From assembly GCA_044869275.1 (NCBI GenBank), contig JBIOXB010000033.1, positions 1 to 50,031 on the forward strand: a stretch of DNA of 50,031 bases, written 5' to 3'. The notes under the pieces were generated by a model that was given only the letters and a program-made list of their open reading frames with translations, had not been told where the DNA came from and did not search any database. This DNA is from a bacterium (lineage in GTDB: Bacteria; Zhuqueibacterota; Zhuqueibacteria; Zhuqueibacterales; Zhuqueibacteraceae). Position 1 is the first letter of the stretch; each line of letters opens with the position of its first letter. The position numbers and the translations under genes were made by a program. Positions 1 to 50,031 of the stretch are shown piece by piece.

Positions 1-229
1 GTTGTTTCTATCCGCTGGAGAATTCTCGCTTTTTAAAGGTGCCTAAATTTTCTTGTTGCCTCCGCAATCGCGCGCGTTTTCAGGTATTTCCTCCGCGATT
101 TTGAACGCCGTTTTTCCAAAGTTTGGATCATTTTTGAACAACAGCAGCGTTTGGGCTCAGGCACGAGCTGGCCGGCAGGGCCTTCGCCTGCCGGCGGTTT
201 GACACATTAGGATGAAAGATTGTTGCGCT

Positions 230-715
230 ATGGTCGAACGGATTACGATTGGCTTGTATTTCCTCACGGTTGCGCTGTGGCTGGGCAGCGCATTTTTCAT
301 GGCTTTTGTCATTGCCCCAAAAACTTTTCAATTCTTTCCCTCCCGCACCAAGGCCGGCAACCTGCTCAGCAGCTTCTTGAAATCGTTTGACATTCTGAAG
401 ATTTTTCTTATATTAGGCTTGGTTTCATTCAGTCTGGTGCGTGGCTCGGAGAGTCCACTACCGGCGCCATCCCTACCCGAAGTCGCCGCCATTTTTTTGC
501 TGGCAGCGAGTTGGGCGAGCCACCATTTCCTGCTGGGCCCCAAAATGGACGAATTACGGTTGGCGATTGGCTGCTTTGATGGAGCGCCCGCAGATGCTCC
601 CGAACGTGTGGTGTTCGCGCGTTTGCACAGTGTGGCGATGTTTTTGACTTTGGGAGATTTTGCCGCGGGGCTCTTTCTGCTGTTTTACGCGATCCTGCGT
701 TTGCCGGGAAATTGA
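230..715 (+). CDS. DUF4149/TMEM205-like membrane protein
   Basis: Four hydrophobic segments. LWLGS..F...VIAP..F near the N-terminus and F.RLH..A near the C-terminus. Start could be 212 or 230. Confidence 0.7.
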   Translation: MVERITIGLYFLTVALWLGSAFFMAFVIAPKTFQFFPSRTKAGNLLSSFLKSFDILKIFLILGLVSFSLVRGSESPLPAPSLPEVAAIFLLAASWASHHFLLGPKMDELRLAIGCFDGAPADAPERVVFARLHSVAMFLTLGDFAAGLFLLFYAILRLPGN

Positions 716-907
716 GTCGACGCCGGAAATGGGGCGAAAGCCGGGTTGTCATCCCTTGCGGCCCGAAAGAATCTCCCGATGGCGCATCCGCCCCGCCGAA
801 TTTTTTGCCTGCCCGAAATTCCCACGCTCCAATTTCTGAATGAAGTCCGCCTCGCGCGCTAAGCGCCCTAAGATCGTCAAACTCGAAACTTTATCGGCCA
901 ATTCTCT

Positions 908-1759
908 ATGAATCAAATGAATCCCTCAATGCCGGCAAAGCCGCCGGTCGCAAAAAATATTATCGCCGTTGCCAGTGGCAAAGGCGGAGTGGGCAAGACC
1001 ACGGTTTCCGTCAATCTGGCGATTGCGTTGGCGCAAAAAGGCTTCACCGTCGGACTGCTGGACGCCGATATCTATGGTCCGAACGTGCCGATGATGACGA
1101 ACACGTTGGAAGCCAAGCTCGATGGCACGCCGCAGGGCCGCATCAAGCCCATTGAAAAATTCGGCCTGCGCCTGGTGTCGATCGGATACGTGAGTCAAGG
1201 CGACACCGCGGTGATTTGGCGGGGGCCGCTGGTCGGGCGCATGATTACGCAATTTCTCACGGAAGTCGAATGGGGCGATCTGGAGTATTTGATCGTCGAT
1301 CTGCCTCCGGGAACGGGTGATGCGCAATTGACCTTGTCGCAGGCGGTGGCGTTGACCGGCGCGGTGATCGTGACCACGCCGCAAGATGTCGCATTGAGCG
1401 ACGCCAAAAAAGGCATTAACATGTTCCGCAAAGTGGAAGTGCCGGTGCTGGGCGTGATCGAAAATATGAGCTACTTCATTTGCCCGCATTGCCGCGAGCG
1501 CACCGAGATTTTTTCGCACGGCGGCGGGCGCACGGCCGCCCAAAAATTCGAAGCACCGTTTTTGGGCGAGGTGCCGTTGCACGTCGCGATTCGGCAGGGT
1601 GGGGACGAAGGAAGTCCGATCGTCACGCAACCAGGTGACAATCCGGTCAAAGAAGCATTCAACAAAATCGCCGGCGAATTGCTCGCGCAAATCGAAGCGC
1701 GGCAAGCCGGGCGGGATCGTGAACAGAGCGTTCTCGGAAAAGTTTTCAAGTTATCGTGA
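908..1759 (+). CDS. apbC: Mrp/NBP35 (ApbC) Fe-S cluster carrier ATPase
   Basis: VASGKGGVGKTT, DADIYGP, WRGP, DLPPGTGD, ENMS and CPHC motifs. Confidence 0.95.
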   Translation: MNQMNPSMPAKPPVAKNIIAVASGKGGVGKTTVSVNLAIALAQKGFTVGLLDADIYGPNVPMMTNTLEAKLDGTPQGRIKPIEKFGLRLVSIGYVSQGDTAVIWRGPLVGRMITQFLTEVEWGDLEYLIVDLPPGTGDAQLTLSQAVALTGAVIVTTPQDVALSDAKKGINMFRKVEVPVLGVIENMSYFICPHCRERTEIFSHGGGRTAAQKFEAPFLGEVPLHVAIRQGGDEGSPIVTQPGDNPVKEAFNKIAGELLAQIEARQAGRDREQSVLGKVFKLS

Positions 1760-1941
1760 GCAGTGGAGATGGAAGCTACCGGAAATGGCACGGGCGCAGG
1801 CATGAATGCTGCACCGCCGCGTACAGCGACTGATTTACGCATTTTTCACGCGGCGGGCGTAATAGAATTTGCAGGACGCTCTCCTGCCCCAAGATATTGC
1901 TATCTCCGGAGAGAAACAGTGATGCAGCGCAAGAGGATCTT

Positions 1942-2964
1942 ATGGCGAGCAACGATCAAGCAACAATAAATCCATCTCCAGCCGGGCAAACTGCAGCAGC
2001 GCCCGCCGGCGCGACGAACGCGCAAGATTCCGGTGATCTGAAAGTGCGCTTTTGGGGCGTGCGCGGGAGTTACCCCGTGCCGGGCCCCAAAACCGTAAAA
2101 TACGGCGGCAACACCTCCTGTGTCGAAATCCGCAATCATCACCACCGCATCATTTTAGACGCGGGCACGGGCATCATCGGCCTGGGCGATGCGGTGATGG
2201 CGGAATTTCGCAGCTTGCGTCAAAATCACGGCGAAAAGAATCACACCGAATTGCCGCTCACCATTCTGTTGAGCCACACGCATCACGATCACATTCAAGC
2301 ATTGCCTTTTTTCCAGCCGGCTTATTTCAGCGAGACCTGCTTGTATGTTTTCGGCCCGCAATCTTTGGGCACGGATTTGCGCGAAAGCATCGCGCAGATC
2401 ATGACGGCGCGCTATTGCCCCATTCGCCTGGAAGAATTGAACGCCAGCAAAGTGATCAAGAATCTGGCGGATTCCGATTGCCTGATCTTTCGCAGCGCAG
2501 CGCTGGCGCCGGAGCATTTTCACTCGCGGCAGGAAATGCCGCCGCTGCAGCCGGAAGATTTGCTGGTCACGCTCATGCGCAGCTACGCCCATCCCAAAGA
2601 CGGTGTTTTCGTGTTTAAAATCGCGCACAACGGCAGATGCGTGGTTTACGCCACGGATACCGAAGGTTATCACGGCGGCGACGCGCGCTTGATCGAATTC
2701 GCCCAGAGCGCCGATTTGTTGATTCACGATGCGCAATACACTCAGGAAGAGTACACGGATCCGGTCACACCCCGGCAGGGGTTCGGGCATAGCACGATTG
2801 ACATGGCCTGTGAAGTGGCGCGCAAAGCCGGGGTCAACAAGCTGGTTTTGTTCCATCACGATCCGCGCCACAGCGACGATGAAATCGGGCGTCTGGAAAG
2901 GCATGCGCGCACGCTGTTTCCCGAAGCCCACGCCGCGCATGAGGGCATGGAAATCGTTTTGTAG
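1942..2964 (+). CDS. MBL-fold metallo-hydrolase
   Basis: FWGVRGS..GGNTSC, ILDAGTG, SHTHHDH, DAQY, GHS and FHHDP motifs. ATG 1942 chosen over TTG 1897. Confidence 0.9.
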   Translation: MASNDQATINPSPAGQTAAAPAGATNAQDSGDLKVRFWGVRGSYPVPGPKTVKYGGNTSCVEIRNHHHRIILDAGTGIIGLGDAVMAEFRSLRQNHGEKNHTELPLTILLSHTHHDHIQALPFFQPAYFSETCLYVFGPQSLGTDLRESIAQIMTARYCPIRLEELNASKVIKNLADSDCLIFRSAALAPEHFHSRQEMPPLQPEDLLVTLMRSYAHPKDGVFVFKIAHNGRCVVYATDTEGYHGGDARLIEFAQSADLLIHDAQYTQEEYTDPVTPRQGFGHSTIDMACEVARKAGVNKLVLFHHDPRHSDDEIGRLERHARTLFPEAHAAHEGMEIVL

Positions 2965-3076
2965 CGAGTTTGTTTCCTTGTCCGCGCCCCTCGGCATCAT
3001 TGCCAAAACCTCAGGCCTCGCCTCCGGCGCGGAAATTCGGTTGCCGCTCGACCATTGCCTCCAACCCATCATCGTG

Positions 3077-3589
3077 ATGACCTCTATGCCTGCAGCCTCT
3101 GCCCAAGAATTCTCCGCTTCGGCCACCGCCGAAATGATGGAAATGGTTTTGCCGAACGACGCCAACATGCTCGGCAACATTCTCGGCGGCAAAGTGATGC
3201 ATTTGATCGACATTGTCGCCGCCACCGCTGCCGCGCGCCATGCCCGCCAGCCCGTGGTCACCGCCAGCGTCGATTATCTCGAATTTCGCCATCCCGTCAA
3301 AGTCGGCCAGTTGATCATACTCAAAGCCGCGGTCAATCGCGTCTTCCACACCTCGATGGAAATCGGCGTCAAAGTTTGGTCGGAAAATTTGCAAAACGGT
3401 GAGCGGCGCCACACCAGTTCCGCTTATTTGACCTTCGTCGCGCTGGATGGGAAGGGCAGGCCTGCGGTGGTGGCGCCCTATGTGCCCGTGACCCCGCAAG
3501 AACAACGCCGCTGGCGCGAAGCCGAGTTGCGCCGCGCCAATCGTCTGCAAATGAAAACGCGATTGGCCCAGCTCGGCGAGAAGCAATAA
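3077..3589 (+). CDS. Acyl-CoA thioesterase (YciA-type hotdog fold)
   Basis: VLPNDAN..G...GG, VVTASVD, TSMEIGV and AYLTFVALD..G.P motifs. The upstream part of ORF 2729 overlaps the previous gene and is not used. Confidence 0.92.
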   Translation: MTSMPAASAQEFSASATAEMMEMVLPNDANMLGNILGGKVMHLIDIVAATAAARHARQPVVTASVDYLEFRHPVKVGQLIILKAAVNRVFHTSMEIGVKVWSENLQNGERRHTSSAYLTFVALDGKGRPAVVAPYVPVTPQEQRRWREAELRRANRLQMKTRLAQLGEKQ

Positions 3590-3645
3590 ACCACGTCCCC
3601 TTGCGCGGCGCGGAAATTGAGCTGTCGAGGCATGCGCTGATCATC

Positions 3646-4785
3646 ATGGCTGGCCCACAACAACAAAACGAAACTCAATCCTCTCTGACGCAAAAGCTCA
3701 AAGCCTATGCTGCGTCGGCTGGTTGCGATTTGGTGGGCGTCGCGCCCATTCGCGCTTTTGAGGAATTGGAGTTCTATCCGCCATGGCTGGAAGCGGGTCA
3801 CGCGGGTGAAATGGACTATCTGCACCGCCAACTGCCCAAGCGTTTGGACCCTCGCCAAATCCTGCCCGAAGCCAGATCCGTCGTGGTCATCGGATTGAAT
3901 TATCACACCTCGCAACCGCTTTCCATCTCCGTCGATGATCCCGAGCGCGGCTGGATTTCACGCTATGCCTGGGGCGAGGACTACCACGAAGTTCTGGGCC
4001 GGATCTTGGCGCAGCTCGACGCGTATTTGAGGCGTGAAGCCGGCGCAGAGTATCAAGGCAAATATTACGTCGATACCGGGCCGGTGCTCGATCGCGTGTT
4101 CGCCAAATACGCCGGCCTGGGCTGGTTCGGAAAAAACACCAACCTCATCAATCAGCGCATGGGCAGTTGGTTTTTCATCGGCGAATTGATTACCAATCTG
4201 CCTTTGGAAATAGACTCGCCTCCGCCCGACCGCTGTGGCACGTGCCGGCGCTGTCTCGACGCCTGCCCGACCGAGGCTTTCGTTCAGCCATACGTCCTTG
4301 ACTCGAAGCGTTGTATATCCTATCTTAGTATCGAATTGCGCGGCACGATCCCCGCGGAATTGCGGCCGGGGATGGGGGCGCACGTGTTCGGCTGCGACAT
4401 TTGCCAGGACGTCTGCCCATGGAACCGAAAAGCGCCGTTCACGCTGAATCCCGCTTTTTCGGCACGAGAAAACCTGGCCGCGCCGTTGCTGTCCGAGCTC
4501 GCTGAGATGGATGAGAGGGCTTTTCGTGAGCGGTTTCGCGGTTCGCCGCTCAAACGCGCCAAATGGCGCGGCTTCATGCGGAATGTGCTCGTGGTCCTGG
4601 GAAATAGCGGGCAGAAAAAGTTTCAACAAGTGATTGAGCGATTCCTGCACCACACGGATGGCATGTTGGCTGAAACTGCGGCTTGGGCGCGCCAACGGTT
4701 GCAGAACGACAATGACAGGGAAGAGAGAAAACTGCCGCCTCCCTCTGCGGAGCAGGTGGCGGTTCATGGCCGCACCAAAATCTGA
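3646..4785 (+). CDS. queG: tRNA epoxyqueuosine(34) reductase
   Basis: ISRYAWG.DYH, VDTGPVLDR, GWFGKN, CGTCRRCLDACPT, RCISY and GCDICQDVCPWN motifs. Confidence 0.95.
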   Translation: MAGPQQQNETQSSLTQKLKAYAASAGCDLVGVAPIRAFEELEFYPPWLEAGHAGEMDYLHRQLPKRLDPRQILPEARSVVVIGLNYHTSQPLSISVDDPERGWISRYAWGEDYHEVLGRILAQLDAYLRREAGAEYQGKYYVDTGPVLDRVFAKYAGLGWFGKNTNLINQRMGSWFFIGELITNLPLEIDSPPPDRCGTCRRCLDACPTEAFVQPYVLDSKRCISYLSIELRGTIPAELRPGMGAHVFGCDICQDVCPWNRKAPFTLNPAFSARENLAAPLLSELAEMDERAFRERFRGSPLKRAKWRGFMRNVLVVLGNSGQKKFQQVIERFLHHTDGMLAETAAWARQRLQNDNDREERKLPPPSAEQVAVHGRTKI

Positions 4786-4792
4786 GGCGCTT

Positions 4793-5467
4793 ATGTCGGA
4801 AATACTCCTGCCCATCTTCCCGCTGCCCAACGTGGTTTTTTTTCCGAAGATTTTTTTGCCACTGCACATCTTCGAACCTCGTTACAAGCAGATGATAGAG
4901 GAAGCGTTGCAAAGGGAAAGACAGATCGGCATGATTCTCTTGCGCGAGGGCTGGCAAACGGATTATTTCGGCTCACCGCCGGTGCACCGCATCGGCTGCA
5001 TGGGTAAAATCGAAACATATGAGAAGCTGCCGCAAGGCCGTTTCAATATTTTGCTGCACGGTCTTCATCGCTTCGAGATTCTCAAATTCCTGAAGGAAAA
5101 ACCGTATCGTCTGGCCGAGGTCAAGCTGCTGGACGATTCGCCGTTCCCGCTGGAGCAGGACGACCAGCTCAAAGTGCGGGACGCGCTCTTGGAAAAGTTC
5201 GTCGTTTATTTGACCGAAGTGCTGGGCATGGAGTTGCAGGAGGACCGTCTGGATCGTGCCGCGCCCTTGGAAACCGTCGTCAATCAAGTCGCGGCCGTGC
5301 TGGATATCCCCGTACAGAAAAAGCAAACGTTGCTTGAAATTATGGCGATGGAGACGCGCCTGGCAGAGGTGAAGGGCATCGTGGAAAACAGCCTGAGATA
5401 CGCCGAAAAGCTTCGCGGGGTGGTGCAGCGCATGCGTTTCGCGCCTGAAAATCCGGAGGTCAATTAG
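4793..5467 (+). CDS. Lon peptidase substrate-binding (Lon-N) domain protein
   Basis: LPIFPLPNVVFFP..LPLHIFEPRY motif. No ATPase or protease domain. Start 4793 or 4766. Confidence 0.9.
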   Translation: MSEILLPIFPLPNVVFFPKIFLPLHIFEPRYKQMIEEALQRERQIGMILLREGWQTDYFGSPPVHRIGCMGKIETYEKLPQGRFNILLHGLHRFEILKFLKEKPYRLAEVKLLDDSPFPLEQDDQLKVRDALLEKFVVYLTEVLGMELQEDRLDRAAPLETVVNQVAAVLDIPVQKKQTLLEIMAMETRLAEVKGIVENSLRYAEKLRGVVQRMRFAPENPEVN

Positions 5468-5472
5468 CCGCG

Positions 5473-5895
5473 ATGAATGTCGAATTTCTCTGCCCACATT
5501 GCCGCGCGGAAAACCGTTCCGAAACTTTGCCGGTGGAAAATGTGAGCTGCAACAAATGCGGGCAAAAGGTGGCGTTGCGATTAAGCGCCGAAAGCCAGGC
5601 CTCGGGCATGATCGAGCACTGCGCCGTGTGCGGCAACAACGGGTTCTATTTGCAAAAAGACTTCAACCCCCGCCTGGGCATATTGATTTTTGCGATTGGC
5701 GTTATTTTTAGTTACCATACCAAGTTTCTCAGCCTGTTCATTACCACGGCCATTGATTTTGTCCTGTATTATGCGCTGCCCACGGTGACGGTGTGCTATC
5801 AATGCCGGGCGATCTATCGTGAGTACAATGAGAATCCGCGGCATCAAGGCTTCAATCACCTGATGGCGTTGAAATATTCGAAAACCGCGACATGA
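5473..5895 (+). CDS. Zinc-ribbon membrane protein (hypothetical)
   Basis: Four CxxC motifs (CPHC, CNKC, CAVC, CYQC) and a hydrophobic hairpin. Operonic spacing. Confidence 0.75.
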   Translation: MNVEFLCPHCRAENRSETLPVENVSCNKCGQKVALRLSAESQASGMIEHCAVCGNNGFYLQKDFNPRLGILIFAIGVIFSYHTKFLSLFITTAIDFVLYYALPTVTVCYQCRAIYREYNENPRHQGFNHLMALKYSKTAT

Positions 5896-6137
5896 AAATT
5901 TCCATATTGCTGTTTGCGGCCTTGCGCGAGGCCGTGGGCGTGTCTCGCGTCGAAATGGAAATGCCGGAAGACACGACGCCACGCCGCCTCGCCGAGGCTT
6001 TGGCGGAACGCTACCCCAGGCTGCGTCCGCATCTTCCGGCCATGGCTTTTGCGCTGGACGGCGAGTTTGTCGCCGCCGATGCCCATTTGCAAAATGCCAG
6101 AGAACTGGCCTTGTTGCCGCCGGTGAGTGGGGGATGA
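5892..6137 (+). CDS. moaD: Molybdopterin synthase sulfur carrier subunit
   Basis: LFAALREAVG near the start, C-terminal PPVSGG, moaE nearby. Confidence 0.93.
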   Translation: MKISILLFAALREAVGVSRVEMEMPEDTTPRRLAEALAERYPRLRPHLPAMAFALDGEFVAADAHLQNARELALLPPVSGG

Positions 6138-6211
6138 CTTTGGTGATGGAGGTCCAGTCATCAGTGCTCAGCCGTTTGAAGTGAAATCATGCGGGGAGGT
6201 GAAATCAAACC

Positions 6212-7060
6212 ATGATCAATACGCTGAAAATCTATGAAGAGCTGCAGGAGGCCATGGCTCCGGAAGCCGCTCAACGCATTGCAAAAGTGATGGGCACGAT
6301 CTATGAAGACTTGCAAAGTACTGTCAGTAAGAAAGAGTTTGGCGAGTTGACGGCAGTGGTGCAAGAACTGGCCGAAGCGCAAAAGCGCACAGCGCTGAAG
6401 GTCGAAGAATTGGCTGAAGCACAGACGCGCACTGCGCTGAAAGTCGAAGAAATGGCTGAAGCACAGACACGCACAGCGCTGAAAGTCGAAGAATTGGCTG
6501 AAGCACAGACGCGCACAGCGCTGAAAGTCGAAGAATGGGCTGAAGCACAAACACGCATTGTTCTTAAAGTCGAGAAATTGGCTGAGGCTCAGAGAAAAAC
6601 TGAATTGGAACTGCAAACGCTGGTCAAATCGATTGGCCGCCTCGACCGTGCGCAACAAGAGACACAAAAGGAGCTCGGTGGCGTCTCTACAAGCGTTGGC
6701 CACCGGCTCGAAGACATTTCCTATAAAGCCTTGCCCAAACTGCTCAAGCGGGATTACGGCCTGTCGATCAAGGGCGGTTTGCGAAGGGAATACGTCAAAG
6801 GCAAAACCGGCCAGTTTATCGAAATTAACATCAGCGGCAAAGCTCGGCGAAACGACAAAGAGATTACGATCGCCGGCGAAAGCAAGAGCAGGCTTTCCCG
6901 CAAAGGTGTGGACGAATTCCTTCGGAAGAAAGTGCAACGTATCGCAGGCGTTTATCCTAATCTTTTTCCAGTTATGATCACGTATATGATCGCGGACCAC
7001 AATGTTGAAAACTACGCCAAGCAGAAAGGCGTTGCACTCTATTATTCTTATGATTTTTGA
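6212..7060 (+). CDS. Coiled-coil repeat protein with PD-(D/E)xK-like C-terminal domain
   Basis: GGAGG RBS. Repeated ELAEAQTRTALKVE units. C-terminal EINI.G...GESK motif. Confidence 0.75.
   Translation: MINTLKIYEELQEAMAPEAAQRIAKVMGTIYEDLQSTVSKKEFGELTAVVQELAEAQKRTALKVEELAEAQTRTALKVEEMAEAQTRTALKVEELAEAQTRTALKVEEWAEAQTRIVLKVEKLAEAQRKTELELQTLVKSIGRLDRAQQETQKELGGVSTSVGHRLEDISYKALPKLLKRDYGLSIKGGLRREYVKGKTGQFIEINISGKARRNDKEITIAGESKSRLSRKGVDEFLRKKVQRIAGVYPNLFPVMITYMIADHNVENYAKQKGVALYYSYDF
6365..6616 (+). repeat. In-frame 42-bp tandem repeat, about 6 copies (14-aa unit)
   Basis: gaattggctgaagcacagacgcgcacagcgctgaaagtcgaa repeated with mostly synonymous variation. Confidence 0.92.
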
Positions 7061-7075
7061 ATCGCGTTCAATCCT

Positions 7076-7543
7076 ATGATTCAAATCACTGCTCAGGCCA
7101 TAGACCCTGCTCTGCTGCTGGCGGCCGTCGCCGATGAGGGCAGCGGCGGCATGGTGCTGTTTTTGGGCACGGTGCGCGATCATGCCCAAGGCCAGCAAGT
7201 TGTGGCTTTGGAATATGAAGCCTATGAGCCCATGGCGCTGCGGCAAATGGAGCTTATTGCTGACGAAATTCGCAAGCAGTGGCCGGTGCGCCGCCTGGCG
7301 ATGGTGCATCGTACCGGCTATATGAAAGTCGGTGAAATCAGCGTTGCCATTGCGGTGGCTTGCGCGCATCGCGCCGAGGCGTTTGCAGCGTGCCGTTATG
7401 CCATTGATACTTTGAAGCATGCCGTTCCGATTTGGAAAAAAGAATACCGCCCTGACGGCAGTCATTGGGTCGAAGGCTGCCACGCGCACGCCGTCGCCGC
7501 GCCGTCGCCCATGTATTCAACAGAAGAGGAAGCTGTGCTATGA
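7076..7543 (+). CDS. moaE: Molybdopterin synthase catalytic subunit
   Basis: F.GTVRD, LEYEAY.PMA, HR.G, HRAEAF.ACRY.ID.LK..VPIWKKE motifs. Confidence 0.95.
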   Translation: MIQITAQAIDPALLLAAVADEGSGGMVLFLGTVRDHAQGQQVVALEYEAYEPMALRQMELIADEIRKQWPVRRLAMVHRTGYMKVGEISVAIAVACAHRAEAFAACRYAIDTLKHAVPIWKKEYRPDGSHWVEGCHAHAVAAPSPMYSTEEEAVL

Positions 7544-7845
7544 TGGTCGAGCTGAGCATCTTGCCGCTGGGCAAGGAAATTCACATGAGCAAGTATGTGG
7601 CAGAAGCGGTGAAGATCGTGCACGCCAGCGGCCTCGAGTATCGCCTCACGCCCATGGGCACGCTGCTCGTCGGCGAATGGGAGCCGGTGATGGAGGTCGT
7701 GCGCCAATGCCACGAGGCCGTGCGCGAACACTGCGATCGCGTCGTGACCAAGATCAAAATTGACGATCTCAAAGGCTCGAAAAAAATGCCGGAAGACAAA
7801 GTGAACGCGGTGGAAAAACTGCTGGGCTTTGCCGTGAAGAAGTAA
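7540..7845 (+). CDS. MTH1187/YqgV thiamine-binding family protein
   Basis: ELSILPLG....SKYVA, SGL.Y.LTPMGT and RV.T.IKIDD motifs. ATGA overlap with the moaE stop. Confidence 0.88.
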   Translation: MMVELSILPLGKEIHMSKYVAEAVKIVHASGLEYRLTPMGTLLVGEWEPVMEVVRQCHEAVREHCDRVVTKIKIDDLKGSKKMPEDKVNAVEKLLGFAVKK

Positions 7846-8016
7846 TTCTTTTGTTTTCCCCGTTCCACTCGGGCAGCGATTTATGAAACTTTGATTCACC
7901 GGATGTGGTTTTGGGCGACGCCTGGTCTGACGCAGAACGTCTGTTGCGCGCATGCCCACGAAGTTCGTGGGAACGAGAGAAAATATTGCTATTCGCCACT
8001 TGCAGGAGGAGGAAGC

Positions 8017-8538
8017 GTGTCCCCGAACGGTACTGCAGTACTGGTGCTATTGCCGAGCACTTCTTTTCGTGAAGAAGAATATCACGCCGCGCGCCAAGCC
8101 CTGGAAAAGCGCGGCCTGCAAGTCGTCATTGCTTCAACCGTCAAAAAAGGAGCGGTCGGAAGCCAGGGCAGCTTCGTGCAACCCGATTTGCTCATCGATG
8201 AAGTCAAGCCGGAGGACTATGCCGGCGTGGTGCTGATCGGCGGGCATGGCGCGAGCCAATACTGGCATGATGTCAAAGCGCATGAAATCATTCGCGCGCA
8301 TGAGAAGTCCGGGAAAATCATCGCCGCCATCGACCGCGCTCCGGTGACGCTGAGCGTCGCAGGTGTGCTCAAAAACAGAAAGGTTACGGGACACATATCG
8401 ATTTTCGAGAAGCTCGTCAATTCGGGCGGTATCTATACCGGCGCGAAAGTGGAGCGCGACGGAAACATTCTCACCGGCGAAGGCGCGAATGCGGCCTCGG
8501 CTTTCGCTGAAGCGCTGGCGCAGGCGTTTGGAAAATGA
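8017..8538 (+). CDS. DJ-1/PfpI family protein (catalytic Cys replaced by Asp)
   Basis: GGAGGAGG RBS then GTG. F.EEE, DY.GVVLIGG.GA, K.IAAI, AGVLK.RK.T and VE.DGNILT motifs. Confidence 0.88.
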   Translation: MSPNGTAVLVLLPSTSFREEEYHAARQALEKRGLQVVIASTVKKGAVGSQGSFVQPDLLIDEVKPEDYAGVVLIGGHGASQYWHDVKAHEIIRAHEKSGKIIAAIDRAPVTLSVAGVLKNRKVTGHISIFEKLVNSGGIYTGAKVERDGNILTGEGANAASAFAEALAQAFGK

Positions 8539-8544
8539 AGGACG

Positions 8545-9513
8545 ATGCCAGAACCATTCGTTTACAATTCCTACGGCAGGTTTCTACAGGAGAAATTCGG
8601 CACACGCGTGCACAAGGTGAGCGTGCACGCCGGCTTTACCTGCCCCAATCGCGACGGCACGGTGGCGCGCGGCGGGTGCACGTATTGCAATATCGTGAGC
8701 TTCACGCCGGAAAGTGCGCGGCCGCGTTTTTCCGTGCGCGATCAAATTGAAACCGGCATCCGTTTCGTGCGACAGCGCTTTCATGCCGATAAATTCCTGG
8801 TGTATTTTCAGCCGTACAGTAATACCTACGCCCCTGTCGCACATCTTGAGGAACTTTTTCGTGATGCACTGCATCATCCGGCGGTGGTGGGGTTGTCCAT
8901 TGGCACGCGCCCGGATTGCGTGGACGACGAAAAATTTGCGCTCCTGGCCGATTTGGCGCAAGAGACGGACCTCAGTTTGGAATTCGGCATCGAATCGGTC
9001 TATGATGATACCTTGCGGGCGATCAATCGCGGCCATGATTTTGCCTGCACCCAGCGCGCGATTGGCCGCGCCCGAGAGTTTGGGTTGCGCGTCACCGGCC
9101 ACACGATTTTGGGCTTTCCCAATGAAACTGAAGCGCAGATGCTGGCCTCCGCCGAGGTGATCAACACGCTGGGGCTGGAGATTCTGAAAATTCACAATCT
9201 GCACGTCGTGCGGCACACGGAATTGGCACGGCAATTCCAGCGCGAGCCGTTTCACGTTTTTTCATTCGAAGAATGGCAGGATCTTGTCATTCGCTATCTC
9301 GAACGGCTTTCGCCCGGCATGGTGATTGAGCGTCTGTACGGTGATGCGCCGCGGGAATTGCTGATCGCGCCGCGCTGGCATATGTCGCGCGCAGAAGTGG
9401 TGCAAGGCATCGAGCGTGAGATGCGCAGGCGGCAAACGCATCAGGGCCGGCTCTGCGCTTGCGCTGTGGCCCGGCCGCCGGTGGTGAATCGGACCGCGGG
9501 TTTGTTGCATTGA
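8545..9513 (+). CDS. TIGR01212 (YhcC-like) radical SAM protein
   Basis: GFTCPNRDG...GGCTYC, YFQ.YSNTY, GTRPDC, INRGH and KIHNLHV motifs. Confidence 0.93.
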   Translation: MPEPFVYNSYGRFLQEKFGTRVHKVSVHAGFTCPNRDGTVARGGCTYCNIVSFTPESARPRFSVRDQIETGIRFVRQRFHADKFLVYFQPYSNTYAPVAHLEELFRDALHHPAVVGLSIGTRPDCVDDEKFALLADLAQETDLSLEFGIESVYDDTLRAINRGHDFACTQRAIGRAREFGLRVTGHTILGFPNETEAQMLASAEVINTLGLEILKIHNLHVVRHTELARQFQREPFHVFSFEEWQDLVIRYLERLSPGMVIERLYGDAPRELLIAPRWHMSRAEVVQGIEREMRRRQTHQGRLCACAVARPPVVNRTAGLLH

Positions 9514-9551
9514 ACCAACGGCTCGCAGAGCCCGGGATTTCGCATTCTCGC

Positions 9552-9824
9552 ATGGACGCTGAAAAACAAAAAACCGTCAAGAGACATTTCTTATTGGTTG
9601 CCATTGGCACGATTGGCGTGCTCACCTTATTGTCACTGGCGGCGCCGTTCGACGCCGGCGCGCCGAAAATGCCCAAAGATGAAACGCATCAAAAATCGCA
9701 AAAGGTTGCAGAATGCCTAAATTGTCATCGCCACGACGCGACGGCCGCTCGAAAGGAAACTTCACCCAAGCCCATGCGTCACGAGATACGGGCAAATTGC
9801 ACGTTTTGTCACGCGCAGAAGTAA
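9552..9824 (+). CDS. Small exported diheme cytochrome c
   Basis: Signal-like hydrophobic N-terminus, CLNCH and CTFCH heme motifs, extra His residues. Confidence 0.8.
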
Positions 9825-9889
9825 AAGCGAACCACGCGAATGCCAAGCTCTTCCCGGCCGCGACCGATCAACGCCAGGCCCCGGCGGCT

Positions 9890-10444
9890 TTGGCGCCGTT
9901 GGTCCATCAAATGCTGTTGGAGCTGGGAGAAGACCCAGAGCGCGAAGGTTTGCTGCGCACGCCCAAACGCGTGGCGGGGGCGCTGACTTTCCTCACGGCC
10001 GGTTATCATGCCGACGTGTTGAAAATCTTGAACAATGCCTTGTTTGAAGAAAACATCAACGAGATGGTGATCGTCAAAGACATCGATTTTTACAGCCTGT
10101 GCGAGCACCATCTCTTGCCGTTCTACGGCAAATGCCACGTGGCCTACGTGCCCAACGGCCGGGTCGTGGGCTTGAGCAAAATCCCGCGCATCGTCGATGT
10201 GTTCGCGCGGCGTTTGCAAGTGCAGGAGCGCATGACCAGCGAAATCGCGAAAACCTTGATGGAAGTGTTGCGGCCCGCGGGCGTGGCGGTGGTGACGGAA
10301 GCGCGGCATCTGTGCATGATGATGCGCGGCGTGCAAAAACAGAATACCGTCGTCACCAACAGCTCGGTCTTGGGAATTTTTCACACCGACCGCGCTTGCC
10401 GTGAGGAGTTCATGCAGCTCATCAGCCACCGGCAGATGGGATGA
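9890..10444 (+). CDS. folE: GTP cyclohydrolase I
   Basis: [36 protein letters not shown] and H.CMMMRGV motifs. Start uncertain: TTG 9890 or ATG 9911; the ORF is open from 9713. Confidence 0.95.
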
Positions 10445-10451
10445 GTTGCTT

Positions 10452-10527
10452 GAATTGGCAATTGTGAACGAGCAATTGTGAATTATCAATTCGCGATTCA
10501 CAATTGACAATTCACAATCCGTAATCC
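10452..10527. repeat. Degenerate heptamer-repeat inverted repeat
   Basis: caattgtgaat...attcacaattg 11-bp perfect core, extended by roughly 7-nt periodic units. Confidence 0.75.
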
Positions 10528-10548
10528 GCAATTGCATGGAAATCGAAT

Positions 10549-11232
10549 ATGAAGTTGACATTCTGGGGTCATTCTTGTTTTTTGGTCGAAACCGGCACAC
10601 ACCGGGTCGTGATTGATCCCTTCATCACCGGCAATCCCAAGGCGCCGCTTACCGCCGAACAGGTCAAATGCGATTTCATTTTGGTTTCCCACGGCCACAG
10701 TGATCACCTGGGCGATGCGGTTCAGATTGCCAAGCGTAATCGCGCCACCATCATCGCGAATTATGAAATCGCAACGTATTGCGCCGCGCAAGGTGCAAAC
10801 AGCCACGGTATGCACATCGGTGGCGGACACAACTTCCCCTTCGGGCGCGTGAAGTTGACCATTGCACATCACGGCTCGGGACTGAAAGTCGACAAAGGCT
10901 TCTTGTATCTCGGCAACCCCGCCGGTTTCATCATTACCGCCGCGGGCCAGACCATCTATCATTCCGGCGACACGGGCTTGTTTTTGGACATGCAATTGAT
11001 CGGACAAATGAACAAAATCGACGTGGCGCTGCTGCCGATTGGCGACAATTTCACCATGGGTGTCGAGGACGCGGCGAAAGCCGTGGAATTCTTGCGGCCG
11101 CATACCGTCATTCCCATGCACTACAAAACCTGGGATCTGATCGACGCCGACCCGGAGGTTTTTGCCGGCAAAGTGAAAGCGTTCGGTGTGCAGGCACAAA
11201 TCCTCATGCCGGGGGAGAGCTTTGAGTTTTAG
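10549..11232 (+). CDS. UPF0173 metal-dependent hydrolase (MBL fold)
   Basis: GHSCF, IDPFITGNP, SHGHSDHLGD, YHSGDT, LPIGDNFTMG and IPMHY motifs. Confidence 0.93.
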   Translation: MKLTFWGHSCFLVETGTHRVVIDPFITGNPKAPLTAEQVKCDFILVSHGHSDHLGDAVQIAKRNRATIIANYEIATYCAAQGANSHGMHIGGGHNFPFGRVKLTIAHHGSGLKVDKGFLYLGNPAGFIITAAGQTIYHSGDTGLFLDMQLIGQMNKIDVALLPIGDNFTMGVEDAAKAVEFLRPHTVIPMHYKTWDLIDADPEVFAGKVKAFGVQAQILMPGESFEF

Positions 11233-11285
11233 CCCCGTTCTGTTGCTTTTGCTTTTTGCTGTTTGCCTTTTTCTGTTTGCGTATC

Positions 11286-11768
11286 ATGCCGCATTTTCCC
11301 CTGAATATCCGTCTGATCGTGATCGGCAAAATGCGCGGCTCTATGTTCGAAGCCGCGAGCCGGGAGTATCTCGAACGGTTGCGGCATTATGTTGAAATCG
11401 AAGCGGTTGAAATCAATACCCACCTGGGCAAGGGCAAGCCGGAAGCGCAGGCGAAGGTCGCGGAAGGTCGCGAGCTGAAAGCGTTATGGCGTGCAGACGC
11501 GCGCCAGATTGCTTTGCATGCTGCCGGACGGGAGCTCGACAGCGAAAGTTTTGCGCGCTGGGTCCAGCGTTGGACGCAAACAGGGGTCAGGAAGATCGAT
11601 TTCATTCTGGGAGGCGCCGCGGGCTTGAGCGAGGAGATTTTGCCGGCCGTGCACGAAAGGCTCTCATTGTCGAAACTCACTCTGGCCCACGAATTGGCGC
11701 GCGTGGTGTTGCTGGAACAGCTTTATCGCGCTTGCACAATTTTGCGCCGGGAGAAGTATCATAAGTGA
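11286..11768 (+). CDS. rlmH: 23S rRNA pseudouridine(1915)-N3 methyltransferase
   Basis: F.LGGA.G, LSLSKLTL.HELARVVLLEQLYRA and C-terminal YHK motifs. Confidence 0.93.
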   Translation: MPHFPLNIRLIVIGKMRGSMFEAASREYLERLRHYVEIEAVEINTHLGKGKPEAQAKVAEGRELKALWRADARQIALHAAGRELDSESFARWVQRWTQTGVRKIDFILGGAAGLSEEILPAVHERLSLSKLTLAHELARVVLLEQLYRACTILRREKYHK

Positions 11769-11797
11769 AATACTCCGCCGGATGAAAGGATACTATT

Positions 11798-13036
11798 TTG
11801 CATCACCTCGAAATCAGTGATTCAGCACAACAACCGCAATATTTCCAAAAGGGGTTGGGCCTTAAAGCGGTGGCGCAAGACCAACTGAACCGCCACTACC
11901 ACAGCCGCATCGTGGAATATCTGCGCACGCATGATTTTCAATGGCGCGTGGGCAATTTGCATTTCTTCCTGGCACAGGAATTTGGTTTTTGCTACGGTGT
12001 GGATCGCGCCGTGGAATATGCCTATCAAGCGCGGGAGAAATTTCCCGAGCGCCGCATCTTCTTGACCGGCGAGATCATCCACAATCCCCATGTCAACCAA
12101 CGCATGCTGGAAATGAACATCGGCTTCCTGACCGGCCAGTATAGCAATGGCGTCAGCTATGAAAACCTGCGGCCGGAGGATGTCGTGATTCTGCCGGCCT
12201 TCGGCGTCACCACGGCGGAATTCCAGCGGCTGGCGCAAATCGGCTGCATCATGGTCGACACTACTTGTGGCTCGGTGCTAAATGTCTGGAAGCGCGTGCA
12301 GCAATATGCGCGCGAGGGCTTCACCTCCGTGATTCACGGTAAATATGCCCACGAAGAAACCCGCGCCACCAGCAGCCAGGCTGCAAAATATGACGACGGC
12401 CATTTTCTCGTGGTGCGCGACATGATCGAGACAGAAATGGTTTGCGATTTCATCCTGGGCCGACGCTCCTGCGGCGAGTTCTTGAGGTATTTTCCAGAAG
12501 CGATTTCCCGCGGTTTCGATCCCCTGCGCCATCTCGAAAAAATCGGCGTGGCCAATCAAACCACGATGCTGTCGAGCGAATCGCTCGCCATTGCCGAGTG
12601 CCTCAAACGTGCGATGCTGGAAAAGTACGGTGCGCACAGTCTCGACGGGCACTTCCGCAATTTCGATACCATTTGCAGCGCCACTCAAGACCGGCAGGAC
12701 GCGGTGCTGGCTTTGGTGCAAAAGCAGCAGCTCGATCTCATGCTGGTGATCGGGGGCTACAATAGCAGCAATACCAATCACCTCGTGGAACTGGCGGCGG
12801 AACACACCCGGGCGTATCACATCGACGATGCCGGATGCCTGGCCAGCGCGGACGACATCCGCCACAAGCCGGTGGGAGCATCCGCTGAAATCAATACCCG
12901 CGGCTGGCTGCCGCTTGGCGCGGTAAAAATCGGCCTCACTGCAGGTGCCTCCACGCCCAACAACAAGATCGGCGAAACCGTCGCGCGGCTGGCGCATTTG
13001 CGGGGCTGCGATTTGGAAGAAGGGATGGCACATTGA
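11798..13036 (+). CDS. ispH: 4-hydroxy-3-methylbut-2-enyl diphosphate reductase
   Basis: FGFCYGV.RAV, IIHNP, DTTC, H.ET, NQTT, TIC.ATQ.RQ, SSNT and TAGASTP motifs. Confidence 0.95.
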   Translation: MHHLEISDSAQQPQYFQKGLGLKAVAQDQLNRHYHSRIVEYLRTHDFQWRVGNLHFFLAQEFGFCYGVDRAVEYAYQAREKFPERRIFLTGEIIHNPHVNQRMLEMNIGFLTGQYSNGVSYENLRPEDVVILPAFGVTTAEFQRLAQIGCIMVDTTCGSVLNVWKRVQQYAREGFTSVIHGKYAHEETRATSSQAAKYDDGHFLVVRDMIETEMVCDFILGRRSCGEFLRYFPEAISRGFDPLRHLEKIGVANQTTMLSSESLAIAECLKRAMLEKYGAHSLDGHFRNFDTICSATQDRQDAVLALVQKQQLDLMLVIGGYNSSNTNHLVELAAEHTRAYHIDDAGCLASADDIRHKPVGASAEINTRGWLPLGAVKIGLTAGASTPNNKIGETVARLAHLRGCDLEEGMAH

Positions 13037-13039
13037 GAG

Positions 13040-13645
13040 GTGGCTGACTATTTCACGATCGCGCGAGCGTGCGAAGCCGAGCTGCGTGTCAAAGATTCAC
13101 GTTTCATCTCCTGGGTTGCACCTGCGGCCAGCCGCGAGCAAGCCGAAGATTTGATCGCACAACGCAGCCGCAGATTTGCCGGGGCCACACATAATTGTTT
13201 TGCGTGGCGCGTGGGCAGCGGTGCGCAATTGCTTGCCCGCGCTTACGATGCCAACGAACCAGCCGGAACCGCAGGACGGCCGATGCTGCGTGCCCTGGAA
13301 GCGCGCCGCGTGACAAATGTCGCCGCCGTGGTGGCGCGCTATTTCGGCGGCACGAAACTGGGGACAGGCGGTTTGATCCGTGCCTACAGCGGCGCCATGT
13401 TTGCCGTGCTGGACGCGGCCACTCTCCTTTCCTTTTTCGAAACCCTTCGTTTCTCTCTCGTGTATCAATATCCGGATTCCGGTGCGGTGGACAAAGCCAT
13501 GCGCAAGTTCGGCGCAACTGTAATGGAAGAGAAATTCGGCGCCGAAATTCGGCGTGTCATTGAGATTCGAAAGGAACATGAAGTTGATTTTCAGAGAACC
13601 ATTGAAGACCTGAGCGCGGGGAGAGTAGATATTCAAGCGATTTGA
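13040..13645 (+). CDS. yigZ: YigZ/IMPACT family protein
   Basis: K.SRF, ATHNC.AW, EP.GTAGRP and RYFGG.KLGTGGLIRAY motifs. Confidence 0.92.
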   Translation: MADYFTIARACEAELRVKDSRFISWVAPAASREQAEDLIAQRSRRFAGATHNCFAWRVGSGAQLLARAYDANEPAGTAGRPMLRALEARRVTNVAAVVARYFGGTKLGTGGLIRAYSGAMFAVLDAATLLSFFETLRFSLVYQYPDSGAVDKAMRKFGATVMEEKFGAEIRRVIEIRKEHEVDFQRTIEDLSAGRVDIQAI

Positions 13646-13965
13646 GCGCCCGCGAGTCGAGATATCGAATTGCTCGCCTTTCTTCTGCCTTCCATTCAAA
13701 TGCCCTGAGCTCGATCCTGCTGGCGAGAGATTTTGCCATAAGGCCATGAGTTCCAGCTATTTCGTTATGCCTGAAACCCTTCAGGTTTTGCACTCTGGTA
13801 TAGTATTATAAGACCAATAAATTCAATATATTGTATTAGTGATATTTTATTGCTGCATATCCCTCCAAGTCTTTTTTTGTGCAACCGGGATTTTTTTTTG
13901 TAGAAATAGGTAACTGGAAAATCGCCAGATACATGCCTACTTTTCAACTCTTCGCAACGAAATCA

Positions 13966-13994
13966 TTGCTATTCACCAAACCGCATATTATATT
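13966..13994 (+). promoter_or_regulatory. Putative sigma70 promoter for the C39-like gene
   Basis: TTGCTA-17 nt-TATATT in an AT-rich intergenic region. Confidence 0.5.
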
Positions 13995-14184
13995 CGGCTC
14001 GTTCGTTGGCAGAGTTAAAGCAAGAGCGTGTATGTTTTAAATGTTTATTTTTAATTGCTTTGAGTTGTATTATCCTGCCAGAATCAAGCGGTTCCTTATG
14101 TCCACCTGACATAAGTTCATAAAACTAGAATCCAACTTGTTCGGCTCAACATACAATTCTGTTGAGTGAACCGGAGAAACGAAA

Positions 14185-15027
14185 ATGGCGTTCGCCATTC
14201 AGCCTGACGAATATAGCTGCGGCCCGACATGTGTCTTTAATGCCCTGCTGCTGTTAGGAAATGCGGACATCACGATGAGCCGCATCAAGCGTGCTTGCGG
14301 AACACGACCGCGCACGGGCACGGATGAGAATGGCCTGCAACGCGGCCTGCGCCGGCTCGGCTACGAGGGCGCGGAGGCGAGCTGGAACCGCAAAAGCCAT
14401 GGCCGCCAAGCGCTGGCATGGCTGCGCGAAGAGCACGGCCAGGGGCATCCGGTTATCATTTGCGTCGATCAATACGAGCACTGGATCTTGGTGGCGGGCT
14501 CAACACAGCGTTCATATTTTATTTTGGATCCCAAAGGCAATCGCCATCGTGCCACCGCTTCGAGCGTGTCGGGAACCAGCATGCTGCAGCGCTGGTGGGG
14601 AATGGATCGCGTCACCAACAATGGCAGTTATTACGCCATTTCCGTGCGGCCGCGCACACAAAGGGCAGAATTGCTGTCGCAACATGCTCTGCCGCTGACC
14701 AATCGCGATGTGCTGGAGCGCATTCGGGAAAGCGCAGTCGATTTGCTGCCGGTTTCAGCTTCGCTGTTGACTACTTTTGGCAGCGTGAAAAATGGCAAGA
14801 AGCTCGAAGGCCTGCTGGAGGAAATTGCGCCCCGCCTCGCCAACCGCAAGGAATTGCTGCATGCGGGGCTGGCGGATGCCGATCTCGACGAGCAGGTGCG
14901 CAACTTCGTGGCGTTCGCGCGCGGCAAGCAATTGCAGTATCGCCCGGCACAACGCGACCGCGCTTTGATCGATTTGACCGCTTTGCTGCTGCTGCACACC
15001 TACCAGGCGCAAGAAGCGCACGTGTGA
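14185..15027 (+). CDS. Stand-alone C39-like cysteine peptidase with helical C-terminal region
   Basis: Q...YSCGP, GT..L, HWILV.G and ILDP motifs. GGAG RBS. Confidence 0.8.
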   Translation: MAFAIQPDEYSCGPTCVFNALLLLGNADITMSRIKRACGTRPRTGTDENGLQRGLRRLGYEGAEASWNRKSHGRQALAWLREEHGQGHPVIICVDQYEHWILVAGSTQRSYFILDPKGNRHRATASSVSGTSMLQRWWGMDRVTNNGSYYAISVRPRTQRAELLSQHALPLTNRDVLERIRESAVDLLPVSASLLTTFGSVKNGKKLEGLLEEIAPRLANRKELLHAGLADADLDEQVRNFVAFARGKQLQYRPAQRDRALIDLTALLLLHTYQAQEAHV

Positions 15028-15070
15028 TCTTCGTTTTAACTTGTTGGTTCGCCCCCGGCGGTCATCTTCT

Positions 15071-15931
15071 TTACTGCAAGAACTCCAGCAAGAGCCGGTT
15101 CACTCTTTCCGGCTCCTCGTGCTGCACCCAATGCGTCGCTTCTTCGATGAACTCCACGCGGCCTTGATCACACAACTCGACGCTCAGGCCCGCCATTTCG
15201 CGTCCCAGAAACCTGTCTTGCGCGCCCCAGATCAATAGAGTAGGAACGACGATACGGCGGCTTTGCAGCCGCTGCGGCGGTTTTTGCAGCAACGCGCGAT
15301 ACCAGTTGATCATGCTCTTCATCGCGCCGGGCTGCGCCCACGCCTGGCGATATGCATCCAAGTCTGCGGGTGAATAAGTCTGGGGGCGGCTCGAGTGTCG
15401 CAGCGCGAGCATGCCGAGCTTCCATTTCCAGGCGCGGGTGCAGGCCTCGGGCAGCAGGGGAATCTGAAAGAAAAGAAAATACCAGCTTTTGCGCCATTGC
15501 GCCCGTTTCTGCCGCAATTGGCGCTTCATGACGGCGTGATGCGGCGAGTTCAAAATCACCAATCTCTCGATCTTTTCCGGATATTTGTTGGCGATCCACC
15601 ATGCGATCGTGCCGCCCCAATCGTGCCCGATGAGAAAAACCCGCCCGCGTTTCTCGTGCTCGATCAATCCGATCACATCTTCCGCCAGCTCGTCGAGATT
15701 GTAGGCGGCAATGCCACGCGGTTTGTCGCTGAGATTGTAGCCGCGCTGATCCGGGGCCAGCACGCGAAAGCCCGCCGCCGCCAGCGCCGGAATTTGCCTG
15801 TGCCAGGCATACCAAAATTCCGGAAAGCCGTGCAGCAGAATCACCAGCGGGCCCGTTTTCGGGCCGGCGGCGATCAGGTGCAACCGCACGCCGTTCGTGG
15901 TGAGGAAGAGATTTTCACAGTCGGTGTCCAT
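15071..15931 (-). CDS. Alpha/beta hydrolase, epoxide hydrolase family
   Basis: LHGFPEFWY.W, PDQRGYNLS, GHDWGG, WG..D and HWVQHE motifs. Start 15931 or 16015. Confidence 0.92.
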   Translation of the reverse strand: MDTDCENLFLTTNGVRLHLIAAGPKTGPLVILLHGFPEFWYAWHRQIPALAAAGFRVLAPDQRGYNLSDKPRGIAAYNLDELAEDVIGLIEHEKRGRVFLIGHDWGGTIAWWIANKYPEKIERLVILNSPHHAVMKRQLRQKRAQWRKSWYFLFFQIPLLPEACTRAWKWKLGMLALRHSSRPQTYSPADLDAYRQAWAQPGAMKSMINWYRALLQKPPQRLQSRRIVVPTLLIWGAQDRFLGREMAGLSVELCDQGRVEFIEEATHWVQHEEPERVNRLLLEFLQ

Positions 15932-16126
15932 CCGCGCGGCGATATAATCTTCCACAGACAAGCCTTCTGCAAAAGTGCAAGAAAGAATCCACAGATGCCG
16001 CAGATTCTTGCTCATGAGCGAACTTCAAAAAGAATGCCAGCACCTGCGAAATCTGTGACTGATTCTTTGAAGTTGTGGCGGTAAGCGCTTAACGAAATAA
16101 GCTCAGAATAAAATTCTAAAAGTCTG

Positions 16127-16197
16127 GCTCACGGAAATGAATTCCCACGGAAAAATTCATGTTCTTTAGTTTCCGTGAGCTGTTCCAATTCCGTGCG
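16127..16197. repeat. Imperfect inverted repeat (cacggaa / ttccgtg units)
   Basis: gctcacggaaa...cacggaaa...tttccgtgagc...ttccgtg. Confidence 0.6.
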
Positions 16198-16455
16198 CTT
16201 CAGCTTTGCCGCTCAAAGAGCTTCAGTTTTCAGCTCGTTTGAAAATCCGAGGTAGCCATCTCGTGGCCAATTTCAAAAAAAGGCCATAAGCCCCGGCGCT
16301 CCAGCTTAAAAAGATTCCTCCTGATTGGCAACAAAAAAGAACGCCGCATTTCAACTTGACTCCCAGGACGAGGCAATGTAAATTGCGCCGGGTTTTCAAA
16401 GACAATGATCATGCTCGCCCGGAGACAGCGCGAACTTCATCAGGGAGGAGGAGCA

Positions 16456-19400
16456 GTGTTGCGCGACCATGTTTTGCTGTCATTGATTGCGGCTTTTGCC
16501 TTGAGCCCTCCCTCGGGATACGCCCAATCCCATCCCATACAGATTTTTGATAAATCCTTTGCGCGCACCAGTTCGCAAGCTCTGCTCAGCGTCAAAAATG
16601 ACCTGGTCGCCGTGCAAGTGCGTGCCACGAACGACACTTCCCTCAGTGGCGAAATCAGCTTCGCCGGCGTCTTCAACATGGGCACGGCGGATAATCGCCC
16701 GCTGTCATTCCAATTTCCCCAGGCGCCTTTTTCCTCGCATGTCAATATTCGCGTGGACAACACGATTTATAGCAACGATCCCCGCCGCACCAATAGCAGC
16801 CTGTTGCGCATGACTTCCGCCCGCGTCGTGGGGGATTCCCTCCTCGAATGCTCTTATCAAGCCGGCCCGATTGCCGTGCGGCAGCGCTTGCACCCGCAGA
16901 AATTCAGCGCAACCACCGGCGCGATCTTCATCGAATTTCTCTTGCACAACACCGATCCCACGAACAACCATCAAGCCGGCGTTTTGCTGGAGCTGGACAC
17001 TTTCATCAACGGCAACGACCAAGCGCCCGTGCTCACCAATTTCGGCTACAGCCGTTCCGAGCAAAAGTTCGTCGCGCCGCAAATTCCAGATTTCCTCCAG
17101 GCGTTTCAAATTGGCAATCCCGCGGACTCGACCGGCCTGGTGGCGCAAGGCACGCTGGTGGGTTACGAGGCTGTGCGCCCGGATCAGTTGATCATCGGCG
17201 ATTGGTCGAGATTGTCAACCGTGCCATGGGACTATGAGGTTCCCGCGAGTCCACCACGTTACGACGATAGCGCCGTGATTTTGCGCTGGAACGAACAAAA
17301 TTTGGCCGCGAACCAATCCCGCACCATTGCGACTTATTACGGTCTGGGTGACGTGAGCACGCGTCGCGATGCTGTGAGCGGCTTAACCCTGCATCTGACC
17401 GCGCTGCGCAACCTGGGAGCGGTGCGAGGCCAGCTCACGCCCAATCCCTTCGAGGTGAATTTGCTGGTGTTCAATCGTGTCCACCCCGCGGTCAATGCCG
17501 TGCAAGCACGATTGATTTTGCCGCCGCCACTGGCTCTGGCCAGCGGCGATTTTGCCGTCAAAGCGCTCGCGCCTTCGAATTTGAGCACGACGTTCAACAA
17601 CGGCACCGCGTCTTGGACCGTCGTGGCGCAATGTCCGGCCACGGCGCTCGAGATCCCCATGCGCGTGGAAGTATCGGGCCTGGTGGGCGCCAATTCCGTT
17701 TCCGCTGCGGTGACGCGGCCCCTGTTCCTGCCCTCTTGCGCGCAGACGCAACCGGCTTTCAAGCTGAAGGTGCAGCCGCAGAAAACTGCCGTGCGCCCGA
17801 ATGAGCGCGCGACTTTTCAAATCAGCCTGGAGCCTTTGTTTGGGTTCAATCAAACGGTCACGCTGGCGATCTGGCCGCCTGCTGTTCCCGGCGTCACAAC
17901 TTCTTTGTCGCCGGTGCAAATCACACCGGGTCAGAATGCAACTCTACTCCTGCAAACGGATCAGAATGTGCGGCCCGGCGAGTATCTCTTTTTGATGATC
18001 GGAGAGGGGGGCGGACTGATTGGCAGCGACAGCATCACGGTGCAAGTGCTGGCCGCGGATTTTGGGCCGCCGTACGCGGCCAATTTGAACCCGCCGCGCG
18101 AGGCGCGCCAAGTGCCGTTGCGCGCCAGCATCTTTGTCGACGTGCTCGATGACGATTCCGGCATTGATCCTGTTGCCATTGCCATGACGGTCAATAATCG
18201 CCTGGTGCCATTGCAAATTTCGCCAGTTGCCAAAGGCTATCGCCTGCACTACACGCCGCCGGCGCGCTGGAATGATGATCAGCTCATCCATGTGAAGCTG
18301 CAGGCGCAAGATTTGGCGATTCCGCCCAACGCCTTTGCCGATGAGTATTTCTTCACCACCGTGCGCGACTCGTTGCCGCCGCGCGCACTGAATTTCTCGC
18401 CCGCGCCATTCGCCACCGGCATTTCGCCGCAAACCGAAATCTCACTGCAAATGGAGGATGATTTGACCGGCGTCGATTTTCGTTCATTGCGCTTGCAAAT
18501 CAATGGCATGGCCGTGACGCCGGATTCGTCTCGAATCTCGAACGGTTTTGCGCTGCATTACCGGCTGGTAGGCCAGGCTTTGAGTGGTGACACCGTGCAC
18601 GTGACCATTGCCGGCCAGGACTTGGCGGCACGGCCCAACGCTGCTTCCTTCTCGTATTTCTTTGTGCTGGGGCAGGATCGCCAGCCGCCTTTTGTTGCCA
18701 GCCGAAATCCCGAGCCGGGCGCGGTGAATGTTCCGCCGGAGGAAGAAATTTCTGTGGCAATCGTAGATGTGCAGGCCGGCGTTGATCTGCAAATGTTGAT
18801 CATGGAAGTGAATGGACAGCGGGTTTCGCCACAGATTCTCGGAGATTCGCGTGCGGCTCATTTGAAATACCAGCCCGCAAAGCCGTGGCTTTTCAACGCC
18901 GTGGTCAGCGTCGGCGTACGCGCGCAGGATCTCGCCGTGCCGCCCAACGTCATGCCTCTCGATACTTTCAGCTTCACCATAGCGCCGCCGCGCCCGGATC
19001 TGATTGCCGGTGATTTGCAGGCCGCGGAATTGTTCGCGCTCGGGCGTTCGACGCGGGTCCAAGGAAAAATTCGAGCGCTGGGCGCGGAAGTGAATCAACA
19101 CTTTCAGTTGGAGTTCTTTGGAGACGGCGAGCAGCGGGGTGATACGACGATCACTGCACTGCCATCAGGGGCGGAAATCGAAGTGGAAACACGTTTACGA
19201 TTCGATACTCCTGGCACACATATCGTTGAAATGGTTGTCGACGCCGGCAATGCGATTGTTGAGAGTGATGAAAACAACAACCGCCGCCAATTGGTCGTCA
19301 ATCTTGCTGGTTCTGTGGCCAGCAAGTTGATCGTTCGGCCTAATCCTTTCACTCCCAATGGCGACGGGTACAATGATGCCATTGAGTTTAATTTTTCCGG

Positions 19401-19602
19401 CTTGAATTTAGACAGCCCGAGCTTGCATATTTTCGACGCCAACGGCGTCCCGGTCTGGGTCAATAAGCCCCAAAATGGAAAGATTTATGCTTGGGATGGC
19501 CGCGACGAGGAGGGAAAAGATCTGCAGCCTGGCGTCTACCTTTATACGTTGCTTGATGGCGGCAGCAATGTTGCCAGCGGTTACGTGGTCATTGCGCGTT
19601 GA
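16456..19602 (+). CDS. Large secreted protein: unknown N-domain, Ig-like repeats, CARDB-like domain, CHU_C/T9SS type B-like C-terminus
   Basis: GGAGGAGG RBS plus GTG and a signal peptide. Three D..PP....P...I...D...G.D repeats. PDL...IVESDENNN (CARDB-like). PNPFTPNGDGYND...WDG.D...G.Y.Y. Confidence 0.85.
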   Translation: MLRDHVLLSLIAAFALSPPSGYAQSHPIQIFDKSFARTSSQALLSVKNDLVAVQVRATNDTSLSGEISFAGVFNMGTADNRPLSFQFPQAPFSSHVNIRVDNTIYSNDPRRTNSSLLRMTSARVVGDSLLECSYQAGPIAVRQRLHPQKFSATTGAIFIEFLLHNTDPTNNHQAGVLLELDTFINGNDQAPVLTNFGYSRSEQKFVAPQIPDFLQAFQIGNPADSTGLVAQGTLVGYEAVRPDQLIIGDWSRLSTVPWDYEVPASPPRYDDSAVILRWNEQNLAANQSRTIATYYGLGDVSTRRDAVSGLTLHLTALRNLGAVRGQLTPNPFEVNLLVFNRVHPAVNAVQARLILPPPLALASGDFAVKALAPSNLSTTFNNGTASWTVVAQCPATALEIPMRVEVSGLVGANSVSAAVTRPLFLPSCAQTQPAFKLKVQPQKTAVRPNERATFQISLEPLFGFNQTVTLAIWPPAVPGVTTSLSPVQITPGQNATLLLQTDQNVRPGEYLFLMIGEGGGLIGSDSITVQVLAADFGPPYAANLNPPREARQVPLRASIFVDVLDDDSGIDPVAIAMTVNNRLVPLQISPVAKGYRLHYTPPARWNDDQLIHVKLQAQDLAIPPNAFADEYFFTTVRDSLPPRALNFSPAPFATGISPQTEISLQMEDDLTGVDFRSLRLQINGMAVTPDSSRISNGFALHYRLVGQALSGDTVHVTIAGQDLAARPNAASFSYFFVLGQDRQPPFVASRNPEPGAVNVPPEEEISVAIVDVQAGVDLQMLIMEVNGQRVSPQILGDSRAAHLKYQPAKPWLFNAVVSVGVRAQDLAVPPNVMPLDTFSFTIAPPRPDLIAGDLQAAELFALGRSTRVQGKIRALGAEVNQHFQLEFFGDGEQRGDTTITALPSGAEIEVETRLRFDTPGTHIVEMVVDAGNAIVESDENNNRRQLVVNLAGSVASKLIVRPNPFTPNGDGYNDAIEFNFSGLNLDSPSLHIFDANGVPVWVNKPQNGKIYAWDGRDEEGKDLQPGVYLYTLLDGGSNVASGYVVIAR

Positions 19603-20168
19603 TGCCAATTCTCCATTTCCAGAATTGGGCTTGCCGCCAGAAGCAAATCGTCAATTCGGCTCAATTTCCGGATGAAGGTTCATAACTGCCGCAAAAATGT
19701 TTCAGAACAGACCTGGGAGCTTATCGGATCAGAGAGCACCGTAAGTATTTGACTAAGAAATATGTTATTCGCCTGAAACGCACCGCGAGTCATGAGCTAA
19801 ATTCAAGTTCGGCAAATAATCCCAAAGAATATTTTCTTCTAGTGTGGCATTTTGAGGAATAAATGCGACTATATAAGTAGTAAAGGGCTAATTTAAGAAA
19901 AAAAATAGGGGGATCTCGCGGAGAGCGGAGGGAAGTAGACAGGACCGCGGCCTGGTTTCGAGCTTGTTGATAACCCTCCCTCTTCCGTTTAGCTCAAACA
20001 TTGACGAGTCTAAATACTCGTGGGGGAAATAGTTTTCGTGCCAACCAGAGGTTTTCCCGGTCACTCTGGTTGGCAATTTTTTTTCCGATAGAGCCGCACG
20101 CCCAAATAGTAGTTGCAGTTGCAACTTGCCTGCCTCTACCCTCGCCCAAAAGATTTTTCTCAGGTGTT

Positions 20169-20193
20169 GGAACTTTTGCCGTCTGCCCGTGTT
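20169..20193 (+). promoter_or_regulatory. Putative ECF-sigma promoter
   Basis: GGAAC-N17-GTT, ending about 8 nt before a structured segment. Confidence 0.45.
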
Positions 20194-20200
20194 ATAGAAT

Positions 20201-20328
20201 TAGGACGCACGAATAAATTATCATCAGGGTAAAACAGTTTCGTGCTCCTAAGGTAAAGCCTTTTATATTGTTTTCCTTCCTCCTCAGAATCCCCGGGTTC
20301 CTTTATGGACTCGGGGATTTTTTGTTTT
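20201..20328 (+). ncRNA. Candidate small regulatory RNA
   Basis: 5' stem TAGGA-C-GCACGAA/TTCGTGC-TCCTA, a C/U-rich linker, then an intrinsic terminator with no upstream sense CDS nearby. Confidence 0.5.
20288..20328 (+). terminator. Rho-independent terminator
   Basis: aatccccgggttc-ctttat-ggactcggggatt, a 13-bp stem with 2 G-U pairs, followed by a T tract. Confidence 0.85.
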
Positions 20329-20421
20329 ATTGCTTTTTAGCCCAAAACCTCTAAATTGCAGTCGCCACCTGAGATTTTTGGGTGTTATTTGATTACCGAA
20401 TTCAATGCAAGGGCGACAAAA

Positions 20422-21618
20422 TTGCAAACACGGTTTCGCAAGTTGTTCCGTGCCGGGTTATGGATGCTGTTGTCGTTGATTGTGCTGGAGGGCTGCCAAA
20501 AAAAAACAGCGGCGCGAAGGGGCGGTTTTGTCTCGCAATGGTCGGTCCAGCCCTCTCTGGTTTATGATTCGTGCCATTTGATCGGCATCCTCACAGGCCG
20601 GCCTCTTTATTCGAAATATTATCCGCAAGTGTATCGCGATTGGTCCTGGAATTTGCCGGTGGAGGTGCGCGGCGCGATGACGCAGATCGATTGGTTGATC
20701 GGTCCGAACTGGCCTCCCGGACCTCGCTTGAGCATGCTGCTGGCAAACTTTGCACCTGCGGATAGCCTGGGCGATATCATACGGATGATGCAAGACGACC
20801 AACCTATGCGCACCCGCCTTATGGCTTCCGATTATGGGAATGAAAAGAATTGGCAGCAATGGCAGGCGCTCAAACCCCATGTCACTTCGGTATTGGGATA
20901 TTTGCGTGCGAATCAATTTGAAGGCTATTGGCGTTCCAAATTCCTCCCCGAGCTGCTCGCCCAAATTCCTGCAGCGAAACAGGAGCTGCAAGCTTATGAC
21001 GTGATTGGCGACGTCGAACGGTTTCTCGGCGACTTTCGCGCGGAGCGCGACACGTTAGAAGTATACCTGGTTTCGCTCGGGCAGCCGCACGAGGTGCGTT
21101 TGCACCGGCAGGCGCGCATCGCGAATGCCCGGCAAGAATTGCGCCCGGTGGTGCGCAATTTCTATCGTGAAATGCTGCATCCTTATTGCGACCTCCTGGT
21201 GGATTCCCTGCTGGCGGAGGAATTTGCGCAACTGCCCGGCGACGATTTCATGCAAGCTTGTTTGCAGAAAGTTGCATTTTACGGCGCGCCGCTCGATTTT
21301 AACTCCTTTTGCAAGAAAGAGCTGGTGCTCGCCGCGGAATTATGGCTCGCGGCGCGACGGCAGCTGCTCGTCTCCCCGCAAAATACCGGTATCGATCATT
21401 CTGCCAATGCGATTCGAAGTTATCTGCGCGAGCAAGACCAGGGGGCACACGGCCTAGCCGCCGTGATTTATTCCTATCTCGAAGCGGGTTTGAAGCCGGA
21501 GCGCATTTCGTATGGCGATTTCGTGAAAGATTTGTTTGCCAGCGGTAAGCTGCGCGCCGGGAAAATTGCAGGGCGCTATCACGATTTCTTGAGCGCGCCG
21601 GGACTGGCGCAACAGTAG
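20422..21618 (+). CDS. Hypothetical lipoprotein
   Basis: Basic n-region, hydrophobic h-region and LEGC lipobox. Long ORF. Start among 20356, 20422 and 20464. Confidence 0.75.
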   Translation: MQTRFRKLFRAGLWMLLSLIVLEGCQKKTAARRGGFVSQWSVQPSLVYDSCHLIGILTGRPLYSKYYPQVYRDWSWNLPVEVRGAMTQIDWLIGPNWPPGPRLSMLLANFAPADSLGDIIRMMQDDQPMRTRLMASDYGNEKNWQQWQALKPHVTSVLGYLRANQFEGYWRSKFLPELLAQIPAAKQELQAYDVIGDVERFLGDFRAERDTLEVYLVSLGQPHEVRLHRQARIANARQELRPVVRNFYREMLHPYCDLLVDSLLAEEFAQLPGDDFMQACLQKVAFYGAPLDFNSFCKKELVLAAELWLAARRQLLVSPQNTGIDHSANAIRSYLREQDQGAHGLAAVIYSYLEAGLKPERISYGDFVKDLFASGKLRAGKIAGRYHDFLSAPGLAQQ

Positions 21619-21735
21619 AACGGCACAAGCAGCAGCCCCAAAATCCCAATTGCCAAGATCTGAAGACTGCATGAAACGTTTCTCGGGGAAATTTCTATGG
21701 GTGTGCGCCAATCCGCCGTGTCTTTTGCAGAGATT

Positions 21736-22491
21736 TCACCCCGGTAAAACCGAGGTGCGCTGCCTCACGACTTCATAACAAACTATTGCCGCCGCCGTCG
21801 CAACATTCAGTGACGCCAATTTCCCTGCCATCGGAATTTTATAAAGGAAATCACAACGTTCCCGCACCAGCCGGTGCAAGCCCTGGCCCTCGCCACCCAG
21901 TACCAGAGCCAGGGGCATTTTCGCATCGAGCTTGTAGATCGGTTCCTGCGCTTTTTCTTCCAAACCCACAATCCAAATTCCCTTTTCCTTTAAGAAGGAA
22001 ATCGTGTTCGCTAAATTCGCCACTTGAGCGATGGCAAGGTGAAACGCCGCGCCCGCAGAGGTTTTGATCGTCGCTGCCGTCACTTCGGCACAGCGGCGCT
22101 TGGTAATCACCACGCCGTCGAAGCCGGCGCCCTCAGCCACGCGCAGAATCGCGCCCAAATTGCGCGGATCTTCCACGCCATCGAGCAGCAGCATCGCCGC
22201 CTTTTCCCCAGGCGGCTTGTGGCGCGCACGGCTCAATATGGTTTCGCCATCGACGTATTCCACGCCTGCCATCAATGCCACCAAGCCCTGGTGTTTGTCG
22301 GTTTTCGCCAGGCGATCCAATTCTGGGCGTGACAAAGTTTGCAGCGGGATTTTTTTTGTCTCGGCTTGTTGCAGCACTTGTGCAACCGGCGCGCCGCTGC
22401 TGCCCTGCGCCAATAAGATTTTGCGCAACGGCAGGCCGGAGGCCAGGGCCTCCAAAATCGGCTGACGACCGAAAATAACTAGATCAGGCAT
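21736..22491 (-). CDS. rlmB: 23S rRNA (guanosine-2251-2'-O) methyltransferase
   Basis: HQG, LDGVEDPRNLGAILR, KTSAGA, GGEG.G, IPM.G and SLNV motifs. Confidence 0.92.
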   Translation of the reverse strand: MPDLVIFGRQPILEALASGLPLRKILLAQGSSGAPVAQVLQQAETKKIPLQTLSRPELDRLAKTDKHQGLVALMAGVEYVDGETILSRARHKPPGEKAAMLLLDGVEDPRNLGAILRVAEGAGFDGVVITKRRCAEVTAATIKTSAGAAFHLAIAQVANLANTISFLKEKGIWIVGLEEKAQEPIYKLDAKMPLALVLGGEGQGLHRLVRERCDFLYKIPMAGKLASLNVATAAAIVCYEVVRQRTSVLPG

Positions 22492-22511
22492 AAGGTATTT
22501 CAAGTTTGCGT

Positions 22512-22558
22512 TTACACGTTACACATTGCACGTGTAACGTGTAACGTGTACCGCGTAA
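22512..22558. repeat. Heptamer-repeat hairpin (GTGTAAC units)
   Basis: ttacacgttacac-7 nt-gtgtaacgtgtaa, a perfect 13-bp stem with further units after it. Confidence 0.8.
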
Positions 22559-22566
22559 GAGTCCAA

Positions 22567-23331
22567 TCAAAGTCCTGTGGGGAAATCTAAAAACTGAAAC
22601 GGCAATTGGAATTTCCGTTGCAGATGCTCGGCGAGTGCAATCACGCCGAAGGTTTCCGTTTCGTAATGTCCACCGTAAAGCACGTTGAGGCCGTGTTCGC
22701 GGGTAAAATGATAAAAGGAATGCTTGGGTTCGCCGGTGATGTAAGCCTCCACTCCAGCCGCCAACACTTCGCCTAACAACGAGGTGCCGCCGCCGGTGAC
22801 AATCGCCACGCGTTGAATCATTTTGGGGCCGAAGAAATCGGCGCGTACGTCGCCGGGCAAAGCCGCGGCCGCGCGTTCGATCAGTTCGGGCTGCCTGAGC
22901 GCTTGCGGGCATTGGGCGACGCAGCCGATACTGCGGCCATCTGCCGCGCCCGAGCGCCCGAAACCGCCAACCACCTTCAATCCCATGCGCCGCGCCAGCA
23001 CGGCATTGTTGCCCACTTCCGGATGCCAATCCAGCGGCAAATGCGCGGCGTACAGATTGATGCCGGCATCGAGCAGCGCTTTCAGCCGGCGATAATGCGT
23101 GCCGGTGATGCGCGAGGCCTTTTTCTCCCAGAATATGCCGTGATGCACGATCAGAAAATCAACCCCGGCTTCTGCCGCTGCGTCGATCACGTCCTGGCAA
23201 GCATCCACCGCCGCGCCGATTTGGCGGATTTCTTTACTGCCCTGCACTTGCAAGCCGTTCCATGAGGCATCGGGAATCTTGTCGATTTCCAGGTAGCGGT
23301 CGAGATATTCGATTAAATCGGGAGTTTTCAT
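22567..23331 (-). CDS. Nif3/DUF34 (YbgI) dinuclear metal protein
   Basis: NGLQV.G, VHHG, HLPLD.HP..GNN, TGE and GHYETE motifs. Confidence 0.93.
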   Translation of the reverse strand: MKTPDLIEYLDRYLEIDKIPDASWNGLQVQGSKEIRQIGAAVDACQDVIDAAAEAGVDFLIVHHGIFWEKKASRITGTHYRRLKALLDAGINLYAAHLPLDWHPEVGNNAVLARRMGLKVVGGFGRSGAADGRSIGCVAQCPQALRQPELIERAAAALPGDVRADFFGPKMIQRVAIVTGGGTSLLGEVLAAGVEAYITGEPKHSFYHFTREHGLNVLYGGHYETETFGVIALAEHLQRKFQLPFQFLDFPTGL

Positions 23332-23554
23332 GCATCAAAATACACAATGCCGCAAAGACAGACAAGGGCAAAGTTTCAACGGTTACAAATTCTGCCCGGC
23401 GAAATGAATGGTGTGGTAAAACTCTCAACCCCTGCGGCAGGAACTCACCCAGAAAAATGTCTTTGTGTCTTGGTGTCTCCGTGGTTAATTTGGGTTGCAA
23501 GTGTGAAACCGATTTTCATTCTACATTTTGGGTTAAAATCGAAGAAAGGCAGCG

Positions 23555-24238
23555 ATGATTTCTGTTGCAGATCAAAAACGAAATGCCGCCGCGGCCGCAG
23601 TGGCATATGTCGAAAATAAAATGATCCTCGGCCTGGGCACGGGCAGCACGGCGGAATTCGCATTGCGGCTGCTGGCGAAAAAGGTTGCCCGCGGCTTGCG
23701 CATTACGGGCGTGCCGAGTTCCCTGGCCACGGCGCAACTGGCGCGGCGCTTGCGCATTCCGCTGATTGCCGATGAAGGCGCATTCAGAAGAATCGATCTC
23801 ACGCTGGATGGCGCGGACGAAGTCGATCCCCAGCTCAATCTGGTCAAAGGCGGCGGCGGCGCATTGGCACGTGAAAAAATTGTGGCGACACGCAGCGATC
23901 GCGTGATCATCATGGTCGATGAAAAAAAACTGGTCAAGCAATTGGGCAAATTCCCGCTGCCGGTGGAAGTGCTAAGCTTCGGCTGGCAGTCGACGGCCGA
24001 AATGTTGCGCCATCTGGGCGCGAGTGTTTTGCTGCGCGCGAAAAACCGCAAGCCGTTTCGCACGGATAACGGCAATTATGTTTTGGATTGCGCGTTTCGC
24101 AAGATTGCGGAGCCAGGGGCCTGCGAACAAAGCTGTAAAATCGCCGGTGTCGTGGAAACGGGGCTCTTCCTCGCCCTTGCCGACCTGGTGATCGTCGGCA
24201 ACAAGGAGGGGAGGGTGGAAGAACGCTGGGCGACTTGA
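23555..24238 (+). CDS. rpiA: Ribose-5-phosphate isomerase A
   Basis: GLGTGST, DGADE, KGGGGAL.REK, LPVEV, TDNGN and GVVE.GLF motifs. Confidence 0.95.
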   Translation: MISVADQKRNAAAAAVAYVENKMILGLGTGSTAEFALRLLAKKVARGLRITGVPSSLATAQLARRLRIPLIADEGAFRRIDLTLDGADEVDPQLNLVKGGGGALAREKIVATRSDRVIIMVDEKKLVKQLGKFPLPVEVLSFGWQSTAEMLRHLGASVLLRAKNRKPFRTDNGNYVLDCAFRKIAEPGACEQSCKIAGVVETGLFLALADLVIVGNKEGRVEERWAT

Positions 24239-24298
24239 ACAAGTCCGGAAGGACCGCCATGATTTGAGTCATGACCTCCTTATTTTCACGACGGCGAC

Positions 24299-24327
24299 TT
24301 GACAAAGTGTAATTCATTTTTTAGATT
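24299..24327 (+). promoter_or_regulatory. Putative sigma70 promoter of the TonB-receptor locus
   Basis: TTGACA-17 nt-TAGATT. Confidence 0.65.
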
Positions 24328-24404
24328 GCGACTCCGAAATAAAATGGGGAAAACAGGCAAGCTGTACTCGACGCAACCTTCATTTCCAAGCTACCCCAGG
24401 AATC

Positions 24405-26543
24405 ATGAAAGCTCAGCGACTTGCCTTTTTCTATCTGGTTTCGTTCTTTGTTCTCAATCGCGCGCTTGCTCAAACCGAGCGTGATCCCCGCTTGCACAAA
24501 CCTTCCGTTGACGACGACACCAAATTCACCACCGCCGGCAGTATCGGCCTCACGGTTACGAACTTCGGCACCATTGGCGACGGCTTTGCCGTTCAAGCGC
24601 CGCAAGACCGGCCTTCGTGCGAATATCCCAAAGGCTCGGGCATCGAGCACATGTTCGTGGGCGGATTGTGGGTGGGCGGCCGCCGCGATGATGGCACCGT
24701 CTTCGTCACCACGGGAGCGAAAGACGTGCCCTCGCTGACCGACGTCGCCGCCGGTTTCGAATTCACTAATTCCGATGATCCCAATGACCTCGTGCGCGAG
24801 CGCTCCAGTAAAATCGAGAGTCCGTTTTACGACCCCGCGGCCATCAGCCATCAAGATTTCGTCGCCGATTTCACCGATTCCAACCTCGTGGTGCCGGGTA
24901 CCACCATCCGCATTCCGCAGCACAATCCCATCAATCTTTCCGTGCACCTTGAGTCTTATGCCTGGGATTTTCCCTTTGCCGACGCGTTTGTGATTTTGAA
25001 TTACACCATCAAGAACACCGGGCGCCGGCGTTTGAACGACGTGTACGTTTCGCTCTGGGCGGACTTGGTCGTGCGCAACACCAAGATCACGCCGCCGCGC
25101 GTGGGCGCGCCGTTCTATCAACACAAAAGCGACGGCTTCGTCGATTCGCTGCGCATGATGTATTCGTTCGATTTCGACGGGGACCCGGGCTTCACCGAGA
25201 ACGGCCTATATGCCGCCATCAAGCATCTGGGCGCAACGCCGCAAGCCAATGATACCACCTACAGAAATCGCGCCACCTTCAATGCCTGGCTCTTTCGCGA
25301 TGCCAGCGATCCGGTTCTGTTTTCTCCGCAGACCGACATCGAATGCTATCAAAAGCAAAGAGAGCCGCTCGATCCGGTGGCCTACAACTCGCGCGTGAAG
25401 GGGCAAAAGGGCAATTTCATCACCATGATCACCACCGGCCCTTTCAAGGCTATCGCGCCTGATGCCTCGCTCAACGTGGTGTTTGCAGTGGTTTGCGCCA
25501 GCAAGGGCGGCAGCGATCCGAATAGCGCCGACACCGAAGCCAATCGCAGCAATTTGAATACAAACGTATATTGGGCGCAAACCGCCTACGACGGCGAGGA
25601 CCGCAACGCCAATGGCCGGCTCGATCCCGGTGAAGACTTGGATCGTGACGGAGAATTGGATCGCTACATTTTGCCCACACCGCCCACGCCGCCGCGCTTC
25701 AAAGTCTTTCCCGAAGACCGCCGGGTGACTTTGTATTGGGACCGCTCCGCGGAGGAATCGGTCGATTTCATCAGCGGCAGGAAAGATTTCGAAGGCTACC
25801 GCGTGTATCGCACGCAGCTTGGTGAAGACTTGCCGGGCAGGGATTTGTTTTCTTCATTTACTTTGATTGCCGAACACGATTCCGTCGATGGCCTCGGTTA
25901 CGACGCCGGTCTCAACGCCGTGCGCTTGGAGCAGCCTGTCACTTTCGGCGAAACCGCGATCAACCCCGTCACCGGCGCCCATGAGACGATTTATTATCAT
26001 TACAAATTTGTGAATGAGAATTTGCTCAACGGCTGGCAGTATGCGTATGCCGTGACCGCGTTCGATCAGGGTGATCCTGCCATTCGCCTGCAAAGTTTGG
26101 AGAGCAGCCGTTTGAGCAACGCCGTGCGGGTGTTTCCCGGCGCGGCAACCCGTGAGGCGCAGTTGCAAGCTGATGCCTCAAAAGATATTTCTGTGGGTGT
26201 GTATCCCAATCCCTATCGCGTGAACGCCACCTGGGACGGCAATCTCGAGCGCGACCGCAAATTCTACTTTTTCAACCTTCCGGCATCTTGTGAAGTGCGC
26301 ATTTATACGCTTGCGGGCGACCTTGTCGATCAGTTCCAACACGACGCCACAACTTATGCTGGCGAGGGCATACAATGGACGGAAAAATTCGCGCAAGGCA
26401 ATCGTGTGTATGCCGGCGGTGAACATGCATGGGATTTGGTGACGCAAGATGATCAGGCACTTGCTTCAGGACTTTATTTTTACACGGTGGAGGATTTTGC
26501 AAGCGGGCAGGTTCAACGCGGAAGGTTTTTGGTGATTAAATGA
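24405..26543 (+). CDS. Secreted protein with FN3-like region and T9SS/FlgD-like C-terminal domain
   Basis: Signal peptide. EYPKGSG...F.GGLWVG, Dx[DN]xDG-like loops, DFEGYRVYR, YAVTAFD and V.PNPY...RIYTLAGDLV...WD...SG.Y motifs. Confidence 0.85.
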   Translation: MKAQRLAFFYLVSFFVLNRALAQTERDPRLHKPSVDDDTKFTTAGSIGLTVTNFGTIGDGFAVQAPQDRPSCEYPKGSGIEHMFVGGLWVGGRRDDGTVFVTTGAKDVPSLTDVAAGFEFTNSDDPNDLVRERSSKIESPFYDPAAISHQDFVADFTDSNLVVPGTTIRIPQHNPINLSVHLESYAWDFPFADAFVILNYTIKNTGRRRLNDVYVSLWADLVVRNTKITPPRVGAPFYQHKSDGFVDSLRMMYSFDFDGDPGFTENGLYAAIKHLGATPQANDTTYRNRATFNAWLFRDASDPVLFSPQTDIECYQKQREPLDPVAYNSRVKGQKGNFITMITTGPFKAIAPDASLNVVFAVVCASKGGSDPNSADTEANRSNLNTNVYWAQTAYDGEDRNANGRLDPGEDLDRDGELDRYILPTPPTPPRFKVFPEDRRVTLYWDRSAEESVDFISGRKDFEGYRVYRTQLGEDLPGRDLFSSFTLIAEHDSVDGLGYDAGLNAVRLEQPVTFGETAINPVTGAHETIYYHYKFVNENLLNGWQYAYAVTAFDQGDPAIRLQSLESSRLSNAVRVFPGAATREAQLQADASKDISVGVYPNPYRVNATWDGNLERDRKFYFFNLPASCEVRIYTLAGDLVDQFQHDATTYAGEGIQWTEKFAQGNRVYAGGEHAWDLVTQDDQALASGLYFYTVEDFASGQVQRGRFLVIK

Positions 26544-26573
26544 AGCAGGACTTGAAAGGGGGCGCGAATTTGA

Positions 26574-27863
26574 TTAATGCCCGAGCAGCCGATGTACTGG
26601 TACACACCAGATTTTATGAGCTGCATCGAGTTGCTCGAGGCGAGAGCCGCGTGTTATCACAATGCCGCCGCACCATTTTGATTTCAGCACGCCGGCCACG
26701 TCGCGCAGAGCGCGGAAATCTTTGGCCACAATCTCTCGGCTGGATTTTACTTCGAACCCCCACATGCCTCGCGAGGTTTGCAGCAATAAGTCCACTTCCA
26801 AGCCGGAGCGGGTGCGATAAAAATAAAGCTCGACCTGTTGGCCCGTGGTGCGCACCCATTTGTAGATTTCGGCAATGACAAAGGTCTCGAAGAGCGCGCC
26901 CGTGGGAGCGCCGCCGTAGCCCTGCAAATGGCGCATGATACCGATATCGAGCCAGTACAATTTAGGTGTTTTAATGGCAGCGCTGGTGAGGTTTTTGCGA
27001 AATGGCGGCAGTGCAAATGTCTGATACGATAGTTTAAGATATTCAAAATATCTTCTGCTGGTGGAAGGCGAAATGCCGGCATCACGGGCCAGCTCCGAAA
27101 AGGAGAGAATTTGTCCGCTGCGCAAGGCGCTCAAGCGTTGAAAATCACGAAATAGGGCAAGATCTTCGAGGCGCGCGAGATCGCTCAAATCGCGCTCCAA
27201 ATAGGTGTGACTGTAAGATTGCAGCCATTGTTGGCGATCGGGCTCGCTGAGAGAGAGCAATGCAGGCATGCCGCCCCACTTCAGCATATAATCCACGGCC
27301 GCCAAAATAGCCTCTTCCTCAGCCGGAAGGTGCTGGGGAGCTAAACTCGACAGAAGCGAGTTGACTTCGGAATCGGCAATGAGTTGCGCCAACAGCAATG
27401 ACGAAGGCGGGCGATTTTCATAAGCTATTTCAGAGAGCATCAAGGGAAATAGTTCATAAAAAAACGCGCGGCCGGCCAGCGTTTCGCGAATGCGTTTGAG
27501 CATTAGAATTTGCGAAGAGCCTAATAACACGGAGAAGTCGAGGCTGCCCTCATCAAAGCTGTATTTTACTTTCTCAAAAACGGTCGGCTCTTTTTGCGCT
27601 TCGTCCAGTATCGCGGCCCCGAATTCTTTTGCCCATGACATGCTACGCACGGCTCGCACAAAATCACGGTTTTCTGGTGCATCAAGATTGACATAGCGTA
27701 ATTCGGGATAAACTGTTCGTGCCAAAGTCGTCTTTCCCGTTTGCCGTGCACCGGTTATGACGACCAAGCGGCGCGAGTCAGATTTTGGCAGACGCCCATG
27801 GAGTTGGCGAAATTTCTGTAAATTTGATTTTAGCATGATTGAATTTACAGGCAAATCCGTCAT
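26574..27863 (-). CDS. AAA_14/DUF4143-type ATP-binding protein
   Basis: GARQTGKTT, LDEAQ, LGSS, ETLAGR, YLERD, K.Y..D.G and YR...G.EVD...EVK motifs. Start 27863 or 27836. Confidence 0.9.
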   Translation of the reverse strand: MTDLPVNSIMLKSNLQKFRQLHGRLPKSDSRRLVVITGARQTGKTTLARTVYPELRYVNLDAPENRDFVRAVRSMSWAKEFGAAILDEAQKEPTVFEKVKYSFDEGSLDFSVLLGSSQILMLKRIRETLAGRAFFYELFPLMLSEIAYENRPPSSLLLAQLIADSEVNSLLSSLAPQHLPAEEEAILAAVDYMLKWGGMPALLSLSEPDRQQWLQSYSHTYLERDLSDLARLEDLALFRDFQRLSALRSGQILSFSELARDAGISPSTSRRYFEYLKLSYQTFALPPFRKNLTSAAIKTPKLYWLDIGIMRHLQGYGGAPTGALFETFVIAEIYKWVRTTGQQVELYFYRTRSGLEVDLLLQTSRGMWGFEVKSSREIVAKDFRALRDVAGVLKSKWCGGIVITRGSRLEQLDAAHKIWCVPVHRLLGH

Positions 27864-27922
27864 GATGCAAGGTTTTTTCTCAGAAATCAACCCATTAACA
27901 TTAACGTGTAAGGGAGATCCTC

Positions 27923-30709
27923 ATGAAAAACTCGTTACGCCTCGTGTTGTTTCTTTTGACAATGACAATCCTAATCGCGCCACCATGGGCGCAGGCGCAA
28001 GATCACCTGCTCATCACGGAATTTGTGGTCACGCCCACCGCCGGTGAATTCGTCGAAATTCATAATCCCACGGCGAATTCCCTGGATTTGAGCAACTATT
28101 ACCTAACCGACGAAGTTTTTAACAACAATAACAACTACATCAATGTCGTCAAAGGTAACTTCACCGCGTTTACTTCGGATTTCATGGTGAAATTTCCGAA
28201 CGGCGCGAGTATAGCTCCGAAACAATTCGTCACGATTGCGGTCTCCGGCGCGGGCTTCACGGTCACCTATGGCAAACCGGCTGACTTCGAAATCAAAGGC
28301 GATGATGCCAACACGCCGGACATGGCCGCCGTTTCCGTGGGCGCGACCGTGGGATTGACGAACGGAAGCGAGATTGTCATTCTCTTTCACTGGGATGGGC
28401 AGAACGATCTCGTGCAGGATGTTGACATCGTGCAATGGGGCGATAAGACCACGGCAGTCAACAAGACCGGCGTAAGCATCGACGGCATGGACGCGGATGC
28501 CAACCCTTCCACTTACCTCGCTGATACTCCCGTCGCCAATCAGTTCGTGGTGAATGCAGAGAATGATGCAGACACCGATCCACACGACGCCGGCAATTCC
28601 GCACAGCGCAAGCTTGACGTTGAAGATCTCGAAACCTGGACCGGTGGAAATGGCCTCACCGGCCACGATGAAACCAGCGAAAACTTCTCGTGGAAAGGCG
28701 GCATCTGGAGCATCAATGCCCCGGCCACGCCCGGCTGGCGCGCTTTGGGCGACAGCTTGAACATTGCCGACATTCAATTCGTGCGTGCCGGTGAAATCAA
28801 TGCGACGAGCAACGATGATACCAAATTCCTGGGCGACACTTTGACGGTTTCCGGAATTATGATGCAAGGCCCGCGCGATATCTTTTTGGGAGCGCGCTGG
28901 GGCGGTTTTATTCAAGACGAAAGAGGCGGCCCATGGAGCGGATTTTTCATCATCCAAAATGATAGCACCGTTTCCGGCACCTTGCTCAGCGCGACCCGGC
29001 CCGGCGATAAAATCAAAATCACCGGTGTCGTGCAGGAGTTCCCCACCCCGCTGACGGCGCAAAGCATTACCCAATTCGCACTTTTCACGAACCCGGTGAC
29101 GCCGGTCGAGTTTTTGGATTTCGATCTACCCTTGCCGGAACCCGTGCTGCTCACCCCCGGCGATTTGGGTGCGAGCGGGACCACCACTAATACCGCATTG
29201 GCGGAGCGCTGGGAGAGCACGCTGGCGCGCTTTGAAAATCTGACGGTGACGGGCAACGGTTTGCCCGGCAATATCATGAGCGCCGCCGATGCCACCGGAA
29301 GCATCAACCTCGATGACTATTTCAATGCCGTCTTTAATGTGGTGAGTGCCAACGGCGGCGTGTGGCCGGGATTTCCTGCCGGCACCAAAATCAACGTCAC
29401 CGGATTCATCCGTGGCGGCACCACGCAAGGGACGACGACCATTAATCCCCGCAGCCTGGCCGATATCGAAGTGGCCGCGGCGCCGCCGGACATAACCAAT
29501 ATCATCCGCAACCCGGTTGCGGTTACCTCCACAAATGAGGTGGAGATCAGCGCGAACATTGTGGACGCGCAAGGCCCGGTAACGCGCGCGCACGTGGATT
29601 TTATCGTGGACAATAGCCCAGTGCAGAGAGTGGCCATGACCACTGCGGACAATGTTGCCTTTCGCGGCGTGATACCGCGGCAGACCAACGGCGCTTTTGT
29701 GCAATACTATGTCATTGCCGTGGACGCCACGGGCGACAGCACCGAGGCCGGCGCTGCGACGAGGTATTTTTATTATGTGCGCGATAACGGCTTGACGATA
29801 TTCGACGTGCAATACACGCCCTTTGCTAACGGCAATTCCGGCTATACCGGCCTCGCGGTAACAGTCGAGGGAATTGCCACCACGGATTCCGCCGATTTTG
29901 GGTATTACTACATTCAGAACGGGCGCGAGCCCTGGAACGGCGTTTGGGTCAACGACACGCAAACCAACGTCAAGCTGGGCGATCGCGTGCGCGTCACGGG
30001 CACGGTGCAGGAGAATTTCAACGTGACGCGCATTGGCAATGTTGCGAATGCCGTAATCCTCGGTTCCGGCAACCCCGTGCCCGAACCGGTGGTCGTGAAA
30101 ACCGGCGATCTGCGCGCGGGCACGACAGCGGAACAATATGAGGGCATGTTGGTGCGCGTGTTGGGCGCGAAAGTCAGCAACCCCTTCCCCGATGGCGCGA
30201 GCAATTTCGGCGAGTTTTCGATCAACGACGGCACCGGCGAAGTGCGTGTGGATGATGAGAGCGGCGGCTATATCGGCAATTTGGATTCTTCCTTTGTCTT
30301 GGGTGATAGTCTGGTTTCGATCACCGGGATTCATTATTTCAGCTTCACCAACTACAAAATGTTGCCGCGCAACAACAACGACGTCATCCGCTTCTCCGTG
30401 AGCGTGGAGGAAAATCCCGCCGGCATGCCGCACACGTACGCGCTGGAACAAAATTATCCCAACCCGTTCAATCCCGAAACCACGATTCGCTACCGGCTCG
30501 CGCAAAAAGGCCAGGTGACCATCAACATCTTTAACGTGCTCGGGCAAAAAGTGATAACGCTGGTGGACGAAAACAAGCCCGCGGGCGCGTACAGAATCGT
30601 TTGGAACGGCCGCGATGAGCGCGGTGTTGCCGTGCCTACCGGCATGTATTTTTATCGCATGAAAAGCGGCGAGTTCACGCACGTACGCAAGCTTTTGTTG
30701 CTGAAATAA
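27923..30709 (+). CDS. Secreted lamin-tail and OB-fold repeat protein with T9SS type A/FlgD-Ig C-terminus
   Basis: Signal peptide. LLITE...EFVEI.NP..DLSNY.L.D. Two YIQ...PW.G / GD.V.VTG.V.E / E..EG.LV blocks. QNYPNPFNP...KLLLLK. Confidence 0.88.
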   Translation: MKNSLRLVLFLLTMTILIAPPWAQAQDHLLITEFVVTPTAGEFVEIHNPTANSLDLSNYYLTDEVFNNNNNYINVVKGNFTAFTSDFMVKFPNGASIAPKQFVTIAVSGAGFTVTYGKPADFEIKGDDANTPDMAAVSVGATVGLTNGSEIVILFHWDGQNDLVQDVDIVQWGDKTTAVNKTGVSIDGMDADANPSTYLADTPVANQFVVNAENDADTDPHDAGNSAQRKLDVEDLETWTGGNGLTGHDETSENFSWKGGIWSINAPATPGWRALGDSLNIADIQFVRAGEINATSNDDTKFLGDTLTVSGIMMQGPRDIFLGARWGGFIQDERGGPWSGFFIIQNDSTVSGTLLSATRPGDKIKITGVVQEFPTPLTAQSITQFALFTNPVTPVEFLDFDLPLPEPVLLTPGDLGASGTTTNTALAERWESTLARFENLTVTGNGLPGNIMSAADATGSINLDDYFNAVFNVVSANGGVWPGFPAGTKINVTGFIRGGTTQGTTTINPRSLADIEVAAAPPDITNIIRNPVAVTSTNEVEISANIVDAQGPVTRAHVDFIVDNSPVQRVAMTTADNVAFRGVIPRQTNGAFVQYYVIAVDATGDSTEAGAATRYFYYVRDNGLTIFDVQYTPFANGNSGYTGLAVTVEGIATTDSADFGYYYIQNGREPWNGVWVNDTQTNVKLGDRVRVTGTVQENFNVTRIGNVANAVILGSGNPVPEPVVVKTGDLRAGTTAEQYEGMLVRVLGAKVSNPFPDGASNFGEFSINDGTGEVRVDDESGGYIGNLDSSFVLGDSLVSITGIHYFSFTNYKMLPRNNNDVIRFSVSVEENPAGMPHTYALEQNYPNPFNPETTIRYRLAQKGQVTINIFNVLGQKVITLVDENKPAGAYRIVWNGRDERGVAVPTGMYFYRMKSGEFTHVRKLLLLK

Positions 30710-30782
30710 CTCTTGCAACCCTGACTAGTCGCGCCACGCAACCGGTCAGTTGATTTCTTATCTTGAGCTGGCATTTTGAAAG

Positions 30783-30906
30783 AATCAGTCTGTGTGAAAA
30801 CGCTTTGTTTCGACGCCGGCTGAGCTTGTCGAAGTCGGGTTCTTGAGCCTGGCACCCTTCGACAAGCTCAGGGTGCGGCATTCTCAAGTTTTCACACAGT
30901 CTGATT
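30783..30906. mobile_element. MITE/REP-like element, copy 1
   Basis: 19-bp terminal IR (aatcagtctgtgtgaaaac) with 1 mismatch. Internal IR ctgagcttgtcgaag/cttcgacaagctcag. A second copy lies at 37075. Confidence 0.75.
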
Positions 30907-30935
30907 ATTGCTGAATGACGGTTGGTCAATTGTCT

Positions 30936-32333
30936 ATGACTTTTTCGATCAATAAAAACTCTCTCATTGGGCTGGCAAGTGCTCTGATCGTCCTGGCGAG
31001 CTGCTCAGATCACCTCACCGACAGCCCCAATGCCAACCAGCCGCCGGTGACGCACCTCGCGCTGCGCAGCGTCGCGCCCGATTCTTTGAATCCCACGACC
31101 AGCAAGCAGACGCTGCACTGGTGGGGCGACGATCCCGACGGCCGTGTGGTGGGCTTCATCTACACATTCAATTCCAATGCCGGCAATTTGTCGAGCTGGA
31201 CGGACAATGCCACTGATGCAAATTGGACTTTCACGCCGAATACACAGGAGACCTTCACCCTGCGGCTGGCGGGCACGGATACAAATTATACCTTCTGGGT
31301 CAAAGCGGTGGATGATCAAGACGCGGCAGATCCAACTGGCGCGCGACAAACCTACCCGATCGTGAATTCGAGTCCGGTGGTGGAATTTCCCCTGGGCACG
31401 GATGTGCCGGACACGACCTTCACCGTGGCCAATTTCAGTTGGAGCGCGAGCGATCTCGACGGCGATGACACCATCGCCAGATTTGAATACGTACTCGACG
31501 ATTCCAATGCCGCAAGCTGGCGGCAAATCCCCGCCGGCGTCACCTCCATCACACTGGGCGTGCTCGAAGGATTGGTCGAGGGCCGGCACGTCTTTTATCT
31601 GCGTGCCGTGGACATCGCGGGCGCGCACAGCAGGATCATCAGCATGCCGCGCGATCCGCAGGGAACGTGGTACGTGCGCGTGCCGCGCAGCACGTTCCTG
31701 GTCGTCGACGATTACAACGTCGCCGATAACAGCGCGAATTTTTATCACGCGATTCTGCGCGATCTTGTGGGTGTATTTGACGTGTGGGATATCAAGCGCG
31801 ACAACCGCGCGCTGGTGCCGGCCTCCTCCGAGGCTTTTGCGCGAACGCTGCAATTGTTCGATCTCATCTTTTGGTACACCGACACCGAGCCGAACTTGGA
31901 AAAAGCGCAAGTCAGTGTTCCCCAATTTCTGGATCGCGGCGGCAAAATTCTCATGGTTGCTTCTTTTCAGGAGTTCGCCAGCAATCAAGGGGACCCGCTG
32001 GATTTCTCGCCGGTGGACAGCCTGGGCGGCCGCATTGCGCGCATCACGCGCAATCAGAATATCGATCCGGCGCCCGCGTTTGCCAGCACCGGCTTTCCGC
32101 CGTTGCGCGTGAATGCGTCGATCATTCCGAATGTTTTCCCACTCGTGCCCAAAATCAGCGCAGACACCATGTATGTACTTCCGCCGAACCCGGCTTTGTG
32201 GCCGGGAACACCGGTCATAGGAGTGGTCGACGGCACCTCGACATTCGTGTTCTTCGGAATCCCACTCGCCTCGGCGGACGGCTTGGGCACGGTGCGCGCG
32301 CTGTTCGAAAAGATTTTGAATGACATTTTTTGA
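30936..32333 (+). CDS. Lipoprotein with two FN3/Ig-like domains (TonB receptor-associated)
   Basis: LASC lipobox. W.G.DPDG.V.GF and W.ASD.DG repeats. Alpha/beta C-terminal domain. Confidence 0.85.
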   Translation: MTFSINKNSLIGLASALIVLASCSDHLTDSPNANQPPVTHLALRSVAPDSLNPTTSKQTLHWWGDDPDGRVVGFIYTFNSNAGNLSSWTDNATDANWTFTPNTQETFTLRLAGTDTNYTFWVKAVDDQDAADPTGARQTYPIVNSSPVVEFPLGTDVPDTTFTVANFSWSASDLDGDDTIARFEYVLDDSNAASWRQIPAGVTSITLGVLEGLVEGRHVFYLRAVDIAGAHSRIISMPRDPQGTWYVRVPRSTFLVVDDYNVADNSANFYHAILRDLVGVFDVWDIKRDNRALVPASSEAFARTLQLFDLIFWYTDTEPNLEKAQVSVPQFLDRGGKILMVASFQEFASNQGDPLDFSPVDSLGGRIARITRNQNIDPAPAFASTGFPPLRVNASIIPNVFPLVPKISADTMYVLPPNPALWPGTPVIGVVDGTSTFVFFGIPLASADGLGTVRALFEKILNDIF

Positions 32334-32422
32334 CGAAAGCTGCGGATAGAAGATCTTTTGGTTGCGGCTACGCCGCGTTGTTGAACTCTGTGCCATTGCA
32401 TTGAAAAGCTTCTGGACGAGTT

Positions 32423-35320
32423 ATGATGGGAACGGCGAAAATTGCATCCTGCCTTTTGCTAATATTGTTACCGCTCCGCACGGCGGTGGGACAAACCAAA
32501 GGCACGATCAAGGGCAGCATCACCGACGCCGAAACGCGAGCGTCTTTGCCGGGCGTGAATGTGCTGATCAAGGGCACATACTACGGCGCGGCGGCGGACG
32601 CGAACGGCAATTACACGATCGCGAACGTCAATCCCGGGACCTACACGCTCGAAGTGTCGATGATCGGTTACAAGCAGATTCAACAAACCGGTGTGAAAAT
32701 CGCCGCCGGCACCACGACCACCTTGGATTTTAAGCTGGAAGCCACCGTATTGTCATTGGGGCAGGAGGTGGTGGTCATCGGCGAGAAGCCGCTGTTTGAT
32801 ATCGAAGAGACCTCGAGCCGGCGCAATTTGTCGGGTTCCGATATTCAAAAAGAAGTGGTGGAAAACGTGCAGGACGTCGTGGCGAATCAAGTTGGCGTGG
32901 TGAAAAGCGATGACGAAGTGCACATTCGCGGCGGCCGTTCTTATGAAAATGCCTATTTGCTCGACGGCATTTCCGTACAAGATCCTCTTTCCGGCACGGG
33001 TTTCGGCCTGCAGTTGAGCACGGACGCGGTGGAGGAAATCGAAGTCATCACCGGCGGTTTCAACGCCGAATACGGCCAGGCCATGTCCGGCGTGATCAAT
33101 GTCAGGACCAAGGAAGGCGGGGAAACGTACAAAGGCAGCCTGGGTTACAAACGCGATCATTTCAACCTCATCGATGCTGGCGTGCCGGTTCTGGGTGAGT
33201 TCAGCCCACAAAATAGCCACAGTTTCAATACCGATATTTTTGAATTCAGCTTGAGCGGGCCTGAGCCATTTTCCCGCTTCATCTTTCCTGCTTTGGGTCT
33301 GCGTTTGCCCGGCGAATTCGGCTTGTTTGGGAATTTTTATTCTGCCGTGAGCGACACTTATTTGAAGAATTCTGCGCGGCAATTGTATTCTTCGATCTCC
33401 CCGCGCAGCATTTTGGGCCTGGGATCTTTCGATGGCGACACGTTTGCGCCGCGGCAGGACAATAACTGGTCGGGCTTGATCAAAGTCACCTGGCGCATGG
33501 ATGCCACGCACAAACTGATGCTATCCGCGAATCAATCCATGTCCATCAACCAGAACACGCAATCGCTGCAAACCAATTTGGAATTTGTCGAGCCGGGCCC
33601 CGGCTACCCTTACGAGTATGAGAAGAACCTCGACAATTTCAACACCTTCACGCATCTCAATCGCCAGCTTGCACTCTCGTGGGTGCACACGCTGAATCCC
33701 AAAACGTTTTATGAGGTCAAGCTCGCGCGCTATTTCGCGCACCTGCGCAGCGATGTGAACGGCAAGGATTGGACTGAATATCAAGAGCCGCAGGACATCG
33801 TCACGCAGCCGATCGATTATTTCTACAATCGCGACAGCAGTATTGTCTCGGTTTTCCCCGGCGACGGTTTTTGGGATTACGGCGACGGCGACACCTGGCA
33901 CGATCATTACGTCGAAGAATACACGCTGAAATTCGATCTCAATCGCAACAGCGGCAACAACGCGCACAAACTCAAGGCCGGCCTCGACGCCAGCTTCGCC
34001 GAGTTTCAAATGATCGACATCTACCGCCCGTGGTTTGGCGGGTTGGGGTTGAACAACGACATCTACCGCGTCAATCCCGCCTATGGCAGTTTTTATGCGC
34101 AGGATCAAATCAAATTCAAAGGCTTGATCGCCAGCCTCGGTTTGCGCTTCGACTATTGGTTCCCCGGAGAATACGTTGAAGACGCGGTGGCCAATCCGGA
34201 AATCGTAACCATCAGCGACGAAACGCGCGAGCAGTTTTATGCGGACACGTACAACTTTTTCGGCCATCGCTGGCGCGGGCGTTTGAGTCCGCGTATCGGC
34301 ATCTCGCATCCGATATCCGACAACCAAATGCTGTTTCTGTCTTACGGGCATTTTTCCAAGCGGCCCAAACCGCAATTCATTTACGCCAAGCTCGGCGAGA
34401 ACAGCGCCAAATCGACGTTCCAAAAATTCGGAAATCCCAATTTGGACTATGAAACCACGGTGGCGTACGAGCTCGGCCTGCGCCACAAGTTTTCGGACAA
34501 TGATGTGTTGACGGTGACGGCATATTACAAAGACATTTTTGATTACGTCACCACCGTGAGTTTCAGCGGCACCGGCCGGCTTTCGGGGAGAACTTTTACC
34601 ACTTATCTGAATCTCGATTATTCGCGCTCGCGCGGCATTGAAGTGGAATTTCGCAAACGTGCCAGCGCACTGTTGTCGGGTTCGATCAGCGGCTTTTATT
34701 CACTGGCCACAGGCAAGAGCTCGTCGCCGGACGATGCCTATCTCGTGGCGCAGGGGACGTTGAATGAAAAGCCGATCACGGAAGACAATTTGATTTGGGA
34801 TCGCCCCTGGCAAGTGAGCGCCGTGATGAATTTGAATGCCCGCAGGGACTATAAGCCGAGAGTGTTCGGCCTGGCGCTGCCGAGCGATTGGAATTTGAAC
34901 GCGCGCCTGTTTGCGCAGGCGGGCAAGCGCTATACGCCGTACTATTTCACCGACAATTATTTGCCCAACGGCCGGCCCGAATATGTGGACGATCTCGATC
35001 AAAACGGCGAAGCCGATGATCCCTTGGGCAAGCTCGCCAGGTCGTGGTTTTGGATCAACCTGAATTTTGAAAAATATTTCCGCCTGGCGCAGACGGATTT
35101 GACCTTCTCCCTGGAAGTGATCAATTTGCTGGATCGCAACAATCCACAAGTGATTAATCCGGTCACCGGACGCGCGTATGAATTGGGCGACTCCACCCCC
35201 ACAAGCTGGAACGACCCGTATTATCCCGATACGCAAGCGCCGCTGGATCCGTTTCCTTTCAATCCCGCGCGCTATTTGACGCCGAGGAACATGAGGGTAG
35301 GTTTGGCATTACGCTTTTGA
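32423..35320 (+). CDS. TonB-dependent receptor
   Basis: Carboxypeptidase-regulatory-like N-domain, plug motifs (HIRGGR, GGFNAEYG.A.SGV.N), SPR.G, GNP.L..E and a C-terminal Phe. Confidence 0.95.
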   Translation: MMGTAKIASCLLLILLPLRTAVGQTKGTIKGSITDAETRASLPGVNVLIKGTYYGAAADANGNYTIANVNPGTYTLEVSMIGYKQIQQTGVKIAAGTTTTLDFKLEATVLSLGQEVVVIGEKPLFDIEETSSRRNLSGSDIQKEVVENVQDVVANQVGVVKSDDEVHIRGGRSYENAYLLDGISVQDPLSGTGFGLQLSTDAVEEIEVITGGFNAEYGQAMSGVINVRTKEGGETYKGSLGYKRDHFNLIDAGVPVLGEFSPQNSHSFNTDIFEFSLSGPEPFSRFIFPALGLRLPGEFGLFGNFYSAVSDTYLKNSARQLYSSISPRSILGLGSFDGDTFAPRQDNNWSGLIKVTWRMDATHKLMLSANQSMSINQNTQSLQTNLEFVEPGPGYPYEYEKNLDNFNTFTHLNRQLALSWVHTLNPKTFYEVKLARYFAHLRSDVNGKDWTEYQEPQDIVTQPIDYFYNRDSSIVSVFPGDGFWDYGDGDTWHDHYVEEYTLKFDLNRNSGNNAHKLKAGLDASFAEFQMIDIYRPWFGGLGLNNDIYRVNPAYGSFYAQDQIKFKGLIASLGLRFDYWFPGEYVEDAVANPEIVTISDETREQFYADTYNFFGHRWRGRLSPRIGISHPISDNQMLFLSYGHFSKRPKPQFIYAKLGENSAKSTFQKFGNPNLDYETTVAYELGLRHKFSDNDVLTVTAYYKDIFDYVTTVSFSGTGRLSGRTFTTYLNLDYSRSRGIEVEFRKRASALLSGSISGFYSLATGKSSSPDDAYLVAQGTLNEKPITEDNLIWDRPWQVSAVMNLNARRDYKPRVFGLALPSDWNLNARLFAQAGKRYTPYYFTDNYLPNGRPEYVDDLDQNGEADDPLGKLARSWFWINLNFEKYFRLAQTDLTFSLEVINLLDRNNPQVINPVTGRAYELGDSTPTSWNDPYYPDTQAPLDPFPFNPARYLTPRNMRVGLALRF

Positions 35321-35334
35321 TTGCGTTTTCTGAT

Positions 35335-35363
35335 TTTGTCATTCCTGCGAAAGCAGGAATCCA
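35335..35363 (+). repeat. GTC-tagged palindrome (REP-like), left of GIY-YIG gene
   Basis: tttgtcattcctgcgaaagcaggaatcca. Confidence 0.85.
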
Positions 35364-35380
35364 AAACTGTGGGGGGATGC

Positions 35381-35668
35381 ATGGACAAAAATTATTACGT
35401 CTATATCCTGGCAAGCCAGAAGAACGGCACCCTTTATATTGGTGTGACGAGTGATCTGCGAAGAAGAGTTTATGAGCACAAAAACGATCTGATTCCTGGC
35501 TTCACCCAAGAGTACCAAGTTCACAAGTTGATTTATTTTGAAATACACAGCGATGTAAATCAAGCGATCTTGCGCGAGAAACGGCTGAAAAAATGGAAGA
35601 GGCAATGGAAAATTGAATTGATAGAAAAGAGTAATCCAGAGTGGAAGGATTTGTATGAAAACTTGTAG
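35381..35668 (+). CDS. GIY-YIG nuclease family protein
   Basis: YYVYILAS..NGTLYIGVT.DL..R..EH and AI.REK.LK.W.R.WK..LIE..NP.W.DL motifs. Confidence 0.93.
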   Translation: MDKNYYVYILASQKNGTLYIGVTSDLRRRVYEHKNDLIPGFTQEYQVHKLIYFEIHSDVNQAILREKRLKKWKRQWKIELIEKSNPEWKDLYENL

Positions 35669-35781
35669 AAGCATATTCACGAAAACCTGGTCTAAAAACC
35701 CTGGATATTCACTTTTGTGGGAATGGCATCAATGAAGTGTTTTCTCGGCGCGATCCTAATTTTGTTGCTTGCAGTAGAGCC

Positions 35782-35810
35782 TGGATTCCCGCTTTCGCGG
35801 GAATGACAAA
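35782..35810 (-). repeat. GTC-tagged palindrome (REP-like), right of GIY-YIG gene, inverted
   Basis: tggattcccgctttcgcgggaatgacaaa is the reverse complement of the left copy with 2 changes. A degenerate copy lies at about 35700-35729. Confidence 0.85.
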
Positions 35811-35863
35811 GAGATGCAGGCCTCCATCAAATATTAGTGTTGAGCAAAAAGAACAAAACGAGA

Positions 35864-36856
35864 ATGAAACCCAATTCCATCGGGATTGCAGTCGTCGCTG
35901 CGATTCTTTACTCGACTCAACCAGCCCACGCTCAGCTCATTCCCGTGCTCGGCAGCCAGCGCGCGGGCACGGCCATGGCGCAATTTCTCAAGATCGGCGT
36001 GGGTGGCAGAGCCGTGGGCATGGGCGAAGCGTTTGCCGCCGTGGCGAACGACGCCTCGGCGCTGTACTGGAATCCGGCAGGCATTGCCCAAACCACGCAA
36101 AATGAAGTCGTATTTTCGCACGTGAATTGGCCGGTGGAGGTGCGCCACGAATTTGTCGGTTATGTGCATCATTTTGGCAGAGCCAATGTGTTCGGCGTAA
36201 GTGTGACAGCTTTGCACACCGAGGACATGGAAGAAACGACTGAATTCGCGCCGCTGGGCACCGGCAACTATGTTACGTTTGGCGATCTTGCGGTGGGATT
36301 GACTTTCGCGCGGCAGATGACCGATCGCTTCAGTTTTGGTGTGACCGCGAAGTACATGGACGAAACGCTGGCGGAAGTGCACGCGCGCGCCATCATGGTT
36401 GATCTCGGCACGTATTACTGGACCGGTTTCGGCAAGAGCCGCTTTGCCGTAGCCGTTTCCAATTTCAGCACCAGAAATATCGAACCCAAAGGCACCATCA
36501 CCACGCGCGACGGGACGGCGCAGAACAGCTTTCAAGATTTTGCGCCGCCCACGGTTTTCCGCATCGGCTTCGCCACGGAAGTGTTGGAGAACGAGCAGCA
36601 CCGAATGACCACTGCCGTGCAGCTCAATCACCCCAACGATAACGCGGAGAACGTCAACCTGGGCGTCGAGTATTGCTGGAACAAAGCGCTGGCGTTGCGT
36701 TCCGGCTATCGCTTGAATTACGATGAAGAATCCTTCACCTTCGGCGGCGGCGTGGCTTTGCCCATGGGAGGTATTCATTTGAATCTCGATTTTTCTTATT
36801 CCGATTTTGGACGTCTGGGAAATGCCACGAGATTCTCAGCGAATTTAAAGCTGTAA
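35864..36856 (+). CDS. PorV/PorQ family outer-membrane beta-barrel
   Basis: GT..AQFLKIGVG.RA.GMG.AF.A...DASA.YWNPAG. Amphipathic beta strands. Confidence 0.9.
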   Translation: MKPNSIGIAVVAAILYSTQPAHAQLIPVLGSQRAGTAMAQFLKIGVGGRAVGMGEAFAAVANDASALYWNPAGIAQTTQNEVVFSHVNWPVEVRHEFVGYVHHFGRANVFGVSVTALHTEDMEETTEFAPLGTGNYVTFGDLAVGLTFARQMTDRFSFGVTAKYMDETLAEVHARAIMVDLGTYYWTGFGKSRFAVAVSNFSTRNIEPKGTITTRDGTAQNSFQDFAPPTVFRIGFATEVLENEQHRMTTAVQLNHPNDNAENVNLGVEYCWNKALALRSGYRLNYDEESFTFGGGVALPMGGIHLNLDFSYSDFGRLGNATRFSANLKL

Positions 36857-36945
36857 GCGAAGTTGAGGTTTTTATCACGCTGGCAGCTTTTTTTGCGGCG
36901 AGGGAGCGGTGCCGAGGCGTAAGTGCGTCAACCTGAGTGAACACT

Positions 36946-36994
36946 CTCGTTCCACCGCTCAGCGGTGGAATGCATGCGATGACGCTCTGCGTCC
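36946..36994. repeat. REP-like double hairpin
   Basis: ctcg-ttccaccgct-c-agcggtggaa-tgcatgcgat-gacgc-tct-gcgtc. Confidence 0.65.
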
Positions 36995-37074
36995 GGAAAA
37001 GTTATGCTTCAATACGTATCGCGAATACAAATGTGATCGGAAGAGAGCGCGCGCTCAGACAATCAGGTTCAGCA

Positions 37075-37182
37075 TGTGTGAAAACGCTTGGTTTCAACGC
37101 AGACTGAGCTCGTCGAAGCCTGATTCTTGAACTCAGCACCCTTCGACAAGCTCAGGGTGCGGCCTTCCCAAGTTTTCACACA
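37075..37182. mobile_element. MITE/REP-like element, copy 2
   Basis: tgtgtgaaaac...gttttcacaca ends. Shares gcacccttcgacaagctcagggtgcggc with copy 1. Confidence 0.75.
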
Positions 37183-37253
37183 ATCTGGTTCTTCCTGAAG
37201 GACAAGAGTCGCAAGCGCGCAGGAATGCCACGAATGCTCATCTTGAACGCAGC

Positions 37254-38303
37254 ATGAAAACTAAATTTGCCTTTTGCCTTTTGCTCTTTTCTTTTTTCTA
37301 CATCGCCTGCGGCGGCGAGAAGGTGCCGTTGCCACTGCAGCCGGATAACCCCGGCGGCACCACCGCGGCAAGCGATACGACCTATCTGCAATTGCAGCCG
37401 GTTTGGGGGCCGGCGACCGGCTACGGCTTCAATCAGCCCAAAGATATTCTGCTGGGCCGCGAGCCGCTGATTTACGTGGCCGACACGGAAAATGACCGCC
37501 TGGTCATGCTCGATTTGGCCGGTAACATTTTGGGCGAATCGCAACACATTGCCAACCCGGTTGCGCTCACGCAAGATTCCAAACTCAATTTGTTGATCGT
37601 CACGGATACCAACAAAATTTATCGTATCAACCTCGTCGCGGTGCGGCACCAGATCGCAGGCGCGCCGGTGGAATTGGTTTTTGAAGAAATTGACAATCCC
37701 GATCGCCGTTATACCGGCATTGCCGCGGTGCTGGTTTCTGTGCAAGGATTTTCAGTCATCAATTACTTGGTGACGGCAACGGGCAACGACACGAGGGACA
37801 ATCAGGTTTTGGTTTTTCCCGAGACTTTCGACGTACGCGTTCCCAATGCGCTGAGTCTGGAGCCGAACGGTTTGGGGATTTTATCCGCAGCGCAGCCGAG
37901 CGGCATCACCTCTTTGCGAGATTTTTCGGTGGATTTTATTTTCTGCATGACGGGAGAGAATTCTTTTAAGGTTCAATGGATTACCACCAGCCAATTCGGC
38001 ATCGTTCCACGCCTAAATCCCGCACAGGGAAATTTCGATATTTTCGCGCCGGGTAAATTCTCCATGCCCGAAGACGTGACCGTCGATCCTGAGGGTAATA
38101 TCTACGTCGTCGATGCCGACTCCGATTCTCTGCTTAAATTCTCGGCGGCCGGAGACGAGTTGCAATCCTTCGGCGGTCCAGGCGCAGGCGAAAAACAATT
38201 TCACCAACCGCAAGGAGTGGCGTTTTTTGACAAAACACTGTACCTCGCCGATACGGGCAACGATCGCATCGTGCGGTTTAAATTATCCACTGATATCGAT
38301 TGA
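37254..38303 (+). CDS. NHL-repeat (beta-propeller) lipoprotein
   Basis: YIAC lipobox. F.QP.D...IYVADT.N.R, PEDVTVD.EGNIYV.D and F.QPQGVA...LYLADTGN.RI motifs. Confidence 0.88.
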   Translation: MKTKFAFCLLLFSFFYIACGGEKVPLPLQPDNPGGTTAASDTTYLQLQPVWGPATGYGFNQPKDILLGREPLIYVADTENDRLVMLDLAGNILGESQHIANPVALTQDSKLNLLIVTDTNKIYRINLVAVRHQIAGAPVELVFEEIDNPDRRYTGIAAVLVSVQGFSVINYLVTATGNDTRDNQVLVFPETFDVRVPNALSLEPNGLGILSAAQPSGITSLRDFSVDFIFCMTGENSFKVQWITTSQFGIVPRLNPAQGNFDIFAPGKFSMPEDVTVDPEGNIYVVDADSDSLLKFSAAGDELQSFGGPGAGEKQFHQPQGVAFFDKTLYLADTGNDRIVRFKLSTDID

Positions 38304-38366
38304 GGACGCGGTATTTCTATGAGAGTGAGAGGGATAAAGGTGATTCGCTTTTCGCGTGATCAAGTT

Positions 38367-40457
38367 ATGAAAAAAGTTGTCTGCATTTTGCGAGTATTCC
38401 ATGTGCTGGCGTTATGCTATTTTCTTTTGCATGCCGCCATTTTGCCGGCGCAGAACTATCAAGCTTTTTTTGGGGACATGCATTCGCATTCCAGTCTCTC
38501 TTGGGATGCCAAATCCGGCTCAAAGATGCCGGCGCAAGCGTATGCCTATGCCAAGCATGTCGCCAGAGTGGATTTTCTTGCGATCAGCGATCATACCAAC
38601 GGCCTGCCACAGGCGAATTATCAAATCATCCGCGCCGCGGCCGCGGCCTATGATCATCCGGACAGCGCGTTTGTTGCGATTGCCGGACAAGAGCTGGGCA
38701 GTTTGGGCGGCACCGGTTATGGGCATATGAACATTTTCGAAGCGTTGACGATTGCGGGCAACGGCCTTGATAATGACGATATTCGCTACGATTTACGCAT
38801 GGCCTACCAATTCGTAATCGACAACAACGTCACAGCGCAATTCAACCATCCTTCCACGGAAAACGGCAACAGCAATTTTCTAAGCTTCGATTATTATCCG
38901 CCGGCGGCGCCGCACATGTCCAGCCTGGAAGTCATCAACGGCACACGCTCCACGAACTATGAACGCTATTACTTGCTGGCTTTGCAAAAGGGCTGGCATG
39001 TCAGCGCGCTGGGCGACCAGGATAATCACGGCCCGAATTATGGCGATCTGCGCGCAAGCGACGGCGATATTTATCTCACGGGCGTGCTGGCCGATGCCCT
39101 CAGCAAACCGAAAATTCTGGCAGCGATTCGTGAGCGCCGCACGTATGCTATCGAAGCCAATCCCGCGAACGACCGCATGCATCTCGATACGTTCACGGCG
39201 GACGGCCGCTGGATGGGCGAAACCTTTGCCGACGCGGATGCGCAGGCAGTGCTGGAGCTCGCGGCGCATTCGGCGGCGGGAACCAGCAGCAGATTTCGCC
39301 AGGCGCAAATGTACTGCAACGGTTTTCTTATAGCCTGGAGAGACTTGAATGCCCCCAGCTTCACGTGGTCGGTGATCGACTCCCATTCCACTGGGGCGCA
39401 TTACTATTTTGCGAAACTGGTGCAGGAAGACGGCGATTTTTTGTGGACGAGCCCGATTTGGGTCGATAGCCCGGGCCTGCCCATGACGGAGCCTGCACTT
39501 GTTTCCATTCAAAGCCTGCGCCAGAATTTTTCCGATGGTGTCTCGCAAGCTCTCGGTTGGATCAACGTAAGAGTGCGCGGGGTGGCAACCGCAGGAACAC
39601 ATTTCGGCGAAGCAGGCCCGGGCTATTTGCAGGATTCAACCGGCGGCATCGGCGTTTTCGGCGCAGATTTCACCAAGGCCGTCGTCACCGTCATCGGACC
39701 GGGTCCAGCGTTTGAAATGGAAGTCACGGGCGCAGTGTCGCAATTCAACGGCTCGTTGGAGATTTTGCCTTATGCCGTGCGGCGCGTGGACACGAAACCG
39801 CCGGTCGCGCCGGTGTTGACGACCACCGCCGCAATTGCCGCCCAAGGTGAGGCCTGGGAGGGCGCATTGGTGAAAGTGATCAAGGCGCGTATTCTCGCGG
39901 GAAGTTTTCCGGTCGCGGGCGCCAGCGCGAATCTGACCATCGACGACGGCAGCGGACCATGCACGCTGCGCATCGATGGCGACACGGATATTGCCGGACA
40001 GCCTACGCCGGCAAACTCCCTCGACATCGTCGGCATCGTTAATCAATTCGATTCTTCCCCGCCCTACCGCGAGGGCTATCAACTGATGCCGCGCCGCCGG
40101 TCGGATATTGCCCTCGTCACCAGCGTGGAATTTGAAGGCACCGTTGCCGCGCTCCGCGATTTTCGCTTGTCACAAAATCATCCCAATCCCTTCACGGCCT
40201 CTGCTGGCAGCGTGTTTGCGTTCACTTTGCCGGTCGAGGCGGAAATACGCTTCGAGATTTTCAATCTGCTCGGCGAGCGGGTTACTCTGCTGGCATCGGG
40301 AAGATTTGCACGCGGAGAGCACCGCCTCTCATGGGACGGCCGTGACACCATCGGACAGCGGGTGAGTGCAGGTATGTATTTTTACAGATTGCAGGCCGGC
40401 GAAGGCGCTGAACGTGCTGCGTGGTCGGAGGTTAAGAAGCTGGTGGTTTTGCCGTGA
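38367..40457 (+). CDS. PHP-domain (CehA/McbA-like) metallo-phosphoesterase with OB folds and T9SS/FlgD-Ig C-terminus
   Basis: GDMHSHS..S.D, ISDH, FNHP and DQDNH motifs. YLQD.TGG and IDDGSG...RID OB-like block. QNHPNPF...WDGRD...GMYFY.L. Confidence 0.85.
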   Translation: MKKVVCILRVFHVLALCYFLLHAAILPAQNYQAFFGDMHSHSSLSWDAKSGSKMPAQAYAYAKHVARVDFLAISDHTNGLPQANYQIIRAAAAAYDHPDSAFVAIAGQELGSLGGTGYGHMNIFEALTIAGNGLDNDDIRYDLRMAYQFVIDNNVTAQFNHPSTENGNSNFLSFDYYPPAAPHMSSLEVINGTRSTNYERYYLLALQKGWHVSALGDQDNHGPNYGDLRASDGDIYLTGVLADALSKPKILAAIRERRTYAIEANPANDRMHLDTFTADGRWMGETFADADAQAVLELAAHSAAGTSSRFRQAQMYCNGFLIAWRDLNAPSFTWSVIDSHSTGAHYYFAKLVQEDGDFLWTSPIWVDSPGLPMTEPALVSIQSLRQNFSDGVSQALGWINVRVRGVATAGTHFGEAGPGYLQDSTGGIGVFGADFTKAVVTVIGPGPAFEMEVTGAVSQFNGSLEILPYAVRRVDTKPPVAPVLTTTAAIAAQGEAWEGALVKVIKARILAGSFPVAGASANLTIDDGSGPCTLRIDGDTDIAGQPTPANSLDIVGIVNQFDSSPPYREGYQLMPRRRSDIALVTSVEFEGTVAALRDFRLSQNHPNPFTASAGSVFAFTLPVEAEIRFEIFNLLGERVTLLASGRFARGEHRLSWDGRDTIGQRVSAGMYFYRLQAGEGAERAAWSEVKKLVVLP

Positions 40458-40543
40458 AGCAGTAAACAGTGGTTGGTTGCAGTGTATAGTGAATTTGGTC
40501 TCGCAACATGGAAAGCGCAACACCGAACACTGCATCAACCCGC

Positions 40544-40572
40544 TTGACATTGCTCTTCCGTGATATTATCTT
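40544..40572 (+). promoter_or_regulatory. Putative sigma70 promoter
   Basis: TTGACA-17 nt-TATCTT upstream of the esterase. Confidence 0.6.
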
Positions 40573-40640
40573 CCCGCCGTTTTGTCAAAGTCTGAAATCC
40601 GAAAATTCCAGCCGCATTCTTCGAAGGGAGGAAGAAAAAC

Positions 40641-41372
40641 ATGCATCGCGAAATTCACGGGTGGTGGAGTCCCAGCCTCAACAAGCATATGGACCTCGCC
40701 GTGTACGGCCATTATGGCTTTGCCTTGTTGATGTTCCCGACCGCCGCCGCCGACTATTTGGAATACGAACGCTTTTATCTGATCGATGCCATGCGAGATT
40801 TTATCGACGCCGGGCGCATCAAAGTTTTTTCGATCAACAGCATCGGCATGGAAAGCTGGCTGAACGATCAAATGCCGCATCATCTGCGCAGCGCGCGACA
40901 CCAGCAATACAACGATTACGTGATCAATGAGGTCGCGCCGTTCATTCACAATCATTGCCACGGCCGCGTGATGACGATCACCACGGGCGCGAGCGTGGGC
41001 GCGCTGCACTCGATGAACACACTGCTGCGCCGGCCGGACCTGTTCGATGGCGCGATCGCGATGAGCGGCGTCTATGATCTGAAGTATTACACCAAGGGCT
41101 ACTACGACGATAATTGCTATTTCAACAGCCCGGTGGATTATTTGCCGGATTTGAATGATGATTGGTATCTGTCGCTATTGCGCAACAAACAGCATATTTA
41201 CCTCTTGAGCGGGCAGGGCCCTTACGAATCTCCCGACCGTTCGCGGCAGCTCGCCGGCATTCTCGCGATGAAGGGCATTCCGCATCATCTCGATCTGTGG
41301 GGCCACGATATGAGCCACGACTGGCCCACCTGGCGGAAAATGCTGCCTCACTATTTGGGGACCAGATTTTAA
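40641..41372 (+). CDS. Esterase (alpha/beta hydrolase)
   Basis: YGH.G...L.FPT, GASVG nucleophile elbow and HDWP.W motifs. Confidence 0.9.
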   Translation: MHREIHGWWSPSLNKHMDLAVYGHYGFALLMFPTAAADYLEYERFYLIDAMRDFIDAGRIKVFSINSIGMESWLNDQMPHHLRSARHQQYNDYVINEVAPFIHNHCHGRVMTITTGASVGALHSMNTLLRRPDLFDGAIAMSGVYDLKYYTKGYYDDNCYFNSPVDYLPDLNDDWYLSLLRNKQHIYLLSGQGPYESPDRSRQLAGILAMKGIPHHLDLWGHDMSHDWPTWRKMLPHYLGTRF

Positions 41373-41383
41373 GAGAGGCCCGC

Positions 41384-42574
41384 TTGCGAGTTTTATTCCT
41401 CAACTCGATTCAGATGTGGGGTGGCGCGGAAGTCTGGCTGATGGAGGTCATGCACGGTTTGCAGCGTCGCGGCCACGAAGTGACGTTAGTGTGCCGGCCG
41501 GGCACGATCTTGGAAAAGAATGCCAAAGCGGAAGGCTTCGAGGTCGTGCCCATAAGCATGCGCAGCGATTTCGATCTTCTCGTGATCGGGAAAGTTTTCC
41601 AGCTGCTTCGCCGAAAGCAGATTCAGGTCATCTGCACCAATATGGACAAGGAACTGCGCTTTGGGGGCCTCGCCGCCAAACTGGCCGGTGGCGTGGCGGT
41701 CATCCCCTCGCGCGAAGTCGATTATCCGCTCAAAAACAAGCTGCGCTATCGCTTCACCTACAATTTTTTGGCAGACCATATTTTGGCAAACTCGTTTGCC
41801 ACCAAGCGGACGCTCTTGCAAGATGCGCCGTGGTTGGAAGCGGGCCGAATCGAGGTCGCATATAAAGGAATAGATCCGCAGCCATACCTGGAGCGGCCCG
41901 AAGAAGGCGCGGCGCTGCGCCGGGAGCTGGGTATTTCGCCCGAGCTGCCGGTGGCCGGATTCGTCGGACAGATTATTGAGCGCAAAGGCATTCCGGATCT
42001 CGTTGCTAGCATTCCGCTGGTCACGCGACAATTGCCGCAGGTCAAGTTTCTGTTTGTGGGTGAAGGCATTCTGCAGGAATTTCTGCTGGCGAAAGCGCGC
42101 GAGTTGGGTGTGGCCGAACGTGTGATTTTCACCGGCTTTCGCCGGGACATTCCGGCGGTGATGAAAGCCATTGACGTCCTGCTTTTGCCTTCTATCGTGG
42201 AAGGGTTCGGATATGTTTTGATCGAGGCCATGGCCGCGGCCAAGCCGGTGGTGGCGACGAACGTCAGCAGCATTCCCGAAATCGTGCGGCACGGGGAAAC
42301 CGGCTTGCTGGTGGAAGTGCATGCACCCCAGCAATTGGCCCAGGCCCTGGTGACGATCCTGAAAGACGAAAGGCTCAGGCAGTCAATGGGAGAGAAAGGG
42401 CGAGAGCTCGTGCTGGAAAAATTCACTCGCGATCGCATGCTGGCACAAATCGAGACCATTTTTATGTCCTGTGTGCAAGCCAAGCTGTCGAAGCATAAGG
42501 GCGAGCGCCCCAATCCGCGCGCGAGCGATCCGGCAAATCCAGGGTTGGGCGCAAGCAAGAAAGCGCGGGGTTGA
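41384..42574 (+). CDS. Glycosyltransferase family 4
   Basis: WGGAE, RKG, GFR.D, EGFG..LIEAMA and PE.V..GETG motifs. TTG start inferred. Confidence 0.92.
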   Translation: MRVLFLNSIQMWGGAEVWLMEVMHGLQRRGHEVTLVCRPGTILEKNAKAEGFEVVPISMRSDFDLLVIGKVFQLLRRKQIQVICTNMDKELRFGGLAAKLAGGVAVIPSREVDYPLKNKLRYRFTYNFLADHILANSFATKRTLLQDAPWLEAGRIEVAYKGIDPQPYLERPEEGAALRRELGISPELPVAGFVGQIIERKGIPDLVASIPLVTRQLPQVKFLFVGEGILQEFLLAKARELGVAERVIFTGFRRDIPAVMKAIDVLLLPSIVEGFGYVLIEAMAAAKPVVATNVSSIPEIVRHGETGLLVEVHAPQQLAQALVTILKDERLRQSMGEKGRELVLEKFTRDRMLAQIETIFMSCVQAKLSKHKGERPNPRASDPANPGLGASKKARG

Positions 42575-42578
42575 GCAC

Positions 42579-43334
42579 TTGAGCAAACTCTCGATAGTCA
42601 TGATCGTCAGAAACGAGGCGCATCGCATGGAGCGGGCGTTACAGAGCGCATGCTGGGCCGATGAGATCGTGGTCATCGACGCCATGAGCACGGACGAAAC
42701 CCCGGCGCTTTGCCGCAACTATGCCGTGCGCATGTGGCAATACCCTTGGGCCGGCTTCGCCCAACAGCGCGAGCGATCGGTTGCGCATGCCACGCATGAT
42801 TGGATCTTCAGCCTCGATGCCGACGAAGTGATCTCGCCAGAATTACAGCAGGAAATCAGGCTGGTGATGCAAGCGCCCGACTTCATAAACGGGTATTGGG
42901 TCTCGCGCAAAACCCGCTATCTCGGCCGTTGGATCGAGCACTCGGGCTGGTTCCCGGACTATCAATTGCGCTTATTCAGAAAAGACAAAGTGTTCATCGA
43001 GCGCAAAGCGGTGCACGAGGGCTTTTCCGTTTCGGGCGAGACCGGAAAACTGGCAGGGTTGCTTTATCATTATTCCTATGCTTCGCTCTTCGAACACCTT
43101 GAAAAGATCAACCGCTACACCAGCCTGGAGGTGCCACTCAAATGCGCAAGGCTGGAAGGCCGGCGGGTGCGCTGGTATCATCTGATCATCAACCCTTGGG
43201 CGCTGTTTTTCAAAATGTTCGTCCTCAAAAAAGGTTACAAGGACGGATTTCCGGGATTCGTGCTCGCGTTGATGTCGGCTTTCTACACGCAATTGCTTTA
43301 CGCGAAGGTATGGGAAGAATCGGTCGAGAATTGA
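42579..43334 (+). CDS. Glycosyltransferase family 2 (WaaE/KdtX-like)
   Basis: NE, S.D.T, GFA.Q, LDADE, GW.PD...RLF and VHE motifs. Confidence 0.9.
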   Translation: MSKLSIVMIVRNEAHRMERALQSACWADEIVVIDAMSTDETPALCRNYAVRMWQYPWAGFAQQRERSVAHATHDWIFSLDADEVISPELQQEIRLVMQAPDFINGYWVSRKTRYLGRWIEHSGWFPDYQLRLFRKDKVFIERKAVHEGFSVSGETGKLAGLLYHYSYASLFEHLEKINRYTSLEVPLKCARLEGRRVRWYHLIINPWALFFKMFVLKKGYKDGFPGFVLALMSAFYTQLLYAKVWEESVEN

Positions 43335-43341
43335 GCAATAC

Positions 43342-44478
43342 ATGCCTGCGGTGCAAACCAAAATACTGCTCATGGCGGAGGGACAACTCGGCGACTTGCT
43401 GATTCTCACGCCAGCTTTGCGGGCGATGAAGGCCTGGTTGCCAGGCGCCTTTTTGGCGGTCCTGGTGGTACAGCGGCGGCGATACTCTAGCGTGCCGAAC
43501 GGGGAAAGAAATGTGATGAGGCGCAATGGGGGGGAGGGGACGGCTGCCGTATTGCGGGACAGCCCCCACGTCGACGAGGTCATCGAAGTTGATCGCGGCA
43601 TGCTCCGGACGTTGAAAGGCCGCGCACGGATAGCCGCGGAAATCAAGATCGTGCGATACTTGAGAGCGCGAAAATTTGATATCGCCATCAATGCCTTCCC
43701 CGAGGATCGCTTTGCGCTGTGGGCGTGGCTGTCCGGGGCTCGCGTTAGAGTGGGGCAGCGCCAGCAAAAGCTCTTTTATCTATTGACACATGTACCCGAC
43801 GTCAGCAGGGAAAGAAAAGGCGTATTGCGCTACTACTGCGATCTGGTTGCAGCTCTCGGCGCGAAGGCCGAGTCGGAGGCCACGGAATATCGCATCCCGG
43901 AGGCGGCGCAGCACTGGGCTGAGGAGTTTCTTCGCACGCGGCAACTGGATGGGGCCCCGAAATTGGTGGCCGTGCATCCCGGCGCCAGCGGGCCCTATCG
44001 CGTCTGGCCGCCCGATCGTTTTGCTGCACTCGTTGATAGGCTGCAATTCCAGGGCGCGGCCAGAGTGGTTCTCTGCGCAACGGATTACGACCGCGCGGCC
44101 GTGGCGGAGATGAGAAAGCACTTGCGTACCTCCGTCACCGAGGTCAATTTGGGAGAGAGTGTCGCGCATTTCGCTGCTCTCCTGGCCCGGTGCCAGTGCT
44201 GCATCTCGAATGATTCCGGCCCGCGCCATCTCGCGGTGGCGGTGGGAACGCCCTCGCTGGCATTCATGCCGCGCTTCCAGCATCGCCAGTGGAAGATTTA
44301 TAATGACGAACGCCGCAGCATCGTCTTGCAGGGCGGGGAAAGCTGTCCGGCATGCCCGGAAGGAACATGCCGTGATTTGATTCCGGAGGGTGAATGCTTC
44401 GGGTCATTTTGCATGAGAATGATTTCGGTGGACCACGTGCTGGTAGCGGCCCGGCGCATGATGGGAGGGAACGGGTGA
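43342..44478 (+). CDS. Glycosyltransferase family 9 (heptosyltransferase-like)
   Basis: LGD....P, HPGAS...R.WP and NDSGP.HLA motifs. Cys-rich C-terminus. Confidence 0.9.
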   Translation: MPAVQTKILLMAEGQLGDLLILTPALRAMKAWLPGAFLAVLVVQRRRYSSVPNGERNVMRRNGGEGTAAVLRDSPHVDEVIEVDRGMLRTLKGRARIAAEIKIVRYLRARKFDIAINAFPEDRFALWAWLSGARVRVGQRQQKLFYLLTHVPDVSRERKGVLRYYCDLVAALGAKAESEATEYRIPEAAQHWAEEFLRTRQLDGAPKLVAVHPGASGPYRVWPPDRFAALVDRLQFQGAARVVLCATDYDRAAVAEMRKHLRTSVTEVNLGESVAHFAALLARCQCCISNDSGPRHLAVAVGTPSLAFMPRFQHRQWKIYNDERRSIVLQGGESCPACPEGTCRDLIPEGECFGSFCMRMISVDHVLVAARRMMGGNG

Positions 44479-45314
44479 AGCGCGCGACGATCATCATAGC
44501 GTTTTATCGCAATCTCCAATTCCTGCGTATGGTGCTAGCCGGTTTTGCCCGGCAGTCCCTGCAAGATTTTGAGATTGTCATTGCCGATGATGGCTCCAGC
44601 CAGGCGGTGGTCGAAGAAGTGCATGCGATGATGGCTCGCAGCCCTTATGAAATGCGCCACGTCTGGCAGGAGGATCGCGGTTTTCGCAAGAACCGGATTC
44701 TCAACAAAGCCGTACTTGCAGCGGATTCGGAGTATCTGATTTTCACGGACGGCGATTGTGTGCCTCACCCGGAATTCGTCCGTGAACATTATGTGAACCG
44801 GCAGGCCAAAGTTTGCCTGGCGGGAAGAAGGGTTGACTTGTCTGCCAGAATAACCGGAAAACTTTCGGGAGAAAAAATAGGGGAGGGGTTTTTCGAAAAT
44901 CATCTGCCCGAGCTGCTGTTCGACAGTCTGCTCTTGCAATCCCGAAATGTGGAAAAGGGGATTTATCTCAAGCCGGGTTTCCTGCGCACCATCATTAACA
45001 AGAAAAAACGGGATCTACTGGGGTGCAATTTTTCTCTGCACAAGGATGACTTGTTGAGCATCAACGGATTCGATGAAAGATATGAAGCACCCGGCATCGG
45101 CGAGGACTATGACATTCAATTACGGCTCCAGCAGAATCACATTGTGCTGAAATCGCTGAGCAATATTGCGATTCAATATCATTTGTTTCATCAGAAACTC
45201 GCTATCGGTGAAGGAAACTTAAAGCTGCTCGAGCAAGTCCGGGCATCTGGCGTATACTTCTCCCCCTTCGGCATCAAGCAGGAAACATTCACCGCTAACC
45301 ATCGCTCCCTCTGA
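44475..45314 (+). CDS. Glycosyltransferase family 2
   Basis: ADDGS, QED.GFRK..ILN, DGDC, GCNFS and GFDE.Y...G.ED motifs. GTGA overlap with the previous stop. Confidence 0.9.
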   Translation: MKRATIIIAFYRNLQFLRMVLAGFARQSLQDFEIVIADDGSSQAVVEEVHAMMARSPYEMRHVWQEDRGFRKNRILNKAVLAADSEYLIFTDGDCVPHPEFVREHYVNRQAKVCLAGRRVDLSARITGKLSGEKIGEGFFENHLPELLFDSLLLQSRNVEKGIYLKPGFLRTIINKKKRDLLGCNFSLHKDDLLSINGFDERYEAPGIGEDYDIQLRLQQNHIVLKSLSNIAIQYHLFHQKLAIGEGNLKLLEQVRASGVYFSPFGIKQETFTANHRSL

Positions 45315-45447
45315 AAAGATCACGCCTCCTAGCGCTGACCTTGATTCGCGGCATTGCCTCGGTATTTATTTTTTCTCACCAAATTATATGAATCTTTGAC
45401 CACCAGTCGGTTTGCTGAAATTTTTGTGCCAAATGATGAAATAAATC

Positions 45448-45475
45448 TTGACAAAGACAGTCAATTTTCTATATT
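45448..45475 (+). promoter_or_regulatory. Putative sigma70 promoter of the tRNA/secE/nusG cluster
   Basis: TTGACA-16 nt-TATATT with AT-rich upstream sequence. Confidence 0.7.
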
Positions 45476-45620
45476 AGAAAGCTGTCCTTGTAAAAACTGT
45501 AAAACTGGCCTAATATTCCGTATTTTAACGACTTGCTGCATTTTTGTAATGTCGAAGAAATTACAGAAACAGCAGGGCGGTCAATGAATTTTTGTCTCAT
45601 GGTGTGCCCGAATGCGGATT

Positions 45621-45693
45621 GCCACCATAGCTCAGAAGGTAGAGCGCCTCACTTGTAATGAGGAAGTCGCGGGTTCGATTCCTGCTGGTGGCT
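45621..45693 (+). tRNA. tRNA-Thr (TGT)
   Basis: Cloverleaf. Anticodon arm cctca-cttgtaa-tgagg. TTCGA T-loop. Confidence 0.96.
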
Positions 45694-45777
45694 CGTCGTA
45701 GAGGCAAAGGACAGACAGCAAAAAGAAAACAGCGGAGGGTTTCTTTTTGCTTTTTGTATTTTGCTGTGTGCTTCTCC

Positions 45778-45859
45778 GGGGAGGTTCCAGAGTGGCCAAA
45801 CGGGGCAGACTGTAAATCTGCTGGCTATGCCTTCAGAGGTTCGAATCCTCTCCTCCCCA
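45778..45859 (+). tRNA. tRNA-Tyr (GTA)
   Basis: Anticodon arm gcaga-ctgtaaa-tctgc. Long variable arm. Confidence 0.96.
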
Positions 45860-45870
45860 CGTGGTTTTGA

Positions 45871-45969
45871 GGATCGAAGATCGAGAATAGAAGATAGAGG
45901 CTGGAAGATCGATGATTGCACGTTCGAATTATCTCTTACGATCTTCGATTCTCAATCCTCGATCTTCGA
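45871..45969. repeat. Degenerate heptamer-repeat inverted repeat (GATCGAA-like)
   Basis: gatcgaagatcgagaatagaagatagagg...cgatcttcgattctcaatcctcgatcttcga. Confidence 0.75.
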
Positions 45970-45977
45970 AAACGCAA

Positions 45978-46050
45978 GCGGGAGTAACTCAGGTGGTAGA
46001 GTCACAGCCTTCCAAGCTGTTGGTCGCGGGTTCGAGTCCCGTCTCCCGCT
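45978..46050 (+). tRNA. tRNA-Gly (TCC)
   Basis: GCGGGAG acceptor stem. Anticodon arm acagc-cttccaa-gctgt. Confidence 0.96.
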
Positions 46051-46186
46051 CTTGAGAAAGGAAAAAAGAAAAAATCAAAAAGCAAACCGCAAGCAACATT
46101 TCTTTCTTTCATGACGAGGTGCGCTTGACAGGGCGATTCCGAATTTGACGTTTTTTTTTGCCCTTTGCTTTTTGTTGTTCATATCC

Positions 46187-46259
<73 letters not shown>

Positions 46260-46292
46260 CTTCAGATTCATGAACGGATTAAAGAAAGAGAG

Positions 46293-46448
46293 ATGGCCGT
46301 GCGCGAAATTATCACGCTCGAATGCGGCGACTGCAAACGCCGCAATTATTCCATGACGAAGAACAAGAAGAAACACACTGCCCGGGTCGAGCACAAGAAA
46401 TTCTGCCGTTTCTGCGCGAAGCACACGACGCACAAGGAAACGAGATAG
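46293..46448 (+). CDS. rpmG: 50S ribosomal protein L33 (zinc-binding form)
   Basis: Translated by hand; not in the ORF track: [51 protein letters not shown]. Confidence 0.95.
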
Positions 46449-46498
46449 AAAAAAGCAATTGCAGTTTGCTCCTGGTATTTTTCTTTTTGCTTTTCAAC

Positions 46499-46572
46499 AG
46501 GCCTGTAGCTCAACTGGCTAGAGCACCGGTCTCCAAAACCGGTGGCTGGGGGTTCGAGTCCCTCCAGGCCTG
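46499..46572 (+). tRNA. tRNA-Trp (CCA)
   Basis: Anticodon arm ccggt-ctccaaa-accgg. Canonical position before secE. Confidence 0.96.
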
Positions 46573-46602
46573 CTTATCGGCAGACCAGTCTGGAAAAGGC
46601 AA

Positions 46603-46809
46603 ATGAAGACACTTTATCTCAAGTTGCAGGCGTTCGTACTGGATGTCAAAGCGGAGATGGCCAAAGTGAGCTGGCCCACGCGCGATGAGTTGAAAAACTC
46701 CACCATCGTCGTCATGATTGTGATGATGGCTTTTTCAATCTTTACCTTTGGCATCGATCGCGCGCTGTCGTTTTTGATGCGATTGCTTTATTCCTATTCC
46801 GGCAGTTAA
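46603..46809 (+). CDS. secE: Preprotein translocase subunit SecE
   Basis: EM.KVSWPTR.EL..ST.VV, a single TM helix, synteny. Confidence 0.95.
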   Translation: MKTLYLKLQAFVLDVKAEMAKVSWPTRDELKNSTIVVMIVMMAFSIFTFGIDRALSFLMRLLYSYSGS

Positions 46810-46834
46810 GGTTTATTTGGAAAGATAGGATTCA

Positions 46835-47401
46835 GTGGAAGAAGTCGTTGAAAAAAGCTCGGAAGCGGGCACGAAGAAGTGGTATGCCATCCACGTGTTG
46901 TCGGGTCATGAGCGCAAAGTCAAAGCTTACCTCGAGAATGAAGCCAAGGCTTTGGGGTTGTCCGATCGCATTGCCAATATTCTGATTCCCGCCGAAGAAG
47001 TGACGGAAATGAAGGAAGGCAAGAAGCGCACGCGCTCCAAGACCTTCTTTCCCGGTTATATGCTCGTCGAAATGGAGATGGGCAAAGAAACGCAGCATCT
47101 GGTCCTGAATACGCCGGGTATCACCAATTTCGTCGGCCCCAAAAACAGGCCTCAGCCTCTGCGTCAGGAAGAGGTGGACCGCATTCTCGGCAAAGTGCAG
47201 GAAAGCCGCACGCGCGAGATTCTGGCGGTGCCGTTCAAGGTCGGCGATCCCATCAAGGTGATCGATGGACCGTTTCGCGACTTCACCGGCTTTGTGGAAG
47301 AAGTGCACGAGGAAAAGAAGAAGGCCAAAGTCATGGTCAGCATTTTTGGCCGTTCGACGCCGGTGGAATTGGATTTTTTACAAATCGAAATCGAAAAATA
47401 A
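46835..47401 (+). CDS. nusG: Transcription termination/antitermination factor NusG
   Basis: WYAIHV.SG.E.KV, FPGY, DGPF..F.G and IFGR.TPVEL motifs. Confidence 0.97.
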   Translation: MEEVVEKSSEAGTKKWYAIHVLSGHERKVKAYLENEAKALGLSDRIANILIPAEEVTEMKEGKKRTRSKTFFPGYMLVEMEMGKETQHLVLNTPGITNFVGPKNRPQPLRQEEVDRILGKVQESRTREILAVPFKVGDPIKVIDGPFRDFTGFVEEVHEEKKKAKVMVSIFGRSTPVELDFLQIEIEK

Positions 47402-47525
47402 GCAGCAGTGTTACCCGCGCGCGGCGCAAGATGGGCATGGGGAAATGGCGTTGAGTTCGAGAGGTGGCAGCGTGTTATTTCGGGGCGCGCTACGCGGGCC
47501 AAAAGTTTGAGGAAAGATCAAGAAC

Positions 47526-47948
47526 ATGGCTAAGCAAATTGTCACGCAAGTCAAGCTGCAAATTCCCGGTGGGCAAGCCAATCCTTCGCCGCCGGTCGGG
47601 CCGGCGCTGGGCCAGCACGGGGTGAATATCATGGAGTTTTGCAAAAGCTTCAATGCCAAAACTTCCGACCGGCCGGGCTTGGTGATTCCCGTCATCATCA
47701 CCATTTACAAGGATCGTTCGTTCACTTTCATTTTGAAAACGCCGCCGGCTTCGGTGTTGTTGGTCAAGGCGGCCGGCCTGGAAAAAGGCTCGGGCGTGCC
47801 TAATCGCAATAAAGTCGGCAAGGTGACGAAAGACCAGGTGCGCCAGATCGCCACGCAAAAAATGGAAGATCTCAACGCGAACACGGTCGAGGCCGCGATG
47901 CGCATGGTAGAAGGTACGGCGCGCAGCATGGGAATCGAAGTGGCATAG
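47526..47948 (+). CDS. rplK: 50S ribosomal protein L11
   Basis: [23 protein letters not shown] and GTARSMG motifs. Confidence 0.98.
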
Positions 47949-48024
47949 CGTGGAGGCCATAGCGCATAGCGGATAAGGCATAAAGATCTGATACATGCTA
48001 TGCGCCATGCGCTTTGCTCTATGC
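47943..48024. repeat. Degenerate heptamer-repeat inverted repeat (GCATAGC-like)
   Basis: gcatagc...ccatagcgcatagc...gctatgcgccatgcgctttgctctatgc. Confidence 0.7.
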
Positions 48025-48047
48025 GGCGAAATCGAGAAAGGTTTATA

Positions 48048-48755
48048 ATGAAAAGACACAGTCGCAGATATAACGAGGCCTCGAAGCTGATTGAGCCGGG
48101 TAAAGAGTACTCGCTCGAAGACGCCGTGGCCTTGCTCAAGAAGCTCCCGAAAGCCAAATTCGACGAATCCATCGAGGTGGCGGTGCGTCTGGGCGTGGAC
48201 CCGCGCCACGCCGATCAAGTCGTGCGCGGCACGGTGGCGTTGCCGCACGGCATCGGCAAATCCGTGCGCGTGCTGGTGGTTTGCAAGTCGAACAAGGAAA
48301 CGGAAGCGCGCGAAGCCGGCGCCGATCATGTCGGCTTCGAAGAGTATCTGAAAAAAATCAATGAGGGCTGGTTCGATTTCGATGTCATCATCGCCACGCC
48401 GGACGTGATGGGCGACCTGGGCAAGCTGGGCAAGATTCTCGGCCCGCGCGGTTTAATGCCCAACCCGAAAAGCGGCACGGTGACTTTGGACGTCGGCCAA
48501 GCCGTCAAAGAAGTCAAGGCCGGTAAAATCGAGTTTCGCGTCGACAAGAGCGGCATTTTGCACGTCAACATCGGCAAGTCTTCTTTCAATGAAAAACAAC
48601 TGGCTGACAACATCCGCAGCTTCATCGATACGGTGGCGCGGTTGAAACCGGCTTCGGCCAAAGGCCAGTATTTTCGCAGCATTACCGTCTCCAGCACGAT
48701 GGGCCCCGGCATTCACCTGGACCGCAACGTGGCTATGAGCGAAACGAAATCGTGA
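48048..48755 (+). CDS. rplA: 50S ribosomal protein L1
   Basis: [18 protein letters not shown] and [16 protein letters not shown] motifs. Confidence 0.98.
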
Positions 48756-48769
48756 CACGAGAAAATAAA

Positions 48770-49306
48770 ATGCCAGACGCCAGAGATGTTCGATCAGAAA
48801 AGCAGGAAGCAGTCGCGCAAATCGCCGGCAAGCTTTCTTCCGCCAAAAGCGTATTTTTGGCCGATTATTCCGGCCTCACGGTGCAAGCTATTACCCTCTT
48901 GCGGCGAAATTTGCGGAAGTCCAACGTCGAGTTCCAGGTCAGCAAAAATAGCTTGGCCCGACTAGCAGCGCAACAAGTGGGGTATAAAGATCTCGTTCCC
49001 CACCTGGAAGGCCCTACCGCCCTGGCTTACGGCATGGGGGATCCGGCTGCGCCTGCAAAAGTCATCACCGAATTCTTGAAGAGCAACGACAAGCCGAAAA
49101 TCAAGGCCATCATTTTCGAGGGCAAATTCTTCGAAGCGAAATCGGTCGAAGACATTGCCAAACTGCCGAGCCGCGAGCAATTGCTGAGCCGCCTGCTGGG
49201 CAGCTTGAATTCGCCGATGACCGGATTGGCCAGCTCGTTGTCGGGCATCATCCGCAAGCTGGCTTACGCGCTCAACGCCGTCGCCGACAGCAAGAAAAGT
49301 TCGTAG
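48770..49306 (+). CDS. rplJ: 50S ribosomal protein L10
   Basis: DY.GLTV, V.KN.L, L.GPTA and A.LPSRE motifs. Start 48752 or 48770. Confidence 0.95.
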
Positions 49307-49361
49307 TAGCGCCTTCAGGCGCTATGAAGAAATAAACGCCGGCCCCCGAAGGGGCTACTAC
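49303..49361. repeat. Inverted pair of GTAG-tagged short palindromes
   Basis: gtagtagcgccttcaggcgct...ggcccccgaaggggctactac. Confidence 0.55.
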
Positions 49362-49397
49362 AAACGTATTCAAATTCGTAATCTCAAGGAGGTTTTT

Positions 49398-49793
49398 GTG
49401 TCAACCAACGGCAAGCATGCAGAGATTCTGCAAGCGATCGAGAGCATGACCGTGCTCGAACTTTCCAATTTGGTGAAGGCAATCGAAGAGCGCTTCGGCG
49501 TGACTGCGGCGGCACCCGCCATGGCGATGCCCATGAGTGGCGGCGCCGTGGGCGCGAGCGCGGCACCCGCAGTGGAAGAAAAGACCGAGTTCGACGTGGT
49601 CTTGGTCAACGCCGGCGCGAACAAGATCAACGTGATCAAAGTCGTGCGCACGCTCACCAGTCTGGGCCTGAAAGAAGCCAAAGATCTGGTTGACGGCGCC
49701 CCCAAAACACTGAAAGAAGGCGCGAGCAAGGATGAAGCGCAAAAGATGAAGCAGCAACTGGAAGAAGCCGGCGCCACTGTTGAGGTGAAGTAA
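49398..49793 (+). CDS. rplL: 50S ribosomal protein L7/L12
   Basis: [17 protein letters not shown] and [13 protein letters not shown] motifs. Confidence 0.98.
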
Positions 49794-49846
49794 GGACGAC
49801 CTTCATGGCAACAGCAGTTTTGCTTTTCACCGGGTTCATTTTCTAA

Positions 49847-50031
49847 GTGAATAATTCGATGGATCATTTTAACGGCAAGCGGTATTCTTTTTCCAAGCTC
49901 AGTTCGGTCATTGAATTGCCGGACTTGCTGGATATTCAATTGCGGTCTTTCAACGAGTTTCTCCAGATCGACGTCGAGCCCTCCCTGCGCACCAATAAAG
50001 GCATGCAGGCGGTGTTCAAATCGGTGTTTCC
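49847..50031 (+). CDS. rpoB: RNA polymerase beta subunit, N-terminal fragment truncated by the window end
   Basis: Translated by hand: ...KRYSFSKLSSVIELPDLLDIQLRSFNEFLQ...GMQAVFKSVF. Follows rplL. Confidence 0.93.
   Translation, partial: MNNSMDHFNGKRYSFSKLSSVIELPDLLDIQLRSFNEFLQIDVEPSLRTNKGMQAVFKSVF

Follow-up and report, generated by a model that had tools for sequence, protein, structure and literature searches.

What does a TonB-dependent receptor import when it is encoded together with secreted surface proteins but without SusD? The question is raised by seven envelope genes in a 50,031-nucleotide stretch of DNA (the window), which the first-pass annotation had read as a PUL-like module that captures, cuts and imports nucleic acid. 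As that annotation had it, no SusD or glycoside hydrolase family is matched on any of the seven locus proteins. We think it on balance probable that the cassette is an outer-membrane capture and import system for DNA or RNA fragments, in which the secreted protein g1, predicted to be held by the barrel g5, would serve as a lid in place of SusD. The module is without description in the literature searched, the coverage of which lacks most subscription papers.

The locus comprises seven plus-strand ORFs, but not in an uninterrupted run: two genes that the first-pass annotation had missed lie among them. The gene for g1 (24405–26543), encoding a signal peptide, a β-supersandwich (residues 35–423), an FN3-like domain and a PorZ-like CTD, is separated from that for g2 (27923–30709; a lamin-tail domain (LTD), an Ig domain flanked by two tandem pairs of OB folds, and a generic type-A CTD) by a minus-strand gene matching the AAA_14/DUF4143 ATPase family (26574–27890). 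This gene is an insertion outside the cassette: it is absent from 40 orthologous loci examined, and G158, a genome of the same genus, retains a remnant of about 110 nt from the 3′ end of the gene. There follow g3 (30915–32333), a lipoprotein with a LASC lipobox and an fn3-like N-terminal part; g4 (32423–35320), the TonB-dependent receptor, with Plug and an N-terminal CarboxypepD_reg domain; g5 (35864 (35837)–36856), a PorV/PorQ-family barrel; g6 (37254–38303), an NHL β-propeller lipoprotein; and g7 (38367 (38319)–40457), a PHP-family metallohydrolase with a DUF5689-like OB pair and a generic CTD. The domains first assigned to g2, g4, g5, g6 and g7 all hold. A second inserted element (35335–35810) lies between g4 and g5, with 29-nt inverted repeats flanking a 95-residue GIY-YIG gene (35381–35668, plus strand), and an interspersed palindromic repeat occurs at 30785–30919 and 37069–37203, its copies giving 57 and 78 short BLAST matches in the genome. 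The predicted σ70-like promoter, TTGACA-17-TAGATT, is present as described (24299–24327, plus strand; 10/12 match) but is by itself not above chance (18 sites of this type found versus 11.9 ± 4.2 in shuffles); a TTGAC-N16–18-TAnnnT pattern precedes 21 of 73 g1 orthologues, one of them a duplicate locus, a count made without a shuffle control.

The conserved unit is six genes, g1–g6. All six are present in 62 of the 72 long orthologous loci, with gene order kept, in genomes of little-studied phyla labelled KSB1, Ignavibacteria, Calditrichota, Kryptonia and Fermentibacteria; g2 is wholly missing from three orthologous loci. The g1 orthologue is found as a single copy in 87 of 167 phylum genomes and in 61 of 151 genomes of the class of genome G167; at the threshold used, it goes undetected in 45 of 105 near-complete phylum genomes. 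The PHP enzyme, the lamin-tail domain and rpiA are accessory: a PHP gene lies behind 7 of 84 loci, the lamin-tail domain is on 9 of 32 g2 proteins, and rpiA, once thought a possible sign of ribose use, is upstream only in the same-genus genome and is therefore coincidental.

This arrangement is not confined to one locus. Receptor–CTD–barrel triads occur about 14 times in this genome, and these paralogous triads carry substrate-matched enzymes, CAZymes in four cases; a receptor–hypothetical–PorV/PorQ triad is also present on a Rhodothermus marinus plasmid. PorV-family genes number 7–23 per genome. The single SusD_RagB match in the genome is on another contig, and SprA and PorU are encoded away from the cassette. 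The receptor g4 is not SusC: it scores 67.6 bits against TIGR04056 (cut-off 368.25), over its N-terminal part only. In a quick tree, the receptors of the cassette group together as a single clade (SH-aLRT 100). For the lipoprotein g3, the nearest Atlas clusters are unnamed (0.98), and the nearest named, DUF4960 (0.90), is a lead only. DUF4960 is linked to PULs.

The first description of g1 as an FN3/CTD protein was correct in both parts but incomplete. No Pfam family matches g1; its structure model (pLDDT 77) contains a β-supersandwich that resembles the N-domains of GH15, GH94 and GH116 enzymes (Z 17–18; GH15-type N-domain, Z 18.2, r.m.s.d. 3.4, 252 residues aligned), without their catalytic barrel. 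The same fold is found in proteins of the paralogous triads and is therefore not substrate-specific. The g1 CTD resembles that of PorZ (Z 11.1, r.m.s.d. 2.7, 89 residues aligned, 33% identity). Its candidate partner, g5, is a member of the PorV/PorQ family (NF033709, 204.8 bits, cut-off 90) below the equivalog cut-offs of both PorV (NF033710, 73.9 < 250) and PorQ (NF033711, 80.8 < 220). The predicted complex of g5 with g1 residues 425–712 scores 0.91 versus 0.00 for the best control, a score behind which likeness to solved PorV–CTD structures may lie; the mark used is attained by 116 of 157 solved pairs and 2 of 215 mismatched pairs. Agreement between runs is at least 94% and partner pLDDT at least 82. 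A barrel gene comes after a g1-type CTD gene in 9 of 10 cases and after a generic CTD gene in 6 of 182. Thus, g5 is predicted to be a private anchor gripping the g1 CTD, and we propose that g1 is the lid, or SusD equivalent, of the receptor. The SusD-less, PUL-like module with a locus-specific barrel that had been suggested is supported. The further suggestion that the barrel holds all three CTD proteins near the receptor is borne out, as a prediction of barrel–CTD pairing, for g1 alone; the CTD class, generic type A in g2 and g7, lends it no support for those two.

The OB-like blocks of g2, when modelled, do adopt OB folds (residues 277–401, Z 10.2; 404–521, Z 9.9; 720–826, Z 9.1–9.3), while the third in order (about 625–720) has no match of its own in structure comparison. 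The whole-chain Foldseek list is dominated by Ig repeats; rank 8 is p204 HINab–dsDNA, from the family to which DdbD of Bacteroides thetaiotaomicron was likened (PMC12478041). Residues 672–768 weakly match the N-terminal part of the ExeM/NucH model (NF033681, 45.8 versus 300 bits, model positions 34–129 of 546). Among the 32 g2 proteins, CBM_56 matches 15 and DUF5689 matches 5 at E ≤ 0.01. From these models we infer that g2 may bind nucleic acid by four OB folds. Its OB domains are, however, net acidic (−3 to −7) with hardly any conserved Lys or Arg, unlike typical dsDNA binders. No catalytic domain, EEP included, is present in g2, the model of which consists of LTD, OB, Ig and CTD domains. The lamin-tail domain was considered as a sign of a nuclease and set aside: it is carried by a minority of g2 proteins and is 59% identical to that of a CHRD-repeat protein of the same genome.

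Catalysis would fall to neighbouring genes. The PHP assignment of g7 is borne out by intact metal-ligand motifs, by what we take to be the family's motif definitions: DMHSHS37, SDH74, QELG108, GHMN119, NHP160, LEV187 and DQDNH217, with the ligands DxHxH, DH, E, H, HP, E and DNH invariant in 8 of 8 sequences. No Pfam PHP family matches g7, and a solved-structure search with the PHP domain gave no matches; one g7 orthologue matches the CehA/McbA family below cut-off. The OB pair of g7 shares 33% identity with the one carried by PLD neighbours at other loci (DUF5689: g7 24.1 bits, PLD neighbour 53.2, cut-off 28.6), the DUF5689 matches being on CTD proteins and not on the receptor-adjacent gene. 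In the same genome this OB pair is also on the CHRD-repeat protein and on a choice-of-anchor-I/phytase-like CTD protein. A CTD phosphoesterase lies within 4 kb of g6 in 45 of 84 loci (PLD 24, EEP 13, PHP 7, EEP plus PLD 1); the other 39 loci have no such enzyme nearby, and none of 13 paralogous triads has one. The neighbouring PLDs are nearest to Zucchini/Nuc/NucT, and two EEPs weakly match the MnuA nuclease; a solved-structure search with an EEP neighbour gave one match, an irrelevant one. Orthologous loci thus carry mostly phosphoesterases where CAZymes or peptidases might have been found: in 167 neighbour proteins (94 + 73) there is one secreted GH (GH18, before L092) and one GH2–GT2 fusion (L146), and peptidases are in or beside three loci (M4 in L105 and L126, S8 in L081). 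Two of the outcomes that would have counted against the first-pass annotation, OB-like blocks that do not model as OB folds and loci with peptidases or CAZymes instead, are therefore not what is seen. The core itself has no recognisable nuclease, so that of capturing, cutting and importing, the uptake module is supported and cutting would depend on exchangeable neighbours.

Candidate riboswitches at some orthologous loci also point to nucleosides. Five purine-clan riboswitches occur in 151 phylum genomes, and three of them lie directly before g1 (G050, G058 and G059, all of family f6), at loci that also carry an EEP. Read against the 2′-dG-II definition (PMC6847200), all three alignments have the U–N insertion in J3/1, U22 and C78, and two have C51 (U51 in G050). 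They score 50.3, 53.5 and 57.8 with the 2dG-II model (cut-off 60), and all exceed the RF00167 cut-off of 37. The Fermentibacteria locus is followed by hpt-like and tdk genes. This riboswitch is found in none of the 151 genomes of the class of G167, nor in the present genome, and the window has no Rfam RNA beyond three weak, chance-level matches. Because the PLD cases are nearly all Ignavibacteria-labelled and the riboswitches belong to one family, both represent few independent events.

In our model, g5 would grip the g1 CTD at the surface, as PorQ does PorZ and SprF does SprB, and g1 would serve g4 as a lid. g2 would leave by the general T9SS route and bind nucleic acid, which the exchangeable secreted enzyme (here g7; elsewhere PLD/Nuc-like or EEP) would cut or dephosphorylate. 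g4 would then import oligonucleotides or nucleotides for salvage, with g3 and g6 as accessory lipoproteins of the complex.

For the substrate, phosphoesterase neighbours and modelled OB folds make nucleic acid probable, against which stand the acidity of those folds and the many enzyme-free loci. An unlikely alternative, though the strongest rival, is general organophosphate scavenging, in which phosphodiesters or phosphomonoesters from phospholipid head groups, teichoic acid or phytate are imported and DNA is one substrate among them. The PLD, EEP and PHP families do include lipid and small-molecule phosphoesterases, the g7-type OB pair recurs on the phytase-like protein, and CehA/McbA is the nearest named family to g7; the PLD neighbours, however, are nearest to the nuclease branch, and a nucleoside substrate is suggested by the deoxyguanosine-type riboswitch and by the adjoining hpt-like and tdk genes. 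Glycan uptake, with the g1 supersandwich, g2 Ig/OB domains and g3 binding polysaccharide as at several paralogous triads, is improbable. It would account for the CAZyme-like N-domain fold, CBM_56 in g2, the DUF4960 lead and the CAZymes at four triads, but the fold is shared irrespective of substrate, and the neighbour proteins, nearly devoid of glycoside hydrolases, include no recurrent sugar ABC or LacI genes.

Two further readings dispense with nutrition, and we regard both as quite unlikely. DNA uptake for natural transformation, as with Riemerella DdbCD homologues, would suit a single-copy, strongly conserved cassette often lacking a nuclease in a genome that encodes ComEC, and a SusD-less receptor with a DUF5689 protein has been tied to transformation (PMC12478041). 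Salvage would fit the predicted secreted nucleases at about half of the loci and the putative control by riboswitches; ComEC says little, because it is also detected in 10 of 14 control genomes, and competence genes are not recurrent neighbours. An envelope-maintenance or T9SS accessory machine without nutrient cargo, marginally the least probable, is suggested by the PorZ-like CTD, the PorV/PorQ membership of g5 and high cross-phylum conservation; absence, at the threshold used, from many near-complete genomes, substrate-matched enzymes at paralogous triads, and SprA and PorU encoded elsewhere argue against it. Capture and import of DNA or RNA fragments is the reading we retain. A broader proposal is more tentative, and we hold it as possible rather than probable: in non-Bacteroidia FCB lineages, SusC/SusD may be replaced by a TonB receptor, a T9SS-secreted lid and a private PorV-family barrel in a two-barrel complex, the conserved clade being an extracellular-DNA gate for feeding and possibly transformation. 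If true, this would give the FCB superphylum a second way of building a polymer-uptake system, would explain the abundance of PorV-family genes in these genomes and would provide a marker by which the use of extracellular DNA could be recognised in KSB1, Ignavibacteria and Calditrichota.

The closest known system is ddbABCDEF, the DNA-utilisation locus of B. thetaiotaomicron (PMC12478041), which the cassette would resemble in its working though not in its components. Both have a TonB receptor without SusD, tandem OB proteins of DUF5689 type (DUF5689-like in the cassette), a PUL-like layout and secreted nucleases (predicted, in the cassette) that vary from one subtype to another and are sometimes lacking. 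For ddb, the partner proposed for the receptor is DdbD, an OB protein, and the enzymes at the surface are lipoproteins. In the cassette, the T9SS CTD cargo includes both the OB protein and the enzymes, a supersandwich CTD protein comes with a PorV-family barrel to itself, and there is an NHL lipoprotein. With SusC/SusD PULs the cassette shares the grouping of receptor, surface binders and hydrolases, and the existence of many paralogous loci with differing enzymes; it differs in a receptor far under the SusC cut-off and the lack of SusD. The extracellular nucleases ExeM/NucH and YhcR, like g2, have lamin-tail and OB accessory domains (the weak NF033681 match), but g2 lacks the catalytic domain, and the enzyme is encoded apart from it by a gene that can be exchanged. 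Finally, PorQ:PorZ and PorV:PorU are pairs of the T9SS attachment complex (PMC5562754), and PorP/SprF barrels pair with type B CTD proteins (PMC9143113). As predicted for g5–g1, a FadL-family barrel in each holds an uncleaved CTD protein, and paralogous barrels are cargo-specific; unlike PorQ:PorZ and PorV:PorU, g5 falls under the equivalog cut-offs, g1 is PorZ-like in its CTD only, and the g5–g1 pair is associated with a nutrient receptor.

The seven plus-strand ORFs recognised in the first-pass annotation are present at the coordinates it gave: g1, a T9SS C-terminal domain (CTD) protein; g2, an OB-fold CTD protein; g3, a lipoprotein; g4, a TonB receptor; g5, a PorV-family barrel; g6, an NHL lipoprotein; and g7, a PHP-family CTD protein. 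Domain searches bear out the domains assigned to them. However, the genes are not the unbroken run that had been implied: two overlooked genes lie within the span, an AAA_14/DUF4143 ATPase gene found by domain search (26574–27890, minus strand) and a 95-aa GIY-YIG gene (35381–35668) between 29-nt inverted repeats. Neither was found in 40 orthologous loci around g6 homologues; a remnant of the ATPase 3′ end is present in a same-genus genome. The promoter-like site exists, but on its own is not above chance; a similar pattern lies upstream of 21 of 73 g1 orthologues. The genome (6.67 Mb, 94% complete) also carries tens of copies of two interspersed palindromic repeat families (window 30785–30919 and 37069–37203; 35335–35810), one pair of which (35335–35810) brackets the GIY-YIG gene. 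Elsewhere on the plus strand, 16405–19602 encodes a 1065-aa protein that combines Big_5 and CARDB domains with a CTD of type B (CHU_C), and 20356–21618 a 420-aa probable lipoprotein without a match in Pfam and NCBIfam searches.

The cassette g1–g6 is real and widely conserved. We sampled, within the phylum, 40 loci surrounding g6 homologues and, across GTDB, 76 around receptor homologues (from the best 80 of 588 confirmed); after removal of two duplicates, 72 had enough sequence on both sides of the receptor. All six genes lie on one strand in 62 of these 72, a figure that measures linkage, not prevalence, because loci were picked by similarity to g6 or g4. Individually, g1 is present in 70, g2 in 67, g3 in 69, g5 in 71 and g6 in 70; several absences seem to stem from split or miscalled ORFs. 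Three loci (L146, L150 and L151) genuinely lack g2; in this five-gene form, g3 bears an inserted YCF48/BNR propeller (885–897 aa). Across the phylum, 87 of the 167 genomes carry a g1 orthologue, including 60 of the 105 that are near complete, as do 61 of 151 genomes of the class of genome G167; the gene is single-copy throughout, with one split exception. In a quick tree, 25 cassette receptors group as a single clade (SH-aLRT 100) that excludes eight paralogues from this genome. The PHP gene and the lamin-tail domain (LTD), both formerly counted as part of the unit, are accessory, the former lying downstream at just 7 of 84 loci and the latter occurring on 9 of 32 g2 proteins; rpiA, whose position had been suspected to be coincidental, is upstream only in the same genus. 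In same-genus genome G158, the PHP gene is broken into two ORFs (L031:16959–18558). In two genera of the same family (G149–G157; L032, L033, L036, L038 and L040), g1 and g6 lie apart or on separate contigs, and in L036 the 11 kb around g6 contain neither a barrel nor a receptor; the cassette may be fragmented in these genera.

BLAST of this genome returned 23 PorV-like and 12 g1-like matches. SprA and PorU are present, and the whole assembly has one SusD match. Beyond this locus there are eight complete receptor–CTD–barrel triads and five cut by contig ends. With CTD classes assigned from profiles built on orthologues in other genomes, a PorV-family gene comes next after 9 of 10 g1-type CTD genes with room downstream, versus 6 of 182 generic ones, two of the six being triad members; the lone exception is g1 itself, whose barrel lies 9.3 kb further on. 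In the g1 model, a β-supersandwich similar to the N-domain, itself non-catalytic, of GH15/GH94/GH116 enzymes (Z 18.2, r.m.s.d. 3.4, 252 aligned) is joined by an FN3-like domain and by a CTD resembling that of PorZ. The suggested PorV–CTD pairing was recovered for g5 with g1(425–712): the predicted complex scored 0.91 (best control 0.00; agreement at least 94%, partner pLDDT at least 82), against a mark attained by 116 of 157 solved pairs and by 2 of 215 mismatched ones, with nearly all g5 contacts on the g1 CTD. This score may reflect likeness to solved PorV–CTD complexes. PorQ is described as anchoring PorZ, whose CTD is retained (PMC5562754), and PorP-like barrels as anchoring cognate type B cargo (PMC9143113). 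As g1 is constantly linked to the receptor, we infer that it caps it. We consider the cassette architecture very probable.

The g2 model reads LTD, OB–OB, Ig, OB–OB, CTD, with no catalytic domain; its OB-like blocks do model as OB folds. Two other proteins of this genome have related parts: a 1773-aa CTD protein (G000:C184:7233–12551) with an LTD 59% identical to that of g2, eight CHRD domains and two DUF5689-like OB pairs, and a Choice-of-anchor-I, DUF5689, phytase-like and CTD protein (G000:C130:57897–61604) adjoining a Nudix gene.

The neighbouring genes speak for a nucleic-acid substrate. Of 84 loci whose sequence extends 3 kb or more past g6, 45 have a predicted secreted phosphoesterase within 4 kb (PLD 24, EEP 13, PHP 7, EEP+PLD 1), as detected by profiles built from these same neighbours and named by domain scan; 39 have none within that distance, counting the same-genus locus with the split PHP gene. 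The PLD neighbours, whose nearest relatives are Zucchini, Nuc and NucT, carry two HKD motifs in 25 of 27 cases and a DUF5689 pair homologous to that of g7 (33%); the 69 relatives of the g7 pair have PLD (4) as their sole listed catalytic Pfam, GH and peptidase families being absent. Downstream of one Fermentibacteria locus come genes for a carbamate-kinase-like protein, a phosphoribosyltransferase and a thymidine kinase. No such phosphoesterase occurs in the fetched flanks, some short, of the 13 paralogous triads, four of which have CAZymes beside them. On Rhodothermus marinus plasmid pRMAR01, a receptor–hypothetical–PorV/PorQ triad precedes a peptidoglycan-recognition protein and a serine hydrolase, making it, in a cultured species, a candidate for peptidoglycan uptake; triad neighbours therefore track substrate.

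Riboswitch placement points the same way. Across 151 phylum genomes, five purine-clan riboswitches turned up, in 4 of the genomes. Three lie 190–410 nt upstream of g1; all three have the J3/1 insertion, given as defining 2′-dG-II (PMC6847200), and two have C51. The other two, 2′-dG-II-like (G059:C30:192211–192316 and G064:C53:7453–7558), precede Oar-like TonB receptors; the acetaldehyde dehydrogenase and PduL genes nearby would be consistent with a breakdown of deoxyribose. These receptors are 72% identical; one 89% identical to a riboswitch-preceded receptor divergently adjoins the cassette in genome G057, and related ones flank 7 further cassette loci.

Against a nucleic-acid substrate, the g2 OB domains are acidic and conserve few basic residues, the OB pair is shared with the CHRD and phytase-like proteins of this genome, peptidases lie at three orthologous loci and GH18 at one, and the associations with enzymes and riboswitches amount to few independent events; neither this genome nor the 151 genomes of the class of G167 yielded a riboswitch. 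Of the PUL-like nucleic-acid uptake module first proposed, the uptake cassette stands, and nucleic acid is its substrate with somewhat better than even probability.

A literature search for this module found no description, and the uptake cassette is apparently undescribed so far. Its closest functional model is ddbABCDEF (PMC12478041). Each combines a SusD-less receptor with OB proteins, DUF5689-type in ddbABCDEF and DUF5689-like in the cassette, and with nucleases that vary, those of the cassette being predicted; the CTD/barrel pair is present in the cassette but not in ddbABCDEF as presented in that source.
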